Shown: piece after piece, positions 1-64,000 of the stretch
Layout of the letters: each line of letters opens with the position of its first letter
Numbering within the stretch: position 1 is the stretch's first letter
NCBI GenBank assembly: GCA_002269645.1
Contig: NIVC01002338.1
Coordinates: 62,001 to 126,000 of the forward strand
DNA from: Macrostomum lignano
Taxonomy: Eukaryota
Length of the DNA: 64,000 nucleotides
Reading direction: 5' to 3'
Program-made: the position numbers and the translations under genes
Notes under the pieces: model-generated
Database searches by the model: none
What the model was told of the DNA's origin: nothing
Seen by the model: the letters and a program-made list of their open reading frames with translations, nothing else

Positions 1-553
1 GCCCACTTACTGCTCCTTATCAGAACCTATTCAGAATTACGAACACGTAAGGAAAATATTTCAACCGGAAAAATTTCAATCTGCAATTAACAGAACTAAA
101 GAATAAGCTGATTATTATCTCAAAGACTAAACCAAAAAGTAAAAAATACAAAATGACGCATGAATCCAGCCTCCAGCATCCGCTGCAGGATGAAGCAGCC
201 AGCTTGTCCGCCCATCCTAGCTGCTGTCGCTGTTTTGTACTCCTATTTTTTCACAATAAATTACTGATGACATTCCATACAAACTGGAAATACAACTGGC
301 CTCAGCTGTTAAGGGGAACTGCTGCTTATAAAATTTTTCTGTATCTTGAAAGCTGCGAAACTTACATCCAAAGTGCAAGCAAGCCATGCACTTTTCTGCT
401 TTCGAATTTTCTTCCCTCGCGGAGAGATTTTCTTCCCTTCCCTTGCATCCGGGGTCTGAGTGTAAAAAATATCTAGAGGTTTGTTGTGCAATTCAAACTC
501 ATGAGGGCCATACATGCGCAACTTTGGGAATCACCCGGCTGTTTCTATTGGTA

Positions 554-592
554 ACACACACACACACACGCACACACACACACACACACACA
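554..592. repeat. (CA)n microsatellite
   Basis: Near-perfect CA dinucleotide run. Confidence 0.9.
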
Positions 593-603
593 TGTAAGTC
601 GCT

Positions 604-627
604 ATTGGCCGAGAGAAGTCACGTGAC
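604..627 (-). promoter_or_regulatory. Solo CCAAT-box + E-box composite, same arrangement as the 39-bp array at 29.6-29.9 kb
   Basis: ATTGG (604-608), 11-bp spacer, then CACGTG (620-625) within GTCACGTGAC. Function is not demonstrated. Confidence 0.35.
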
Positions 628-1194
628 TACTATTCTGTCGGTGCCAACTAATCTGCGGAAACGGATGTGGATACGGAACGGATTTCGCATACTAAAATGC
701 GGATACAGATGCAGATTACTATTTTGCGGAATCAATGCGGATATTAATAGCAGATGCAGAAAATCTACAGATTTAGTTCTGTCAAAACATTGATTCATAT
801 TCTGCTTTATATCTAGTTCTACTTACTTTTAGATAATGTTTTTCTTATTTAAATTTGAACTATAAAGACTTGAACTATTTTGAATCCAAACTTAAACTTT
901 ACACACTTGTGATCTCTGGAAGTACACATGTTATGTACGTACATTTTTCTATTATATCTAGCGACAAAAATAACTTCAAACCTAATCAAATTTCTTATTT
1001 TCTACTATCAGTAGCGTATCTCGGAGCAGCTTTACTTTTGAAAACAGAGAAAATAATTTTCCATCATTAATTCACAATAAATTTAAATGAGAACAATTTA
1101 TCTGAAAATAGGGCCTAAACAGAAACAGAAATATGTCCCACTTTGCAATTGGAAGGACAAAATGTCAAGAAGAGTTCACAACCCTCCAACTCAC

Positions 1195-1561
1195 CTACAG
1201 GCGCGCTATCGAACACCCTCAAATCGTAGGCGCCCTGGTATCCAACCCGATAATTAGTCCGCGACCCATTGTCCCATTGTACAAAAACTGTTTTCTCTGG
1301 CCCGCTGCTGTTATAGCTGCTACTGTGATTCACGCTTGAAGATGAAGCTGAGTTTGATGCTGCTGCTGATGTAGCAGATTTCGAGCTACCAGTCAGCCTG
1401 GAAGCTGTCGCTGCCAGATCAGCCGAAGCCGCCACAGCAGTTGAAGACACCGATTTGCCAATTTCCACAACTGTACCAACTGAACCCTCGCCGCCGTCCT
1501 GATCCTGCCATTTCCAGTTGGGACCGCGGACCACACGCAGACCAATTTGAAGCAGAAGCAT
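1195..1561 (-). CDS. MIB2: Mind bomb 2-like E3 ubiquitin ligase, first coding exon (N-terminal MIB/HERC2 domain); gene continues left of the window
   Basis: ATG at 1561; IGLRVVRGPNWKWQDQDGGEGSVGTVVEIG...TVFVQWDNGSRTNYRVGYQGAYDLRVFD matches the MIB_HERC2 motif of Mind bomb proteins. Phase-1 donor GTGAGT at 1194 falls where the ZZ finger would follow. MIB2 versus MIB1 is a judgement from memory. Confidence 0.8.
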
Positions 1562-3235
1562 GGCAAGAGTTTCACTCTGTCTTCTGCTTTTTCTCTTCCT
1601 GATCAGTCAGTTTTCTGAGTCACAGTGCTTAAATATAAACAGTTGATACTGGCTCTAGAGTTCTACAATAACCAAAAATTCCCCATATCTAAATCTTTGT
1701 AGTCTTTAACCATTTATAATTTTTTGCATAGCCTATCTATAACAATATACATAGCTAATTAATTTAACTTAATTCCTATAACTGTTTATGACATTGATTC
1801 ACTCATTAACAATGCCTCATTTATTTATTGTACAAGAATTGCTAAACTGTATTCATCTTAACTTTGGCCCCGACTAGCCCCAACCAAACAATATATGCAC
1901 ATGGGCATGGCATTGAAAATATTTATTGCTTAAGTCTCTAAACCTAGTAGTGATTTATAGTTTCATTCACAAAAGCTTTAAAACTACCAACATTCATTCA
2001 TTTTTATTGCTCTACCTTGCACGCATAATATCAAGAGATTGAATGGTCTTTTTAAAGTCTTGACTTAGTTATTTAGTGGCTAATACTATTAAGCATAGTA
2101 ACTAGATATAAGAAATGTTCCTATAAGTCCTAACATTATTAATATATTTTATTTAAAAACTCATATCTCTATGAATAGCCAAAGCAAAACTTTAATTGGC
2201 TTTCTGAATTGCAACTAATCTAAAATACTAATTGAAAATAAATGTTTTAATTGCCAAAAAGTAAATCATATTAAATATTAAACATGGTGCCTACCTATAC
2301 ATAGATTGAGACAAATCATATTTAATTTAGTGAATAGTTTATAAATTTATTTAGATGATATCATGTATGGCACTGTATATCTTTATAACTATAAATTAAA
2401 CTTATATACTAATAGGTAGCAGCATTAATATTATATTTATTAAGACATCAAAGTTTAGTTTTATATATAGAGGGACTAGGCCCCTATAATATAGTAGCAA
2501 TATAAGTACTCTAGCAAAGCAAAAGAGGGAAAAGGTTTCTAGCTTATAGACACAGTGTTTATTTTTTTTTAGGCCTAACTATGGCTTGGGAATCTATGGA
2601 ATATGACAACAACTACTATATTTCTATAGTTGTAGCCATAAGAGCAGCTATCTACCATATATATATATCTGCAGTTGCTATAGACACTTATTTTTATTAT
2701 ATTTGCCTAGATCCCATAGGCATAGCCATAGCTAGGCCTATGGCAAAACATTAAATGGACTAAAAAAGAAACATTAAATTATAGTATTATTTTGTATTGA
2801 ACCAAAATGAACTAAAATATTAACATATATTAGGCCTATTCAAAGTAATAAGTTGAAGTTCTCTTGTAAATAATATGGCTATGGCTAGGGCCTATGGGTG
2901 TTGAAAACATTAGGCCTATCATAATTTTCTTTTTAGTAGTTTGGCCAAATTTTGATTTTAGAAGGCTTTATTATTGTAAGATTATATATATAGTTCATAA
3001 TATACTTTAACTAGGCCTATCTAATCTACCCTAATTTGCATTTTATTTAAAGTTAATAAAACCAATAATTCATTCTGCTATTAACCATTCTGTTATGGAT
3101 TCCACATTTTAATATATTATTCTATTCTGATTCCATTGTAGATTTCGCATTTTATTAAGTGCCCTAAATAGTTTTTAAGAAAAGATAGCCATATCAAAAG
3201 CCTAGTCTAGAAATCTAGATCCCCTTGCCCTGGCC

Positions 3236-3795
3236 GGTAATCTTTCCTTACCCGACCGTAAATTATTTTCGGCTTCCTGTTTCAGTTTCTTTTAATTTTT
3301 TGGCTGAAGTTGTGTATATTTGTGGGGCGCACATTTTAAGAAAAGAAAAAAATGTTTTTAATTTTAGATTTTTTAATTTTTTAATAATTTTTCTCAAAAA
3401 TTATTTCTCATGTCTTTAACGTGTTTTCTGCATCCTTTTAGCAATGCCACTGTCAACCACTCCCTCAACTTCGTCAACCCTGCGGACCCAACTGTGCACA
3501 CCCAGAACATCGAGAGAACGTGGGGTCATGTCAAGGCCAAGCTAAGACGGATGCGTGACATGTCGGGCACACTCTTTGACACTTACCTCCAGGAGTTTAT
3601 CTGGAAGTGCCATTGGGGAGGAGAGCATCATTTTGAAAATTTCATTTACTGGGTCTGGCACTACTACCCATGCTGACTTTTACCCATGCTAACTTTTAGT
3701 TTTTACCGTAAGCCTATAAAAATATTTACATTTTAAATATAAAAAATTCGAAAAAACTTAGAAAATAATTTACAGTCAGGTAAGGAAAGATTACC
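3236..3795 (+). mobile_element. Non-autonomous Merlin (IS1016/IS1595-like) DNA transposon with a C-terminal transposase fragment (about 3444-3676)
   Basis: About 34-bp TIRs GGTAATCTTTCCTTACCCGACCGTAAATTATTTT (2 mismatches); 8-bp TSD CCCTGGCC (3228-3235, 3796-3803). Peptide TVNHSLNFVNPADPTVHTQNIERTWGHVK...YLQEFIW is typical of the DDE_Tnp_IS1595 C-terminus. Confidence 0.9.
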
Positions 3796-4027
3796 CCCTG
3801 GCCCCTGGCCTTATTTATGTTAGAAATTTTTTGACATAAAGTTGAATATTTACAATTGGGAATTTATATACTTAATGCTATATGGCTATATGCTAGGCCC
3901 TAGTCTAAGTCTACTATAAATTCAAATTGAAAAGAAAGCCTTGGCTATTGGCATCTAGGCCTAGCTAGGGCCTATCCACATCTTAAAGCATAAACAGGCA
4001 AGGTATGAGTGGAAAAACCCCCAACTC

Positions 4028-4155
4028 CATACCAACACCATTGAAGGGAGATGGGGAAACTGCAAGGCGAAGTTCTGATTCTGAGCAATGCATGGGACAT
4101 CTAATGCTGCAATGCACTGTTTGAGAGCCACCTGCAGGAGTACATCATGTACATG
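4028..4155 (+). pseudogene. Decayed Merlin transposase C-terminal fragment
   Basis: HTNTIEGRWGNCKAKF**AMHGTSNA, then a frameshift, then LFESHLQEY. It parallels the 3444-3676 peptide but carries stops and a frameshift; no termini found. Confidence 0.7.
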
Positions 4156-6428
4156 TGGTGTCAACAGTTCAATGGCACCACTTTGGGAACATCCTATACT
4201 GGATTAGCCAATACTATCCACTGTAGTGCGACTGACTGACTAGCTTCTTGTATCGTATTTTCTTTTTTTGTTATTAGGGCCTATGCTCATGTCTGTTGCG
4301 CCATTCAAACTCGTTTTATAATACTGTATAATATTGCGTTAGGGCCTAAAATAATTTAACGCGGGAAACTGAAAGATCGCCATCTCATTAACATAGCCTC
4401 ACGAGACCGTGAAGAGAGAAGACACAGAAAAAAACAGACAATTACTGTCTTCGAAATCTTAATATCTTATTAAAGTGAGCTGCTTTAGAGAGCATCTCAA
4501 ACAAGAAGCTAGCTTGCATGCCGCTTCAAGAGTTCGAGATCGTTTTCCGTTTGAACTACGACTAAAAAGCGACTAAATAACAAAGAAGTCAATAAAACAG
4601 AGAAAAGGAAAATTATAAAAGTGTTCTAAAATTTTGTTTGCTGAATTCTTACGCATGATAAAAATGTTTTTTTATTTTTTTTCGTGGTCTCTTTTAGTAA
4701 TGTGTGTACATTTGCTTAGCTGTGTCAACGATTTTTGTCGGGTTTTTCCACTGATTTCTAAGTTTACCCTCAGCCATGGAGAGAATTAAAAATTTAGTGC
4801 AAGCTGTCATTCACCAATATGTTCATGTTTATTTTTTCTTTGAACTATAATTTGTTCCTTAAAATAAATTTCGTTCGCGACACGCAACTTTTGTAAGCAA
4901 GTTGGTACGAGCTCGTACATGTACGCTTCAGCAAATAAGAATTTCGATGCCTGGATTACGTATTTAAGGCACTGCCCATGCCACTGTCCCATTGTCTAGC
5001 ATATTGCTTTAACGTACTCAGCCAGCTGTCGATAAGAAACAACTTTTGGCAGTCCAGAATCAACGTTTGCTTTAATTTCTTTAGATTTTAAACTACAGAT
5101 TGACATTCTCATGTAAATGGTTTTTTCCGAAGCTATGGCATTAATTTAGCTATATCAGAAAAATAAAGTCGAAATAAATCAATAAAATCGATAGTTCCAT
5201 GCAAATTTGACAACTAATATTTTACAACCAAGGAATACGAAACGAATATTGATAGATGTGCTCAGAATTCAGAAAGTGCTGCAAGACATCCAGAATAATT
5301 ATTTTATTTACTTAACATAACACATATTGTACAAACATGGTAACTAAAGAATTTTTTACGACTGGCTACTATATTTCATAAAATAGAGACCAGAGTGACG
5401 TAATTGTAGCTCTAAGAAAATAGCATCAAAAAATGCCTCTGTTAAATAGTTTTATATCAAAACAAAAAAATGTTCGTACAGATAACCATCATTATCGGCA
5501 TCCATAATAAGAGCGTGGATGACCATTCGCTTTGTTATTTTTAAACTAGTAACAATAATTGAACACTGGGACTAGCGAGAATAACAATTGAATACTTTGA
5601 GTGTTGAATAATAGGAGACAGATAATGACAAACATTACTGTAGGTAACCTCATGAAAGCAACAAATAAAGATAACACGCGTAAGACGCAATAATATTGCA
5701 AATCATATCCTATCACTGACCATATAACTAATGTAGTGAAATATTTGAAAGATTAGCAAATCAATTCTGTACAAACTCATGACAGAATTCATTATCACCA
5801 CACCGATCAAACTGTGGTGAAATAACTAGATGGGCCACTCACGCATATATACTAGTTAAACAGCTTTCTACTTTCATATCAGTAGCAAATAGGAATACAT
5901 AAGCTATTTTATTAAATAAAAATAAAGGCAGCTGATATGACTTGACCTGATATGATATGCAAAAGGTTGCAGGCGTAAGCAACTTGCTAATTGGTTCAGC
6001 AGTAATGTACATTAGCCAGTCCACTGAAATGTACATGGCAGATTTAGGCTGGAATTCCGAGAAAGGCAATAAAAATTTTGGGCAGGGCGGGGTAGTGTGG
6101 AGGGCGCCGTTGGAGGGTTTAGACGGGGGTAAGAGCCAATAAATGAGCCTTGGCTTTAAAAATACATTAAAATGCTTCTCTATAACTTGCTACTGAACTG
6201 AAAGTAGCTTAAACGCAAATTTGCTGAGTGGCCCATCTACTGTAGTTATCACAAAAATTTTCTACCGTAAGCTTTAATTTTTTGCAGCTACTTTGCAGTC
6301 CAAATTCTACAAGAAACCAATGTAGTTTATGTAAAGCACTGAGTCAGTTGAAACACAAACCAAACAATATTAGCGAAAAGAACAAATCCGTGGTTATTTG
6401 GGCGACTCTGCGTGTAGAAGAAACGCGA

Positions 6429-6596
6429 TTAGCGAAGAAATATTTGAGCATAGTCAGATATTAGCAGCTGGGCAAAACAGTTAATTGGCTTCATAACGGT
6501 CAGCGAAGCCTGCTGGCGAGACCAGATTAAATTGGGGCCAAAAACGATGCCCAGGTTTACTGCCGTCATTTTGTTTTTCGATGCGTTCTCAGCCAC
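6429..6596 (-). CDS. ARHGAP1: ARHGAP1/8-like RhoGAP, last coding exon
   Basis: Acceptor CTGCAG, phase 0; VAENASKNKMTAVNLGIVFGPNLIW...IFLR* (RhoGAP C-terminal motif); TAA at 6429-6431. Confidence 0.9.
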   Translation of the reverse strand: MAENASKNKMTAVNLGIVFGPNLIWSRQQASLTVMKPINCFAQLLISDYAQIFLR

Positions 6597-6789
6597 CTGC
6601 AGTTTGAATGATAATATTAATATTCGATATTTAATAACGATCGCATACAGTACTACTCATCGACTGACACACAACTAATGATAGAATATTTTGCAACAAA
6701 ATTGTAAAAAGAAGAGACAATCAGAAGTGGGATAAGAGACAAAATCAGAGGGATGAGATCAGAGGGGTGAGATTAAACTAATTGCCGGA

Positions 6790-7490
6790 CCAGACTTAAC
6801 TACAGGGTTGAGATAAAAGGGGTGAAATCACCGAAGAGATCAGAGGGTGAGATTAGAGGAGAGATTAGAGGGGATGAGAGAGATCAGAGGGGTGAGATTA
6901 GAGGGCATGAGAGAGATCAGAGTGGTGAGATTAGAGGTTGAGATTACAGGGGTTGAGATCAGAGGGTTCAGACCGGAGGGGTGAGATTACAGAGGGGTTG
7001 AGACTAGAGGGGTGAGATTACAGAGGGGTTGAGACTAGAGGGGTGAGATTACAGAGGGGTTGAGACTAGAGGGGTGAGATTACAGAGGGGTTGAGATCAG
7101 AGGGGTGAGATTACAGAGGGGTTGAGACTAGAGGGGTGAGATTACAGAGGGGTTGAGATCAGAGGGGTGAGATTACAGAGGGGTTGAGATCAGAGGGGTG
7201 AGATTACAGAGGGGTTGAGATCAGAGGGGTGAGATTACAGAGGGGTTGAGATCAGAGGGGTGAGATTACAGAGGGGTTGAGATCAGAGGGGTGAGATTAC
7301 AGAGGGGTTGAGATCAGAGGGGTGAGATTACAGAGGGGTTGAGATCAGAGGGGTGAGATTACAGAGGGGTTGAGATCAGAGGGGTGAGATTACAGAGGGG
7401 TTGAGATCAGAGGGGTGAGATTACAGAGGGGTTGAGACTAGAGGGGTGAGATTACAGAGGGGTTGAGATCAGAGGAGAGATCAGAAGGGA
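6790..7490. repeat. 31-bp G-tract minisatellite (GAGATTACAGAGGGGTTGAGATCAGAGGGGT), intronic
   Basis: About 17 near-perfect units from about 6960, with degenerate units before. Confidence 0.9.
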
Positions 7491-7596
7491 TGAATCAAAA
7501 TTCAAAGGAGATTAGATGGAAGCAGAGATGTTGGGGGAGAGATGAGAATGAAAGAGCAGCATAACGGCAGTTAGGCGGTAGGGCAGTGAGCCTCAC

Positions 7597-7832
7597 CTCT
7601 GACAGGAAGTGCACAATATAATTGAGCAGATCGTAATTATCGTCAGGCAGCTGGTTGCTGACCAGCTCCGCGGCGTGGCCGACTTTCTGCTTAGCCGGCA
7701 GGCTGTGATTCTCAATCACGGCGTCGTACAGCTCAAATGTGAGCAGCGGCTCGGCCAGCTCGCGGAGGAAAGTTTTCAACAGTACAGCGGCCAGGTGCGG
7801 ATCGGCGAGGTCGCGGAATTCCACAGATTCGC
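7597..7832 (-). CDS. ARHGAP1: ARHGAP1/8-like RhoGAP exon
   Basis: Acceptor TACAG, phase 1; ESVEFRDLADPHLAAVLLKTFLRELAEPLLTFELY...FLSE; donor GTGAGG at 7596. Confidence 0.92.
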
Positions 7833-7913
7833 CTGTACGGCAAAAAGGGGAAATTTTCCCAAGAGAGTTGTTGATTCAGTTTGCAAATGCCGCGAGTCAG
7901 GTCATTGTCAGGC

Positions 7914-8217
7914 CAAGGACTACTTAAGTAGAAGGACGGGAAACTACGTTTCTTAGAAAATGTTAAGGAGGCCTGGTTTTTGCCTAAAGCTACACTACGG
8001 AGATAGGAACTCTTCACTTTTTTTTCACATTAAATTTGTTATTGCTTTCGATAGCTAGGAGGCAGACCCAATGTTTATCTTTTGACCCGGCATTGTATCC
8101 TACATATCCTGTGCCTAAAAACTATTAAAATGGAACTTCCTATCTCCGTAGCGTATTTTTTGGCGAAAATCAGCCTCCTTAACATTTTCTAAGAAACGTA
8201 GTCTTAACTAGTCCTTG
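7914..8217. mobile_element. MITE with long imperfect TIRs, P-element-like termini
   Basis: Ends CAAGGACTA...TAGTCCTTG; about 95-bp inverted arms (7914-8010 vs 8135-8217); 8-bp TSD TGTCAGGC (7906-7913, 8218-8225). The superfamily call rests only on the CA terminus and the 8-bp TSD. Confidence 0.8.
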
Positions 8218-8477
8218 TGTCAGGCATGTACACTCTGCTTTGGAGTTTGGCCCTCATAGCTGGGAAATTGTGTTACAAATCCTAGGTTAACGCGAAATCG
8301 ATAGGTAATATATCGATTGGCGATTTATGAGTCGAACGAGTCATTTTTTGAACTATTGCTCCAGCACTACTACTAGTAGGAACGACGGGACAGCCTTTTT
8401 TCTAAGAAAATCTCGCTTCAAAGCATGAGTAAAATGTCGTTTTCTACGAAACTAATTAATCGAATCGAGCTTCTCAC

Positions 8478-8629
8478 CTTTATTGTACTTTTCTTGAACC
8501 TCTCGCACCAGAGTGACTGAGCAGGACCGCCTGAATATGCCTTCGACATCCAGGCAGCAGTCGCGCAGGTACGTGACGGTGTGCTCAACTACGGGACAGA
8601 TGACGCTACCGGCGTTGTAGTGCTTGATG
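8478..8629 (-). CDS. ARHGAP1: ARHGAP1/8-like RhoGAP exon containing the arginine finger
   Basis: Acceptor CCCAG, phase 2; IKHYNAGSVICPVVEHTVTYLRDCCLDVEGIFRRSCSVTLVREVQEKYNK; donor GTGAGA at 8477. Confidence 0.92.
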
Positions 8630-8956
8630 CTGGGCGGGGAACGAGGAGGGAAGATGAGTTGAGGTTCGAATGCTCGACTCCAGTGAAACAGCCAACAAAT
8701 TCAAGCCCAACAAATCACGTCTGATAACAGCAGGCCTAGCACTGCATGCATACAGCTTAGGCGATTCTGGGATCTTACTATAACGAGTACCACATCCAGC
8801 ATACAGGAACCAAAAACCTTTGTAGAAGACAACTTATTACATATTACATTTTCTAGCTCCTTATGTTCACATTAAGCTTAGGAAGTGTGATAAATGAGAG
8901 CTAGAACCAGTGAATAAATTGATAAATATATCGCTAGAAATGTGAGGATGATGAGG

Positions 8957-9034
8957 AGACAGACAGACAGACACACACACAGACAGACAGACAGACAGAC
9001 AGACAGAGAGACCCACAGACAGAAAGACACACAC

Positions 9035-9079
<45 letters not shown>

Positions 9080-9086
9080 GAGACCC

Positions 9087-9151
<65 letters not shown>

Positions 9152-9164
9152 TAGACAGACACAC

Positions 9165-9205
<41 letters not shown>

Positions 9206-9218
9206 TAGACAGACACAC

Positions 9219-9257
<39 letters not shown>

Positions 9258-10018
9258 CACAGACAGACAGACAGACAGACACACAGACAGACACACAGAC
9301 AGACACACACACAGACAGACACACAGACAGACACACAGACAGACACACAGACAGACACACAGACAGACACACAGACAGACACACAGACAGACACACAGAC
9401 AGACACACACACACACAGACACACAGACAGACACACAGACAGACACACAGACAGACACACACACAGACAGACACACAGACAGACACACAGACAGACACAC
9501 AGACAGACACACACACAGACAGACACACAGACAGACAGACACACAGACAGACAGACACACACACACACAGACAGACACACAGACAGACACACAGACACAC
9601 AGACACACAGACAGACACACAGACAGACAGACAGACACACACACAGACAGACACACAGACACACAGACAGACACACAGACAGACAGACACACAGACAGAC
9701 ACACAGACAGACACACAGAAAGACACACACACAGACAGACACACAGACAGACAGACACACAGACAGACACACACACAGACAGACAGACACACAGACAGAC
9801 ACACACACAGACAGACACACACACAGACAGACACACAGACAGACAGACACACACACACACACACACAGACAGACACACAGACAGACACACACACAGACAG
9901 ACACACACACAGACAGACACACACACAGACAGACACACACACAGACAGACAGACAGACACACAGACAGACAGACACACAGACAGACAGACACACAGACAG
10001 ACACACAGACAGACACAC
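8957..10018. repeat. Compound (CAGA)n/(CA)n microsatellite, about 1.06 kb, starting directly at a splice donor
   Basis: Direct inspection; accounts for the CLSV/CVSV ORFs. Confidence 0.95.
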
Positions 10019-10022
10019 TCAC

Positions 10023-10172
10023 TGCTGCAGGCTGACTCCAAACTGAGTAGTGGGCAGCGGGTTGGCGGCCAGCCCCCCGACCCCGAGGCCGCCGCTGGCG
10101 CAGCCGAGCTCCTCAGAGCTGGCATAGTGAGACGAGCCGGTCCGGCTGCCCGAACGCAAAGAATCGTCGTAT
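10023..10172 (-). CDS. ARHGAP1: ARHGAP1/8-like exon (linker between BCH and GAP domains)
   Basis: Acceptor CCACAG, phase 2; YDDSLRSG...[13 protein letters not shown] (compare the ARHGAP1 PLPNQQFGVSL motif); donor GTGAGT at 10022. Confidence 0.88.
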
Positions 10173-10444
10173 CTGTGGATTTTCGATGAAAGAAAGACTT
10201 TTTAGTTTCTGCGTATATTGCCGACTGAGTCAAGAAACTACAAAATGCTTCAAGCGCACATGCCAGTGTAGCCAATGCTGATATTCAAAATCAAAATTCA
10301 GCATTGTATGAGTGTAAAAAGCATTCACTGTGTTGTCAAGGCATATATTAACACTCGGGGCAAGCTTTAGTTAAAAAAGATCGAATACCTTATGAGTTTT
10401 TGACATTGCCTATACGAAAATATTTGTAAGATACAAGGCACTAA

Positions 10445-12700
10445 ATTCTAGACAATAACTACTGAATTGAGGACAATGGCTACCGAATTGAGGACAATGG
10501 CTACCGAATTGAGGACAATGGCTACCTAATTGAGGACAATGGCTACCGAATTGAGGACAATGGCTACCGAATTGAGGACAATGGCTACCGAATTGAGGAC
10601 AATGGCTACCGAATTGAGGACAATGGCTACAGAATTGAGGACAATGGCTACAGAATTGAGGACAATGGCTACAGAATTGAGGACAATAACTACAGAATTG
10701 AGGACAATGGCTACAGAATTGAGGACAATGGCTACAGAATTGAGGACAATGGCTACAGAATTGAGGACAATAACTACAGAATTGAGGACAATGGCTACAG
10801 AATTGAGGACAATGGCTACAGAATTGAGGACAATGGCTACAGAATTGAGGACAATGGCTACAGAACTGAGGACAATGGCTACAGAATTGAGGACAATGGC
10901 TACAGAATTGAGGACAATGGCTACAGAATTGAGGACAATAACTACAGAATTGAGGACAATGGCTACAGAATTGAGGACAATGGCTACAGAATTGAGGACA
11001 ATAACTACAGAATTGAGGACAATGGCTACAGAATTGAGGACAATGGCTACAGAATTGAGGACAATGGCTACAGAATTGAGGACAATGGCTACAGAATTGA
11101 GGACAATGGCTACAGAATTGAGGACAATGGCTACAGAATTGAGGACAATGGCTACAGAATTGAGGACAATGGTTACAGAATTGAGGACAATGGCTACAGA
11201 ATTGAGGACAATGGCTACAGAATTGAGGACAATAACTACAGAATTGAGGACAATGGCTACAGAATTGAGGACAATGGCTACAGAATTGAGGACAATGGCT
11301 ACAGAACTGAGGACAATGGCTACAGAATTGAGGACAATGGCTACCGAATTGAGGACAATGGCTACCGAATTGAGGACAATGGCTACCGAATTGAGGACAA
11401 TGGCTACCGAATTGAGGACAATGGCTACCGAATTGAGGACAATGGCTACCGAATTGAGGACAATGGCTACCGAATTGAGGACAATGGCTACCGAATTGAG
11501 GACAATGGCTACCGAATTGAGGACAATGGCTACCGAATTGAGGACAATGGCTACAGAATTGAGGACAATGGCTACAGAATTGAGGACAATGGCTACAGAA
11601 TTGAGGACAATAACTACAGAATTGAGGACAATGGCTACAGAATTGAGGACAATGGCTACAGAATTGAGGACAATAACTACAGAATTGAGGACAATGGCTA
11701 CAGAATTGAGGACAATGGCTACAGAATTGAGGACAATGGCTACAGAATTGAGGACAATGGCTACAGAATTGAGGACAATGGCTACAGAATTGAGGACAAT
11801 GGCTACAGAATTGAGGACAATGGCTACAGAATTGAGGACAATGGTTACAGAATTGAGGACAATGGCTACAGAATTGAGGACAATGGCTACAGAATTGAGG
11901 ACAATAACTACAGAATTGAGGACAATGGCTACAGAATTGAGGACAATGGCTACAGAATTGAGGACAATGGCTACAGAACTGAGGACAATGGCTACAGAAT
12001 TGAGGACAATGGCTACCGAATTGAGGACAATGGCTACCGAATTGAGGACAATGGCTACCGAATTGAGGACAATGGCTACCGAATTGAGGACAATGGCTAC
12101 CGAATTGAGGACAATGGCTACCGAATTGAGGACAATGGCTACCGAATTGAGGACAATGGCTACCGAATTGAGGACAATGGCTACCGAATTGAGGACAATG
12201 GCTACAGAATTGAGGACAATGGTAACAGAACTGAGGACAATAACTACAGAATTGAGGAGAATGGTAACAGAACTGAGGACAATAACTACAGAATTGAGGA
12301 GAATGGTAACAGAACTGAGGACAATAACTACAGAATTGAGGACAATGGCTACAGAATTGAGGACAATGGCTACAGAATTGAGGACAATGGCTACAGAATT
12401 GAGGACAATGGCTACAGAATTGAGGACAATGGTTACAGAATTGAGGACAATGGCTACAGAATTGAGGACAATGGCTACAGAATTGAGGACAATGGCTACA
12501 GAATTGAGGACAATGGCTACAGAATTGAGGACAATGGCTACAGAATTGAGGACAATGGCTACAGAATTGAGGACAATGGTTACAGAATTGAGGACAATGG
12601 CTACAGAATTGAGGACAATGGCTACAGAATTGAGGACAATGGTTACAGAATTGAGGACAATGGCTACAGAATTGAGGAGAATAAATACCAAATCTTGGAT
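10445..12700. repeat. 21-bp minisatellite (GAATTGAGGACAATGGCTACA), about 105 units, with a 672-bp higher-order duplication
   Basis: Regular 21-bp period; rare variants recur at 672-bp spacing (11169/11842, 11305/11977). Confidence 0.95.
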
Positions 12701-13607
12701 AACAACTGCCAAAAAACGACATGCACTGGACAGCAGCTGCAGAAACGCACGAATTCCTGTCAATATCCAGCGACAGCCGTTTCAAAGCCGCCGCAATTTC
12801 GACGCCTTCCAGCAGATTTGTCGCCTGCGACTCAGCTGCTGCTGCGGCAGCTGTTGCGCACTCGACTTCAACCAAGGAGTTCAAAGAGCTTCGCCGGATC
12901 AAGCGACACAGTGTGACGCCGCCGGGGTCCCAGCCGGCGCCATGCTTATCCGGTTTGCCGGATTTCTTTTTCATATTATAGAAATACGACATACTCTGAT
13001 AGCTTTACAAACGGCTAACAGCCTTTGATTGCTACTTGAAAACGAGCAAGAAATTTCTGCTTTTAAAAGAAATTACGAAGCAAAGCTATAGTCAGCACTA
13101 ACTGCTCGACTACAGGAGATAAAAGAGTCAGGGAGGCGGGGCAGAGAAGAGAGACATAGAAAGCAGCAAATAGACTCGCTCCAGCCGTACACTGAGCAAG
13201 CCACGCTGCACAAGTGAGCAAGAAATTTCGAGTTCGCGAAAATAATCTCATATACTCGTACCAGCGAGAATGTACGCCAAGTCATTACCAAACACACAAA
13301 CTCGCAATTTCAGGCCTTTTTGGTGCTTTGAAAACTCGAAAAAAGCATTACGAGACTTTAGGCTATAAATTAAAACGGCTGGGCTGCAGAGGACTATTCG
13401 ACTCAAAATTGTTTTTAAATGACCCTGGCTTTTCAATTAAACAAACAGGGTCATCCAATAGAAACTTTTGACAGCTGGGTCAGCAGGTGGGGCTAAATTA
13501 GCAAACACGTTAGATTTTAAAGTGTAAGGCTGCCACGTAATGATTAGATAACACAGCCTATTTTAGTCAATATAGTGGGCTAGTCCGACTCAGAATTAAA
13601 ACCTCGC

Positions 13608-14068
13608 AGATCCTCAGTTGCCTGGCCTCCCAGATCCTCAGTTGCTTGACCCCCCCAGATCCTCAGTTGCTTGATTTCCCAGATCCTCAGTTGCTTGACC
13701 TCCCATGCTGGGCCAGCCTCAAATATTTAGCTACCGGGCCAGCCTCCCAGATCCTCAGTTGCTGGGCCAGCCTCTTAAATCTTTAGTTGTTGTGCCAGAC
13801 TCCCAGATTCTCAGTTGCTGGGTCAGCCTCTTAAATATTTAGTTGTTGTGCCAGCCTCCCAGATCCTCAGTTGCTGGGCCAGGCTCCCAGATCCCAAGTT
13901 GCTGGGCCAGCCTCCCAGATCCTCAGTTGCTGGGCCAGCCTCTTAAATCTTTAGTTGTTGTGCCAGCCTCCCAGATCCTCAGTTGCTTGGCCTCCCAGAT
14001 CCCCAGTTGCTGGGCCAGCCTCCCAGACCCCCAGTTGCTTGGCCAGCCTCCCAGACCCCCAGTTGCCA
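13608..14068. repeat. 28-bp minisatellite (CCAGCCTCCCAGATCCTCAGTTGCTGGG) with variants
   Basis: 28-bp period, for example AGATC at 13861 and 13889. Confidence 0.85.
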
Positions 14069-14509
14069 AGAGCACTATCGAGAATGTTAGACATACACTA
14101 CAAATCAACAATTAGTCTAGTGGGCTTTGTTATATGAGTAATAAAAGCACTAATGTGGACTATACGTGTTAGCAAACCAGAATTTCAATGTACAAGATAA
14201 GCGCCACTGCAGCTCAGGTCTGTTATCATGCTTGTTTCTATATACGCTAAGTAAAACAGAATCAACCTACGCGTAGGGTAGATCAGCGTCTGGCGAATCG
14301 TCAATAAATATTGGCTCAAGATTGGGCAAATTATTCTTGCCAAAATCTCTAATATGAGCCTGACGCTCGTCGTATCTGGGATGTGCGCGCAGAATTACTT
14401 TATAAACTTCAATTTGCAATACAAATTACAACAATGACGCTACTACACTACTTTAAGTAAAAACATTAACATTTAACAGTAAAAAATACTAAAAAATAAG
14501 TAAACTCAC

Positions 14510-14611
14510 TCTCTGACTCGCTGAGGAATTGGCATCTGATCGAGGAACAGATTGTGAGACTTCAGCTCGGACAAATAGTTGACGTAAGCCAACTTGCGGC
14601 CGAATTTGACG
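14510..14611 (-). CDS. ARHGAP1: ARHGAP1/8-like exon (end of SEC14/BCH domain)
   Basis: Acceptor CCTCAG, phase 2; VKFGRKLAYVNYLSELKSHNLFLDQMPIPQRVR; donor GTGAGT at 14509. Confidence 0.9.
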
Positions 14612-14689
14612 CTGAGGATGTTTATATAGAGTTTAGATTATAAGCGTATTAAAAGCGTTAGAACTCTGGGCTCTCTAAGCCGGGGGAAT

Positions 14690-14840
14690 GAGATTCTACA
14701 AGACTCAGTTCTGAGATTCTACAAGACTCAGGACTGAGATTCTACAAGACTCAGGACTGAGACTCTACAATACTCAGTTCTGAGACTCTACAAGACTCAG
14801 TTCTGAGACTCTACAAGATACACACAAAGATACAAGACTC
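14690..14840. repeat. 23-bp minisatellite (GAGATTCTACAAGACTCAGTTCT)
   Basis: About 6 units, intronic. Confidence 0.8.
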
Positions 14841-14850
14841 AAAAACTCAC

Positions 14851-15215
14851 CTTAACAAAGGCCTGAACAGGTAGTACAAAGCCTTAATTAGCTTAGTAGG
14901 ATGAACAATAAGAAAAGCTTTGAGATTCTTTTTATATTTGCGATCAAACTCTGAGTAGGCCTGCTTTAGCCAGGCAAAGCTGGGCTTGTTCTTGCTATTC
15001 AATCCGTGATGAAAGTACACCAAAACGTAGTCATTTTCAACGTACTGATTCAGCGTGTTAATAATGTACTTTAACAGCCGCTGGTGATCAAGCGTGTTGG
15101 AGGGCGGCAGCCTGCAGGCGCTGAAGATGATCACCTTGCGGCCGAGACGGTCGTCGCCAACTACTTGAATTACACCCAGTTTGCTGATGTCTTTGAACTC
15201 GGTGTCCACCAGGTC
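14851..15215 (-). CDS. ARHGAP1: ARHGAP1/8-like exon (SEC14/BCH, CRAL-TRIO_2 domain)
   Basis: Acceptor TTCCCAG, phase 0; [24 protein letters not shown]...[50 protein letters not shown]; donor GTGAGT at 14850. Confidence 0.93.
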
Positions 15216-15259
15216 CTGGGAATAGTTGGTGCAGTGGCTGACTGAGATTCTCTCTAATC

Positions 15260-15690
15260 AAGAGATCCAGGATATTCCGCCCCATGAGATTCTCCATTAG
15301 ACAGGATATTCCGCCCCATGAGATTCTCCATTACACAAGATATTCCACCGTATGAGATTCTCCATTAGACAGGATATTCCGCCCCATGAGATTCTCCATT
15401 AGACAGGATATTCCACCCTGAGATTCTCCATTGGACAGGATATTCCTCCCATGAGATTCTCGATTGGACAGGATATTCCGCCCCATGAGATTCTCCATTA
15501 CACAAGATATTCCACCGTAAGAGATTCTCCATTGGACAGGATATTCCGCCACCATGAGATTCTCCATTAGACAGGATATTCCGCCCCATGAGATTCTCCA
15601 CTAGACAGGATATTCCGCCCCCATGAGATTCTCCATTAGACAGGATATTCCGCCCCCATGAGATTCTCTATTAGACAGGATATTTCATCC
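15260..15690. repeat. 34-bp minisatellite (GACAGGATATTCCGCCCCATGAGATTCTCCATTA)
   Basis: About 12 units filling most of a 525-bp intron. Confidence 0.9.
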
Positions 15691-15740
15691 GCAACCCTTG
15701 AAATTCTCCATCAGACGCAAAATCTGGTCATCTGACTGAC

Positions 15741-15865
15741 CTGAGTGTTAACCTCAGTCGCAGGCGAGCCCAGTGTATCCTCGAAATCTTCGTCTATGAA
15801 ACCCTCCGGAGTGATGCGACCGCCTGCGGCGGCTGCGGCGGCGAAATTCTCGTCAGATTGATCGT
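15741..15865 (-). CDS. ARHGAP1: ARHGAP1/8-like N-terminal acidic exon
   Basis: Acceptor TTTCTCAG, phase 1; DQSDENFAAAAAAGGRITPEGFIDEDFEDTLGSPATEVNTQ; donor GTCAGT, phase 0, compatible with the next exon. Confidence 0.78.
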
Positions 15866-15959
15866 CTGAGAAATCGGGAATAGAGATGGGAAATAGACTG
15901 GATAACTTATCTATGTGTAATTGACAGAAAGCATCTCAACTTCTTGTAATGTGAGACAA

Positions 15960-16235
15960 GATTGAGATTAGATGAGGGAGATAATGAGTGAGAGATGAGG
16001 AAGGCAACAACTGAGAGTAGATGAGAAAGGAAAGACATGAGAGTAGATGAGGAAGGCGACAAGTGAGAATAGATGAAGAAGACAAGGCATAAGATTAGAT
16101 GAGGGAGACACTGAGTGAGAGTAGATGAGAAAGGCAAGGCATGAGATTAGATGGCAGGGAGGCAGGGAGTGAGAGTAGATGAGAAAGGCAAGGCATGAGA
16201 TTAGATGGCAGGGAGGCAGGGAGTGAGAGTAGATG
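15960..16235. repeat. Purine-rich degenerate tandem repeat (about 52-bp unit)
   Basis: GAGTAGATGAG...GAGATTAGATG repeated. Confidence 0.7.
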
Positions 16236-17094
16236 TGGGCAGAATAGTTCAGTTTAATAAAATAGAATGATACAAAAACGCTTGCAAATTTAGAAAGAAG
16301 TGATCTATACCTAACTTACTGAGATAACCAGATACGAGGCAAAAAATCGATTTAAATAAAAAATCAGTCATTTGCATTATAGAAAAATTCCTATACGATC
16401 TTAAGAAAACAATTAAAGCATGAAAACAAGAAAAAAATAATCTGAAAATCAAAAGATGTCTACTTTAGAATCAAGTTCCGTTCACGTTATTGCAACAGAT
16501 TTGAGAGGACATTTAGATTTTTTATTAAATACTCCAGGTGCTTCTAGATCGTACTTACAGTAGCACTAAGAGTTATTAGAGTGCGACTTTTTAGTGTGAA
16601 AGTTAGCAAATCAAGAAATTTTTTTGAATTACTTGCAATTTAAAAAAGAAAATTAATATATGTTTTATGCTTTGATAATCATTCTTGATTGGTAATTGTG
16701 TGAACGTGCCTTTTAAAGAACAACTTTTAATTAGTATAATATTTAAATATAAATTTTTTATTTTATACCAATATTTTGACATTCCTCATCAGCTTCGGTT
16801 TCGCCCTATTCAATTGAACCTGAAAACAATTAAAATTATAATAATAAACTATTTTAATAAGCTTGTGAGCACCCTGGGGCATCGCCTTTGACGAAATCGT
16901 TCCACACACCATTGCTGCGGCAATTTCTGTCCATTCTGCTGACTCCTGAACGCATACAAGCTCGCCAATACTGTACACAGTCACGCAATCAAACACACGC
17001 TCACACAGGGTGTACATCGGCCCCTGACTTTCTAATCGTCAAGCATGTACACTCTGTGAGAATTGGGAGCTGGCCTTCATGGCTGTGAATTTAT

Positions 17095-20000
17095 ATCTCC
17101 AGCATTTCATGTATCCGACACTTCATATCTTCGACACTCCATATCTTCGACACTTCATATCTCCGACACTTCATATCTCCGACACCTCATATCTCTGACA
17201 CTCCATATCTCCGACACTTCATATCTCCGACACTCCATATCTCCGACACTTCATATCTCTGACACTCCATATCTCCGACACTTCATATCTCCGACACTCC
17301 ATATCTTTGACACTCCATTGTCTTCATATCTCCGACACCCCATATCTCCGACACTTCATATCTCCGACACTCCATATCTTTGACACTTCATATCTCCAAC
17401 ACTTCATATCTCCGACACCCCATATCTCCGACACTTCATATCTCTGACACTCCATATCTCCGACACTTCATATCTCCGACACTCCATATCTCCGACACTT
17501 CATATCTCTGACACTCCATATCTCCGACACTTCATTTCTCTGACACTCCATATCTTTGACACTCCATTGTCTTCATATCTCCGACACCCCATATCTCCGA
17601 CACTTCATATCTCCGACACTCCATATCTTTGACACTTCATATCTCCAACACTTCATATCTCCAACACTTCATATCTCCGACACCCCATATCTCCGACACT
17701 TCATATCTCGGACACTTCATATCTCCGACACTTTATATCTCCGACACTCCATATCTTTGACACTCCATATCTCCGACACTTCATATCTCCGACACTCCAT
17801 ATCTTTGACACTTCATATCTCCGACACTTCATATCTCCGACACCCCATATCTCCGACAATTCATATCTCAAACACTCCATATCTCCGACACTTCATTTCT
17901 CCGACACCCCATATCTCCGACACTTCATATCTCCGACACCCCATATCTCCGACACTTCATATCTTTGACACTTCATATCTCCGACACTTCATATCTGCGA
18001 CACTCCATATCTTTGACACTTCATATCTCCAACACTTCATATCTCCGACACTCCATATCTCCGACACTTCATATCTCCGACACTTCATATCTCCGACACT
18101 TCATATCTCCGACACCCCATATCTCCGACACTCCATATCTTTGACACTTCATATCTCCGACACTCCATATCTCCGACACTCCGTGTCTCCGACACTTCAT
18201 ATCTCCGACACTTCATATCTTTGACACTTCATATCTCCGACACTTCATATCTTTGACACTTCATATCTCCAACACTTCATATCTCCGAAACTCCATATCT
18301 TTGACACTTCATATCTCCAACACTTCATATCTCCGACACTCCATATCTCCGACACTTCATATCTTTGACACTTCATATCTCCAACACTTCATATCTTTGA
18401 CACTTTATATCTCCGACACTTCATATCTCAGACAATCCATATCTTTGACACTTCATATCTCCAACACTTCATATCTCCGACACCCCATATCTTTAAAACT
18501 CCATATCTTTGACACTTCATATCTCCAACACTTCATATCTCCGACACTCCATATCTTTGACACTTCATATCTCCGACACTCCATATCTCCGACACTCCAT
18601 ATCTTTGACACTCCGTGTCTCCGACACTTCATATCTCCGACACTTAATATCTCCGACACTCCATATCTTTGACACTTCATTTCTCCGACACTTCATATCT
18701 CCGACACTCCATATATCCGACACTCCATATCTTTGACACTTCATATCTTTGACACTCCATATCTCCGACACTTCATATCTTTGACACTCCATATCTTTGA
18801 CACTTCATATCTCCGACACTCCATATCTTTGTCACTTCATATCTCCGACACTCCATATCTCAAACACGTCATATCTCCGACACTTCATATCTCCGACACC
18901 CCATATCTCCGACACTTCATATCTCCGACACTTCATATCTCCGACACTCTATATCTTTGACACTTCATATCTCCAACACTTCATATCTCCGACACCCCAT
19001 ATCTCCGACACTTCATATCTCTGACACTGCATATCTCCGACACTTCATATCTCCGACACTCCATATCTCCGACACTTCATATCTCTGACACTCCATATCT
19101 CCGACACTTCATATCTCTGACACTCCATATCTTTGACACTCCATTGTCTTCATATCTCCGACACCCCATATCTCCGACACTTCATATCTCCGACACTCCA
19201 TATCTTTGACACTTCATATCTCCAACACTTCATATCTCCAACACTTCATATCTCCGACACCCCATATCTCCGACACTTCATATCTCGGACACTTCATATC
19301 TCCGACACCCCTTATCTTTAAAACTCCATATCTTTGACACTTCATATCTCCAACACTTCATATCTCCGACACTCCATATCTTTGACACTTCATATCTCCG
19401 ACACTCCATATCTCCGACACTCCATATCTTTGACACTCCGTGTCTCCGACACTTCATATCTCCGACACTTAATATCTCCGACACTCCATATCTTTGACAC
19501 TTCATATCTCCGACACTTCATATCTCCGACACTTCATATCTTTGACACTCCATATCTCCGACACTTCATATCTTTGACACTCCATATCTTTGACACTTCA
19601 TATCTCCGACACTCCATATCTTTGACACTTCATATCTCCGACACTCCATATCTCAAACACGTCATATCTCCGACACTTCATATCTCCGACACCCCATATC
19701 TCCGACACTTCATATCTTCGACACTTCATATCTCCGACACTCCATATCTTTGACACTTCATATCTTTGACACTCCATATCTCCGACACTTCATATCTTTG
19801 ACACTCCATATCTTTGACACTTCATATCTCCGACACTCCATATCTTTGACACTTTATATCTCCGACACTTCATATCTCAGACACTCCATATCTTTGACAC
19901 TCCATATCTTTGACACTTCATATCTCCGACACTCCATATCTTTGACACTTTATATCTCCGACACTTCATATCTCAGACACTCCATATCTTTGACACTTCA

Positions 20001-23000
20001 TATCTCCAACACTTCATATCTCCGACACTTCATATCTCCGACACTCCATATCTCCGACACTCCATATCTTTGACACTTCATATCTTTGACACTCCATATC
20101 TCCGACACTTCATATCTTTGACACTCCATATCTTTGCCACTTCATATCTCCAACACTTCATATCTCCGACACTCCATATCTCCGACACTTCATATCTCCG
20201 ACACTTCATATCTTTGACACTTCATATCTCCGACACTCCATATCTTTGACACTTCATATCTCCGACACTCCATATCTCCGACACTCCATATCTTTGACAC
20301 TCCGTGTCTCCGACACTTCATATCTCCGACACTTCATATCTCCGACACTCCATATCTTTGACACTTCATATCTCCGACACTTCATATCTCCGACACTTCA
20401 TATCTCCGACACTTCATATCTCCGACACTTCATATCTCCGACACCCCATATCTCCGACACTTCATATCTCCGACACCCCATATCTCCGACACTTCATATC
20501 TCCGACACTTCATATCTCCGACACCCCATATCTCCGACACTCCGTATCTCTGACACTCCATATCTCCGACACTCCATATCTCTGACATTCCATATCTCTG
20601 ACACTCCATATCTCCGACACTCCATATCTCCGACACTTCATATCTCCGACACTTCATATCTCCGACACTCCATATCTTTGACACTTCATATCTCCAACAC
20701 TTCATATCTCCGACACTCCATATCTCCGACACTTCATATCTCCAACACTTCATATCTCCGACACTCCATATCTCCGACACTTCATATCTCCGACACTTCA
20801 TATCTCCGACACCCTATATCTCCGACACCCTATATCTCCGACACTCCATATCTTTGACACTTCATATCTCCGACACTTCATATCTTTGACACTTCATATC
20901 TCCGACACTCCATATCTTTGACACTTCATATCTCCAACACTTCATATCTCCGAAACTCCATATCTTTGACACTTCATATCTCCAACACTTCATATCTCCG
21001 ACACTCCATATCTCCGACACTTCATATCTCCGACACTTCATATCTCCGACACCCCATATCTTTGACACTCCATATCTTTGACACTTCATATCTCCAACAC
21101 TTCATATCTCCGACACTCCATATCTTTGACACTTCATATCTCCGACACTCCATATCTCCGACACTCCATATCTTTGACACTCCGTGTCTCCGACACTCCA
21201 TATCTTTGACACTTCATATCTCCAACACTTCATATCTCCGAAACTCCATATCTTTGACACTTCATATCTCCAACACTTCATATCTCCGACACTCCATATC
21301 TCCGACACTTCATATCTCCGACACTTTATATCTCCGACACCCCATATCTTTGACACTCCATATCTCCGACACTTAATATCTCCGACACTCCATATCTTTG
21401 ACACTTCATATCTCCGACACTTCATATCTCCGACACTCCATATCTCCGACACTCCATATCTTTGACACTTCATATCTTTGACACTCCATATCTCCGACAC
21501 TTCATATCTTTGACACTCCATATCTTTGACACTTCAAATCTCCGACACTCCATATCTTTGACACTTCATATCTCCGACACTCCATATCTCAAACACGTCA
21601 TATCTCCGACACTTCATATCTCCGACACCCCATATCTCCGACACTTCATATCTCCGACACTTCATATCTCCGACACTCCATATCTTTGACACTCCATATC
21701 TCCGACACTTCATATCTCCGACACTCCATATCTTTGACACTTTATATCTCCGACACTTCATATCTCAGACACTCCATATCTTTGACACTTCATATCTCCG
21801 ACACCCCATATCTCCGACACTTCATATCTCCGACACTCCATATCTCCGACACTCCATATCGTTGACACTTCATATCTTTGACACTCCATATCTCCGACAC
21901 TTCATATCTTTGACACTCCATATCTTTGACACTTCATATCTCCAACACTTCATATCTCCGACACTCCATATCTCCGACACTTCATATCTCCGACACTTCA
22001 TATCTCCGACACTTCATATCTTTGACACTTCATATCTCCGACACTCCATATCTTTGACACTTCATATCTCCGACACTCCATATCTCCGACACTCCATATC
22101 TTTGACACTCCGTGTCTCCGACACTTCATATCTTTGACACTTCATATCTCCGACACTCCATATCTTTGACACTTCATATCTCCGACACTTCATATCTTTG
22201 ACACTTCATATTTCCGACACTTCATATCTTTGACACTTCATATCTCCGACACTTCATATCTCCGACACCCCATATCTCCGACACTTCATATCTCCGACAC
22301 TCCATATCTCCGACACTTCATACCTCCGACACCCCATATCTCCGACACATCATATCTCCGACACCCCATATCTCCGACACTTCATATCTCCGACACCCCA
22401 TATCTCCGACACTTCATATCTCCGACACCCCATATCTCCGACACTCCATATCTCCGACACTTCATATCTCCGACACCCCATATCTCCGACACTTCGTATC
22501 TCCGACACTCCATATCTCCGACACTTCATATCTCCGACACCCCATATCTCCGACACTTCATATCTCCGACACTTCATATCTCCGACACTTCATATCTCCG
22601 ACACCCCATATCTCCGACACTCCGTATCTCTGACACTCCATATCTCCGACACTCCATATCTCTGACATTCCATATCTCTGACACTCCATATCTCCGACAC
22701 TCCATATCTCCGACACTTCATATCTCCGACACTTCATATCTCCGACACTCCATATCTTTGACACTTCATATCTCCAACACTTCATATCTCCGACACTCCA
22801 TATCTCCGACACTTCATATCTCCGACACTTCATATCTCCGACACCCTATATCTCCGACACCCTATATCTCCGACACTCCATATCTTTGACACTTCATATC
22901 TCCGACACTCCATATCTCCGACACTCCGTGTCTCCGACACTCCGTGTCTCCGACACTTCATATCTCCGACACTTCATATCTTTGACACTTCATATCTCCG

Positions 23001-24845
23001 ACACTCCATATCTTTGACACTTCATATCTCCAACACTTCATATCTCCGAAACTCCATATCTTTGACACTTCATATCTCCAACACTTCATATCTCCGACAC
23101 TCCATATCTCCGACACTTCATATCTCCGACACTTCATATCTCCGACACCCCATATCTTTGACACTCCATATCTTTGACACTTCATATCTCCAACACTTCA
23201 TATCTCCGACACTCCATATCTTTGACACTTCATATCTCCGACACTCCATATCTCCGACACTCCATATCTTTGACACTCCGTGTCTCCGACACTTCATATC
23301 TCCGACACCCCATATCTCCGACACTTCATATCTCCGACACTTCATATCTCCGACACCCCATATCTCCGACACTCCGTATCTCTGACACTCCATATCTCCG
23401 ACACTCCATATCTCTGACATTCCATATCTCCGACACTCCATTTCTCTGACACTTCATATCTCCGCCACTCTATACGACACTTCATATCTCCGACACTTCA
23501 TATCTCCGAAACTCCATATCTTTGACACTTCATATCTCCAACACTTCATATCTCCGACACTCCATATCTCCGACACTTCATATCTCCGACACCCCATATC
23601 TTTGACACTCCATATCTTTGACACTTCATATCTCCAACACTTCATATCTCCGACACTCCATATCTTTGACACTTCATATCTCCGACACTCCATATCTCCG
23701 ACACTCCATATCTCCGACACTCCGTGTCTCCGACACTCCGTGTCTCCGACACTTCATATCTTTGACACTTCATATCTCCGACACTTCATATCTCCGACAC
23801 CCCATATCTCCGACACTTCATATCTCCGACACTCCATATCTCCGACACTTCATACCTCCGACACCCCATATCTCCGACACTTCATATCTCCGACACCCCA
23901 TATCTCCGACACTTCATATCTCCGACACTTCATATCTCCGACACCCCATATCTCCGACACTCCGTATCTCTGACACTCCATATCTCCGACACCCCATATC
24001 TCTGACATTCCATATCTTCGACACTCCATTTCTCTGACACTTCATATCTCCGCCACTCTATACGACACTTCATATCTTCGACACATCATATCTCCGACAC
24101 TCCATATCTCCGACACTCCATTTCTCTGACACTTCATATCTCCGACACTCCATATCTCCGACACTTCATATCTCCGACACTCCATATCTCCGACACTTCA
24201 TATCTCCGACACCCCATATCTCCGACACTTCATATCTCCGACACTTCATATCTCCGACACCCCATATCTCCGACACTCCGTATCTCTGACACTCCATATC
24301 TCCGACACTCCATATCTCTGACATTCCATATCTCCGACACTCCATTTCTCTGACACTTCATATCTCCGCCACTCTATACGACACTTCATATCTCCGACAC
24401 ATCGTATCTCCGACACTCCATATCTCCGACACTCCATTTCTCTGACACTTCATATCTCCGACACTTCATATCTCCGACACTTCATATCTCCGACACCCCA
24501 TATCTCCGACACTTCATATCTCCGACACCCCATATCTCCGACACTTCATATCTCCGACACTTCATATCTCCGACACCCCATATCTCCGACACTCCGTATC
24601 TCTGACACTCCATATCTCCGACACTCCATATCTCTGACATTCCATATCTCCGACACTCCATTTCTCTGACACTTCATATCTCCGACACTCCATATCTCCG
24701 ACACTCCATTTCTCTGACACTTCATATCTCCGACACTTCATATCTTTGACACTTCATATCTCCGACACTCCATATCTTTGACACTACATATCTCCGACAT
24801 CCCATATCTTCGACACTTCATATCTCCATACTTCATATCTCCGAC
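17095..24845. repeat. 16-bp satellite (CATATCTCCGACACTT/C), about 7.75 kb, roughly 480 units, intronic
   Basis: Uninterrupted 16-bp period; larger blocks are duplicated. Accounts for all the SPTLHISDTSYLRH ORFs. Confidence 0.97.
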
Positions 24846-26115
24846 AAGCTCAATCTCAACCATAACAGAGATCTGAAGTTTCTGATATGAAAGTTCGTAG
24901 ATATGAAACCCCACAAAGGGGCCCTAAAGCGGCCCTAACTTTATCATAGGCGCGAATTGAACAATGAACGAACCCAATATTTCTACCGCAAACAACAAAA
25001 AAAGTAATTTGAACCGGCACTAGTGAGCTAGGATGCATGTACTGTAATAGCATCGGCAGTGGCAGCTTGTGAATCATAAAATAGTCACGCGGTGAGTTTG
25101 CATAAGTAATAAATAATAAGTGGAACAGATAAGTAAACAGCAATACTATATACGGTCAAATAGCTTCGGATGTAAGCTATAAAAAACAGACGCATGCGAC
25201 GCAGCGGGTGCAGTTAATTGAACAAATTGTTTTTTGCTCCAAAAAATAAACCATAGACCATTATAGTATAGTAGACATTAATTAAGCCAGCTTGTCAAGT
25301 GTGAATGTGGTGCATAACTATAATTTTAACCTTACGATTGTGTGGGTCCGTTGCTGGACTTACCGTCATAGTACTCGAAAATATCGTAAGCTATATTTAA
25401 CGGGGTTGTTGCGGAAAATTACACACATTTTCCATACTGAATATGGCAACTACTACAGGAACAGGAATTATAAATATATAGAACAGAAAATCAACAAAAA
25501 AGACGCACGCAATATAATAGCATAGTCAGCCACTCATTTCAAGACAGTTATTTTGCATGCAATTAGTATATTTAACTATTGATGAAATTAAAATAATTCT
25601 ATTGAACTATACTTGCCAACACATAGGCTTACCAGTAGTACCGGTTTTGCTAAATGCCTTAGCTGCTGAAAGCGCGTATGTTCTCAAATTACTGATAGTA
25701 GTCTATACGAATATGAAGGAAGATTTTGAGTAAAATGACGAAAAACTTTGTTTCTTAGAAAATATATTTCTAAAAACTGGCTTTACGCAAAAATGTACAA
25801 CTACGAAATACAAAAGAAAATACAAAGTTGTATAGCAATAATCATTGGCGCTGTTTCACTGGCTGTTCAGCTACAAATCTAACTACTCTTCGCCCAGGCC
25901 CTAGTTGAGGGACAGCCTGGCAGACGAAGTTTCCCTAACGTTTGTTACTCGGCAAGGGCTTCGAGTAAGTTCAGTAGGAAATTTAAATTTACCCAAGAAG
26001 TCCAATCCTTCCTTACCGAAGCCTACAAACTAAAACACACACCAAAACCACTCGTGATCAGTGCCCCAAACAGTTGAGCTTTTCTCGTTACCGCTTCTGA
26101 GTTTTAACTCTCGAT

Positions 26116-26400
26116 CCTTACTGCTCTCTCATTGGCTGAGCTAGATTGGGCCTGTCCCATATGGTGAGTTTCGTCCGTCTGACTTTGACCTCTCTCCTTA
26201 CTGCTCTCTCATTGGCTGAGCTAGATTGGGCCTGTCCCATATGGTGAGTTTCGTCCGTCTGACTTTGACCTCTCTCCTTACTGCTCTCTCATTGGCTGAG
26301 CCAGATCAGGCCTGCCACCTATGATGAGTTTCGTCCGTCTGACTTAGGCTTTTCTCCCTACTGCTCTCTCATTGGCTGAGCTAGATTGGGCTTGCTCCTA
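26116..26400. repeat. 80-bp tandem repeat (about 3.6 units), each with a CCAAT box
   Basis: CCTTA at 26116, 26196, 26276 and 26356; each unit contains CTCTCATTGGCTGAG. Confidence 0.85.
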
Positions 26401-26788
26401 GACTGAGTTTTATCCATCTATCTAATAAGTGTTTACTTGTGTACATCGAGTTAGATTTTTACTGTCCATTCTTAACCCCATTATTCTCCTGAGGCCGCAA
26501 ACCTCAAGGAAGGAAAGGAAATTTTAGCTTCCATGTAAAACTTTAAGCGACACTGCGCAGACAAGCTACTGAAAAAAGAATAGACGTTTCAGTTTTTTAC
26601 AACTAAAGTGTGAAATAATTGCTTATTTAAATGTTTTGTGCCAAGGATAGAAGTTTTTTACTTTTGTCGAAGCAATAAAAGTTAATTTTTTTCTAAGAAA
26701 CGAAAGTTTCCGGTTAGCTACTTAGAAGTTGTCCTTCGAAAGCATGAGCTATTATAACAAGGTAAAATCGTTATTTTGACAAACTTAC

Positions 26789-26935
26789 CTTCATTCTCGG
26801 TCAGTTCCAGACCTGACTCATCAAACTCCAGCTCAGGCTCGGCAAAATCATGGTCAACATCGATGATTGCGCTGCCGCTGGCTTCTAATTGCTGAGACTG
26901 CTGCTGCTCATGCTCCGCTGTTGCTGTCTCGGACT
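26789..26935 (-). CDS. ARHGAP1: Probable upstream exon of the ARHGAP1/8-like gene
   Basis: SETATAEHEQQQSQQLEASGSAIIDVDHDFAEPELEFDESGLELTENE; strong phase-1 donor GTAAGT at 26788 matches the phase-1 acceptor at 15865. The acceptor CTCTCAG is weak and there is no in-frame ATG. Confidence 0.6.
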
Positions 26936-27039
26936 CTGAGAGGTTTATTTTTTGTTAAGATTGTCTATCTTAGACTGCTCATTACATCTAGAGATTTCGA
27001 AGATATAATGTCAACTGGACCTAAATATTTTGATAGACT

Positions 27040-27720
27040 GTTAACCACATCAGAACCTTTGGATAAACTGTCCATCGCATCTAGATATTTCAAAAGACTG
27101 TCCACTAAATCTAGATATTTCAAAAGACTGTCCACTAAATCTAGATATTTCGATAGACTGTCCACTATATCTAGATATTTCGATAGACTGTCCACTAAAT
27201 CTAGATATTTCGATAGACTGTTCACTAAATCTAGATATTTCAAAAGACTGTCCACTAAATCTAGATATTTCGATAGACTGTCCGCTAAATCTAGATATTT
27301 TGATGATAGATTGTCCACTAAATCTAGATATTTTGATACTGTCCACTATATCTAGATATTTCGATAGACTGTCCACTATATCTAGATATTTCGATAGACT
27401 GTCCCCTAAATCTATATATTTCGATAGACTGTCCACTATATCTAGATATTTCGATAGACTGTCCACTAAATCTAGATATTTCGATAGACTGTCCACTAAA
27501 TCTAGATATTTCAAAAGACTGTCCACTAAATCTAGATATTTCGATAGACTGTCCACTATATCTAGATATTTCGATAGACTGTCCACTAAATCTAGATATT
27601 TCGATAGACTGTCCGCTAAATCTAGATATTTTGATGATAGATTGTCCACTAAATCTAGATATTTTGATACTGTCCACAAAATCTAGATATTTCGATAGAC
27701 TGTCCATCACATCTAGATAC
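27040..27720. repeat. 30-bp minisatellite (GATAGACTGTCCACTAAATCTAGATATTTC), about 22 units
   Basis: 30-bp period; an indel-bearing block is duplicated (about 27300 and 27650). Confidence 0.9.
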
Positions 27721-29628
27721 TCTGATTAAAACCCTGTTGCATTCCAGATATAATATTTGAATCGATTGTTCACCAGTATTTAAATTTTATTTAGCCAGAT
27801 TACTCACGATTTGACATGCGTAGTTTTTTCGCACGGAATTCAATAACAAGAAAGACAGAAAACCAAGTGTCTAGGAACTTCGCTAGAAAGTTGTGTCAGC
27901 AGCAACAGTAGCTACCAGGACACGTACGCTGCACTTATTTGAAGCTGTGAAGTGAAAAGGAGTAGCGCATCAAGTATAGTTGTGCAATATTAAATTTGTA
28001 CACTGACTTATTTGTATACAGCTAGTAAGCTAGTTTAGATTAAAAATAGTGGATTCCAGCTATAGGACCCTCTGTCTCGAATGTAGTTTATAAAGCAATT
28101 GGCTTATTGAAGCAGTTAATTTACATAGTACGCATAGGCAAGAGATGGCTTACCTAAAGGCAGCTATATCTAGCTAGAACGTAAGTGAAAAATTAATATA
28201 CAGTCATACATGTATATAGTTAAGTCATATCCTGTGTGCCAACACTAGTAACAGCTAGCTGGCTTAGCCAAGATCAATAACAAAAAAGCAACCTGCACAT
28301 ATGATTTGAAATGCGAAGTTCTCTCTCTCTCTTTCTCTCTCTCTCCAGCCACTGCGCCATTACTGCAGTTTATTATAATTATTTATTTGCCACACAGAGA
28401 CCATTTCTAGCATATAGCCGACTGTATTAGATACATAAATAAGGGAACTTCGCATTACTTATAAACTTGGATTATTGGTTAATTTCTTGTAAGGAACTTC
28501 TCCTTTGCGATAAATATGAACACAAGAGTAAACCCGCAAAGTACAGCGTGTACATGCCTTAATAAATTCCTATACCTGTTTATTAAAATTTTCGAAAAAG
28601 AAATGAAAACTCGCATAACGAAGTCAAATATACATAACAAACATACAAAAGTACACGGTCACATGCACTTTATTTATTATATAGTTAAGCAAATCCAAGA
28701 TAATCCGCTTTGCATATTTCGAATATTGAATTTGACAAAACAAAACATAAGTGCATAACTTTTATCAAGGTAACAAATATATAGTAAGAATTATTTAACA
28801 CAACAAAGTACAAATAAAATGATAAATAACGCACAATATAGACATTGTGAGTGACCAATTGTTTAAAAAAGACGTCCCCATCTATTGAAGTCGTATGAAA
28901 TAATGCGCTAATAATAAAATAACTAGAGATCCAGACGTTAAATCGCAAATTGTATTTATTGCATACAGTACTCGCACATACTACTGAATAGTACAGGAAA
29001 AGTAGTCACAAAGCGATTTTTATTGCCGCAAAAGAGTTCACAAGTACAGGTTTAAGGACGAGATGTACAAAATAAATAAATTATGAAATCGTAGTTGCAA
29101 TTTAGTTCGTACACAGGCGATTTAAACTATCATCAGCATATTTATAATATACGAATACATAAAACCAAGCAAAAGTTATTTGTGCAGAATTTAACTAAAT
29201 ATACTCGTAGCAACAGTTACAACAAATTTACAGTCGCTATACTCGGACGCAAAAGAGCACAGACAAATCAAAGAGTATTATTAAGTAGTAGAAAACGCGT
29301 GCAGAATACAAAACTGCAACTATACAGTTGAACAATACAATAAATGTACACTTAAGCTACTAACTAAGACAGACAGAATAGATAAGACAGAATTATTTAT
29401 TCAATCATGTTAGAATTTACATCCATAGCCCCCCGCTAGCCTTAATAAACAATAAAATACATATAAAATTATGATTAGGTTGCATAATGTTCTTATCTCC
29501 ATAGCGACTTATCTTTAGCATCATAATAACAACTTAAAACAGGCTTCTTTACAATATGTAATTGACGCCTAAATTCTAGAAGAAACAGAAAGGACAGGAC
29601 TTTACACCTGTTTTTGTACTATTTTGTT

Positions 29629-29943
29629 TCAGTTAGTTCTATCGGCTGAGAGCAGTCACGTGACAACTTTCAGTTCTATTGGCTGAGAGCAGTCACGTGA
29701 TAACTGTTTCAGTTCTATTGGCTGAGAGTAGTCACGTGACAACTGTTTCAGTTCCATTGGCTGAGAGTAGTCACGTGACAACTGTTTCAGTTCCATTGGC
29801 TGAGAGCAGTCACGTGACAAACTGTTTCAGTTCCATTGGCTGAGAGCAGTCACGTGACAAACTGTTTCAGTTCTATTGGCTGAGAGCAGTCACGTGACAA
29901 CTGTTTCAGTAATATTGACTGAGAGCAATGCATTCACGTGACC
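29629..29943. repeat. 39-bp tandem array, each unit a CCAAT-box/E-box composite
   Basis: TTCAGTTCTATTGGCTGAGAGCAGTCACGTGACAACTGT, 8 copies; six units have both ATTGG and CACGTG intact. Confidence 0.92.
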
Positions 29944-30075
29944 GTTTATCTAGAAACGAATTTTCTCACTGTAAATACGTTTGCAATCAAGTTGTCCTTT
30001 TTGCACGTTTGTACGTCTTTGTACTTGAAATTTGTGATAAAACGCGTGAATTTAAGAAAAAATATTGTTTGAACA

Positions 30076-30921
30076 TTAGGTAAGCGGATGCAACTGATTG
30101 ACATGCCTATCCAACGAATAGCGGTGGGTGAACTGCTTTGGACAGAATCTGCAAGCAAATGGTTTATGCCCGCTGTGCGTGCGCAGATGCGAGTCCAGGT
30201 GCACTTTCTGACGAAACGATTTATCACAATGGACGCAAGGAAACGGTCGCTGATCGGAATGTTTCATCATGTGCCGACTCAGCGAGTATTGATGCGGAAA
30301 CGATCGATCGCACGAGGTGCATTTGAAAGGCCGAGCGCCAGAATGCGTCATCAAATGATGGCTCAGGTGAGTTTTCTGTTTAAACTGCTTGTAGCAGACA
30401 TCGCATTTGTAAGGCTTGTCTGGATCATCTTGCTGCGGAGGCTGCTGATGCTGCTGCTGTTGCTGCTGACTTGGCTGCTGTGGCTGATGCTGCTGCTGTT
30501 GCTGCTGACTCTGACCCTGTCCCTGCTGCTGTCTAGGCTGGCCCATAGTCAGCGGATCGTGTATGACGTTGTGCCTCTCAAACGATGCCCGATCGCCAAA
30601 CGACCTCTCGCAGATGTTGCAAGTGTAAACTGGGGCAAAGCTAATACGAAAGTTGCCTATTAATAAATCGCCAAAATTGAATGCGGCTGCGGGATTCTGG
30701 AGCTGCTGGCTGGCAGCTGGATTAGGCTGCTGGGGTAATTGCTGCTGCAACTGATGCGGTATGGCCTGCTGCAGAGGCTGCTGGTGATGCTGATGCTGAT
30801 GCTGCTGATGTGACAGAGGCAACTGAGACTGCTGATGCAGCTGGTGATGCTGCACTAATTGCTGGTTGTGCAAGACAACGTCTCGATTTAGTAAAACTGG
30901 CTTGTATGCATCCTGAAGCAT
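30076..30921 (-). CDS. Gln/His-rich C2H2 zinc-finger transcription factor (5 fingers)
   Basis: One isolated finger (CNICERSF...HNVIH) plus four tandem fingers with SGARP/SDQRP/SGHKP linkers; TAA at 30076. The ATG at 30921 follows a pyrimidine-rich AG, so the true start could lie upstream. Confidence 0.88.
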   Translation of the reverse strand: MLQDAYKPVLLNRDVVLHNQQLVQHHQLHQQSQLPLSHQQHQHQHHQQPLQQAIPHQLQQQLPQQPNPAASQQLQNPAAAFNFGDLLIGNFRISFAPVYTCNICERSFGDRASFERHNVIHDPLTMGQPRQQQGQGQSQQQQQQHQPQQPSQQQQQQHQQPPQQDDPDKPYKCDVCYKQFKQKTHLSHHLMTHSGARPFKCTSCDRSFPHQYSLSRHMMKHSDQRPFPCVHCDKSFRQKVHLDSHLRTHSGHKPFACRFCPKQFTHRYSLDRHVNQLHPLT

Positions 30922-31756
30922 GTCAAGAAACTGATTTGAGAAGAATGACAAAAATTTCTATACATACTTTTTCAACATTGCACAAATAAGATTCCACATG
31001 TTTTTATATGCATTCTGAGTTTGAGCATGTATCTTTTGACAATTTACTGTCATAAAATAGCATAAAGTAACAGTATTCACGATGATTAATTCAATACTAT
31101 GTATAAGATATTCAAAATCTTTCTAATTTTTTCCAGTAAGCTATTCATAGCCTATAAATATATAACAACCATTCCAACAAATATTCAATAACAATGAAAC
31201 CAAAAGCAAACCGTTGCCTCGCTTTAGTCACTTAACCTTATTCTTTTCAGCAAAGCTCTTTATATAAGCATTGCAATTTAATTTTATAGATGAAATGCAA
31301 ATAGAGAAAGATTATGTAATTTATGAAAGGGGTATGCAATACACATGCTAAGAATATAAATTAGTAAGAATATAGGCTACATATGAATTAAAAATCTAGG
31401 TTGCTTTTAAACTCTTGTTTTTTTTACAGATGAGCTTCACTGTCTCTTTGTGCCTTTACTACTTTACTGTGCCCTACTGTGTCTTTTATAGATATTTTAG
31501 AGACAAGCGCAAGTCCCATATGAATTATTAATAAACAAGGCAAACAATTGAGGCAACAAATTTTGATGGTGAGCAATATAAAATAAATAAATGCCTCTGG
31601 AGGCTATACAAGCTTCTAGAAACATGAAAGAAAGTTCTGGGACCAAAATCTTTCAAAAGAAAGCAGAGCTTCTAAAAGCCAGCATATCAGGCTGGGAAAA
31701 GCTAATATCTATATTAAAAGTTATAAGCAACACTTTTGAGTCTTGTCTTCTAACTA

Positions 31757-32074
31757 ATGCAGATGATAGCACCTTACTCTTCTAATAATGGCACCCATTT
31801 TGCTAATGATGGCACCCATTTTACCAGTGACAGCACCTATGCTACTTGTGATGGCACCTATTCTACCCATGATAGTACCTATTCTAATGGTGACAATGCT
31901 CATTCTACTAGTGATAGCACCTATTTTGCCAGTGATAGTACCAATTCTATTGGTGATAGCACCCATTCTGCTAGTGATAGCATCAATTTTGCCAGTAACA
32001 ATGCCCAAGCTACTAGTGACAGCATCCATTTTAGTAGTGATAGTGCCTATTCTACCAATGATAGTGCCTATTAG
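31757..32074. repeat. Highly degenerate 21-bp repeat (about 14 units)
   Basis: 7-residue periodicity in three open frames. Confidence 0.75.
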
Positions 32075-32430
32075 TAGCAAGTTGCAAATTCTACTTCTTC
32101 ATGCTTACTTTTATCATCTAGCTATTATTTAGTATCTGCTATGAGAGATATCAGTCTTGTAGTGCAGAATTCACCCATCTTTTCAACTGAGGAATGAAGT
32201 TATTTTTTACAGTCCTGGAGACCTTTTTTATTTATCATCATATCATCAGCTATCATATCATCAGCTATAATTTCAAATAAAATAAACCACAAAAAATCTC
32301 CAATCACTGTGTCATGTGTCTTCAAAGACTCTTTACCAGAATATCAGATTGAACTGATTCAATCAACAGTGTACAAAGTCAAAGGAAGAGCAATAGTATC
32401 TCCCACCTAGCATGTGACAACTACAGAAAC

Positions 32431-32875
32431 GGATCAACTTCTGCTGGTTTGCTATTAGGCCTGGCGCCAAAAGAACAGTTTATTCTAAAAATAGCCTTTG
32501 AGTTAGCCTTGTTTATTTAGAGATATGCAGTCTCTGCCCACTTTCTCCAAAGAGCGTACAGCCTTCTCTCTTCCCTTGGGCGAATTGGCCGCTCTTCCCC
32601 CCCCCCAGTTGAACAGGTGTTTCCTTTGATAAAACTTTTATAATAAGAATATTTTGTTTAAAACTATTTGCCATTTTTAGTAAACTGACTATAAATATAA
32701 GCATGAAAGCTTCCATTAAGGATCAACTTCTGCTGGTTTGCTATTAGGCCTGGCGCCAAAAGAACAGTTTATTCTAAAAATAGCCTTTGAGTCAGCCTTG
32801 TTTATTTAGAGATATGCAGTCTCTGCCTACTTTCTCCAAAGAGCGTACAGCCTTCTCTCTTCCCTTGGGTGAATC
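32431..32875. repeat. About 155-bp direct duplication (32431-32585 and 32720-32875)
   Basis: GGATCAACTTCTGCTGG...TCTTCCCTTGGG, near-identical, offset 289 bp. Confidence 0.85.
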
Positions 32876-34169
32876 GGCGAATCCCTAGACTTTCCAGCCC
32901 AGACTGACATTCTGTCAACTCCCCTGCCGGATTCTCTGTCTGCCTAATCTCCTTCTAATTCTAGTCCCTTATTAGGCATGCTGCCTCCTTCCCTACTAGA
33001 CAACATATCTTCCATGCAAGAATTCTCTATTAGCCATTGAAATTCCCCGTTAGTGCACTCTATTTCCCAGGCAACTTGATCTGTCACGTAGCCCTCCCTT
33101 GGACTAATATTAGCTGATAGAAATATAGACAGTGTCTTGCTGCTTGGACACTATGCCAATAGGAGCAACCTCAGGCTTACTCCTTCTAGTAATAATATTT
33201 CCATATTTCTCCCTAAATCTTAAGAAATTCCCGAAAATCCCCTGTAATAATCTAGTTTTAGCAATACAATAAAGTTAGTAACCCCCAACCTATAACAATT
33301 TTGGTATCAGCAGTATAATTATTAACAGAGAGCAAAGAGGTCTGTTACACAACCTTGCAAGAAAGTTTAGTTTCTAATCTAAACATTAATTGCCTGCCAT
33401 CTATCTGTCACTGCTTATAACAACCTATAAGCCAAAGATGGTTCTCTAAGCTAAAGTAGACACTTACAAGTTGTTGCAGCATGATAGACGAAAGCACTTA
33501 GAATCTCTACTTCTACTTTGGTGCCATTTTAGCAAATCTACTATTTCTTTTAGAAAGGTTCTAGACTCTTTTGCTATGCTAACTTTTTGATTTCCCAATC
33601 CCAATACCAAATGGTCCCATAAGATCTAGATTTGAATAGCCAAATTATAGTTTTTGGTACAAGATATGGCTTTTTTAGCTAAAAATATAAGTTGATAAAT
33701 TAAAATTTTATTGTGATGCTTTTGTCTAATATCTAGCCATTTTATAATCACTCTTATTATTGATTTGGCCTAATCAAAAAGCCTATGAACATATATTATA
33801 TATATTATATAACCATTAGTATATATTAAAAGCTTTTTATTTAAACATTTAAATTTATAAACATGTATGCTCATAGCCAGGCCTAGCTTATGATTTTCTC
33901 ATTTGATTTTAACAGTTATAATAATATATTTTAGGTCCTAAAGGTTTAAAATATTTTTAGTAATCTTCAATTATATGTAAGTATCAACAATAATATAAAT
34001 ATATACATGCATATGTACAAGTGCTAGTTGACCTAGCCAATCTAGCCATTGTAAATTGTGGTAAACAAGGGGCAAAGTCATCAAGTCATCGAGCTATTGA
34101 ATTGAAGAAATACAAGACCATCTTCTCTCAAGGGCCACACAATCTCAGCTGAACTGATAGTCATTTACA

Positions 34170-34625
34170 ACATCATGCTAAAGGATAGAGATCCTGTACA
34201 TCTACCAACACAAAGGATTCTGCTGCATCTGTTGCCCAAGGTACACTAGCTGCTTGACAATCTACTTGCCAAAGGCATGATTTGACTGAGCTTTTCTAGC
34301 TACAACACCCCACTGGTGATCATCCCAAAGAAAAACAGAAACCTGAGGATTGTACAAGATTTTCCGAGTCTGAACCAAAAGTGTGAGTACTTTCTATACC
34401 CAATTCCTAACATCCAAGAAGCATTTGATAGCCTTGAAGGAAGCCAGCTGTTTAGCAATTTTGATATGAATAGCAGCTACTATCAGATTTCACTGTATCA
34501 AGAAGATCAAGACCTGACTGCCTTCACCATGCTGCACTGCAGACAATTTGCCTATAATTTTATGCTGATAGAACTAAGCTCAGCCTTAGCCAGCTTTATG
34601 TGCCTAATGAATGCTCTGCTCAACA
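34170..34625 (+). pseudogene. Decayed Ty3/gypsy reverse transcriptase fragment
   Basis: LLAKGMI*...PLVIIPKKNRNLRIVQDFPSLNQ...YPIPNIQEAFDSLEGSQLFSNFDMNSSYYQI...DLTAF...MLIELSSALASF: RT motifs 1-3 with stops; truncated before the YxDD motif. Confidence 0.85.
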
Positions 34626-35784
34626 GGATTGTCTACAATACTCATAGACATAATGCAACCATTGGTACCATCATTGGAGTTGTAATAGGCCTAAGATCTG
34701 GCAATAAGATCATTGTTTCCTCTTGTTTGTATGCCATTTTGGATAATAAAACAGAAGAAAAAAGAAGAAGAAAGTCCACTGCTAATAAATGGTTATGTAT
34801 ATATATTGTTGGGGGGTCATGTTTAGACCACTATGTGGGTAAAAGTAGAGACCAAAAAGTAAAAAGAATGATACAATTAAATTCTATAAAAAATTCTAAA
34901 ACAAAAAACAGGTGCCAGCAATTGGGGGACTAGATTCATTAGTAGAAATAGTTGTTTAAAGTTTTTAAATGAAATTTTACAATACATAAAAAATTTCTTC
35001 AAAAAACCTATAAAAAGTAAAATTTATTGTCTTTTCTATCTATTATCATTAACATTGTTTTACTACACCTTTCTTTTTTTATGTGTTGTCATTTTTTAGC
35101 AACATAGACAAAAAAATCACAAATGTGAAATTTAAAGAAAAAACCAAAAACTTTAAAATGTATATAACTTTTGTCAACATTGACTGATTCTCTAATAAAA
35201 TCATTTTGAAGCAAAATTTTATAATCTTTTGAACCTTTCCATCTTTATTCCATGAAAACTTCTATTTTTTAGAGTTTTTCTTAATCAAACATACTACCCT
35301 TTTTACCAATTTTCTAATTTTTCCACTTTTCCACATGGCTCAATGGACTTACTACCAATGTTTGGCTAGATCAATTCATGAGCAATGTACATGCCACCCT
35401 AGTTTTGACAAACAAGAGTTCCTGAGTTTTCTAGAGCCTGACTGACAAGTGACACACTAGTGACACTAGTGTTGTGACTAGCAGCATAGGTAAGTGACTA
35501 GCCAAGAGGCAAAGAATGTGCCAGCCAATGTGAATCAACACTGCAGCCAGAGCCTGCTATTCTCATGGAACTCCTATGCTGGGTGATCATAAGCTGCCCT
35601 GGCCCATGCTTTGTGAATGACTATGGTGTCTAGAGCCATCTGGCCAGATAGCATTCATCGCAGGAGGCAGCCCTAGCCAAAAAAACAAAGCCAGTCTTGT
35701 GGGCATGCAGCTGCAGTCAGAAATGGCTGGCTAGCAACTTTGCCTCTGCTGCAGCCCTATTGCAGCCAATGGCCATTTTTGTGG

Positions 35785-35900
35785 ATGGCGTCCGGCGCGG
35801 ATTGGCCTGGCGGCGGCGCGGCGCGCGGCGGCGGCGCGGCGCGTGGCGGCTGCGCGCGGTGGCGTGGCGTGTGGCGGCGGCGCACGGCGCGCGGCGAGCC
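35785..35900. repeat. GC-rich (GGCGC)n-like simple repeat
   Basis: Direct inspection. Confidence 0.75.
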
Positions 35901-38393
35901 ATTGACTGACTAATTGAACCAAATCACTGATCCTGGGGACTGGCCCTGGCGCAGTATGGGTAGATGTCTGGCGCGGGAAAGGGGGGCGTCCGGCGCGGTT
36001 CAGACCTTGGCTGCAATAGGGTGCTGCAGCCTAGTTATGCTAGTTATAAGGCATGTTAGATGCCAAGAGATCCTGGCAAGCATTAAGCAACTTTGTTGAA
36101 ATGTCAAAATTGCCAGTTTGGCTACAGCAATGAATCCAACTTGCCTGACAAGAACTGAGCCCTATAACAGAGCTAAAAGAGACATGTAGCCTGCAAATTG
36201 AGGTGGCTGAGTGCCTGCCAACTATGGCTGGTATCCATCAGCAGTGGCTAACTGCTCATTTTGCCCTAATGCTGCATGGCACCCTCATATATGTGGCAGG
36301 CAGTTGCCACTATATTTGAAACATTGGAAGTTGAATGAAACATTTTTGCATGAAATTTGTATTTTTTTCAGGACCAGTTCTAGAACTATTTTTTAACCCC
36401 AGGGCTATTTTTATCATTTTCCTAGTCCTAGTTATGGCTTTCCATTCCCAGTCCATAGTCCTCCCATGTCCCCCTGTTGGTTCTTTTCGTTTTCTTTTTT
36501 TCCACTTTGGTCTTCTGCTTTTTTGTTGGTCTATCCCATGGGTCCTTTCATTGTCTTGTGTTGTCCATGCATTTCCTTATGCATTGGCATGTTTGCCACT
36601 CACTATATATTTTACATATTTTGCATTATGCTCTTTTCAACTTTGATGGCTCAAACAATAAATTTTCCTGTTCTTTTCTTCTCTTTGTAACAATTAACTA
36701 TCTGACTAGTTTTACCTTTCTTTGAAGTATATAGCTTAACACTATGGCACATGCATAATCAATCTTAGCCGTCAATACTATTTTAGTAACAACTTTCATT
36801 GTCATTAAAATGCACATGCATATGCAAAAATTTTAAAAGGAAATTATTATAGAATGTAGGTCCCCTGCATCAAAAAATTCTTAAGCTCAAAATTGTATGC
36901 CAAAATAGCTAAACTCTCCAATGGTCTATACGACCATAGTTTGAAAGGTAATATATACACTGGGATTTTCCAGTGTATAATAAGGGTCTTACCATTTTTA
37001 GCATATATCAGGGCATACATGTGCTGTAGAAGTGGTTTTTGTTTCTAAGAAATACTAGTTTTAAAATGTTACACAAAAACTCTACTTTTGTTTTACTTTG
37101 CAAAATATTCTCAAATATTCTATGTTTGTCTAAGTACACACAAAAGAATTTAGTATAAATATGAGTGAAGTTTAGGGAAGTAGGATTCAACTTGCTCTCA
37201 CGAATTAAATTGTTTACAGCTTGTTCAATACTTATTCTCAGATCATTGCTTATTTTAAAGAGGTATTGAGAGTTGGGAATCAGGGATTCATGCAGAGAAA
37301 GTACTAAGAGTAATCGCTGTGACCTTCTAATCTCGGTAACGCCCAGACTGGAGAGAGAAAGTACATATACCAGTAAGACTGCTCAGGCCATATACTAAGA
37401 ATGCTACTAGACCATATACTAAAAATGCTACCAGACTAATATACTAAGAACACTACCAAATTAATACATAAGACGCTACCAGTACTCGTATATTCAAATG
37501 AAATTCTAAGAAACAGTTAAAAATACCAAAGGCAGAATTTAGTATCAGCAGTATAAATTTAATAGAGGGAAATTGAAAACATGCGACAACTTTGGTATCA
37601 GTGGTTGGGATTAAAATTGATAAAGTAGGAGGTAAAACACCTGTGACAACTTGGTGTCAGTGGCTGAGATTTCTAGATAGAGGAATCAGCCCTGTAACAG
37701 TGCAACAGTTGGCCGATCTGGCCAACCAATTTGGCTGCCAATCAAGGAAGTTGCAAAAATGCCCATCTAAAAAATACCTAAGTAGTAGTAGGGCCTACTA
37801 AGTAGCTGATGAGGCATTTTGTCTTAATAAGATGGTCCTAGTGACTCCTGCCATTTACCTAAAGTTGCGTTAAATTTGCCTAATGGTTTTTTATATGTAA
37901 GCGTCACATTTTTGGCCAAAAACTATGTCGCATTTTGTTAAAACTAAGTTACATGGCCAACCAAATTTTGGAGGTTACGCATGTATGTATTAGGGTATAT
38001 CTTAGCATACATGACATAGCAAATACAATGGTGTCAAATGACACTTTTTTATATTAGCATATAAACCTAGTGTACAAATGAGATCTTGTCATTTTTCCAG
38101 CATTAAACTTAGCATAGGCCTATGCATGATCTGGAATATAGCCAATAGTATGCTAGAAAATTCTGGTATATAGGCCTAGGTAACTTTCTGGAGTCTAGGG
38201 CCTAGGGAATGCTATAATTTCCTAGATTTAATAAAAAAATAATGTGTTGCTACTTAGGCACTGCTTGCTACTAGTACTATAGAAATATCTAAAAAATCAA
38301 AAAGGCTTAAATTTAAAGTAGGCCTAGTTATAGGCCTACTATAGCCTAGCCTAGGCAGCTAGGCCTAGAGAATATTATAATTATTAAATTAAA

Positions 38394-38838
38394 GGCAGTT
38401 GTTATTTGTCCAGTGACCAGATGAATAGCGATGTGGTTATTTTTCCAGTTACTGGATAATGACTATGCTTTCCTATTTATCCGGTTAATACTGGACAAAT
38501 CAATAGGCATTTTGTTATTTGTCCAGTAAAATTGATATTGCTAAAATATCTATTTCATAGAAACTACAAGGGTAAATATTCCTAGACTACAAAGACTTCT
38601 TACTTGTATCTTGATTATTATGTTGTTATACTAGTGTGGGTCTTATACACCAAATTATGCCAAACTGAATACACTGCTTTGCTTACACTAGGTCTAGTAT
38701 ACAAGAAAATTAATCAGTATACAAGAAAAGGTCTTAAACATCTAAAATATACATCACGAAACAAATAGATACTTGTGTTAGTAATTTAACCAGACAAATA
38801 GCAAAAAGGCACTGGTCACCGGACAAATAACAACTGCC
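38394..38838. mobile_element. Non-autonomous TIR element with 9-bp TSD (MULE- or Merlin-like)
   Basis: TIR GGCAGTTGTTATTTGTCC(A/G)GTGACCAG; TSD TAAATTAAA (38385-38393, 38839-38847); subterminal TTATTTGTCC repeats. Confidence 0.85.
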
Positions 38839-39034
38839 TAAATTAAAACAACTGATATCTGATAATTTTAGTGCAGAAACAAAAGCTTTAAGACAACTTA
38901 GTGTTAATGGTGGGGTGGAAATAGAGCTAAGGCGTATGACAATAATATTAAATTCAATTTAATTTACTATTGCTACAAAAAAGAAAAATGTTGAATATAA
39001 AGGCCTATTTTTATTAGGCCTATTAAAATAAAAT

Positions 39035-39395
39035 GGCAGTTGTTATTTGTCAGGTGACTGGACAAATGGCTTTTCCTATTTGTCTAGTTAAATTGCTAAC
39101 ACAAGTATCTATTTGTTTAGTGATAAATATTCTAGAATTTTAAGTCCTTTTCTCCTGTCCTGATTAATATTTCGTTATATACTAGTGCAAGCAAAGCGCA
39201 AGCAGATATGTGTAATACATATGCGATTCAGCATAATTTGGTATATAAGACATATACCAATAAAACAACTAATAGCCTAATCAATATACAAGTGAGAAGT
39301 CTGTTGAAGTCCAGGAATTTGCACCCTTAGGCTTGTAGTTTCTGTAGGCCTAGCATAAAATATCAATTTAACCAGACAAATATCAAAATGGGCAT
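39035..39395. mobile_element. Second, end-truncated copy of the 38394 element family
   Basis: Starts GGCAGTTGTTATTTGTC; its left arm is the reverse complement of 38707-38838; the right terminus is missing. Confidence 0.7.
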
Positions 39396-40804
39396 TCTTT
39401 CGTTTCCCTGCTGCATGATATTTTGCTTTCAGTCAGAACAAAAAAATAAACATCATGTGCGATTCCTGCATGCAGGCATGCATTTTGTGCATACAGACAA
39501 CATATATTGGCCTTTTCGTATTGCTTGTTCTGAGAACCAATTTGTGAAATATAACTTTTTGTCTCCATAACTAGAGGGAGATACGTGCTATAAAGTTTTT
39601 ATTATTGAATGACAATCGCCAAGAAGAAAGTGAAAAATTGTGCAAAGTGAGGCTGTTAAGGCAGTCAAACATTCAACAGAATTAAATAGTTATACTGCTG
39701 TTTTTCTTGGAAGATCCGAACCGATTCTGATTCTGGAATTAGTAATATTGTGGCAGGCGGATGCCACTATTGATTTGAAGTTCGAAACGGTGACAAATTT
39801 TGCCTGTTGGAACTGCCCGTGTGGTGTTCCCTTGTTTGCCCTTCAGAGTCTGGATTTGCGTCCATTGCGTTTTCCATTGTATTTTCCACGCGGTGCGCGT
39901 TCGTTCCCAGGTGCTGGTTCATTTGTTGGAATGCGCTCCCCACGGTTTATTTTTTGCTCGATCCAGCGCTTGTGCAGTGCGCATCCATTGCTTAGTCCCG
40001 TCACTGCTCCAGCGGGAGAGCTACTTTTACCTGTTATATAAACCCTACCTTTTGGTGCGATAATGTAAGAGTTTTTTTCCCCTCTGCTCTACTCTGGCTC
40101 TGTTTTAAACATTTTCCTCTGCGCATTTCTCTCGTTTTAACCAGTTTATAATTATCCGGCGCCGCCGACGAATTACACTCGCTCGTAGTCATTAATATTT
40201 TAATAATAAGTAGTAAGCCTGCTCAATTCCATCTTAAGGAACATTTAATAAACGATAAGCTCCATTTATTCATTAAACTATAAGCCATAGTATTTATTTG
40301 AGTCATTTGCCCGTGGGGTGTAAAACAACCAAGTTCTCATCTCAAAGATAGCTCTGAGACTTATCCGTTCCGTAATACGTGAATTACGGTGGTGGCAGCA
40401 ACTACCCTACTGAAAGTAACAAACTCAGCTATTCGACGCATTATTTTACGGTGTCAGGAATCTCCAATTACAGTGTTTCATCGACTTGAACGACCTCGCC
40501 GCTACACGACCGCTCCGCTACGATTACGACTACCCTCCCCCCGGAACTTGAGGACCCCGGCTGTCGGAGTAAAACAGGAGAAGAATTTCGTTGCGATTCA
40601 TCGGTGCGATTTCCGGCTTGATTCGTGCGAACGCAACGTCAACCGGTTTCGAAGAAAACCCGAACAACCCCATTTCAAATTTTTTCCAAATTTTTATTTT
40701 CTTCTCCGCCCCCACCTCAATATGAAACGCATTTGTTTCCCCATTGATATTCGCATTGATATTCAAATTTTAACAAAAGCAAAATACTAAAAGCAACCCG
40801 TAGC

Positions 40805-41640
40805 ATGAAACTTTACACAGAGTAAACTGCAACCGTGAAACGACTATTGGTCAAGTTTCAGCTCGATATGTAACTTTAGCTCTGAGCAGGAGCGATTTTC
40901 GATGTGTTCCATTTAAAATACATGTGATTCCAAAATTCATATTGATATTCGAGTACAGGTACTTCTGCTTCACCGATCTTGATGAAACTTTACACAGAGT
41001 AAACTGCAACCGTGAAACGACTATTGGTCAAGTTTCAGCTCGATATGTAACTTTGGCTCTGAGCAGGAGCGATTTTCGATGTGTTCCATTTAAAATACAT
41101 GTGATTCCAAAATTCATATTGATATTCGAGTACAGGTACTTCTGCTTCACCGAGCTTGATGAAACTTTACACAGAGTAAACTGCAACCGTGAAACGACTA
41201 TTGGTCAAGTTTCAGCTCGATATGTAACTTTGGCTCTGAGCAGGAGCGATTTTCGATGTGTTCCATTTAAAATACATGTGATTCCAAAATTCATATTGAT
41301 ATTCGAGTACAGGTACTTCTGCTTCACCGATCTTGACGAAACTTTACACAGAGTAAACTGCAACCGTGAAACGACTATTGGTCAAGTTTCAGCTCGATAT
41401 GTAACTTTGGCTCTGAGCAGGAGCGATTTTCGATGTGTTCTATTTAAAATACATGTGATTCCAAAATTCATATTGATATTCGAGTACAGGTACTTCTGCT
41501 TCACCGATCTTGACGAAACTTTACACAGAGTAAACTGCAACCGTGAAACGACTATTGGTCAAGTTTCAGCTCGATATGTAACTTTGGCTCTGAGCAGGAG
41601 CGATTTTCGATGTGTTCCATTTAAAATACATGTGATTCCA
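40805..41640 (+). repeat. Left arm: 177-bp satellite, about 4.7 units
   Basis: CATGTGATTC at 40921 and 41098 (period 177); units nearly identical. Confidence 0.95.
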
Positions 41641-44133
41641 AACAACAACAACAACAACAGAGTACGCTGCCAGTTCGCAAAAGCAGCGTCAGATGGCGCG
41701 CTTCGAAGCTTGGGCGCGAACAAAAGCCGCACCGCCGGCAGAGTCCGGGGCGCCGGCGTCAGCCAGCAGACAGTCGACGTAGCGCCGAGTCCTCGCCTGT
41801 CCCCGCCGGTAGGGTGCCTGCAACGTAAGTAGCAGCACCTCCTGCACCGGCTCCGGACAGTAGGCCTCGGCGCGGATGACGTGGCCTGCCAGCTGGAGTC
41901 GCCGACGGCGCAGCAGATCGCTAGGACGGGCCAGGCCGGCGCGATGATGGAGCGCCGTGTTGGTGACTCGCTCGTTGCCGATCTTGAAGGCGGCGCGCAG
42001 CAGGCCAGCGTGCGCCGCGTCGACTTGAGCCTCGAGCGAGTCTATCAGCGTCCAGGTCTCGGCGTTGTATAACAGGACGGTTTCGATCACCGCCTGGAAC
42101 AGCGCCGCCCTCTGGCGGTCCGGTAGGGCCTCGGACTGCAGGACTGACCTTATAGAACGAAAGGCAGCCCAGGCAAGTCCTCGGCGACGCCGCAGATCCT
42201 CGCGGACGTCGGGAACCAGACCGCCGAGGTAGACGAACTGCTGACATCTTGGAAGCTCACTCGCCTGTCCGTCAGCGCCTCGGCAGAAGATTGCAGCCTC
42301 GGTGTCGTCCGGCACGCATAGCACGACGGTCTTCTGCGTGTTGACCACCAGGCCGACGCTCGCCGCAACGGCAACCAGTCTATCCAGCTGTCGTTGGGCG
42401 CCCTCGACGGTCGAGGACAGCAGGGCGAGGTCATCGGCGTAGCCAAGCACGCTGAGCCGTCTCTCCGGTTGGCGTCGACCCACGCGTCGCCGCAGCAGGA
42501 AGCCGTCGTCGTTGGAAGGCAGAGCAGTCCGTAGCACCCAGTCAAGCACCAGAATAAATAGGAACGGCGCTAGCGTATCTCCCTGGAGCACCCCGGAGGA
42601 TGTCTCGAAGAAATCCGATAGGCCGTCCGGTGTTGAGACAGCAGCCGTCGTGCCGTGGTACAGCGCCATGACAGCAGAAATCAGCAGCTCTGGCACGTTG
42701 TACGCACGGAGCACCTCTGGGAGCGCGTCCCTCACGACCGAGTCGAAGGCCTTCCTGAAATCGACGAAGATCAGGATCAGGGTCAACTGGCGGATGCGCG
42801 CCTCCTCGATGACTCGCCGAAGAGCCAGGATCTGCGTCACTGTGCTGCGATGGGGCCGGAATCCGTTCTGCTCAGGCCACAGGTACGGGTCCAGCACAGT
42901 CTGTAACCGCGATAGCAGCATGCGGCTGAACAGCTTCGCGGCGCAGGATTGTAGGCAGATGCCTCGATGCTCCTCGAGCTTGGTGGTGCCCGGCTTCTTT
43001 GGAATGGCGACGATGTGCGCCGTGGTCCATTCGTTTGGCGCCACCTCACCGGAAAGCACGCGGTTCATCACTCTGGCGACCTCAGTGGCCACGCAGTGGA
43101 TCCGCAGCGCCTCGGTTGGCATCTCGTCCGGACCAAGCGCTTTGGCGCCCGGCGACTGCCGAGCGAACTTCACAACGTCGGCTGTGCTGACTGGGGCAAC
43201 GTTGAAGCTCTCCTCCGCCGGCAACGGCGTCTCCGGCGGCAGCCTCAGATTTTCTGGAAGCGGAGGGGGCGGCGCGTTGACAATGGCGGCGAAGAACTCG
43301 CGCAGCTCGTACCTGCGCTCATCCGGAATGTCGCCTGCCTGGTTGAGCGCGATGCGCCGCTTTCGCCCCGTCAGAGTGTTGATGACGGACCAGGCCACGC
43401 GCCCTCTGGAATCGGGCCCTGCGGCAGAGACGGCTTGGGTGGCGTCATCGACAGCGGACTGCTGCCGCTGCAGGTAGACAGCCGCCAGAGCCTCCTCCGC
43501 CTCGCGAGTTTGCCGCCCACTCAGACGGAGCCTCTCCAGATCTTCCCTCGCTTCGTCGATCGCGGGTCGTCCTGCCAGACCGCTGGGCCGGTCGCATCAG
43601 TGGGACTGCTTGCTCCGCATCGGCTCGAACTGCAGCGCTCACCTCCGCGTACTCGGCTCCTCCACGCTTGTCGCCCAGCGCAGTGACAAAGGCACCGGCA
43701 AAGCGACGTAGTAGCGCCGCGGTGGCCGCTTTGGCGGACGGTAGAGCGGGTCCCGAAGCCGAAGGTCGCAGATGAGCAGCCGATGGTCGGACCGCAGAGC
43801 CAGCGGCGTAATGGTGCGGCAGTTGGTGACGCGGCGGCGCACACAAAAGCGCACAAGCACGTGGTCGAGCTGTGCCAGCCTCCGCGTAGCGTTCCGGCCG
43901 CGCGCGTTCCGCCGCCTCCGCTTGCAGCCCACGAAGGTCGCGAGCCTGCCCGGTGACTTGCGGAATCTGGTGTTGGCCGACACCATGTCCTGTCTCTCCA
44001 GGAAGTCCTCTAGCGCTCCGGAGTTGCCGTTCTCGCGCGCTGTCACAAACAGCGATCGCTCGGACCTACGCAGAACTGCGTTCAGGTCTCCGAGAATGAC
44101 CACTGTGTCACGTTGCGCCATCTCCTCCACCTG
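41641..44133 (-). mobile_element. 5'-truncated RTE-clade-like non-LTR retrotransposon (partial APE endonuclease + RT), with (GTT)n 3' tail
   Basis: Endonuclease motifs VVILGDLNA, LDHVLV, SDHRLL (43.7-44.13 kb); RT ORF 41689-43398 with QNGFRP, FVDFRKAFDSV, GVLQGDTLAPFLF, YADD; frameshifts around 43.55-43.75 kb; (AAC)6 on the + strand at 41641-41658. Confidence 0.92.
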
Positions 44134-45525
44134 TACTCGAACATCAATATGAATTTTGGAATCACATGTATTTTAAATGGAACACATCGAAAATCGCTCC
44201 TGCTCAGAGCCAAAGTTACATATCGAGCTGAAACTTGACCAATAGTCGTTTCACGGTTGCAGTTTACTCTGTGTAAAGTTTCGTCAAGATCGGTGAAGCA
44301 GAAGTACCTGTACTCGAATATCAATATGAATTTTGGAATCACATGTATTTTAAATGGAACACATCGAAAAATCGCTCCTGCTCAGAGCCAAAGTTACATA
44401 TCGAGCTGAAACTTGACCAATAGTCGTTTCACGGTTGCAGTTTACTCTGTGTAAAGTTTCGTCAAGATCGGTGAAGCAGAAGTACCTGTACTCGAATATC
44501 AATATGAATTTTGGAATCACATGTATTTTAAATAGAACACATCGAAAATCGCTCCTGCTCAGAGCCAAAGTTACATATCGAGCTGAAACTTGACCAATAG
44601 TCGTTTCACGGTTGCAGTTTACTCTGTGTAAAGTTTCGTCAAGATCGGTGAAGCAGAAGTACCTGTACTCGAATATCAATATGAATTTTGGAATCACATG
44701 TATTTTAAATAGAACACATCGAAAATCGCTCCTGCTCAGAGCCAAAGTTACATATCGAGCTGAAACTTGACCAATAGTCGTTTCACGGTTGCAGTTTACT
44801 CTGTGTAAAGTTTCGTCAAGATCGGTGAAGCAGAAGTACCTGTACTCGAATATCAATATGAATTTTGGAATCACATGTATTTTAAATGGAACACATCGAA
44901 AATCGCTCCTGCTCAGAGCCAAAGTTACATATCGAGCTGAAACTTGACCAATAGTCGTTTCACGGTTGCAGTTTACTCTGTGTAAAGTTTCGTCAAGATC
45001 GGTGAAGCAGAAGTACCTGTACTCGAATATCAATATGAATTTTGGAATCACATGTATTTTAAATGGAACACATCGAAAATCGCTCCTGCTCAGAGCCAAA
45101 GTTACATATCGAGCTGAAACTTGACCAATAGTCGTTTCACGGTTGCAGTTTACTCTGTGTAAAGTTTCGTCAAGATCGGTGAAGCAGAAGTACCTGTACT
45201 CGAATATCAATATGAATTTTGGAATCACATGTATTTTAAATAGAACACATCGAAAATCGCTCCTGCTCAGAGCCAAAGTTACATATCGAGCTGAAACTTG
45301 ACCAATAGTCGTTTCACGGTTGCAGTTTACTCTGTGTAAAGTTTCGTCAAGATCGGTGAAGCAGAAGTACCTGTACTCGAATATCAATATGAATTTTGGA
45401 ATCACATGTATTTTAAATGGAACACATCGAAAATCGCTCCTGCTCAGAGCCAAAGTTACATATCGAGCTGAAACTTGACCAATAGTCGTTTCACGGTTGC
45501 AGTTTACTCTGTGTAAAGTTTCATG
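44129..45525 (-). repeat. Right arm: 177-bp satellite in inverted orientation, about 7.9 units
   Basis: Reverse complement of the left-arm unit; same CCATTT/CTATTT polymorphism; a 1-bp insertion near 44370. Confidence 0.95.
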
Positions 45526-45788
45526 CTACGGGTTGCTTTTAGTATTTTGCTTTTGTTAAAATTTGAATATCAATGCGAATATCAATGGGGAAACAAATGC
45601 GTAATATGAAATGAAAAGCCTCAAAGACGAAGTAACAAACAAAGTGATTTCTAATTTCAAGCTTAACTCTAACTGTGTAAAAACAGAGAGTTCTGCTTAA
45701 ATTTACTAACTGTTTAGAATAAAATAAATGATTTGTGACATTTTGTGGCATGTAACATAGGCCCTAACTAGTATATAGAAACTGCTGC

Positions 45789-46362
45789 GGCAATCCTACA
45801 CTTCCGTTCGGTAAATTATTTTGACACTGAATTTTGAACAGGCGTGTTAAATAACAATGTAGGCCTAACCAAACAAAACTGAAACAGTGGAACATGGTAG
45901 CAGTCTGTTAGAGTGCATAGTCACTTAGAGTGTGTCTGCAGGTCATTAAGGTGTCTATAATGGATAGTATTAGTAATGTCCAATCCAGTACAGGATAGCC
46001 CCAAATGGACATTGGGGATATAGACAATGCCAGAGGAATTCCTCAATGTGTGCATTGAAGAGAGCATCGCTCGTGCTATGCATGTTGCAGATCTTGCACT
46101 TTGCGTGGGCCTATGTGCCCTCCATGGTGTTGGTGTGGACTGTTGGGTCTGCTGGATTTACGAAGTGCAGCTGATGGGAAATGAGAAATTGAAGCTCAAA
46201 AAACAAGCAGCTCACAAGCAACAGCTCCCTTAAACTGACACCCCCTTAAACTCTGTTCGCTCAAACTTTTGGCCATAGACACATTGCCAATTGACGTCAT
46301 TTGACTCAGTGGTACGAATTCAAATGTTAAAATAATTTACCGAACGGAAATGTAGGATTGCC
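45789..46362 (-). mobile_element. Non-autonomous Merlin element with a decayed C-terminal transposase fragment
   Basis: TIR GGCAATCCTACA(C/T)TTCCGTTCGGTAAATTATTTT; minus-strand HQLHFVNPADPTVHTNTMEGT*AHAK...LFNAHIEEFLW...YWIGHY; no TSD recognisable. Confidence 0.85.
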
Positions 46363-46584
46363 TAATTTTTTTGCATATCTAAGGTCTATATCATAAGCCC
46401 TATTTCTATAAAATTGATCTTCCTTGTCTTTGTCATATTTAAATCAAGTCAATAAAGTCAAAGACATAACCAAAAGTTTTTCTTGTTTAGACTTCTTGGA
46501 TAAAACATTGGTATTGTTAGCCTCAGTCCTATGCTATGTATATTTAAATATAATAATAAGAGTTGGCACTATATTTTAAGAGTT

Positions 46585-46990
46585 CAACCTACAAGAATTG
46601 CTTGCAAACAAATTGCCTGGCAATAATTGCCTTTATTGCATTTTGCTTGCAAGCCAATTTTCCACTGAGCTTTTCTTATCAAGGTTTGCTTACAATGTTT
46701 ATAGTATTTCTTAATAAAGAGATTTATACAATCAAAATGCATATTTTTGTGGGTTTTCATTTTTAATTCTATAATTAAAACGGTGACAAATAGATAGATA
46801 CTCTTTAGATACTTTTAGATACTCTTATAAACATATAAGAGTATCTAAATCTTTTTAAAAAAGACTTACTAAGCATTATTAGGCAATGCATTCGTATACA
46901 TATGCATGCCTAAATATGCTGCAAGAAAAAAAGCATTTTAGGCAAATCTTGGCAGGAAAAGCTTGGTGGACAAATCTTGATAGGCAAATA
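46585..46990. mobile_element. Aged copy of the TIR family seen at 61069-61460
   Basis: ACAAGAATTGCTTGCAAACAAATTGCCTG vs ACGAGAATTGTCCGCAGACGAATTGCCCG; 46884-46960 resembles 61376-61450. Confidence 0.55.
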
Positions 46991-47686
46991 AAACAATTGC
47001 CTTTTTATCTCTAAGAGAATAGATATATTCTGGTAGAGTAGGCCTAGCTCATTTAATAAATAGGAATAAAATAAATGAGAGAACAAACAAATCAACATGT
47101 TTTAGCTTGGAGTATATGCTACTGCACTGTGTGTTAACTTGTTTTGATTGAAAACTATGTATAATAATTTATATTGTGTATTCAACTTATCACAGGTATA
47201 TTTATTCAACTGTTTATTAGAATTTTTAATTTCATTACTGCCCTGACGATGACCTATAAGGGTCAACACTCAAAATGCATTGGCAATTGAATTAAAGTAA
47301 ATAAAAACAAGTTAATGTTTGTTCTCTCATTCAGATTACATATTTCTTCTAGAGCAATAGGAAAAATTCCAAGGGGTAAGACAGTAAGTACATCTAGGTC
47401 TAGGCAAGATACCTTTTCAAATAAATAATACTAAATACTCTAGTTTATAACTTAAAAGCAATAAACTCATTACAAAAAAAGTAGTCAGATACAAGTTGAT
47501 TTTCTTTTATTGATGGTCTTTTATATTGAAAAATTAACATAGTAGGCTTCACTAATTCTACATTAATATTTTATTTTGTTTAGGGTATGAATTAAACTTC
47601 CCAATTAACTTCAAAATAGTACTATTGTCAATATATTTATTAAAAAATCCAAGCATCAATTCAATTTGCAGTGAATTCCAGCAGTC

Positions 47687-47897
47687 ATGTACAAGAAGGT
47701 CAACATTAACCCGCCGCCGGAACCGCCCCGCCCTGAGGCATTTGACTTTGGTACTGCCTTTGAATTTGGGGGCAATGGTGAGCTGTTTAGAACCGATGCA
47801 ACTAGCAGCAGCAATGCTGGCCAAGATAGCAGCAATAAGTATAAGTCCATCTTCACTTATAGCGACGATCGGAAGCATTGGAAAACCCAACAGCTTA
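47687..47897 (+). CDS. STOML1: STOML1/UNC-24-like, exon 1
   Basis: ATG at 47687; MYKKVNINPPPEPPRPEAFDFGTAFEF...; donor GTAAGG, phase 1. Confidence 0.75.
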
Positions 47898-47993
47898 GTA
47901 AGGATTGATTTTTTCTCTAATATATATTTTCACGCCTTTATTGCAAATCAGCTAATGTTCAAATTCTACAAATTTATACAATTTTCATTTCAG

Positions 47994-48106
47994 ATCCCCC
48001 AATGCCTTACAGCCAGACAGAGAAGATTGCCAACTTTTTTATCACGGGCTTATTCTTAATAATGGTGCTCTTTCTGTTCCCAGTCTTGGGCTGGTTTTCA
48101 GTCAAG
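47994..48106 (+). CDS. STOML1: STOML1/UNC-24-like, exon 2 (membrane hairpin)
   Basis: Acceptor TTTCAG; IANFFITGLFLIMVLFLFPVLGWFSVK (compare STOML1 FPISGWFALK); donor GTAATT. Confidence 0.88.
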
Positions 48107-48227
48107 GTAATTAATCAATATATTTCGGCAAAAAACTCGTTTTGCTTTCAACATTTTTACATTTTTACTACAAGTAGAGTAGTTGAGATTTTTTGCCCCT
48201 AAAATTGAAAATAAAACTTGCTTGTAG

Positions 48228-48478
48228 AAGTTGGAAAGCCACGAGCGCCTAATCAGCATGCGGCTGGGCCGAATGCGCCAGCCCGTGGCCGGCCCGGGCT
48301 ATGCCTGCGTCCTGCCAATCATCGATAGCTGGCAGCGGATCGATCTGCGCCCGAAATCGGTTGCTTTTGCTGAGCGCGAATTTTTCACTGCCGATCGAGG
48401 AATCGTGTGCTTTGCTGGTGAAGCCGTCTATCGAGTTCGCGAGCCGGAGATGGCCGTGACTTCTACTGCTGATCCCAG
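48228..48478 (+). CDS. STOML1: STOML1/UNC-24-like, exon 3 (SPFH/band 7)
   Basis: KLESHERLISMRLGRMRQPVAGPGYACVLPIIDSWQRIDLR; donor GTAACT, phase 2. Confidence 0.9.
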
Positions 48479-48594
48479 GTAACTGAAAAACTAATCCCTT
48501 TCTACTATGAGTGCTATTTTCTTTTTATTACCACTGCTAAAGCAGTTAAACCAGAAAAAAAACATAATTTACTTCCTTGGCCCCCAATATTTGA

Positions 48595-48750
48595 CAGTCA
48601 ATTTAACCCGCGTGACACCCAATTTAACGCATCTGACAACCAATTTACACCGTCTGACAACCTATTCAGCCCCCCCCCCGCCTGACAATCAAAATTTAAC
48701 CCACCTGACACCCAATTTAACCCACCTGACAGCCAATTTAACCCATCCCG
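48595..48750. repeat. About 21-bp intronic repeat (CAATTTAACCCACCTGACACC)
   Basis: About 6 degenerate units. Confidence 0.7.
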
Positions 48751-48757
48751 TTTATAG

Positions 48758-49164
48758 GACGGCCCTGTCCCACCTAATCGAGGTGACAGTGCAACGCTAC
48801 GTAGCTCGTCAAGACGCCGACGATCTGGCCGACAAGGCCACCAGAATGCAGGCCGACATCGTTGCGACGCTCAACGCCGAAGCTTGCCAGTGGGGCCTCG
48901 AGGTGACCAGCGTAGCCCTCGGCCCTATGACCATCGTGTCCCAGCCGCCGCCTCGGAAGCCACTGCCCGAGGGCGTGGACTTTGGCACCCTGACTCAGCA
49001 TCTGTTTGGCCAGCTGGCAGCCACCTCTGGCCCCTCCGGCGCTCTGGCCGCCGCTATGGCACGGGGAGCCGCCGCTGCTTCCTCCACTAGCGCTGGTGCC
49101 GCCGCGGCCGCCGCTGGTGGCAGTCGCGGCGAAGCCTCGACTTCGCAGGTTGAACTGCATGTTG
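48758..49164 (+). CDS. STOML1: STOML1/UNC-24-like, exon 4
   Basis: Acceptor TTTATAG; ...LNAEACQWGLEVTSVAL... (compare STOML1 WGLEVDRVEL); donor GTAAGA, phase 1. Confidence 0.88.
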
Positions 49165-49389
49165 GTAAGAGAGAGAGACGAATGCTAAATCATTCTAAAT
49201 TAGTTGGGAAACCTTTGATACCTGGGAGTTCGAGAATACGATTATAATAATGTGTTTTTTAATACTTATAGTGGCGAAACGTTCCATCATTCATTTCGCA
49301 ATAATTAGGTCTGGAATATTTCCAATAAATTACGTCATAAACCCTGAGATAATATCCTAAAGCAGTAGAATATTCCCTGGGGAATTCCA

Positions 49390-50340
49390 TAGTATTATGG
49401 CCAGTAATATTTTTGGAAGATAAAGTTATACGATAAATTAGCCTGGAAAATTCCGTAATAATTTGATCTGGAATATTCCTGGAAAACTCCATGATAATTT
49501 GGTCTGGAAAATTCCATGATAATTTGGCCTGGAATATTCCTGGAAAATTCCACGATTATTTGGCCTGGAATATTCCTGGAAAATTCCACGATTATTTGAC
49601 CTGGAATTCCATGATTATTTGGCCTAGAATATTCCTGGAAAATTCCACGATAATTTGGCCTGGAATATTACTGGAAAATTCCATGATAATTTGACCTGGA
49701 ATTCCATGATTATTTGGCCTAGAATATTCCTGGAAAATTCCATGATAATTTGACCTGGAATTCCATGATTATTTGGCCTAGAATATTCCTGGAAAATTCC
49801 ATGATAATTTGACCTGGAATTCCATGATTATTTGGCCTAGAATATTCCTGGAAAATTCCATGATAATTTGACCTGGAATTCCATGATTATTTGGCCTAGA
49901 ATATTCCTGGAAAATTCCACGATAATTTGGCCTGGAATATTACTGGAAAATTCCATGATAATTTGACCTGGAATTCCATGATTATTTGGCCTAGAATATT
50001 CCTGGAAAATTCCACGATAATTTGGCCTGGAATATTACTGGAAAATTCCATGATAATTTGACCTGGAATTCCATGATTATTTGGCCTAGAATATTCCTGG
50101 AAAATTCTACGATAATTTGGCCTGGAATATTCCTGGAAAATTCCACGATAATTTGGCCTGGAATATTACTGGAAAAGTCCATGACAATTTTACCTGGACT
50201 ATTCTTGGAAAAGTCCATGATAATTTGGCCTGGAATATTCCTGGAAAAGTCCATGATAATTTGGCCTGGAATATTCCTGGAAAAGTCCATGATAGTTTGC
50301 CCTGGAACATTACTGGAAAATTCCACGATAACTATGGTTA
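49390..50340. repeat. 36-bp minisatellite (CCTGGAATATTCCTGGAAAATTCCATGATAATTTGG) with a 24-bp variant giving a 60-bp higher-order unit
   Basis: Direct inspection; fills intron 4 of the STOML1-like gene. Confidence 0.9.
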
Positions 50341-50457
50341 GAATGTACCCTAAAAATGCCATTGTAAATTCGAGTTCAGATGTGTCAAAATGTTGAAAAG
50401 CTTTTAAAAATTTTAGGACAACCTCTTAAGTCTAAGAGTTCTATCCCAATCAAGCAG

Positions 50458-50813
50458 GCGCTGCAGATGAGGAGAGGCCGCCAGCCCTGCCTGAGCTGGA
50501 CGAATACTTGGCCAAAGCGCGTCGAGCTCTACACGTTGACGATATTCGAAGTCAGCTAGGCGAGGCCAGCTACCAGTTCTGTCTGCTGTCCGAGAATGGC
50601 CAGCAGGTTGCTACCTGCTATTTGGACTGTCCGGCCCAGCTGGCCGAGCGTGGCCGGCACTCCTCGCCGGACGTTGTCATCACTCTGCTGTGCTCGGATT
50701 TGGACGATCTCCGAGCTGGCCGGCTGCCAATGTGGCAGGCTGTGGCTACAGGCAGGATTGCAGTGCAAGGCGATCTTGATGTGGCCAAGCGGCTTAAAGT
50801 GCTCAACGATTGA
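50458..50813 (+). CDS. STOML1: STOML1/UNC-24-like, last exon (SCP2 sterol-carrier domain)
   Basis: Acceptor CAAGCAG gives the correct frame; YQFCLL...PDVVITL...GRIAVQGDLDVAKRL; TGA at 50813. SPFH + SCP2 is the defining STOML1 architecture. Confidence 0.88.
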
Positions 50814-51730
50814 TTGATTGGATTGTTTGGTTGGTTGGTTGATGAGCAAGTTTTGTTTTAATCGTTAGCCGCTGGACAAACTCGGCGGTAAAAATTAAAC
50901 GGGAGGTGAGGGGGGGCAAAGTTTCGCATTGTTAAACCACAATGAAAGGCTTAACAGGAATTGCAAAAACTTTTTACTCTCTGTTTGACATAAAACACAA
51001 TTTTATACTTTCGTTTCTCTCATAGTGAATTATATTTTTACTAGTCATGTTAGATATTCCCCTCTTGTCCTTTTTCCCGCTAATATATTTATTTAATTAG
51101 CTTAAATTTGCCACTCAAAAAACTGCTGTCGCGGCTACTCCGCTAGTTTGGTTCATACTACTGCCTGAGTAGAGTGATCCTAAGTGAAGTATATTGTAGC
51201 TATTTCCTTCTTTATTTAAAAGCATGCAGTTAATTATTTCCTTTAGTATTATATATTTCGTATATTTTGATAGATTAATTATGTATATTATTACACAGCA
51301 CAGCACAAATATCGTTTGCTATATTATACTGCACTACAATAGTTTTGTTTTGTTATTTTATAATCCACGTTTATATGTTTGCGTTGTGTGATTGTAGATT
51401 TGTAAAGATTAACGGTTTTGGCGTCTAAAGTACGGGCTGAGTCTCCGGAACGAAATGTGTTCTGTTTAGGTGCTCCAATAACGATTTATTGAATTAATTC
51501 AACTTGTAAGTAATAAGTTCTACAAAACATGCTTAAGCGGAAACAACAATGAACTTTACTGACTAATTCAACAGTGTTAAAACAAGAAATCAGGCATGAG
51601 GCCAGAGGAATTGACCGCTGTAAAAATCGATAAAAGATAATAAAATTCATTCACCCACGCGCACTCAAGTCAGGCAATTTGAACTTTAAGTCATAAAAGA
51701 GTCTAGCGGATTGGAAGAGGCGGTAGTGTT

Positions 51731-52060
51731 TTTTAAAACGATTAACAGTCAGGCCCGGTCTGAACTGGGGCTAACCAAAAATCGATAATGTTCAACCAGA
51801 CCAAACCCACTGCAAGGCTATTATTAATTTAAACGTTAATCTCATAAAAAAGAGCCTAGGCGGGGACACGGTGGGCGGCCGACGTTTTTTTAAAACGATT
51901 AAAAGTCAGGCCCGGTCTGAACTGCAGGGCTAACCAAAAATCGATAATGTTCAACCAGACCAAACCCAGTGCAAGGCTATTATTAATTTAAACGTTAATG
52001 CCATAAAAAAGAGCCTAGGCGGGGGGACGGTGGGCGGCCGACGTTTTTTTAAAACGATTA
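51731..52060. repeat. About 158-bp tandem repeat (2+ units)
   Basis: AAAACGATT at 51735, 51892 and 52051, with near-identical intervening sequence. Confidence 0.85.
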
Positions 52061-53570
52061 AGTCTGGGGCCCCACCGGAGAGCTTGACTAGCCAATCGAT
52101 AATAGCGTTTAACCGCCCTTACGATGCAGTAGAGTAACTTCGTTATTACTAATTGTTATGTTAAATCTTTTCAGCTAAAAAAGCGGATTTGGGATGTCAT
52201 TTAGATAATCTTTGAAAAAATCAATTAAAAGCAACAATGCTCTCACATATCAAATATTTTTACAATGACATGGCAAAAGCCAAGAAACTGAAAATCAAAA
52301 ACATTTATCCAATTTACCCACACTGGCTAGGCACGGACATGCAGAGAATCAATTTGTTTGTAAAATTCAATATATTTTTGCTAGAAAAAAGTCATTCGAA
52401 CACTTGATATGCATAAGCGGCTGCCAATTACCCATCCATAATAAATAAAAACTCAATAGATTGGTTCTACTTAAACAATAGCCCCTTTGGATGCCTACCG
52501 CCTACGTTTCGTAGCTAAAATTCCATACGTTATTCATTGATTATTGTTGTCCTGTATAGAACTTTACATGCTGTACAAATGTTAAAACGTTTTACCTAAA
52601 AGTTTCGTTTCTTTAAAGCCGCAACTCGCAAGTATATATTTATTTAGCTTCGCAGTGTTAGCATATATTTGGTATTTTTAGTACATTTTATTGACAGAAA
52701 ACTTACTGCTTGTTTTTGATTAGAAGGTTTCAAATTTAACAGTCGTTGATATGTTGTTTGTTAAATATAATCTAATAACCATGACCATCACGTGTTCGAC
52801 CCTAAAACAGTTGATATCTGATGCTTTTTTCTTGCAGTTATTTTTCCATTAGTGAAAATGATTAAAGCTTTTCATGCAAATCGTAGAGTAGATAGTTGTT
52901 TACCGTTAGTAAAGTGAATAAAACGCTCAAATACAAAATCTTTGATAAGTGGCCACTGGAGAAAAAAGTAATCTAAAAAACGGATAATATTTTACTTTTT
53001 TGAATCAGGATTTAAAAATACTGCACCAGTACTTCAATCGTTACAAGTGTATATGTGGGATACAACAAAAGCACAAACTAATTCTGCTCAAGTTTGACTT
53101 TTGGAAAAAAATTGGCAGGAACAAGTCGGCGCATTTAAGGTCGTATTAACGATTTACAAGTGTATATGTCATTTTACGCAAGCCACTACTAGCTATTTTG
53201 AGCTTAGCAAAGGAAAGTAAAATCCGGAGAGAGAACAATTGACTGCTTCACTGCTACTGCTAGTGACAATTCACAGAAAAATCAACCAAAAATCTATTAA
53301 AGAAAAAAATATTTGTGCTCATGGGGAGCTCGGCTGTACATTTGCATCGACTGGGGAGACTGTGGGGGTCTCTGCCTTCATAGCGAAGACTTCTTTAAAA
53401 TTTTGTTCTTTTCTACTGCATTGTTAGTCGTAAAAAGAGAAAGGTGTTCTGCATTTTTCGTCATAAAACTTTATGACAGTGCTGTAGTTCTGGAATGGTG
53501 AAGCGACTCAAGCCTCATCTGCTTTAGATATACTGAAGTGTGTCAGTAAAAATTAATAAATTGGCTGTAA

Positions 53571-56500
53571 CCCAGTGAAAAAAATGATATGGATTCCATG
53601 TGGATTTTTCATATGAAATCCATATGTGCATTTGTCTCCGTCCATCCATGTGGAATCAAGATATGGATTCCACATGGAAGATCCACATGGAAGTAATTAT
53701 GTATTTCACATAGAATCCACATTGTCATTGAGTAAGCAGCCATTATACTGGTTGCCATAATAAATTGTTGCATCCTAAATCTCAAAATAATACCAGATCT
53801 CAAAATTTCATACAAACCCCAGATCTCAATACCATATAAAAGAAACTGAAACACAGATAAAACATTAGCTATAGCCAAAAATATTTCTGCACAAAAATAT
53901 ATTCAAAAAGGATGTATCAATAAGTAAGGTGTATTTATGTACAGTAGTGAGTCACTAGCACACAAAGAATAAACACACTGATGTAGATATTGATATCTTT
54001 AGAGTTGCGCTGCGCATATGATATAATATATAATTTGAAATTGACATTGTCAATAGCATTAATTAATTAACAATAATATAATGCACCAGAATTAGAACAG
54101 TCAGAAACATGCTGCTGCCAATTGCCAGAATGCTGCTTCTTCAGGTCAGGTGAGAAACCTTAGAAAAGAAAGGGGTTAAATTACAGAATTTTATAACAGA
54201 TTGATGATAGATTTTGATAGATTTTGATCTTATAACAGATTTTGATGACAGAAAAAATCAGTTTATAACTAAAACTTACCATTGCTTCACAAAAGGTAGC
54301 ATTCGAGATATTAAATTCCAATTCCAAGTAGCTTTGCATGCTTCTTCAAAGGCAAGACCAAGGTGACATCCAAGTTTGAGGATGGGCCATGTAATGTTAG
54401 GCATGCATGAAATAGAAAAATAATTGTTGCCAATTAAGATTGATAGATAATATTGATATAATTCATAAAACTAATTTAAGGATGAATACTTAATAAAGTT
54501 TATTTTAAAATTAACTAGGCCTAAGTCCTAGGTTTATTTTTTAAGCGCAAAGTGTGCATATGCCTTTGCCAGGGGTTAGCAAAATAGGCAGCAATGCCTC
54601 CTCGCTGTTTCCGGATGCACAGAGCCCCCTGCAGCTAAGTCAAGTAAGTCAAGTGCACCCTAAATCTTAAAATTGTACCTTGAAAACTGAAATTAAAAAG
54701 TTGATACAGTTTAGGTGCAATCTCATTACCTATTTTTATGTTGAAGCCTTATTTGCATTGCCTTTATATAAGAAAAAAAAGAAACTGCATTCTAAGCCTT
54801 AAAATCATAAAACCCTAAAAGTGAGCATAGGGTATGATTTTGCACCTTGTCTCTAGCAAAAAAGAAAAACCCTACCTAAATCAATCAATAAAATAAAATT
54901 AATAAAATTAAAATAATAAGTATAAAAATAATTAATACATGTTTCTATAAATATAATTTTTTATTTTAAAATTGATTTTAGACTATAAAGTATTTAGGCA
55001 AAGCAATGCATGTTTCTTATATTTGCTGGCCTAGTATGATTAAAAGGGGGGCCGTAGCCAAGTGGTAGCGCAGCTGCTCTAGTGTGCCAGCGACCCAAGC
55101 TCGAATCCAAGTGCAGTAATATTAATTTGGGGCTGAATTGGAATCTCAGCTTGGCTCTCTGCTCATGCAATTAATGGCCTTGAGAGCCAACCCCCCAAGG
55201 CACAGTGAAGTATACATGCCTAACGATAAACAAAGCTAGGGCCGCTGTACATTCCTGTGTGAGTGTGCTTGCATACATATCCAAATACTTGTGTGCCTGC
55301 TCAGGGGAGTCGGCGGAATGGGCAGCAATGCCTCTTGCCAGTTGTGTGCCTATGTCGCTTAAAGTGCGCCAGGGTGCACACAACCCGCCTGCCTCTAATA
55401 AAAAAATAGTATAATTAAACATTAGGCCTAGGCCTAACCTAAGCCTAAATAGCTATGCCCTATGGCTTAAAATTAAATTCTGGACTTGGCCTAAATCAGA
55501 TCAAATTTACAATAATCATTCTTTATTTTTATTAGCAACCTTAGGGATCTGCTAGGCTAGCTATGCCAAAAGCAAGTTGCAAGTGTAATTGCAAAGAATT
55601 ATTTATTATAATTAATAATATTGTTTTTAAAAATGCAACAAGTCCAAAAGATGCTAACAGACTTTTTTGAAGAAAATCATAAATTAATTGATTTTTAACA
55701 TATTAACTAGATTGACTAGTCACAATTCACAAAGTCAAGCTAGTCCTAACCTTAATTAAAATAGAAGGACCTAAATTGATAGTTATAGCAGGCCTAGCTT
55801 AAAATACACCTATTAAGCATACATATAAATAGATAGGACTAATAGGTAGGACTAAGAGGAAATTATGAACTTCTAAAGGCCTATTTAAGTTAAAAAAATG
55901 AGTAGCCAATCTATGGACATGGCCATGGGATTCCTAGAAATTGGAGGCCTAGGCCTAAATAAATTTATCATGGATTTTACCAAAAGTATTAGGCCAATCT
56001 ATGATAAAATACTGATTTATCTAATTTCTAATCTCATGGAGGCTATGGCCTGATAAGTTATTGCCTATAGGCTAGGTCTACTAAAATTTTTAAGGTGCTT
56101 AAATAGCCATAAACAAGGCAATTTATATTTCAAGGCCTTGAATCAAAACATTGACGAATATAAAATAAAATAAATTTAATTTTAAAAAGCACGAAGCGTT
56201 TTTTATTGTTCACTTCTATTTTGTCTATTTTAACAAACAGTGTCTTATTTGCTGATTAAAATTTAGCTTTAAGATATTAATTCTTACTTAAAAACATATA
56301 AATATAATAATTAATTATAGTAATTTCCTAAAAATGTCTGAATGTGGTGTATCACAGTTTTTTACCGAAGTGGATTCCATGTTGAATCAATATACGCTTA
56401 TTTCTCATGAATTCCTTGTAAAATCCACATCAACATTAGGACAGTAAAAATAAAAAAATAATGCATAAAAAATACTTTGCATACCATTATGTCATCTTTA

Positions 56501-56590
56501 AGTTAATAATTTGCAAAAAATAAAGAAACATTTAAATTCCACATGGCCACGTGGAACCCACGTGGAATCCATGAATCATTTTTCACTGGG
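53571..56590. mobile_element. Non-autonomous CMC/EnSpm-like element, about 3.0 kb
   Basis: TIR CCCAGTGAAAAA(AA)TGAT..ATGGATTCCA; 2-bp AA flanks on both sides; many subterminal GATTCCA(C/T)(A/G)TGG repeats at both ends; no intact transposase. Confidence 0.72.
55047..55408 (+). mobile_element. tRNA-derived SINE-like element nested in the EnSpm-like element
   Basis: GGGGCCGTAGCCAAGTGGTAGCGC (A box) ... GCTCGAATCC (B-box-like), then about 290 bp of body ending in TAATAAAAAAA. Not a foldable intact tRNA. Confidence 0.6.
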
Positions 56591-57114
56591 AAGCAACACA
56601 CACTGAACCAGTGCAAATGGCTAGCCACATAATTCTGAGTAGTGACACAGTTGAATTGAGCATTTGCTGCAGCCACTATAGCAAGAGCGCCTCTGTTGCC
56701 ATCAGTTTTTACTGCTCATGTTGGCTCAGCTTTGACAAACAAATTGACAAACCCCGCCTATGGAATGACTCTCTCAAGTCTCTTAACTGCATGGCTCTGC
56801 ATTATCTGTCGCTCTTGACACAGAAGCATTTCAAAAAGCCAGCCAACCATGCAGACTCGCTACAGTGTAGAATGAACTCCAGCAGCAAGCAAAACAAATT
56901 CCAGCTACCTCTTGCTTCGCAGCCTCCCTGAAAGAAGAAAAACATTCTTATATATTATAAATGCAACAGGCTTGGAATGTTTGAAATGTGAAGCATCATT
57001 CCACAGTGAATCTTGGATAGCTTGATTTCCGGAGTTGACAGCATATTGTTGAGTTAAAAATCAAAATTCAGCTCGTATTTAGGATTAGAGGATTACAGTT
57101 ATTATTTTGTTGAA

Positions 57115-57972
57115 ATGAATTTGTTTGTGAAACATTCAAATAAAACTAAGGGCGCATCGAGCGAGTCGCTACAGCCTGCTTCAAGTGAAACGGTACGTGT
57201 ACTACATGCATGCATAAAGTGTGGCTATAAATGCATGGACATCCGACTGTTCAAGCAAAATCAGCCGCCGCTTCATCCACAGCACCGTCACCTGCAGCGG
57301 CCTAACCAGGACCAGCACCAAAAAACCAGACAACAACAGCAACCCAACCAGCTCCAGCAATTCAAGCAGTGCCTCACCCAGCAGCAGCGGCTCAACCAGC
57401 CGGCGGCTGCGACGCATCCGTTACGTCCCGCAGCGTCTCTCGGCACCTGCTGCAGTCGCGAAGACTCAGGCCTTGGCATTGATTTACAGATCGAGCAGCA
57501 GATGCAGCAGCAGACGCTCCTGCAGAACCCACACCGCCGTCCGTGCCGCGGCCTCGCCTTTACAGTCGTATTCGCCTATTCGCCGTCGCCCAATAGCCCG
57601 GACGAGCTGGCCCTGTCAGCCGAAGAGAAAGTCCTGGCCATCGACTGCAGCGAGCGTCGGCCAGATTGGCTGCGGGTCCGCCGCCTTAGCGACGGTGTGG
57701 AAGGATTCGCTCCAACCGCATTCCTGCTATGCGACGCAGACGGCCAGCCGGCCTTCCAGCGCTGTCTGGACAGCGGCTGCTGTCGAAAAAAGCGCTCGCC
57801 GCCTCCGCCACCGCCGCCGCCGTCGCTGGGTAGCTGCGGTCAGCTGACAAGAGCTTCGTCCGGTGGTGCTAATCAGTTTATCGCAGCCGAAGAATGCGAT
57901 GCGTACAACGGCAACGGCAGCGGCGCCTGCGGACTGCAGCTTTCGCAATCAATTCGGTGGACTGCGTTCTAA
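57115..57972 (+). CDS. Gln-rich SH3-domain protein (apparently single exon)
   Basis: VVFAYSPSPNSPDELALSAEEKV...PDWLRVRRLSDGVEGFAPTAFL matches the SH3 consensus; GC-rich coding composition; start codon uncertain. Confidence 0.78.
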   Translation: MNLFVKHSNKTKGASSESLQPASSETVRVLHACIKCGYKCMDIRLFKQNQPPLHPQHRHLQRPNQDQHQKTRQQQQPNQLQQFKQCLTQQQRLNQPAAATHPLRPAASLGTCCSREDSGLGIDLQIEQQMQQQTLLQNPHRRPCRGLAFTVVFAYSPSPNSPDELALSAEEKVLAIDCSERRPDWLRVRRLSDGVEGFAPTAFLLCDADGQPAFQRCLDSGCCRKKRSPPPPPPPPSLGSCGQLTRASSGGANQFIAAEECDAYNGNGSGACGLQLSQSIRWTAF

Positions 57973-60071
57973 ATGCTTGTAATCTTCTGACGCTTGCATT
58001 CAGCATCAGCATCTTTGTTTTTGTAAGGTTTGCACACATGGGTATTTACCTACGAGCTATAGCTACGCGAAAGATACGCGTGCATGTAATTTATCTTCAC
58101 AAGCGTCCTCTATGCTATACGTTATTTACATGCACGTTTATGATATAATGGCTACTATGCTGAGTAAATAATTAGGAATTACTTAGATTGGGGAGGCTTT
58201 CTTTGTTTAGCTGGTAAGCTTTCCTGTTTTCTCACGACGGTCCATTCTACACAGGTACGAGCGTAGTTTTTTTTTTGCTTTTTTCGCGTCTGCTTCTCAT
58301 TTGAATTTATGCAGTTGAGAAATACATTGGATCCTAAGGAGACAAAAGTGCTTGACACATTCAAACTTGACACTTAAGAGAGGGGCTTTGACCTCAGTTG
58401 ACTTCTCTATCCGGGTTCGAGTCCATGCTCGACTATATTGATTCGCACAAAATCTTACAGGGAGGCCATTTTGATTTTCAGCAGTTCAAGCAACCCCAAA
58501 AAAACATTACTCAGCAACATGTAAAAGATTCAACCCCGAAACCAGTTCCGAGAGGACTGAGAATTGAGAGCGGCAGCTTATAGTGTAGCATGTGAAAAGA
58601 CAAAACAGCATTAAGTCGCATGGTATTGTAGGACACATAATGTGTAGAACACAAAAACATAATTACAAAAAGTAATTATATGAGCTCTACTGTCACAACA
58701 ATACAGTCAGTAAGTAGTGAGTAGCGTAGTTCGCGAATTTCTGTACAGAAGTATTATGCAGTCACACGACATTACTTCGATCGAAGCAGCTAAAAAGATT
58801 GAAGAAAAATAAATTCATTCAGGCTTTCTGTAGGAGCAAAACATACAAGCGGCGAACTAATAGTAGTATCATAAGAACATTTAATCAATTTGTAGTGGAT
58901 TAATACTCATACTATTACAGAATCAATTAGCTATATACTTACATCGGTACGTTGATAAAAATACAATTTTTTTAAGTTGCGTGCAAAAATATAGTTTCAT
59001 AAAATCATTGTAGCTTAAATACTTTAAAAAAATTGCATTAGTATTATGTCAACTATATGAATTCGTCACATGCAGACGCGTCTTCTTTTTGTCGATCCAA
59101 ATTATTCATCTTAATTTTTGTCCCGGTTCAGCTTCATTCTATAAAGAAACGGAAGTTTAGAGGACCAACCACATTTAAATTATCTGTTTTTGACATGACT
59201 AGATAATATCCCGCAGAAAGAAGTATATGATCACCGAGCTTACCTTGAAAAGTGATCCTTACAATCCTAACAATCAAAATTTTAACATGCAAAAGTATAG
59301 CTAAATATATAGCTTTGGCTAGCTCTGATGGACAGCTTTGGCACCCTACTAGGAACTCTACTGGGTTATATATAGCTGGTAGCTATGCACCCATCAACCT
59401 TGGTTGGAATTGCGAAGCGATATCTGAAGGGTCACACGGTGATTTAAAACGTATAGTATAGCTATATGCCTACACCTAGCTGTGTATCAACTCATACGAG
59501 TATAGCGTCCCGATTAACAGGCTGCAGTTGCGAGTTTAAACGCTTCAGAGAAACTTTGCCGCTGATAACAGAGAACGGCAGGTCAAAGTCATTTTATATC
59601 ATAAAATGCAACAAGTGTGCACGTAGCTGATTAACGGCAAGCCATGATCCCTTCAAGCCTTCTCTAACTGTACAAATCTCTACGCATGTAGTATAATAAT
59701 ATAATCAGCAAGTGATACATGCACACTTGTTTGTACGCCCAATGTCCACCCTGAGAATGAATAGGCAAAAAGTGGATGATTCATTTATCGAACAATTCTA
59801 AGAAACAACAAACCGCGTTTATTTCATTGAATTTTGAATTGAAAAACTCGGAATTTGACGTCGCTTTTCGTTTTGACGCTAAGTCGTTTAAGCATTTAAG
59901 AGCACACGTACCAATGCTCGAAAATATTGATATACACTCAGCAACATTTTAAAGTTTCCACCCAAACACAAGTGGTCAACTTTTCTCAGATCTCAGACTT
60001 AAGTGACGCAATTTACGCGATGGCTTCGTCTCAACTGTGGGTGATGCAATATGCGTCACATGGAGCACGAG

Positions 60072-61068
60072 GGGTCTACGAAGTTTGCCTGCCGGACGTT
60101 TGCCAGCCGACGTTTGCCTGCGGGACGTTTGCCAGCCGACGTTTGCCAGCGGGACATTTGCCAGCCGACGTTTGCCAACCGGACATTTGCAGGCGGCAAT
60201 TGGTTAAAGAAGTAATGCCCTCTCTAGGCTTACATGTACTTGCGTTTGAAAACTGAGGACATAGCACTAATCTAATTCCACCTTGCTCCCTACAACTGCT
60301 ATTAAATATACAGGTTTACTAACAAACTACTGTCCAGGCTTATTGAAGTAATTGATCTTGTCTGCCTAAATAGAAAGCTAAAAATACAAAATAGGAGTTT
60401 CCAATGTCACAATTGATGTCTATGTATGCCATGGAATGGCCCTTTCCATCTCAAGTGGCCAACCAAGCTAAGTGTTTACAAGCTAAATGGGAAAAGACTG
60501 AGACATCCATAATGGTATAGGCTTAGTCTCGCCTATATATACTTAACTCAAAAGCCAAACTCTGCTTAATGGAGTTTGGCCATGACAGCGTGCACTTGAC
60601 AAGCTGCATTGGAATTAATTCACTTACTTTTGGATCTCCCAATGAACTGGGAAATGGGAATAGAAACTGGGAAAAGCGATACAAAGCTGTCAGAAGTAAA
60701 CTTTATAATATTTTCACATCCAAAGAACTTTTTGTTAAACTAGATGTTAGATTGATGAACTGCATGATTTGTATAGATTTCGTTTTCGAACTTTTACACA
60801 TGCGAAGAACCGCCAAAAGTTGGGCTAAAAAACAAACTGCGAAAATTTCAGTATCAAATTTTTTCACTCACTGACTTAATGTTGGCTGGCAAACGTCGGC
60901 TGGCAAACGTCGGCTGGCAAACGTCCCGCAGGCAAACGTCCCGCAGGCAAACGTCCCGCAGGCAAACGTCCCGCAGGCAAACGTCCCGCAGGCAAACGTC
61001 CCGCAGGCAAACGTCCCGCAGGCAAACGTCGCGCAGGCAAACGTCGCGCAGGCAAACGTCGTTATCCC
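60072..61068. mobile_element. TIR element with inverted arrays of 14-15-bp repeats, 8-bp TSD
   Basis: Left array of GGACGTTTGCC(T/A)GC (60080-60200); right array of GGCAAACGTCCCGCA (60882-61060); TSD AGCACGAG (60064-60071, 61069-61076). Confidence 0.8.
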
Positions 61069-61460
61069 AGCACGAGAATTGTCCGCAGACGAATTGCCCG
61101 CCGAGATTTGCCCGCAATGCTTTTTTCTGCAGAGCATTTGGCCACGCAGCAGCAAATTCTGTCTGCATTGCAACCCCCCTCTAATGCTAGTACCGCGTAA
61201 GTCTTAATAAAGAGATTTTGGCGACAAAGCGCCACGGCATATGCATGAATTAATAGCTCACCGATGTACTCCTGCATGTATTAGAACTGAATACCTACAA
61301 AAATATGAATTGGATATGCAGTTACTATCAAAACGTTTTGATCGGCTAAATCTATTACTTACTTAAGCATTAGGGAGGCAATGCAGACAGAATCTAGCTG
61401 CCAAATGCGCTGCAGGAAAAATGCATTTGCTGGCAAATCTTAGCAGAAAATTCTCCAGCG
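61069..61460. mobile_element. Related older TIR element, host of the 60072 insertion
   Basis: About 61095-61190 is an imperfect inverted repeat of about 61365-61455; degenerate AATTGCCCGC units. Confidence 0.6.
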
Positions 61461-61912
61461 TCACGTGGCTGGACTTCGATATTAGCTAACTGCATGAAAC
61501 ATGAAGCGTAAACCAATTCTTTATTGCATCTAAGTACATGTACCCATCATAGGTATCCGCGTATTTATAATAGAAAAAATGATCTAAGGCATTAAAAAGC
61601 TCAATTGTATTGTTTTGCATTTATTATATTGCAACGAAAAATTAGCCTCAAACCGCAGTCTAGAGACGAGTCAAAAGGAATATTAGACAAGCGTCGCAGT
61701 TTATTAAGGGGGAAAACTTATGGGAATTGGCAGCAAAGCATTAAATATAGATAGGAACATGAAAATACCTTTGAAAAAAAACTACGCTCGTAAATAAACC
61801 CGGTAAAATTACGAAATAAATAGAGGAAACTAAAAAGCCAAAAGAGAAAATTTCCAGTTTTTATGATTTTTGAGTCGTCAACTATAAACCGTCTCCAGTA
61901 AAGGTTAATCAT

Positions 61913-62181
61913 TCAGCATTGCGGAATTTTGCAATACTCCCACTTCTTACTCGTAGTAGTATAACACCACGGCTTTTTGGCTGAATCGCCGGGAACAATC
62001 CGACAGGTGTTGCCAATCTTTTTAGCACGCTTCACTGCGCTGCTAGGCTCGTGGCAGGTTTTGCCGCTGGTGCCAGATGGGCAGGTGCGAATCTCCCATG
62101 ACTGACAGGTCTTGCCACTCTCCGTCACGCTGATGCCCGAGACGTAATCTGTGCTGCCAAGTCTGTAGCACTCCTTCAGTT
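61913..62181 (-). CDS. Cys-rich repeat/kringle protein, last exon (kringle-like domain 2)
   Basis: Acceptor TTACAG, phase 1; ECYRLGSTDY...KTCQSW...NTCR...KPWCYT...WEYCKIPQC*. Confidence 0.85.
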
Positions 62182-62254
62182 CTGTAATATTATAGCGCAT
62201 GAATCCACGGTGGTAGTTTTCAAAAACAATTATGAGAACGAATCTAGCATAGAG

Positions 62255-62665
62255 TTTTCCATAATTTACCATAGAGTTTACCGTACAGTTTACAATACAG
62301 TTTACCATAAGGTTTACCATAGAGTTTACCATATAGAGTTTACCATAGAGTTCGCCATACAGTTTACCATACAGTTTACCATACAGTTTACCATACAGTT
62401 TACCATACAGTTTACCATACAGTTTATCATAAAGTTTACCATAGAGTTTAAAATACAGTTTACCATACAGTTTACCATAGAGTTCATCATAGAGTTCGCC
62501 ATAGAGTTTACCATCATAGAGTTTACCATAGAGTTTACCATAGAGTTTACCATAGAGTTTACCATAGAGTTTACCCTAGAGTTTACCCTAGAGTTTACCA
62601 TAGAGTTTACCCTAGAGTTTACCATAAGAGTTCATCATAGAGTTCACTATAGAATTCATCATAGA
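62255..62665. repeat. 12-bp minisatellite (AGAGTTTACCAT)
   Basis: About 33 units, intronic. Confidence 0.9.
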
Positions 62666-63016
62666 GTCTTACGCTCATTCCCTACGCATTGCAGAAAATG
62701 GTGTCTCGGGCAATTGTTGTGCTACCATTTAGGCTCATATAGTTTTTACTTTTTCAAACAACAAACAAGGTGCGAGCTTCCCAAAGCACTTAATTCTCAC
62801 ACAATTTCGGCATAGGTTCCGTTTAGTGCAATAAATTTTAATAATCATTGCTAAATATTAAAATTGAATCAATTCTAAACTACAAACCTTAACATCATAA
62901 AAATCCAGACAGTGGGTTTTCATTAGTCACGCAAAATAGAACATTGCGGAACACGCCTTCCTGTTGTTTTTCCTCTATAATTAGCCTGCAGTGTAATCAA
63001 TATTCAAGCAACTCAC

Positions 63017-63286
63017 TTTTTCCGCATCTAGGAATCGAGCAGTGAGACCATTTCGTAGCTGTTTTTGTGTAACACCATGGCTTCTTTTCTCCTTCTTTGG
63101 CGATAATTCGACACGTGTTGCCCGTTGCTTGAGCCTCACGCACCTTTTTGTTTGGCGTATGACAACTTACTCCTTCGGTGTATTTGGAGCAGCTCTTCAC
63201 GCTCCAAGACTGGCACGGCCCAGCATAAGCACGGTTTACCTTTGTGCTAACAAAGTCTTTACCAGGATAGTAGCACTCGCCGAACT
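63017..63286 (-). CDS. Cys-rich repeat/kringle protein exon (kringle-like domain 1)
   Basis: Acceptor TTTCAG, phase 1; GECYYPG...PCQSW...NTCR...KPWCYT...WSHCSIPRCG; donor GTGAGT at 63016. Confidence 0.85.
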
Positions 63287-63382
63287 CTGAAAGTTTTGGT
63301 ATTTATATATTTAGAATAATAAGTGTATTGAACTTTATAGGGCTTGACTAACTTCGAATCAGAATGAAGTAAAAAAGCTCAC

Positions 63383-64000
63383 TAAAACACTTTCTCCTGT
63401 CCTGGCTCAGCGCGATAGAACCGGCTGGACACTTGTGACACGCAGAGCGGGCCGCATTAGTGACATAATCAGACGATGGACATTTTTTGCACTGGGTGCT
63501 GCCAGACTTAGATGAATAAGTACCAGGTCCGCAATACCGGCACGAGGTCGATCCGCGTGTTTTCTCACTCCTTTGTCCAGCAGGGCAAGGCTTGCAGTAA
63601 GCCTGACCCGGCTTATCAGAATAGTAGCCAGGGGCGCATTGGGAGCCAGGAGATGTTGATTCCACACGGTTGATGTAATAGCCTCGCCGAGCGGGAATGC
63701 ATGAAGTTGCATAATGATTAGGTTGATAATAGCCTTTTGGGCATGGGGTGCAGCTCAAACTTCCATATTTTCCTGAGTAGGAACCCCATGAGCAACCTGT
63801 GCAACCAAGACCTGTTCCCGAGCCATAGGTACCTGGACGGCACTTGTGGCAAGATCTGCGGTCGGAAGCAGCCGTGTAACCGGCAGAGCAAGGCGTGTCC
63901 TTCACCGCTCCTTCCTGATTAACATAATGATGGTATCTCGCTTTTTTGCAACTCGATTGGCCTGTCGAAGGCTGGAAGTAGCCGCGCGAGCATTTTTTAC
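63383..64000 (-). CDS. Cys-rich repeat/kringle protein exon (GCC2/GCC3, Ephrin_rec_like-type repeats); open to the window edge
   Basis: Repeated C..C..G.Y/F....G...C..C motifs (CPKGYYQPNHYATSC, CAPGYYSDKPGQAYCKPCPAG, CGPGTYSSKSGSTQCKKC); donor GTGAGC at 63382. Confidence 0.85.

What the first reader, a model, noticed from the sequence alone, without database searches (positions are those of the whole stretch)
40727..45602. Foldback DNA element with satellite-built arms whose only core is a truncated LINE
Seen: identical about 80-bp inverted termini, an exact 8-bp TSD (AATATGAA), and arms of about 4.7 and 7.9 copies of a 177-bp unit pointing inward. Between the arms there is only a 5'-truncated RTE-type element. 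Known: ordinary target-primed insertion leaves co-oriented flanks, and foldback elements with tandem-repeat TIRs exist (Drosophila FB, Galileo, sea-urchin TU). Inference: either a LINE landed on the symmetry axis of a satellite palindrome, or a DNA transposon carries an RT as cargo and moves it as a unit. The second case would be a class I/II hybrid that also seeds satellites.
Basis: partly seen in the sequence, partly recalled or inferred. Interest (0 to 1): 0.85.

Follow-up and report, generated by a model that had tools for sequence, protein, structure and literature searches.

The report
Foldback transposon with nested dead LINE
A 4.9-kb non-coding foldback DNA transposon, whose two inverted arms are built from a 177-bp repeat, has a broken, 5'-truncated RTE-like retrotransposon copy in its centre. 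This is most likely an ordinary one-off nested insertion, not a new hybrid mobile element.

Summary
The element spans 40727-45602. It has 100% identical 80-bp inverted termini and an exact direct 8-bp duplication, AATATGAA. Its inward-pointing arms hold 4.7 and 7.9 copies of a 177-bp unit. Between the arms there is only a minus-strand LINE (41643-44128).

The LINE is dead. It starts at residue 110 of a roughly 936-aa endonuclease+RT protein and carries two frameshifts. Its 3' end is complete: the (TTG)6 tail abuts the left arm. Five relatives from metagenomes end in the same (TTG)n tail but have unrelated flanks, so the LINE family exists independently of the foldback element. The 5' junction shows possible CAGGT microhomology, and the LINE has no target duplication of its own. 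These are the marks of a LINE integrating into existing foldback DNA, either at the hairpin loop or with loss of the centre.

Foldback elements with satellite-like arms, 8-10-bp duplications and variable non-coding middles are already known (Tetris, FB, Galileo, TU). The "hybrid cargo" reading has no support here. It also cannot be excluded, because no other copy of the terminus, unit or junctions exists in the window or in any collection I could search. I rate it a new member of a known kind, of low to moderate interest.

The parts
40719..40726 (.). Left copy of the 8-bp target-site duplication, AATATGAA
   Evidence: Read directly. It is identical to 45603-45610 and in direct orientation. The flanks beyond it are unrelated.
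40727..40806 (+). Left 80-bp non-repetitive terminus (ACGCATTTGTTTCCCC...). It contains two copies of ATTGATATTC 12 bp apart.
   Evidence: It is 100% reverse-complementary to 45523-45602.
40807..41642 (+). Left arm: 4.72 copies of the 177-bp unit. It ends at unit position 128 (...GATTCCAAA).
   Evidence: Tandem Repeats Finder, score 1641; unit-by-unit listing.
41643..41662 (-). LINE 3' tail: (TTG)6 on the minus strand, directly abutting the left arm
   Evidence: The same (TTG)n tail, about 50 nt after the stop codon, is seen in relatives L001, L002, L003, L124 and L125.
41689..43398 (-). Reverse-transcriptase ORF (569 aa) of the LINE
   Evidence: RVT_1, E 1.5e-28; 85% identity to a metagenome protein and up to 92% to Macrostomum lignano LINE fragments.
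43550..43720 (-). Segment with two compensating frameshifts (approximate positions 43710 and 43570) that put stop codons into the main reading frame
   Evidence: Residues 261-302 of the relatives align in another frame, and stops appear in the main frame.
43639..44128 (-). C-terminal part of the apurinic-type endonuclease domain. The copy begins at residue 110 of the 936-aa relative, so this is the 5'-truncated end of the LINE.
   Evidence: (Exo_endo_phos, E 0.0017, profile positions 145-203 of 225).
44129..44133 (.). Possible 5-nt microhomology (CAGGT on the minus strand) at the LINE 5' junction. These bases fit both the satellite unit and the LINE reading frame (Q-V-E-E here, Q-L-E-E in the relative).
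   Evidence: This is an inference, because the source copy of the LINE is unknown.
44129..45522 (-). Right arm: 7.87 copies of the 177-bp unit in inverted orientation. Its inner end is at unit position 154, which is 26 nt further into the unit than the inner end of the left arm.
   Evidence: (score 2751).
45523..45602 (-). Right 80-bp terminus
45603..45610 (.). Right copy of the target-site duplication, AATATGAA

Best explanation
The element is a non-autonomous foldback-type cut-and-paste DNA transposon. Each long terminal inverted repeat consists of an 80-bp unique end plus a tandem array of a 177-bp unit. It inserted at this site and made an 8-bp target duplication. It encodes no transposase, so it must have been moved in trans by an enzyme that remains unidentified.

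An RTE-like LINE copy, made by an independent autonomous family, integrated once into the interior of foldback-element DNA. Reverse transcription was primed from the plus-strand 3'-OH at ...GATTCCAAA of the left arm, which explains the intact (TTG)n tail at that junction. The cDNA was left incomplete. Its far end was joined to the right arm, probably through a short microhomology.

Two variants fit equally well:
- The LINE entered at the stem/loop boundary of the central hairpin, with no loss of DNA.
- The integration, or a later palindrome-centre deletion, removed the original centre and the inner part of the left arm.

In both variants the LINE is a dead passenger and the element is not a functional hybrid.

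**Shown:** the anatomy, the duplication, the defects of the LINE and its intact 3' end, and the independence of LINE relatives from the satellite.
**Inferred:** the order of events, the joining mechanism and mobilisation in trans.
For: **The two ends belong to one transposon insertion.**
- The direct 8-bp duplication flanks perfect 80-bp inverted termini, and the outer flanks are unrelated. This argues against a chimeric assembly or a chromosome-scale fold-back.
- The arms differ at 7 of 916 positions, in copy number, and by one single-base insertion. They are therefore not an artefactual perfect mirror.

**The LINE shows the marks of a separate integration.**
- Its 3' end is complete and carries the family tail (TTG)n. 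Five relatives have the same tail but unrelated flanks, and none lies next to the 177-bp unit.
- A full-length relative encodes endonuclease+RT in one 936-aa ORF. The family is therefore presumably autonomous and needs no DNA-transposon vehicle.
- The window copy starts at residue 110 and has two frameshifts, so it cannot supply endonuclease or RT.
- It has no target duplication of its own, and CAGGT microhomology is possible at the 5' junction. In L1, integrations linked to deletions or end-bridging also lack a target duplication (PMC7058536).

**The foldback frame is of a known kind.**
- Known foldback elements have middle regions of variable composition and no coding capacity, and 8-10-bp duplications (Tetris, PMC4079207).
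Against: - Only one copy could be examined. The terminus, unit, LINE and junctions occur nowhere else in the window. They were also absent from the protein collection, the metagenome contigs and the prokaryote genome contigs. 'One-off' therefore rests on parsimony, not on a census.
- If there was no deletion, the LINE lies within a nucleotide or two of the stem/loop boundary of the palindrome. For a random hit in 2.4 kb this has a probability of about 1%. That hints at structure-directed insertion, or at the deletion variant.
- The transposase superfamily is unknown.
Confidence: 0.8

Rival explanations
1. After the LINE integrated, the foldback element plus LINE went on transposing as one unit. 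This is passive co-mobilisation of a nested LINE by a DNA transposase. The genome would then hold a family of copies with the same two satellite/LINE junctions.
For: - The termini and the target duplication are perfect, so the last transposition was recent and could post-date the LINE.
- Indel decay in the LINE (2 in 2.5 kb) is similar to that in the arms (1 in 2.4 kb).
- From general knowledge: Drosophila FB elements are reported to carry internal DNA (FB-NOF) and to move large flanked segments.
Against: - No second copy was found anywhere, although the source genome itself could not be searched.
- LINE relatives have unrelated flanks.
- The LINE copy is defective, so the composite would gain no function. 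It would be a nested passenger, not a class I/II hybrid.
Confidence: 0.1
2. The assembly is wrong. The two halves (left end + array + LINE 3' part, and LINE 5' part + array + right end) come from different loci and were joined through the repeated LINE or the satellite. Alternatively, the array copy numbers are mis-estimated.
For: - Tandem arrays and kilobase-scale inverted repeats are hard to assemble.
- The window is very rich in tandem repeats.
- No reads are available to check the assembly.
Against: - The same 8-bp sequence flanks both ends in direct orientation, a 1 in 65,536 match by chance in this register. This ties the ends to a single insertion event.
- The LINE aligns colinearly with a relative across residues 110-936, with no break or rearrangement.
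- The arms carry private variants, which a mirror-image foldback-read artefact would not produce.
- Errors in array copy number remain possible, but they would not change the interpretation.
Confidence: 0.04
3. The LINE event itself created the inverted arrangement. It would be a LINE-mediated fold-back or bridging of two inverted DNA ends, as described for L1 in tumours, acting on an element that originally had a one-directional array.
For: - L1 cDNA can bridge DNA ends in inverted orientation and generate fold-back inversions (PMC7058536).
- The LINE lies exactly between the two inverted arrays and has no target duplication.
Against: - A fold-back made by the LINE would also invert the outer flanks. 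Here the flanks are unrelated and the 8-bp duplication is direct.
- Both arms join their 80-bp terminus at the same unit phase, and the terminus is present at both ends. The long inverted repeat is therefore a property of the transposon and predates the LINE.
Confidence: 0.03

Closest known systems
Tetris foldback transposon of Drosophila virilis (PMC4079207)
   Same: - Long terminal inverted repeats made of an outer unique domain plus a variable number of tandem repeats of satellite-monomer size (about 220 bp there, 177 bp here).
- Target duplications of 8-10 bp.
- A middle region of variable composition with no transposase, so the copies are non-autonomous.
- The proposed link between foldback arms and satellite DNA.
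   Different: - The 177-bp unit and 80-bp terminus here have no known relative, but they were not compared with Tetris because the Tetris sequence was not on hand. The host is a different, unidentified animal.
- The outer unique domain is much shorter here (80 bp against up to 866 bp).
- There is no inner TIR domain.
- The middle consists of nothing but a nested LINE.
- Spread of the unit as a satellite is not shown here.
Drosophila Foldback (FB) elements and FB-NOF
   Same: From general knowledge:
- Arms built of tandem repeats that point inward.
- Arms often unequal in length.
- Most copies have little or no central DNA.
- Some copies carry foreign DNA between the arms.
   Different: - FB makes 9-bp duplications (general knowledge); this element makes 8 bp.
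- FB arm repeats are short (10/20/31 bp) and not 177 bp.
- NOF is a specific companion sequence, not a LINE.
Galileo (P superfamily) of Drosophila buzzatii and D. mojavensis (PMC3573991)
   Same: [quoted passage not shown]
- Many copies consisting of the two TIRs only.
   Different: - Galileo makes 7-bp duplications; this element makes 8 bp.
- Galileo has known transposase-bearing copies; none is known here.
Sea-urchin TU elements
   Same: From memory, as a lead only:
- Long inverted terminal repeats containing tandem repeats.
- An 8-bp target duplication.
   Different: Not compared at sequence level.
LINE integrations that delete target DNA or bridge broken ends (L1-mediated deletions and fold-back bridging, PMC7058536; endonuclease-independent L1 insertion, PMC1920257, listed but not read)
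   Same: - A 5'-truncated LINE with an intact 3' tail.
- No target duplication.
- The two junctions lie in DNA that was not contiguous or co-oriented beforehand.
   Different: - Those cases are human L1. This is an RTE-like element with a (TTG)n tail in an invertebrate-like genome.
- The target here is the interior of a transposon palindrome.
- Whether any DNA was deleted cannot be decided.

Membership tests
Foldback-type DNA transposons (structural class) | Long terminal inverted repeats that contain tandem repeats oriented inward | tested here: met
   The arms are 916 and 1474 nt long and 99% complementary. Each is an 80-bp end plus a 177-bp array in the same phase.
Foldback-type DNA transposons (structural class) | Flanking target-site duplication that shows transposition | tested here: met
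   AATATGAA is exact on both sides and direct, and the outer flanks are unrelated.
Foldback-type DNA transposons (structural class) | Multiple dispersed copies that share the termini | not testable with these tools
   There is no other copy in the window. Exact-pattern scans of metagenome and prokaryote contigs were negative. The source genome was not available.
Foldback-type DNA transposons (structural class) | An identified transposase or autonomous partner (Mutator-like for FB, P-like for Galileo) | not testable with these tools
   The element has no transposase ORF, and no partner with this terminus is in the window.
Drosophila FB family | 9-bp target duplication (general knowledge) | tested here: not met
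   The duplication is 8 bp.
Galileo / P superfamily | 7-bp target duplication (PMC3573991) | tested here: not met
   The duplication is 8 bp.
hAT superfamily | 8-bp target duplication | tested here: met
   This length is not specific: P, Mutator and Merlin elements overlap it (general knowledge).
hAT superfamily | Termini beginning with the YARNG-type motif (CAG/TAG...; general knowledge) | tested here: not met
   The termini begin ACGCATTTG.
RTE-group non-LTR retrotransposons | A single long ORF with an N-terminal apurinic-type endonuclease and an RT, in a small element (about 3.2-3.5 kb) | tested here: met
   Relatives of 927-941 aa with Exo_endo_phos + RVT_1 lie on 3.3-3.6-kb contigs. The window copy aligns colinearly with residues 110-936.
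RTE-group non-LTR retrotransposons | A very short 3' UTR ending in short tandem repeats and not in poly(A) (Malik and Eickbush 1998, from memory) | tested here: met
   The stop codon is followed by about 45-60 nt and then (TTG)n, both in the window copy and in five relatives.
RTE-group non-LTR retrotransposons | Placement of the RT within the RTE clade in a phylogeny with reference clades | not tested
   No labelled reference RT sequences were on hand.
   The copy lacks residues 1-109 and has two frameshifts with in-frame stops.
No hit was found in any searchable collection.

The most novel reading that the evidence does not exclude
Two novel readings remain open.
- The foldback+LINE composite is itself a propagating family, with the same two junctions at several independent sites.
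- More interesting: cDNA of this RTE family is recurrently captured at the hairpin centre of foldback palindromes. It would act as a spacer 'patch' that stabilises palindromes which would otherwise break.

The position of the LINE at the stem/loop boundary is compatible with such structure-directed insertion.
Probability: 0.08. Interest if true: 0.55.

Novelty: new member of a known kind. Interest (0 to 1): 0.25.

Why it matters
As it stands, this is a clean, well-preserved example of two ordinary processes stacked on each other. One is a foldback transposon with satellite-like arms. The other is a nested, 5'-truncated LINE. Its main value is for repeat annotation of this genome.

It would matter more in two cases:
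- A genome census shows that the composite moves as a unit.
- LINE copies are found repeatedly at foldback centres. That would link retrotransposon cDNA capture to the repair and stabilisation of long palindromes.

A census showing 177-bp arrays outside the element would add another documented case of a foldback transposon seeding a satellite.

Tried and rejected
**Searches for other copies**
- I translated the one open frame of the 177-bp unit and searched the 5.8-billion-protein collection for other arrays. No hit.
- I scanned metagenome contigs for a 24-nt terminal probe. 0 hits.
- I scanned them again for the doubled terminal motif ATTGATATTCNNATTGATATTC. BLAST of the arm against them shows only the motif itself, so these are chance matches. 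One contig, L031, is merely a 12-bp minisatellite.
- The 24-nt probe in prokaryote genome contigs gave 0 hits.
- BLAST of the terminus, unit, LINE and flanks against the rest of the window found no other copy and no empty site.

**Other checks**
- To identify the organism I searched with a MIB_HERC2 exon. The best hits were only 43-51% identical and unnamed, so the host remains unidentified. The LINE points to Macrostomum-like sequences, at 92% amino-acid identity over the 237 aligned residues.
- Rfam and tRNA scans, run to test for an RNA-gene origin of the unit, found nothing.
- I tested whether the 80-bp terminus is a diverged copy of the unit. Only an 11-nt motif is shared, and 22 of 500 shuffles score as well. 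The support is weak, so I did not build on it.
- I checked the flanks of five LINE relatives for the satellite. None has it.

**Readings rejected**
- A LINE-made fold-back, because the target duplication is direct and the outer flanks are unrelated.
- A mirror-read assembly artefact, because the arms carry private variants and differ in copy number.
Full report

Yes, in every detail.
- The sequence and a unit-by-unit dissection show an element from 40727 to 45602. Its first and last 80 nt are perfect reverse complements.
- A 48-nt probe from the terminus occurs exactly twice in the 64-kb window, once on each strand, against 0 matches in 100 shuffles.
- Directly outside the termini lies AATATGAA on both sides (40719-40726 and 45603-45610) in direct orientation. 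The DNA beyond it is unrelated on the two sides.
- Tandem Repeats Finder reports a 177-bp period with 4.7 copies at 40805-41642 and 7.9 copies at 44129-45522, both at 99% matches.
- The inverted-repeat search pairs the whole 916-nt left arm with the outer 916 nt of the right arm at 99%, which is 909 of 916 positions.
- Both arrays begin in the same unit phase straight after the 80-bp end, so the arms mirror each other and point inward.
- The right arm has 558 nt more on its inner side.

**2. What lies between the arms?**

The 2,486 bp from 41643 to 44128 are 65% G+C in a window of about 35-45%. They encode a LINE on the minus strand.
- There is an RT ORF at 41689-43398 (RVT_1, E 1.5e-28). There is also the C-terminal part of an apurinic-type endonuclease at 43639-44130 (Exo_endo_phos, E 0.0017, below the Pfam cut-off).
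- Full-length relatives are 927-941 aa with endonuclease and RT in one ORF, on contigs of 3.3-3.6 kb.
- The window copy aligns colinearly with residues 110-936 of a 936-aa relative. It is therefore 5'-truncated inside the endonuclease domain.
- Two compensating frameshifts, near 43710 and 43570, put stop codons into the main frame. The copy is dead.
- The 3' end is complete. About 45 nt after the stop codon comes (TTG)6, which directly abuts the last base of the left arm (41642/41643).
- Five relatives from different metagenome samples (L001, L002, L003, L124, L125) end in the same way, with (TTG)n about 50-60 nt after the stop. Each is followed by different, unrelated DNA.
- A single endonuclease+RT ORF, small element size and a very short 3' UTR ending in a trinucleotide repeat are the hallmarks of the RTE group (general knowledge). 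I did not run a phylogeny.
- No DNA between the arms is anything other than LINE or satellite.

**3. The junctions**

- *3' side.* The plus-strand left arm ends ...GATTCCAAA-3' and is followed by (CAA)6, the complement of the LINE tail. This is what target-primed reverse transcription from that 3'-OH would leave.
- *5' side.* The LINE reading frame starts Q-V-E-E (CAG GTG GAG GAG), where the relative has Q-L-E-E. The bases CAGGT also fit the satellite unit (...GAGTACAGGT). Up to 5 nt of microhomology may therefore have guided the joining. This is an inference, because the source copy is unknown.
- *No target duplication.* The LINE has none of its own. Its upstream flank is the unit in one orientation up to position 154. 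Its downstream flank is the unit in the other orientation from position 128.
- *Pre-insertion shape.* Deleting the LINE in silico leaves a perfect hairpin with a loop of 24-26 nt (-108 kcal/mol, z = -28.5).

Two variants cannot be told apart here:
- The LINE entered at the stem/loop boundary of a palindrome whose arms were already unequal, with no loss of DNA.
- The integration, or a later centre deletion, removed the original centre and at least 558 nt of the inner left arm.

A random hit at the loop is about a 1% event. A deletion that spans the centre is also uncommon. In L1, integrations coupled to deletion lack target duplications, and L1 cDNA can bridge DNA ends even in inverted orientation (PMC7058536). 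Neither variant therefore requires anything new.

**4. Why it is a transposon and not an artefact or a LINE-made fold-back**

- A direct, non-palindromic 8-bp duplication flanking perfect inverted termini, with unrelated outer flanks, ties both ends to one cut-and-paste insertion.
- A fold-back generated by a LINE, or by a chimeric read, would also invert the outer flanks.
- The arms differ at seven positions, by one single-base insertion and in copy number. Some unit variants are shared between the arms and others are private. This is what real arrays evolving by unequal exchange look like, not a mirrored artefact.
- Errors in array copy number cannot be excluded without reads.

**5. How it most likely works**

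- The element encodes nothing. The only long non-LINE 'ORFs' are the one open frame of the 177-bp unit (177 = 59 codons), and they have no homologue in 5.8 billion proteins.
- It is therefore a non-autonomous foldback-type DNA transposon, mobilised in trans by an enzyme that recognises the termini.
- The motif ATTGATATTC(G) occurs twice in the terminus and once per unit. It is a candidate binding site. Statistically the sharing is only marginal, since 22 of 500 shuffles score as well.
- The 8-bp duplication is compatible with the hAT, P, Mutator or Merlin superfamilies, among others (general knowledge). The ends (ACGCA...) do not match the hAT terminal motif. The superfamily stays open.
- The LINE is a passenger from an independent, presumably autonomous family.

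**6. The 'hybrid' reading**

- It predicts recurrent junctions and, if it is to be more than a nested passenger, a useful RT.
- The RT/endonuclease is defective, so that feature was tested and not met.
- Recurrence could not be tested. Nothing related to the terminus, unit or junctions exists elsewhere in the window, in the protein collection, in metagenome contigs or in prokaryote genome contigs.
- The host genome is evidently not in the collections. A host exon finds nothing above 51% identity.
- The only external evidence goes the other way: all five LINE relatives have non-satellite flanks.
- Passive co-mobilisation after nesting remains possible, at about 10%. It would be unremarkable in kind, since Drosophila FB elements are known to carry internal DNA (general knowledge).

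**7. Comparison with known systems**

- The closest match is Tetris of Drosophila virilis. Its TIRs are built of an outer unique domain plus about 220-bp tandem repeats. Its duplications are 8-10 bp. Its middle domain is of variable composition without coding capacity, and no autonomous copy is known. Its TIR repeats also form satellite arrays (PMC4079207).
- Galileo has long, internally repetitive TIRs but 7-bp duplications (PMC3573991).
- Classical FB makes 9-bp duplications and sea-urchin TU makes 8-bp duplications (both from memory).
- The element here behaves like these. It is a new family, with a 177-bp unit and an 80-bp terminus that have no known relative, in an unidentified animal genome. 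I therefore rate it a new member of a known kind.

**8. Verdict**

The first alternative is favoured. The second is unsupported but not excluded.
- Interest is 0.25.
- The most novel reading still open is that the composite propagates, or that RTE cDNA is captured recurrently at foldback hairpin centres as a stabilising spacer. I give this about 8%.

Noticed in passing
window 60079-61116: A second foldback-like arrangement. An array of about 15-bp repeats (GTTTGCCAGCCGGAC)n at 60079-60190 faces the inverted array (GGCAAACGTCCCGCA)n at 60888-61060, across about 700 bp of unique DNA. No clear target duplication was seen.
   Followed up: partly
window 45789-46362 and 38706-39171: Two MITE-like inverted-repeat pairs close to the element. 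One has 67-nt arms at 78% complementarity, only 186 bp to the right of the foldback element. The other has 101-nt arms at 85%. Their target duplications are not obvious.
   Followed up: partly
window 41643-44128 compared with the rest of the window: The LINE is about 65% G+C in a window of about 35-45%. It is up to 92% identical in protein to LINE fragments embedded in Macrostomum lignano gene models. A host exon (MIB_HERC2, 1115-1561) finds nothing above 51% identity. Either the host is an unsampled relative of Macrostomum, or this RTE family was acquired horizontally.
   Followed up: partly
window 8957-24846: Very large simple arrays: (AGAC)n about 1.06 kb long at 8957-10015, a 21-bp unit x106 at 10451-12682, and a 16-bp unit x487 (7.75 kb, strong C-over-G skew) at 17093-24846. 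Many further minisatellites occur across the window.
   Followed up: no
window 40924-41832 (+), 44350-45453 (-), 44082-44342 (-): One reading frame of the 177-bp unit (59 codons) is open. This creates spurious ORFs of 302, 367 and 86 aa that run through the arms and into the LINE junctions. They have no homologues. Gene callers could mis-annotate them.
   Followed up: yes
window 34316-34933 (+): A second, weak reverse-transcriptase fragment (RVT_1, E 2.8e-05, below the Pfam cut-off). It lies near a GC-rich (GGC)n-type repeat at 35809-35896. It is probably another decayed retroelement.
   Followed up: no
window 1115-1561 (-), 30076-30951 (-), 63348-63905 (-): Host-like animal exons: MIB_HERC2 (E 1.3e-26), a C2H2 zinc-finger protein, and an ephrin-receptor-like/NCD3G cysteine-rich module. 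They show that the window comes from a metazoan genome.
   Followed up: partly
L031 3560-4880 (metagenome contig Ga0126342_10015663): A minisatellite of more than 1.3 kb with a 12-bp unit, CCATTGATATTC / CCATAGATATTC. It resembles the doubled motif in the 80-bp terminus. There is no similarity beyond the motif, so this is probably coincidence.
   Followed up: partly
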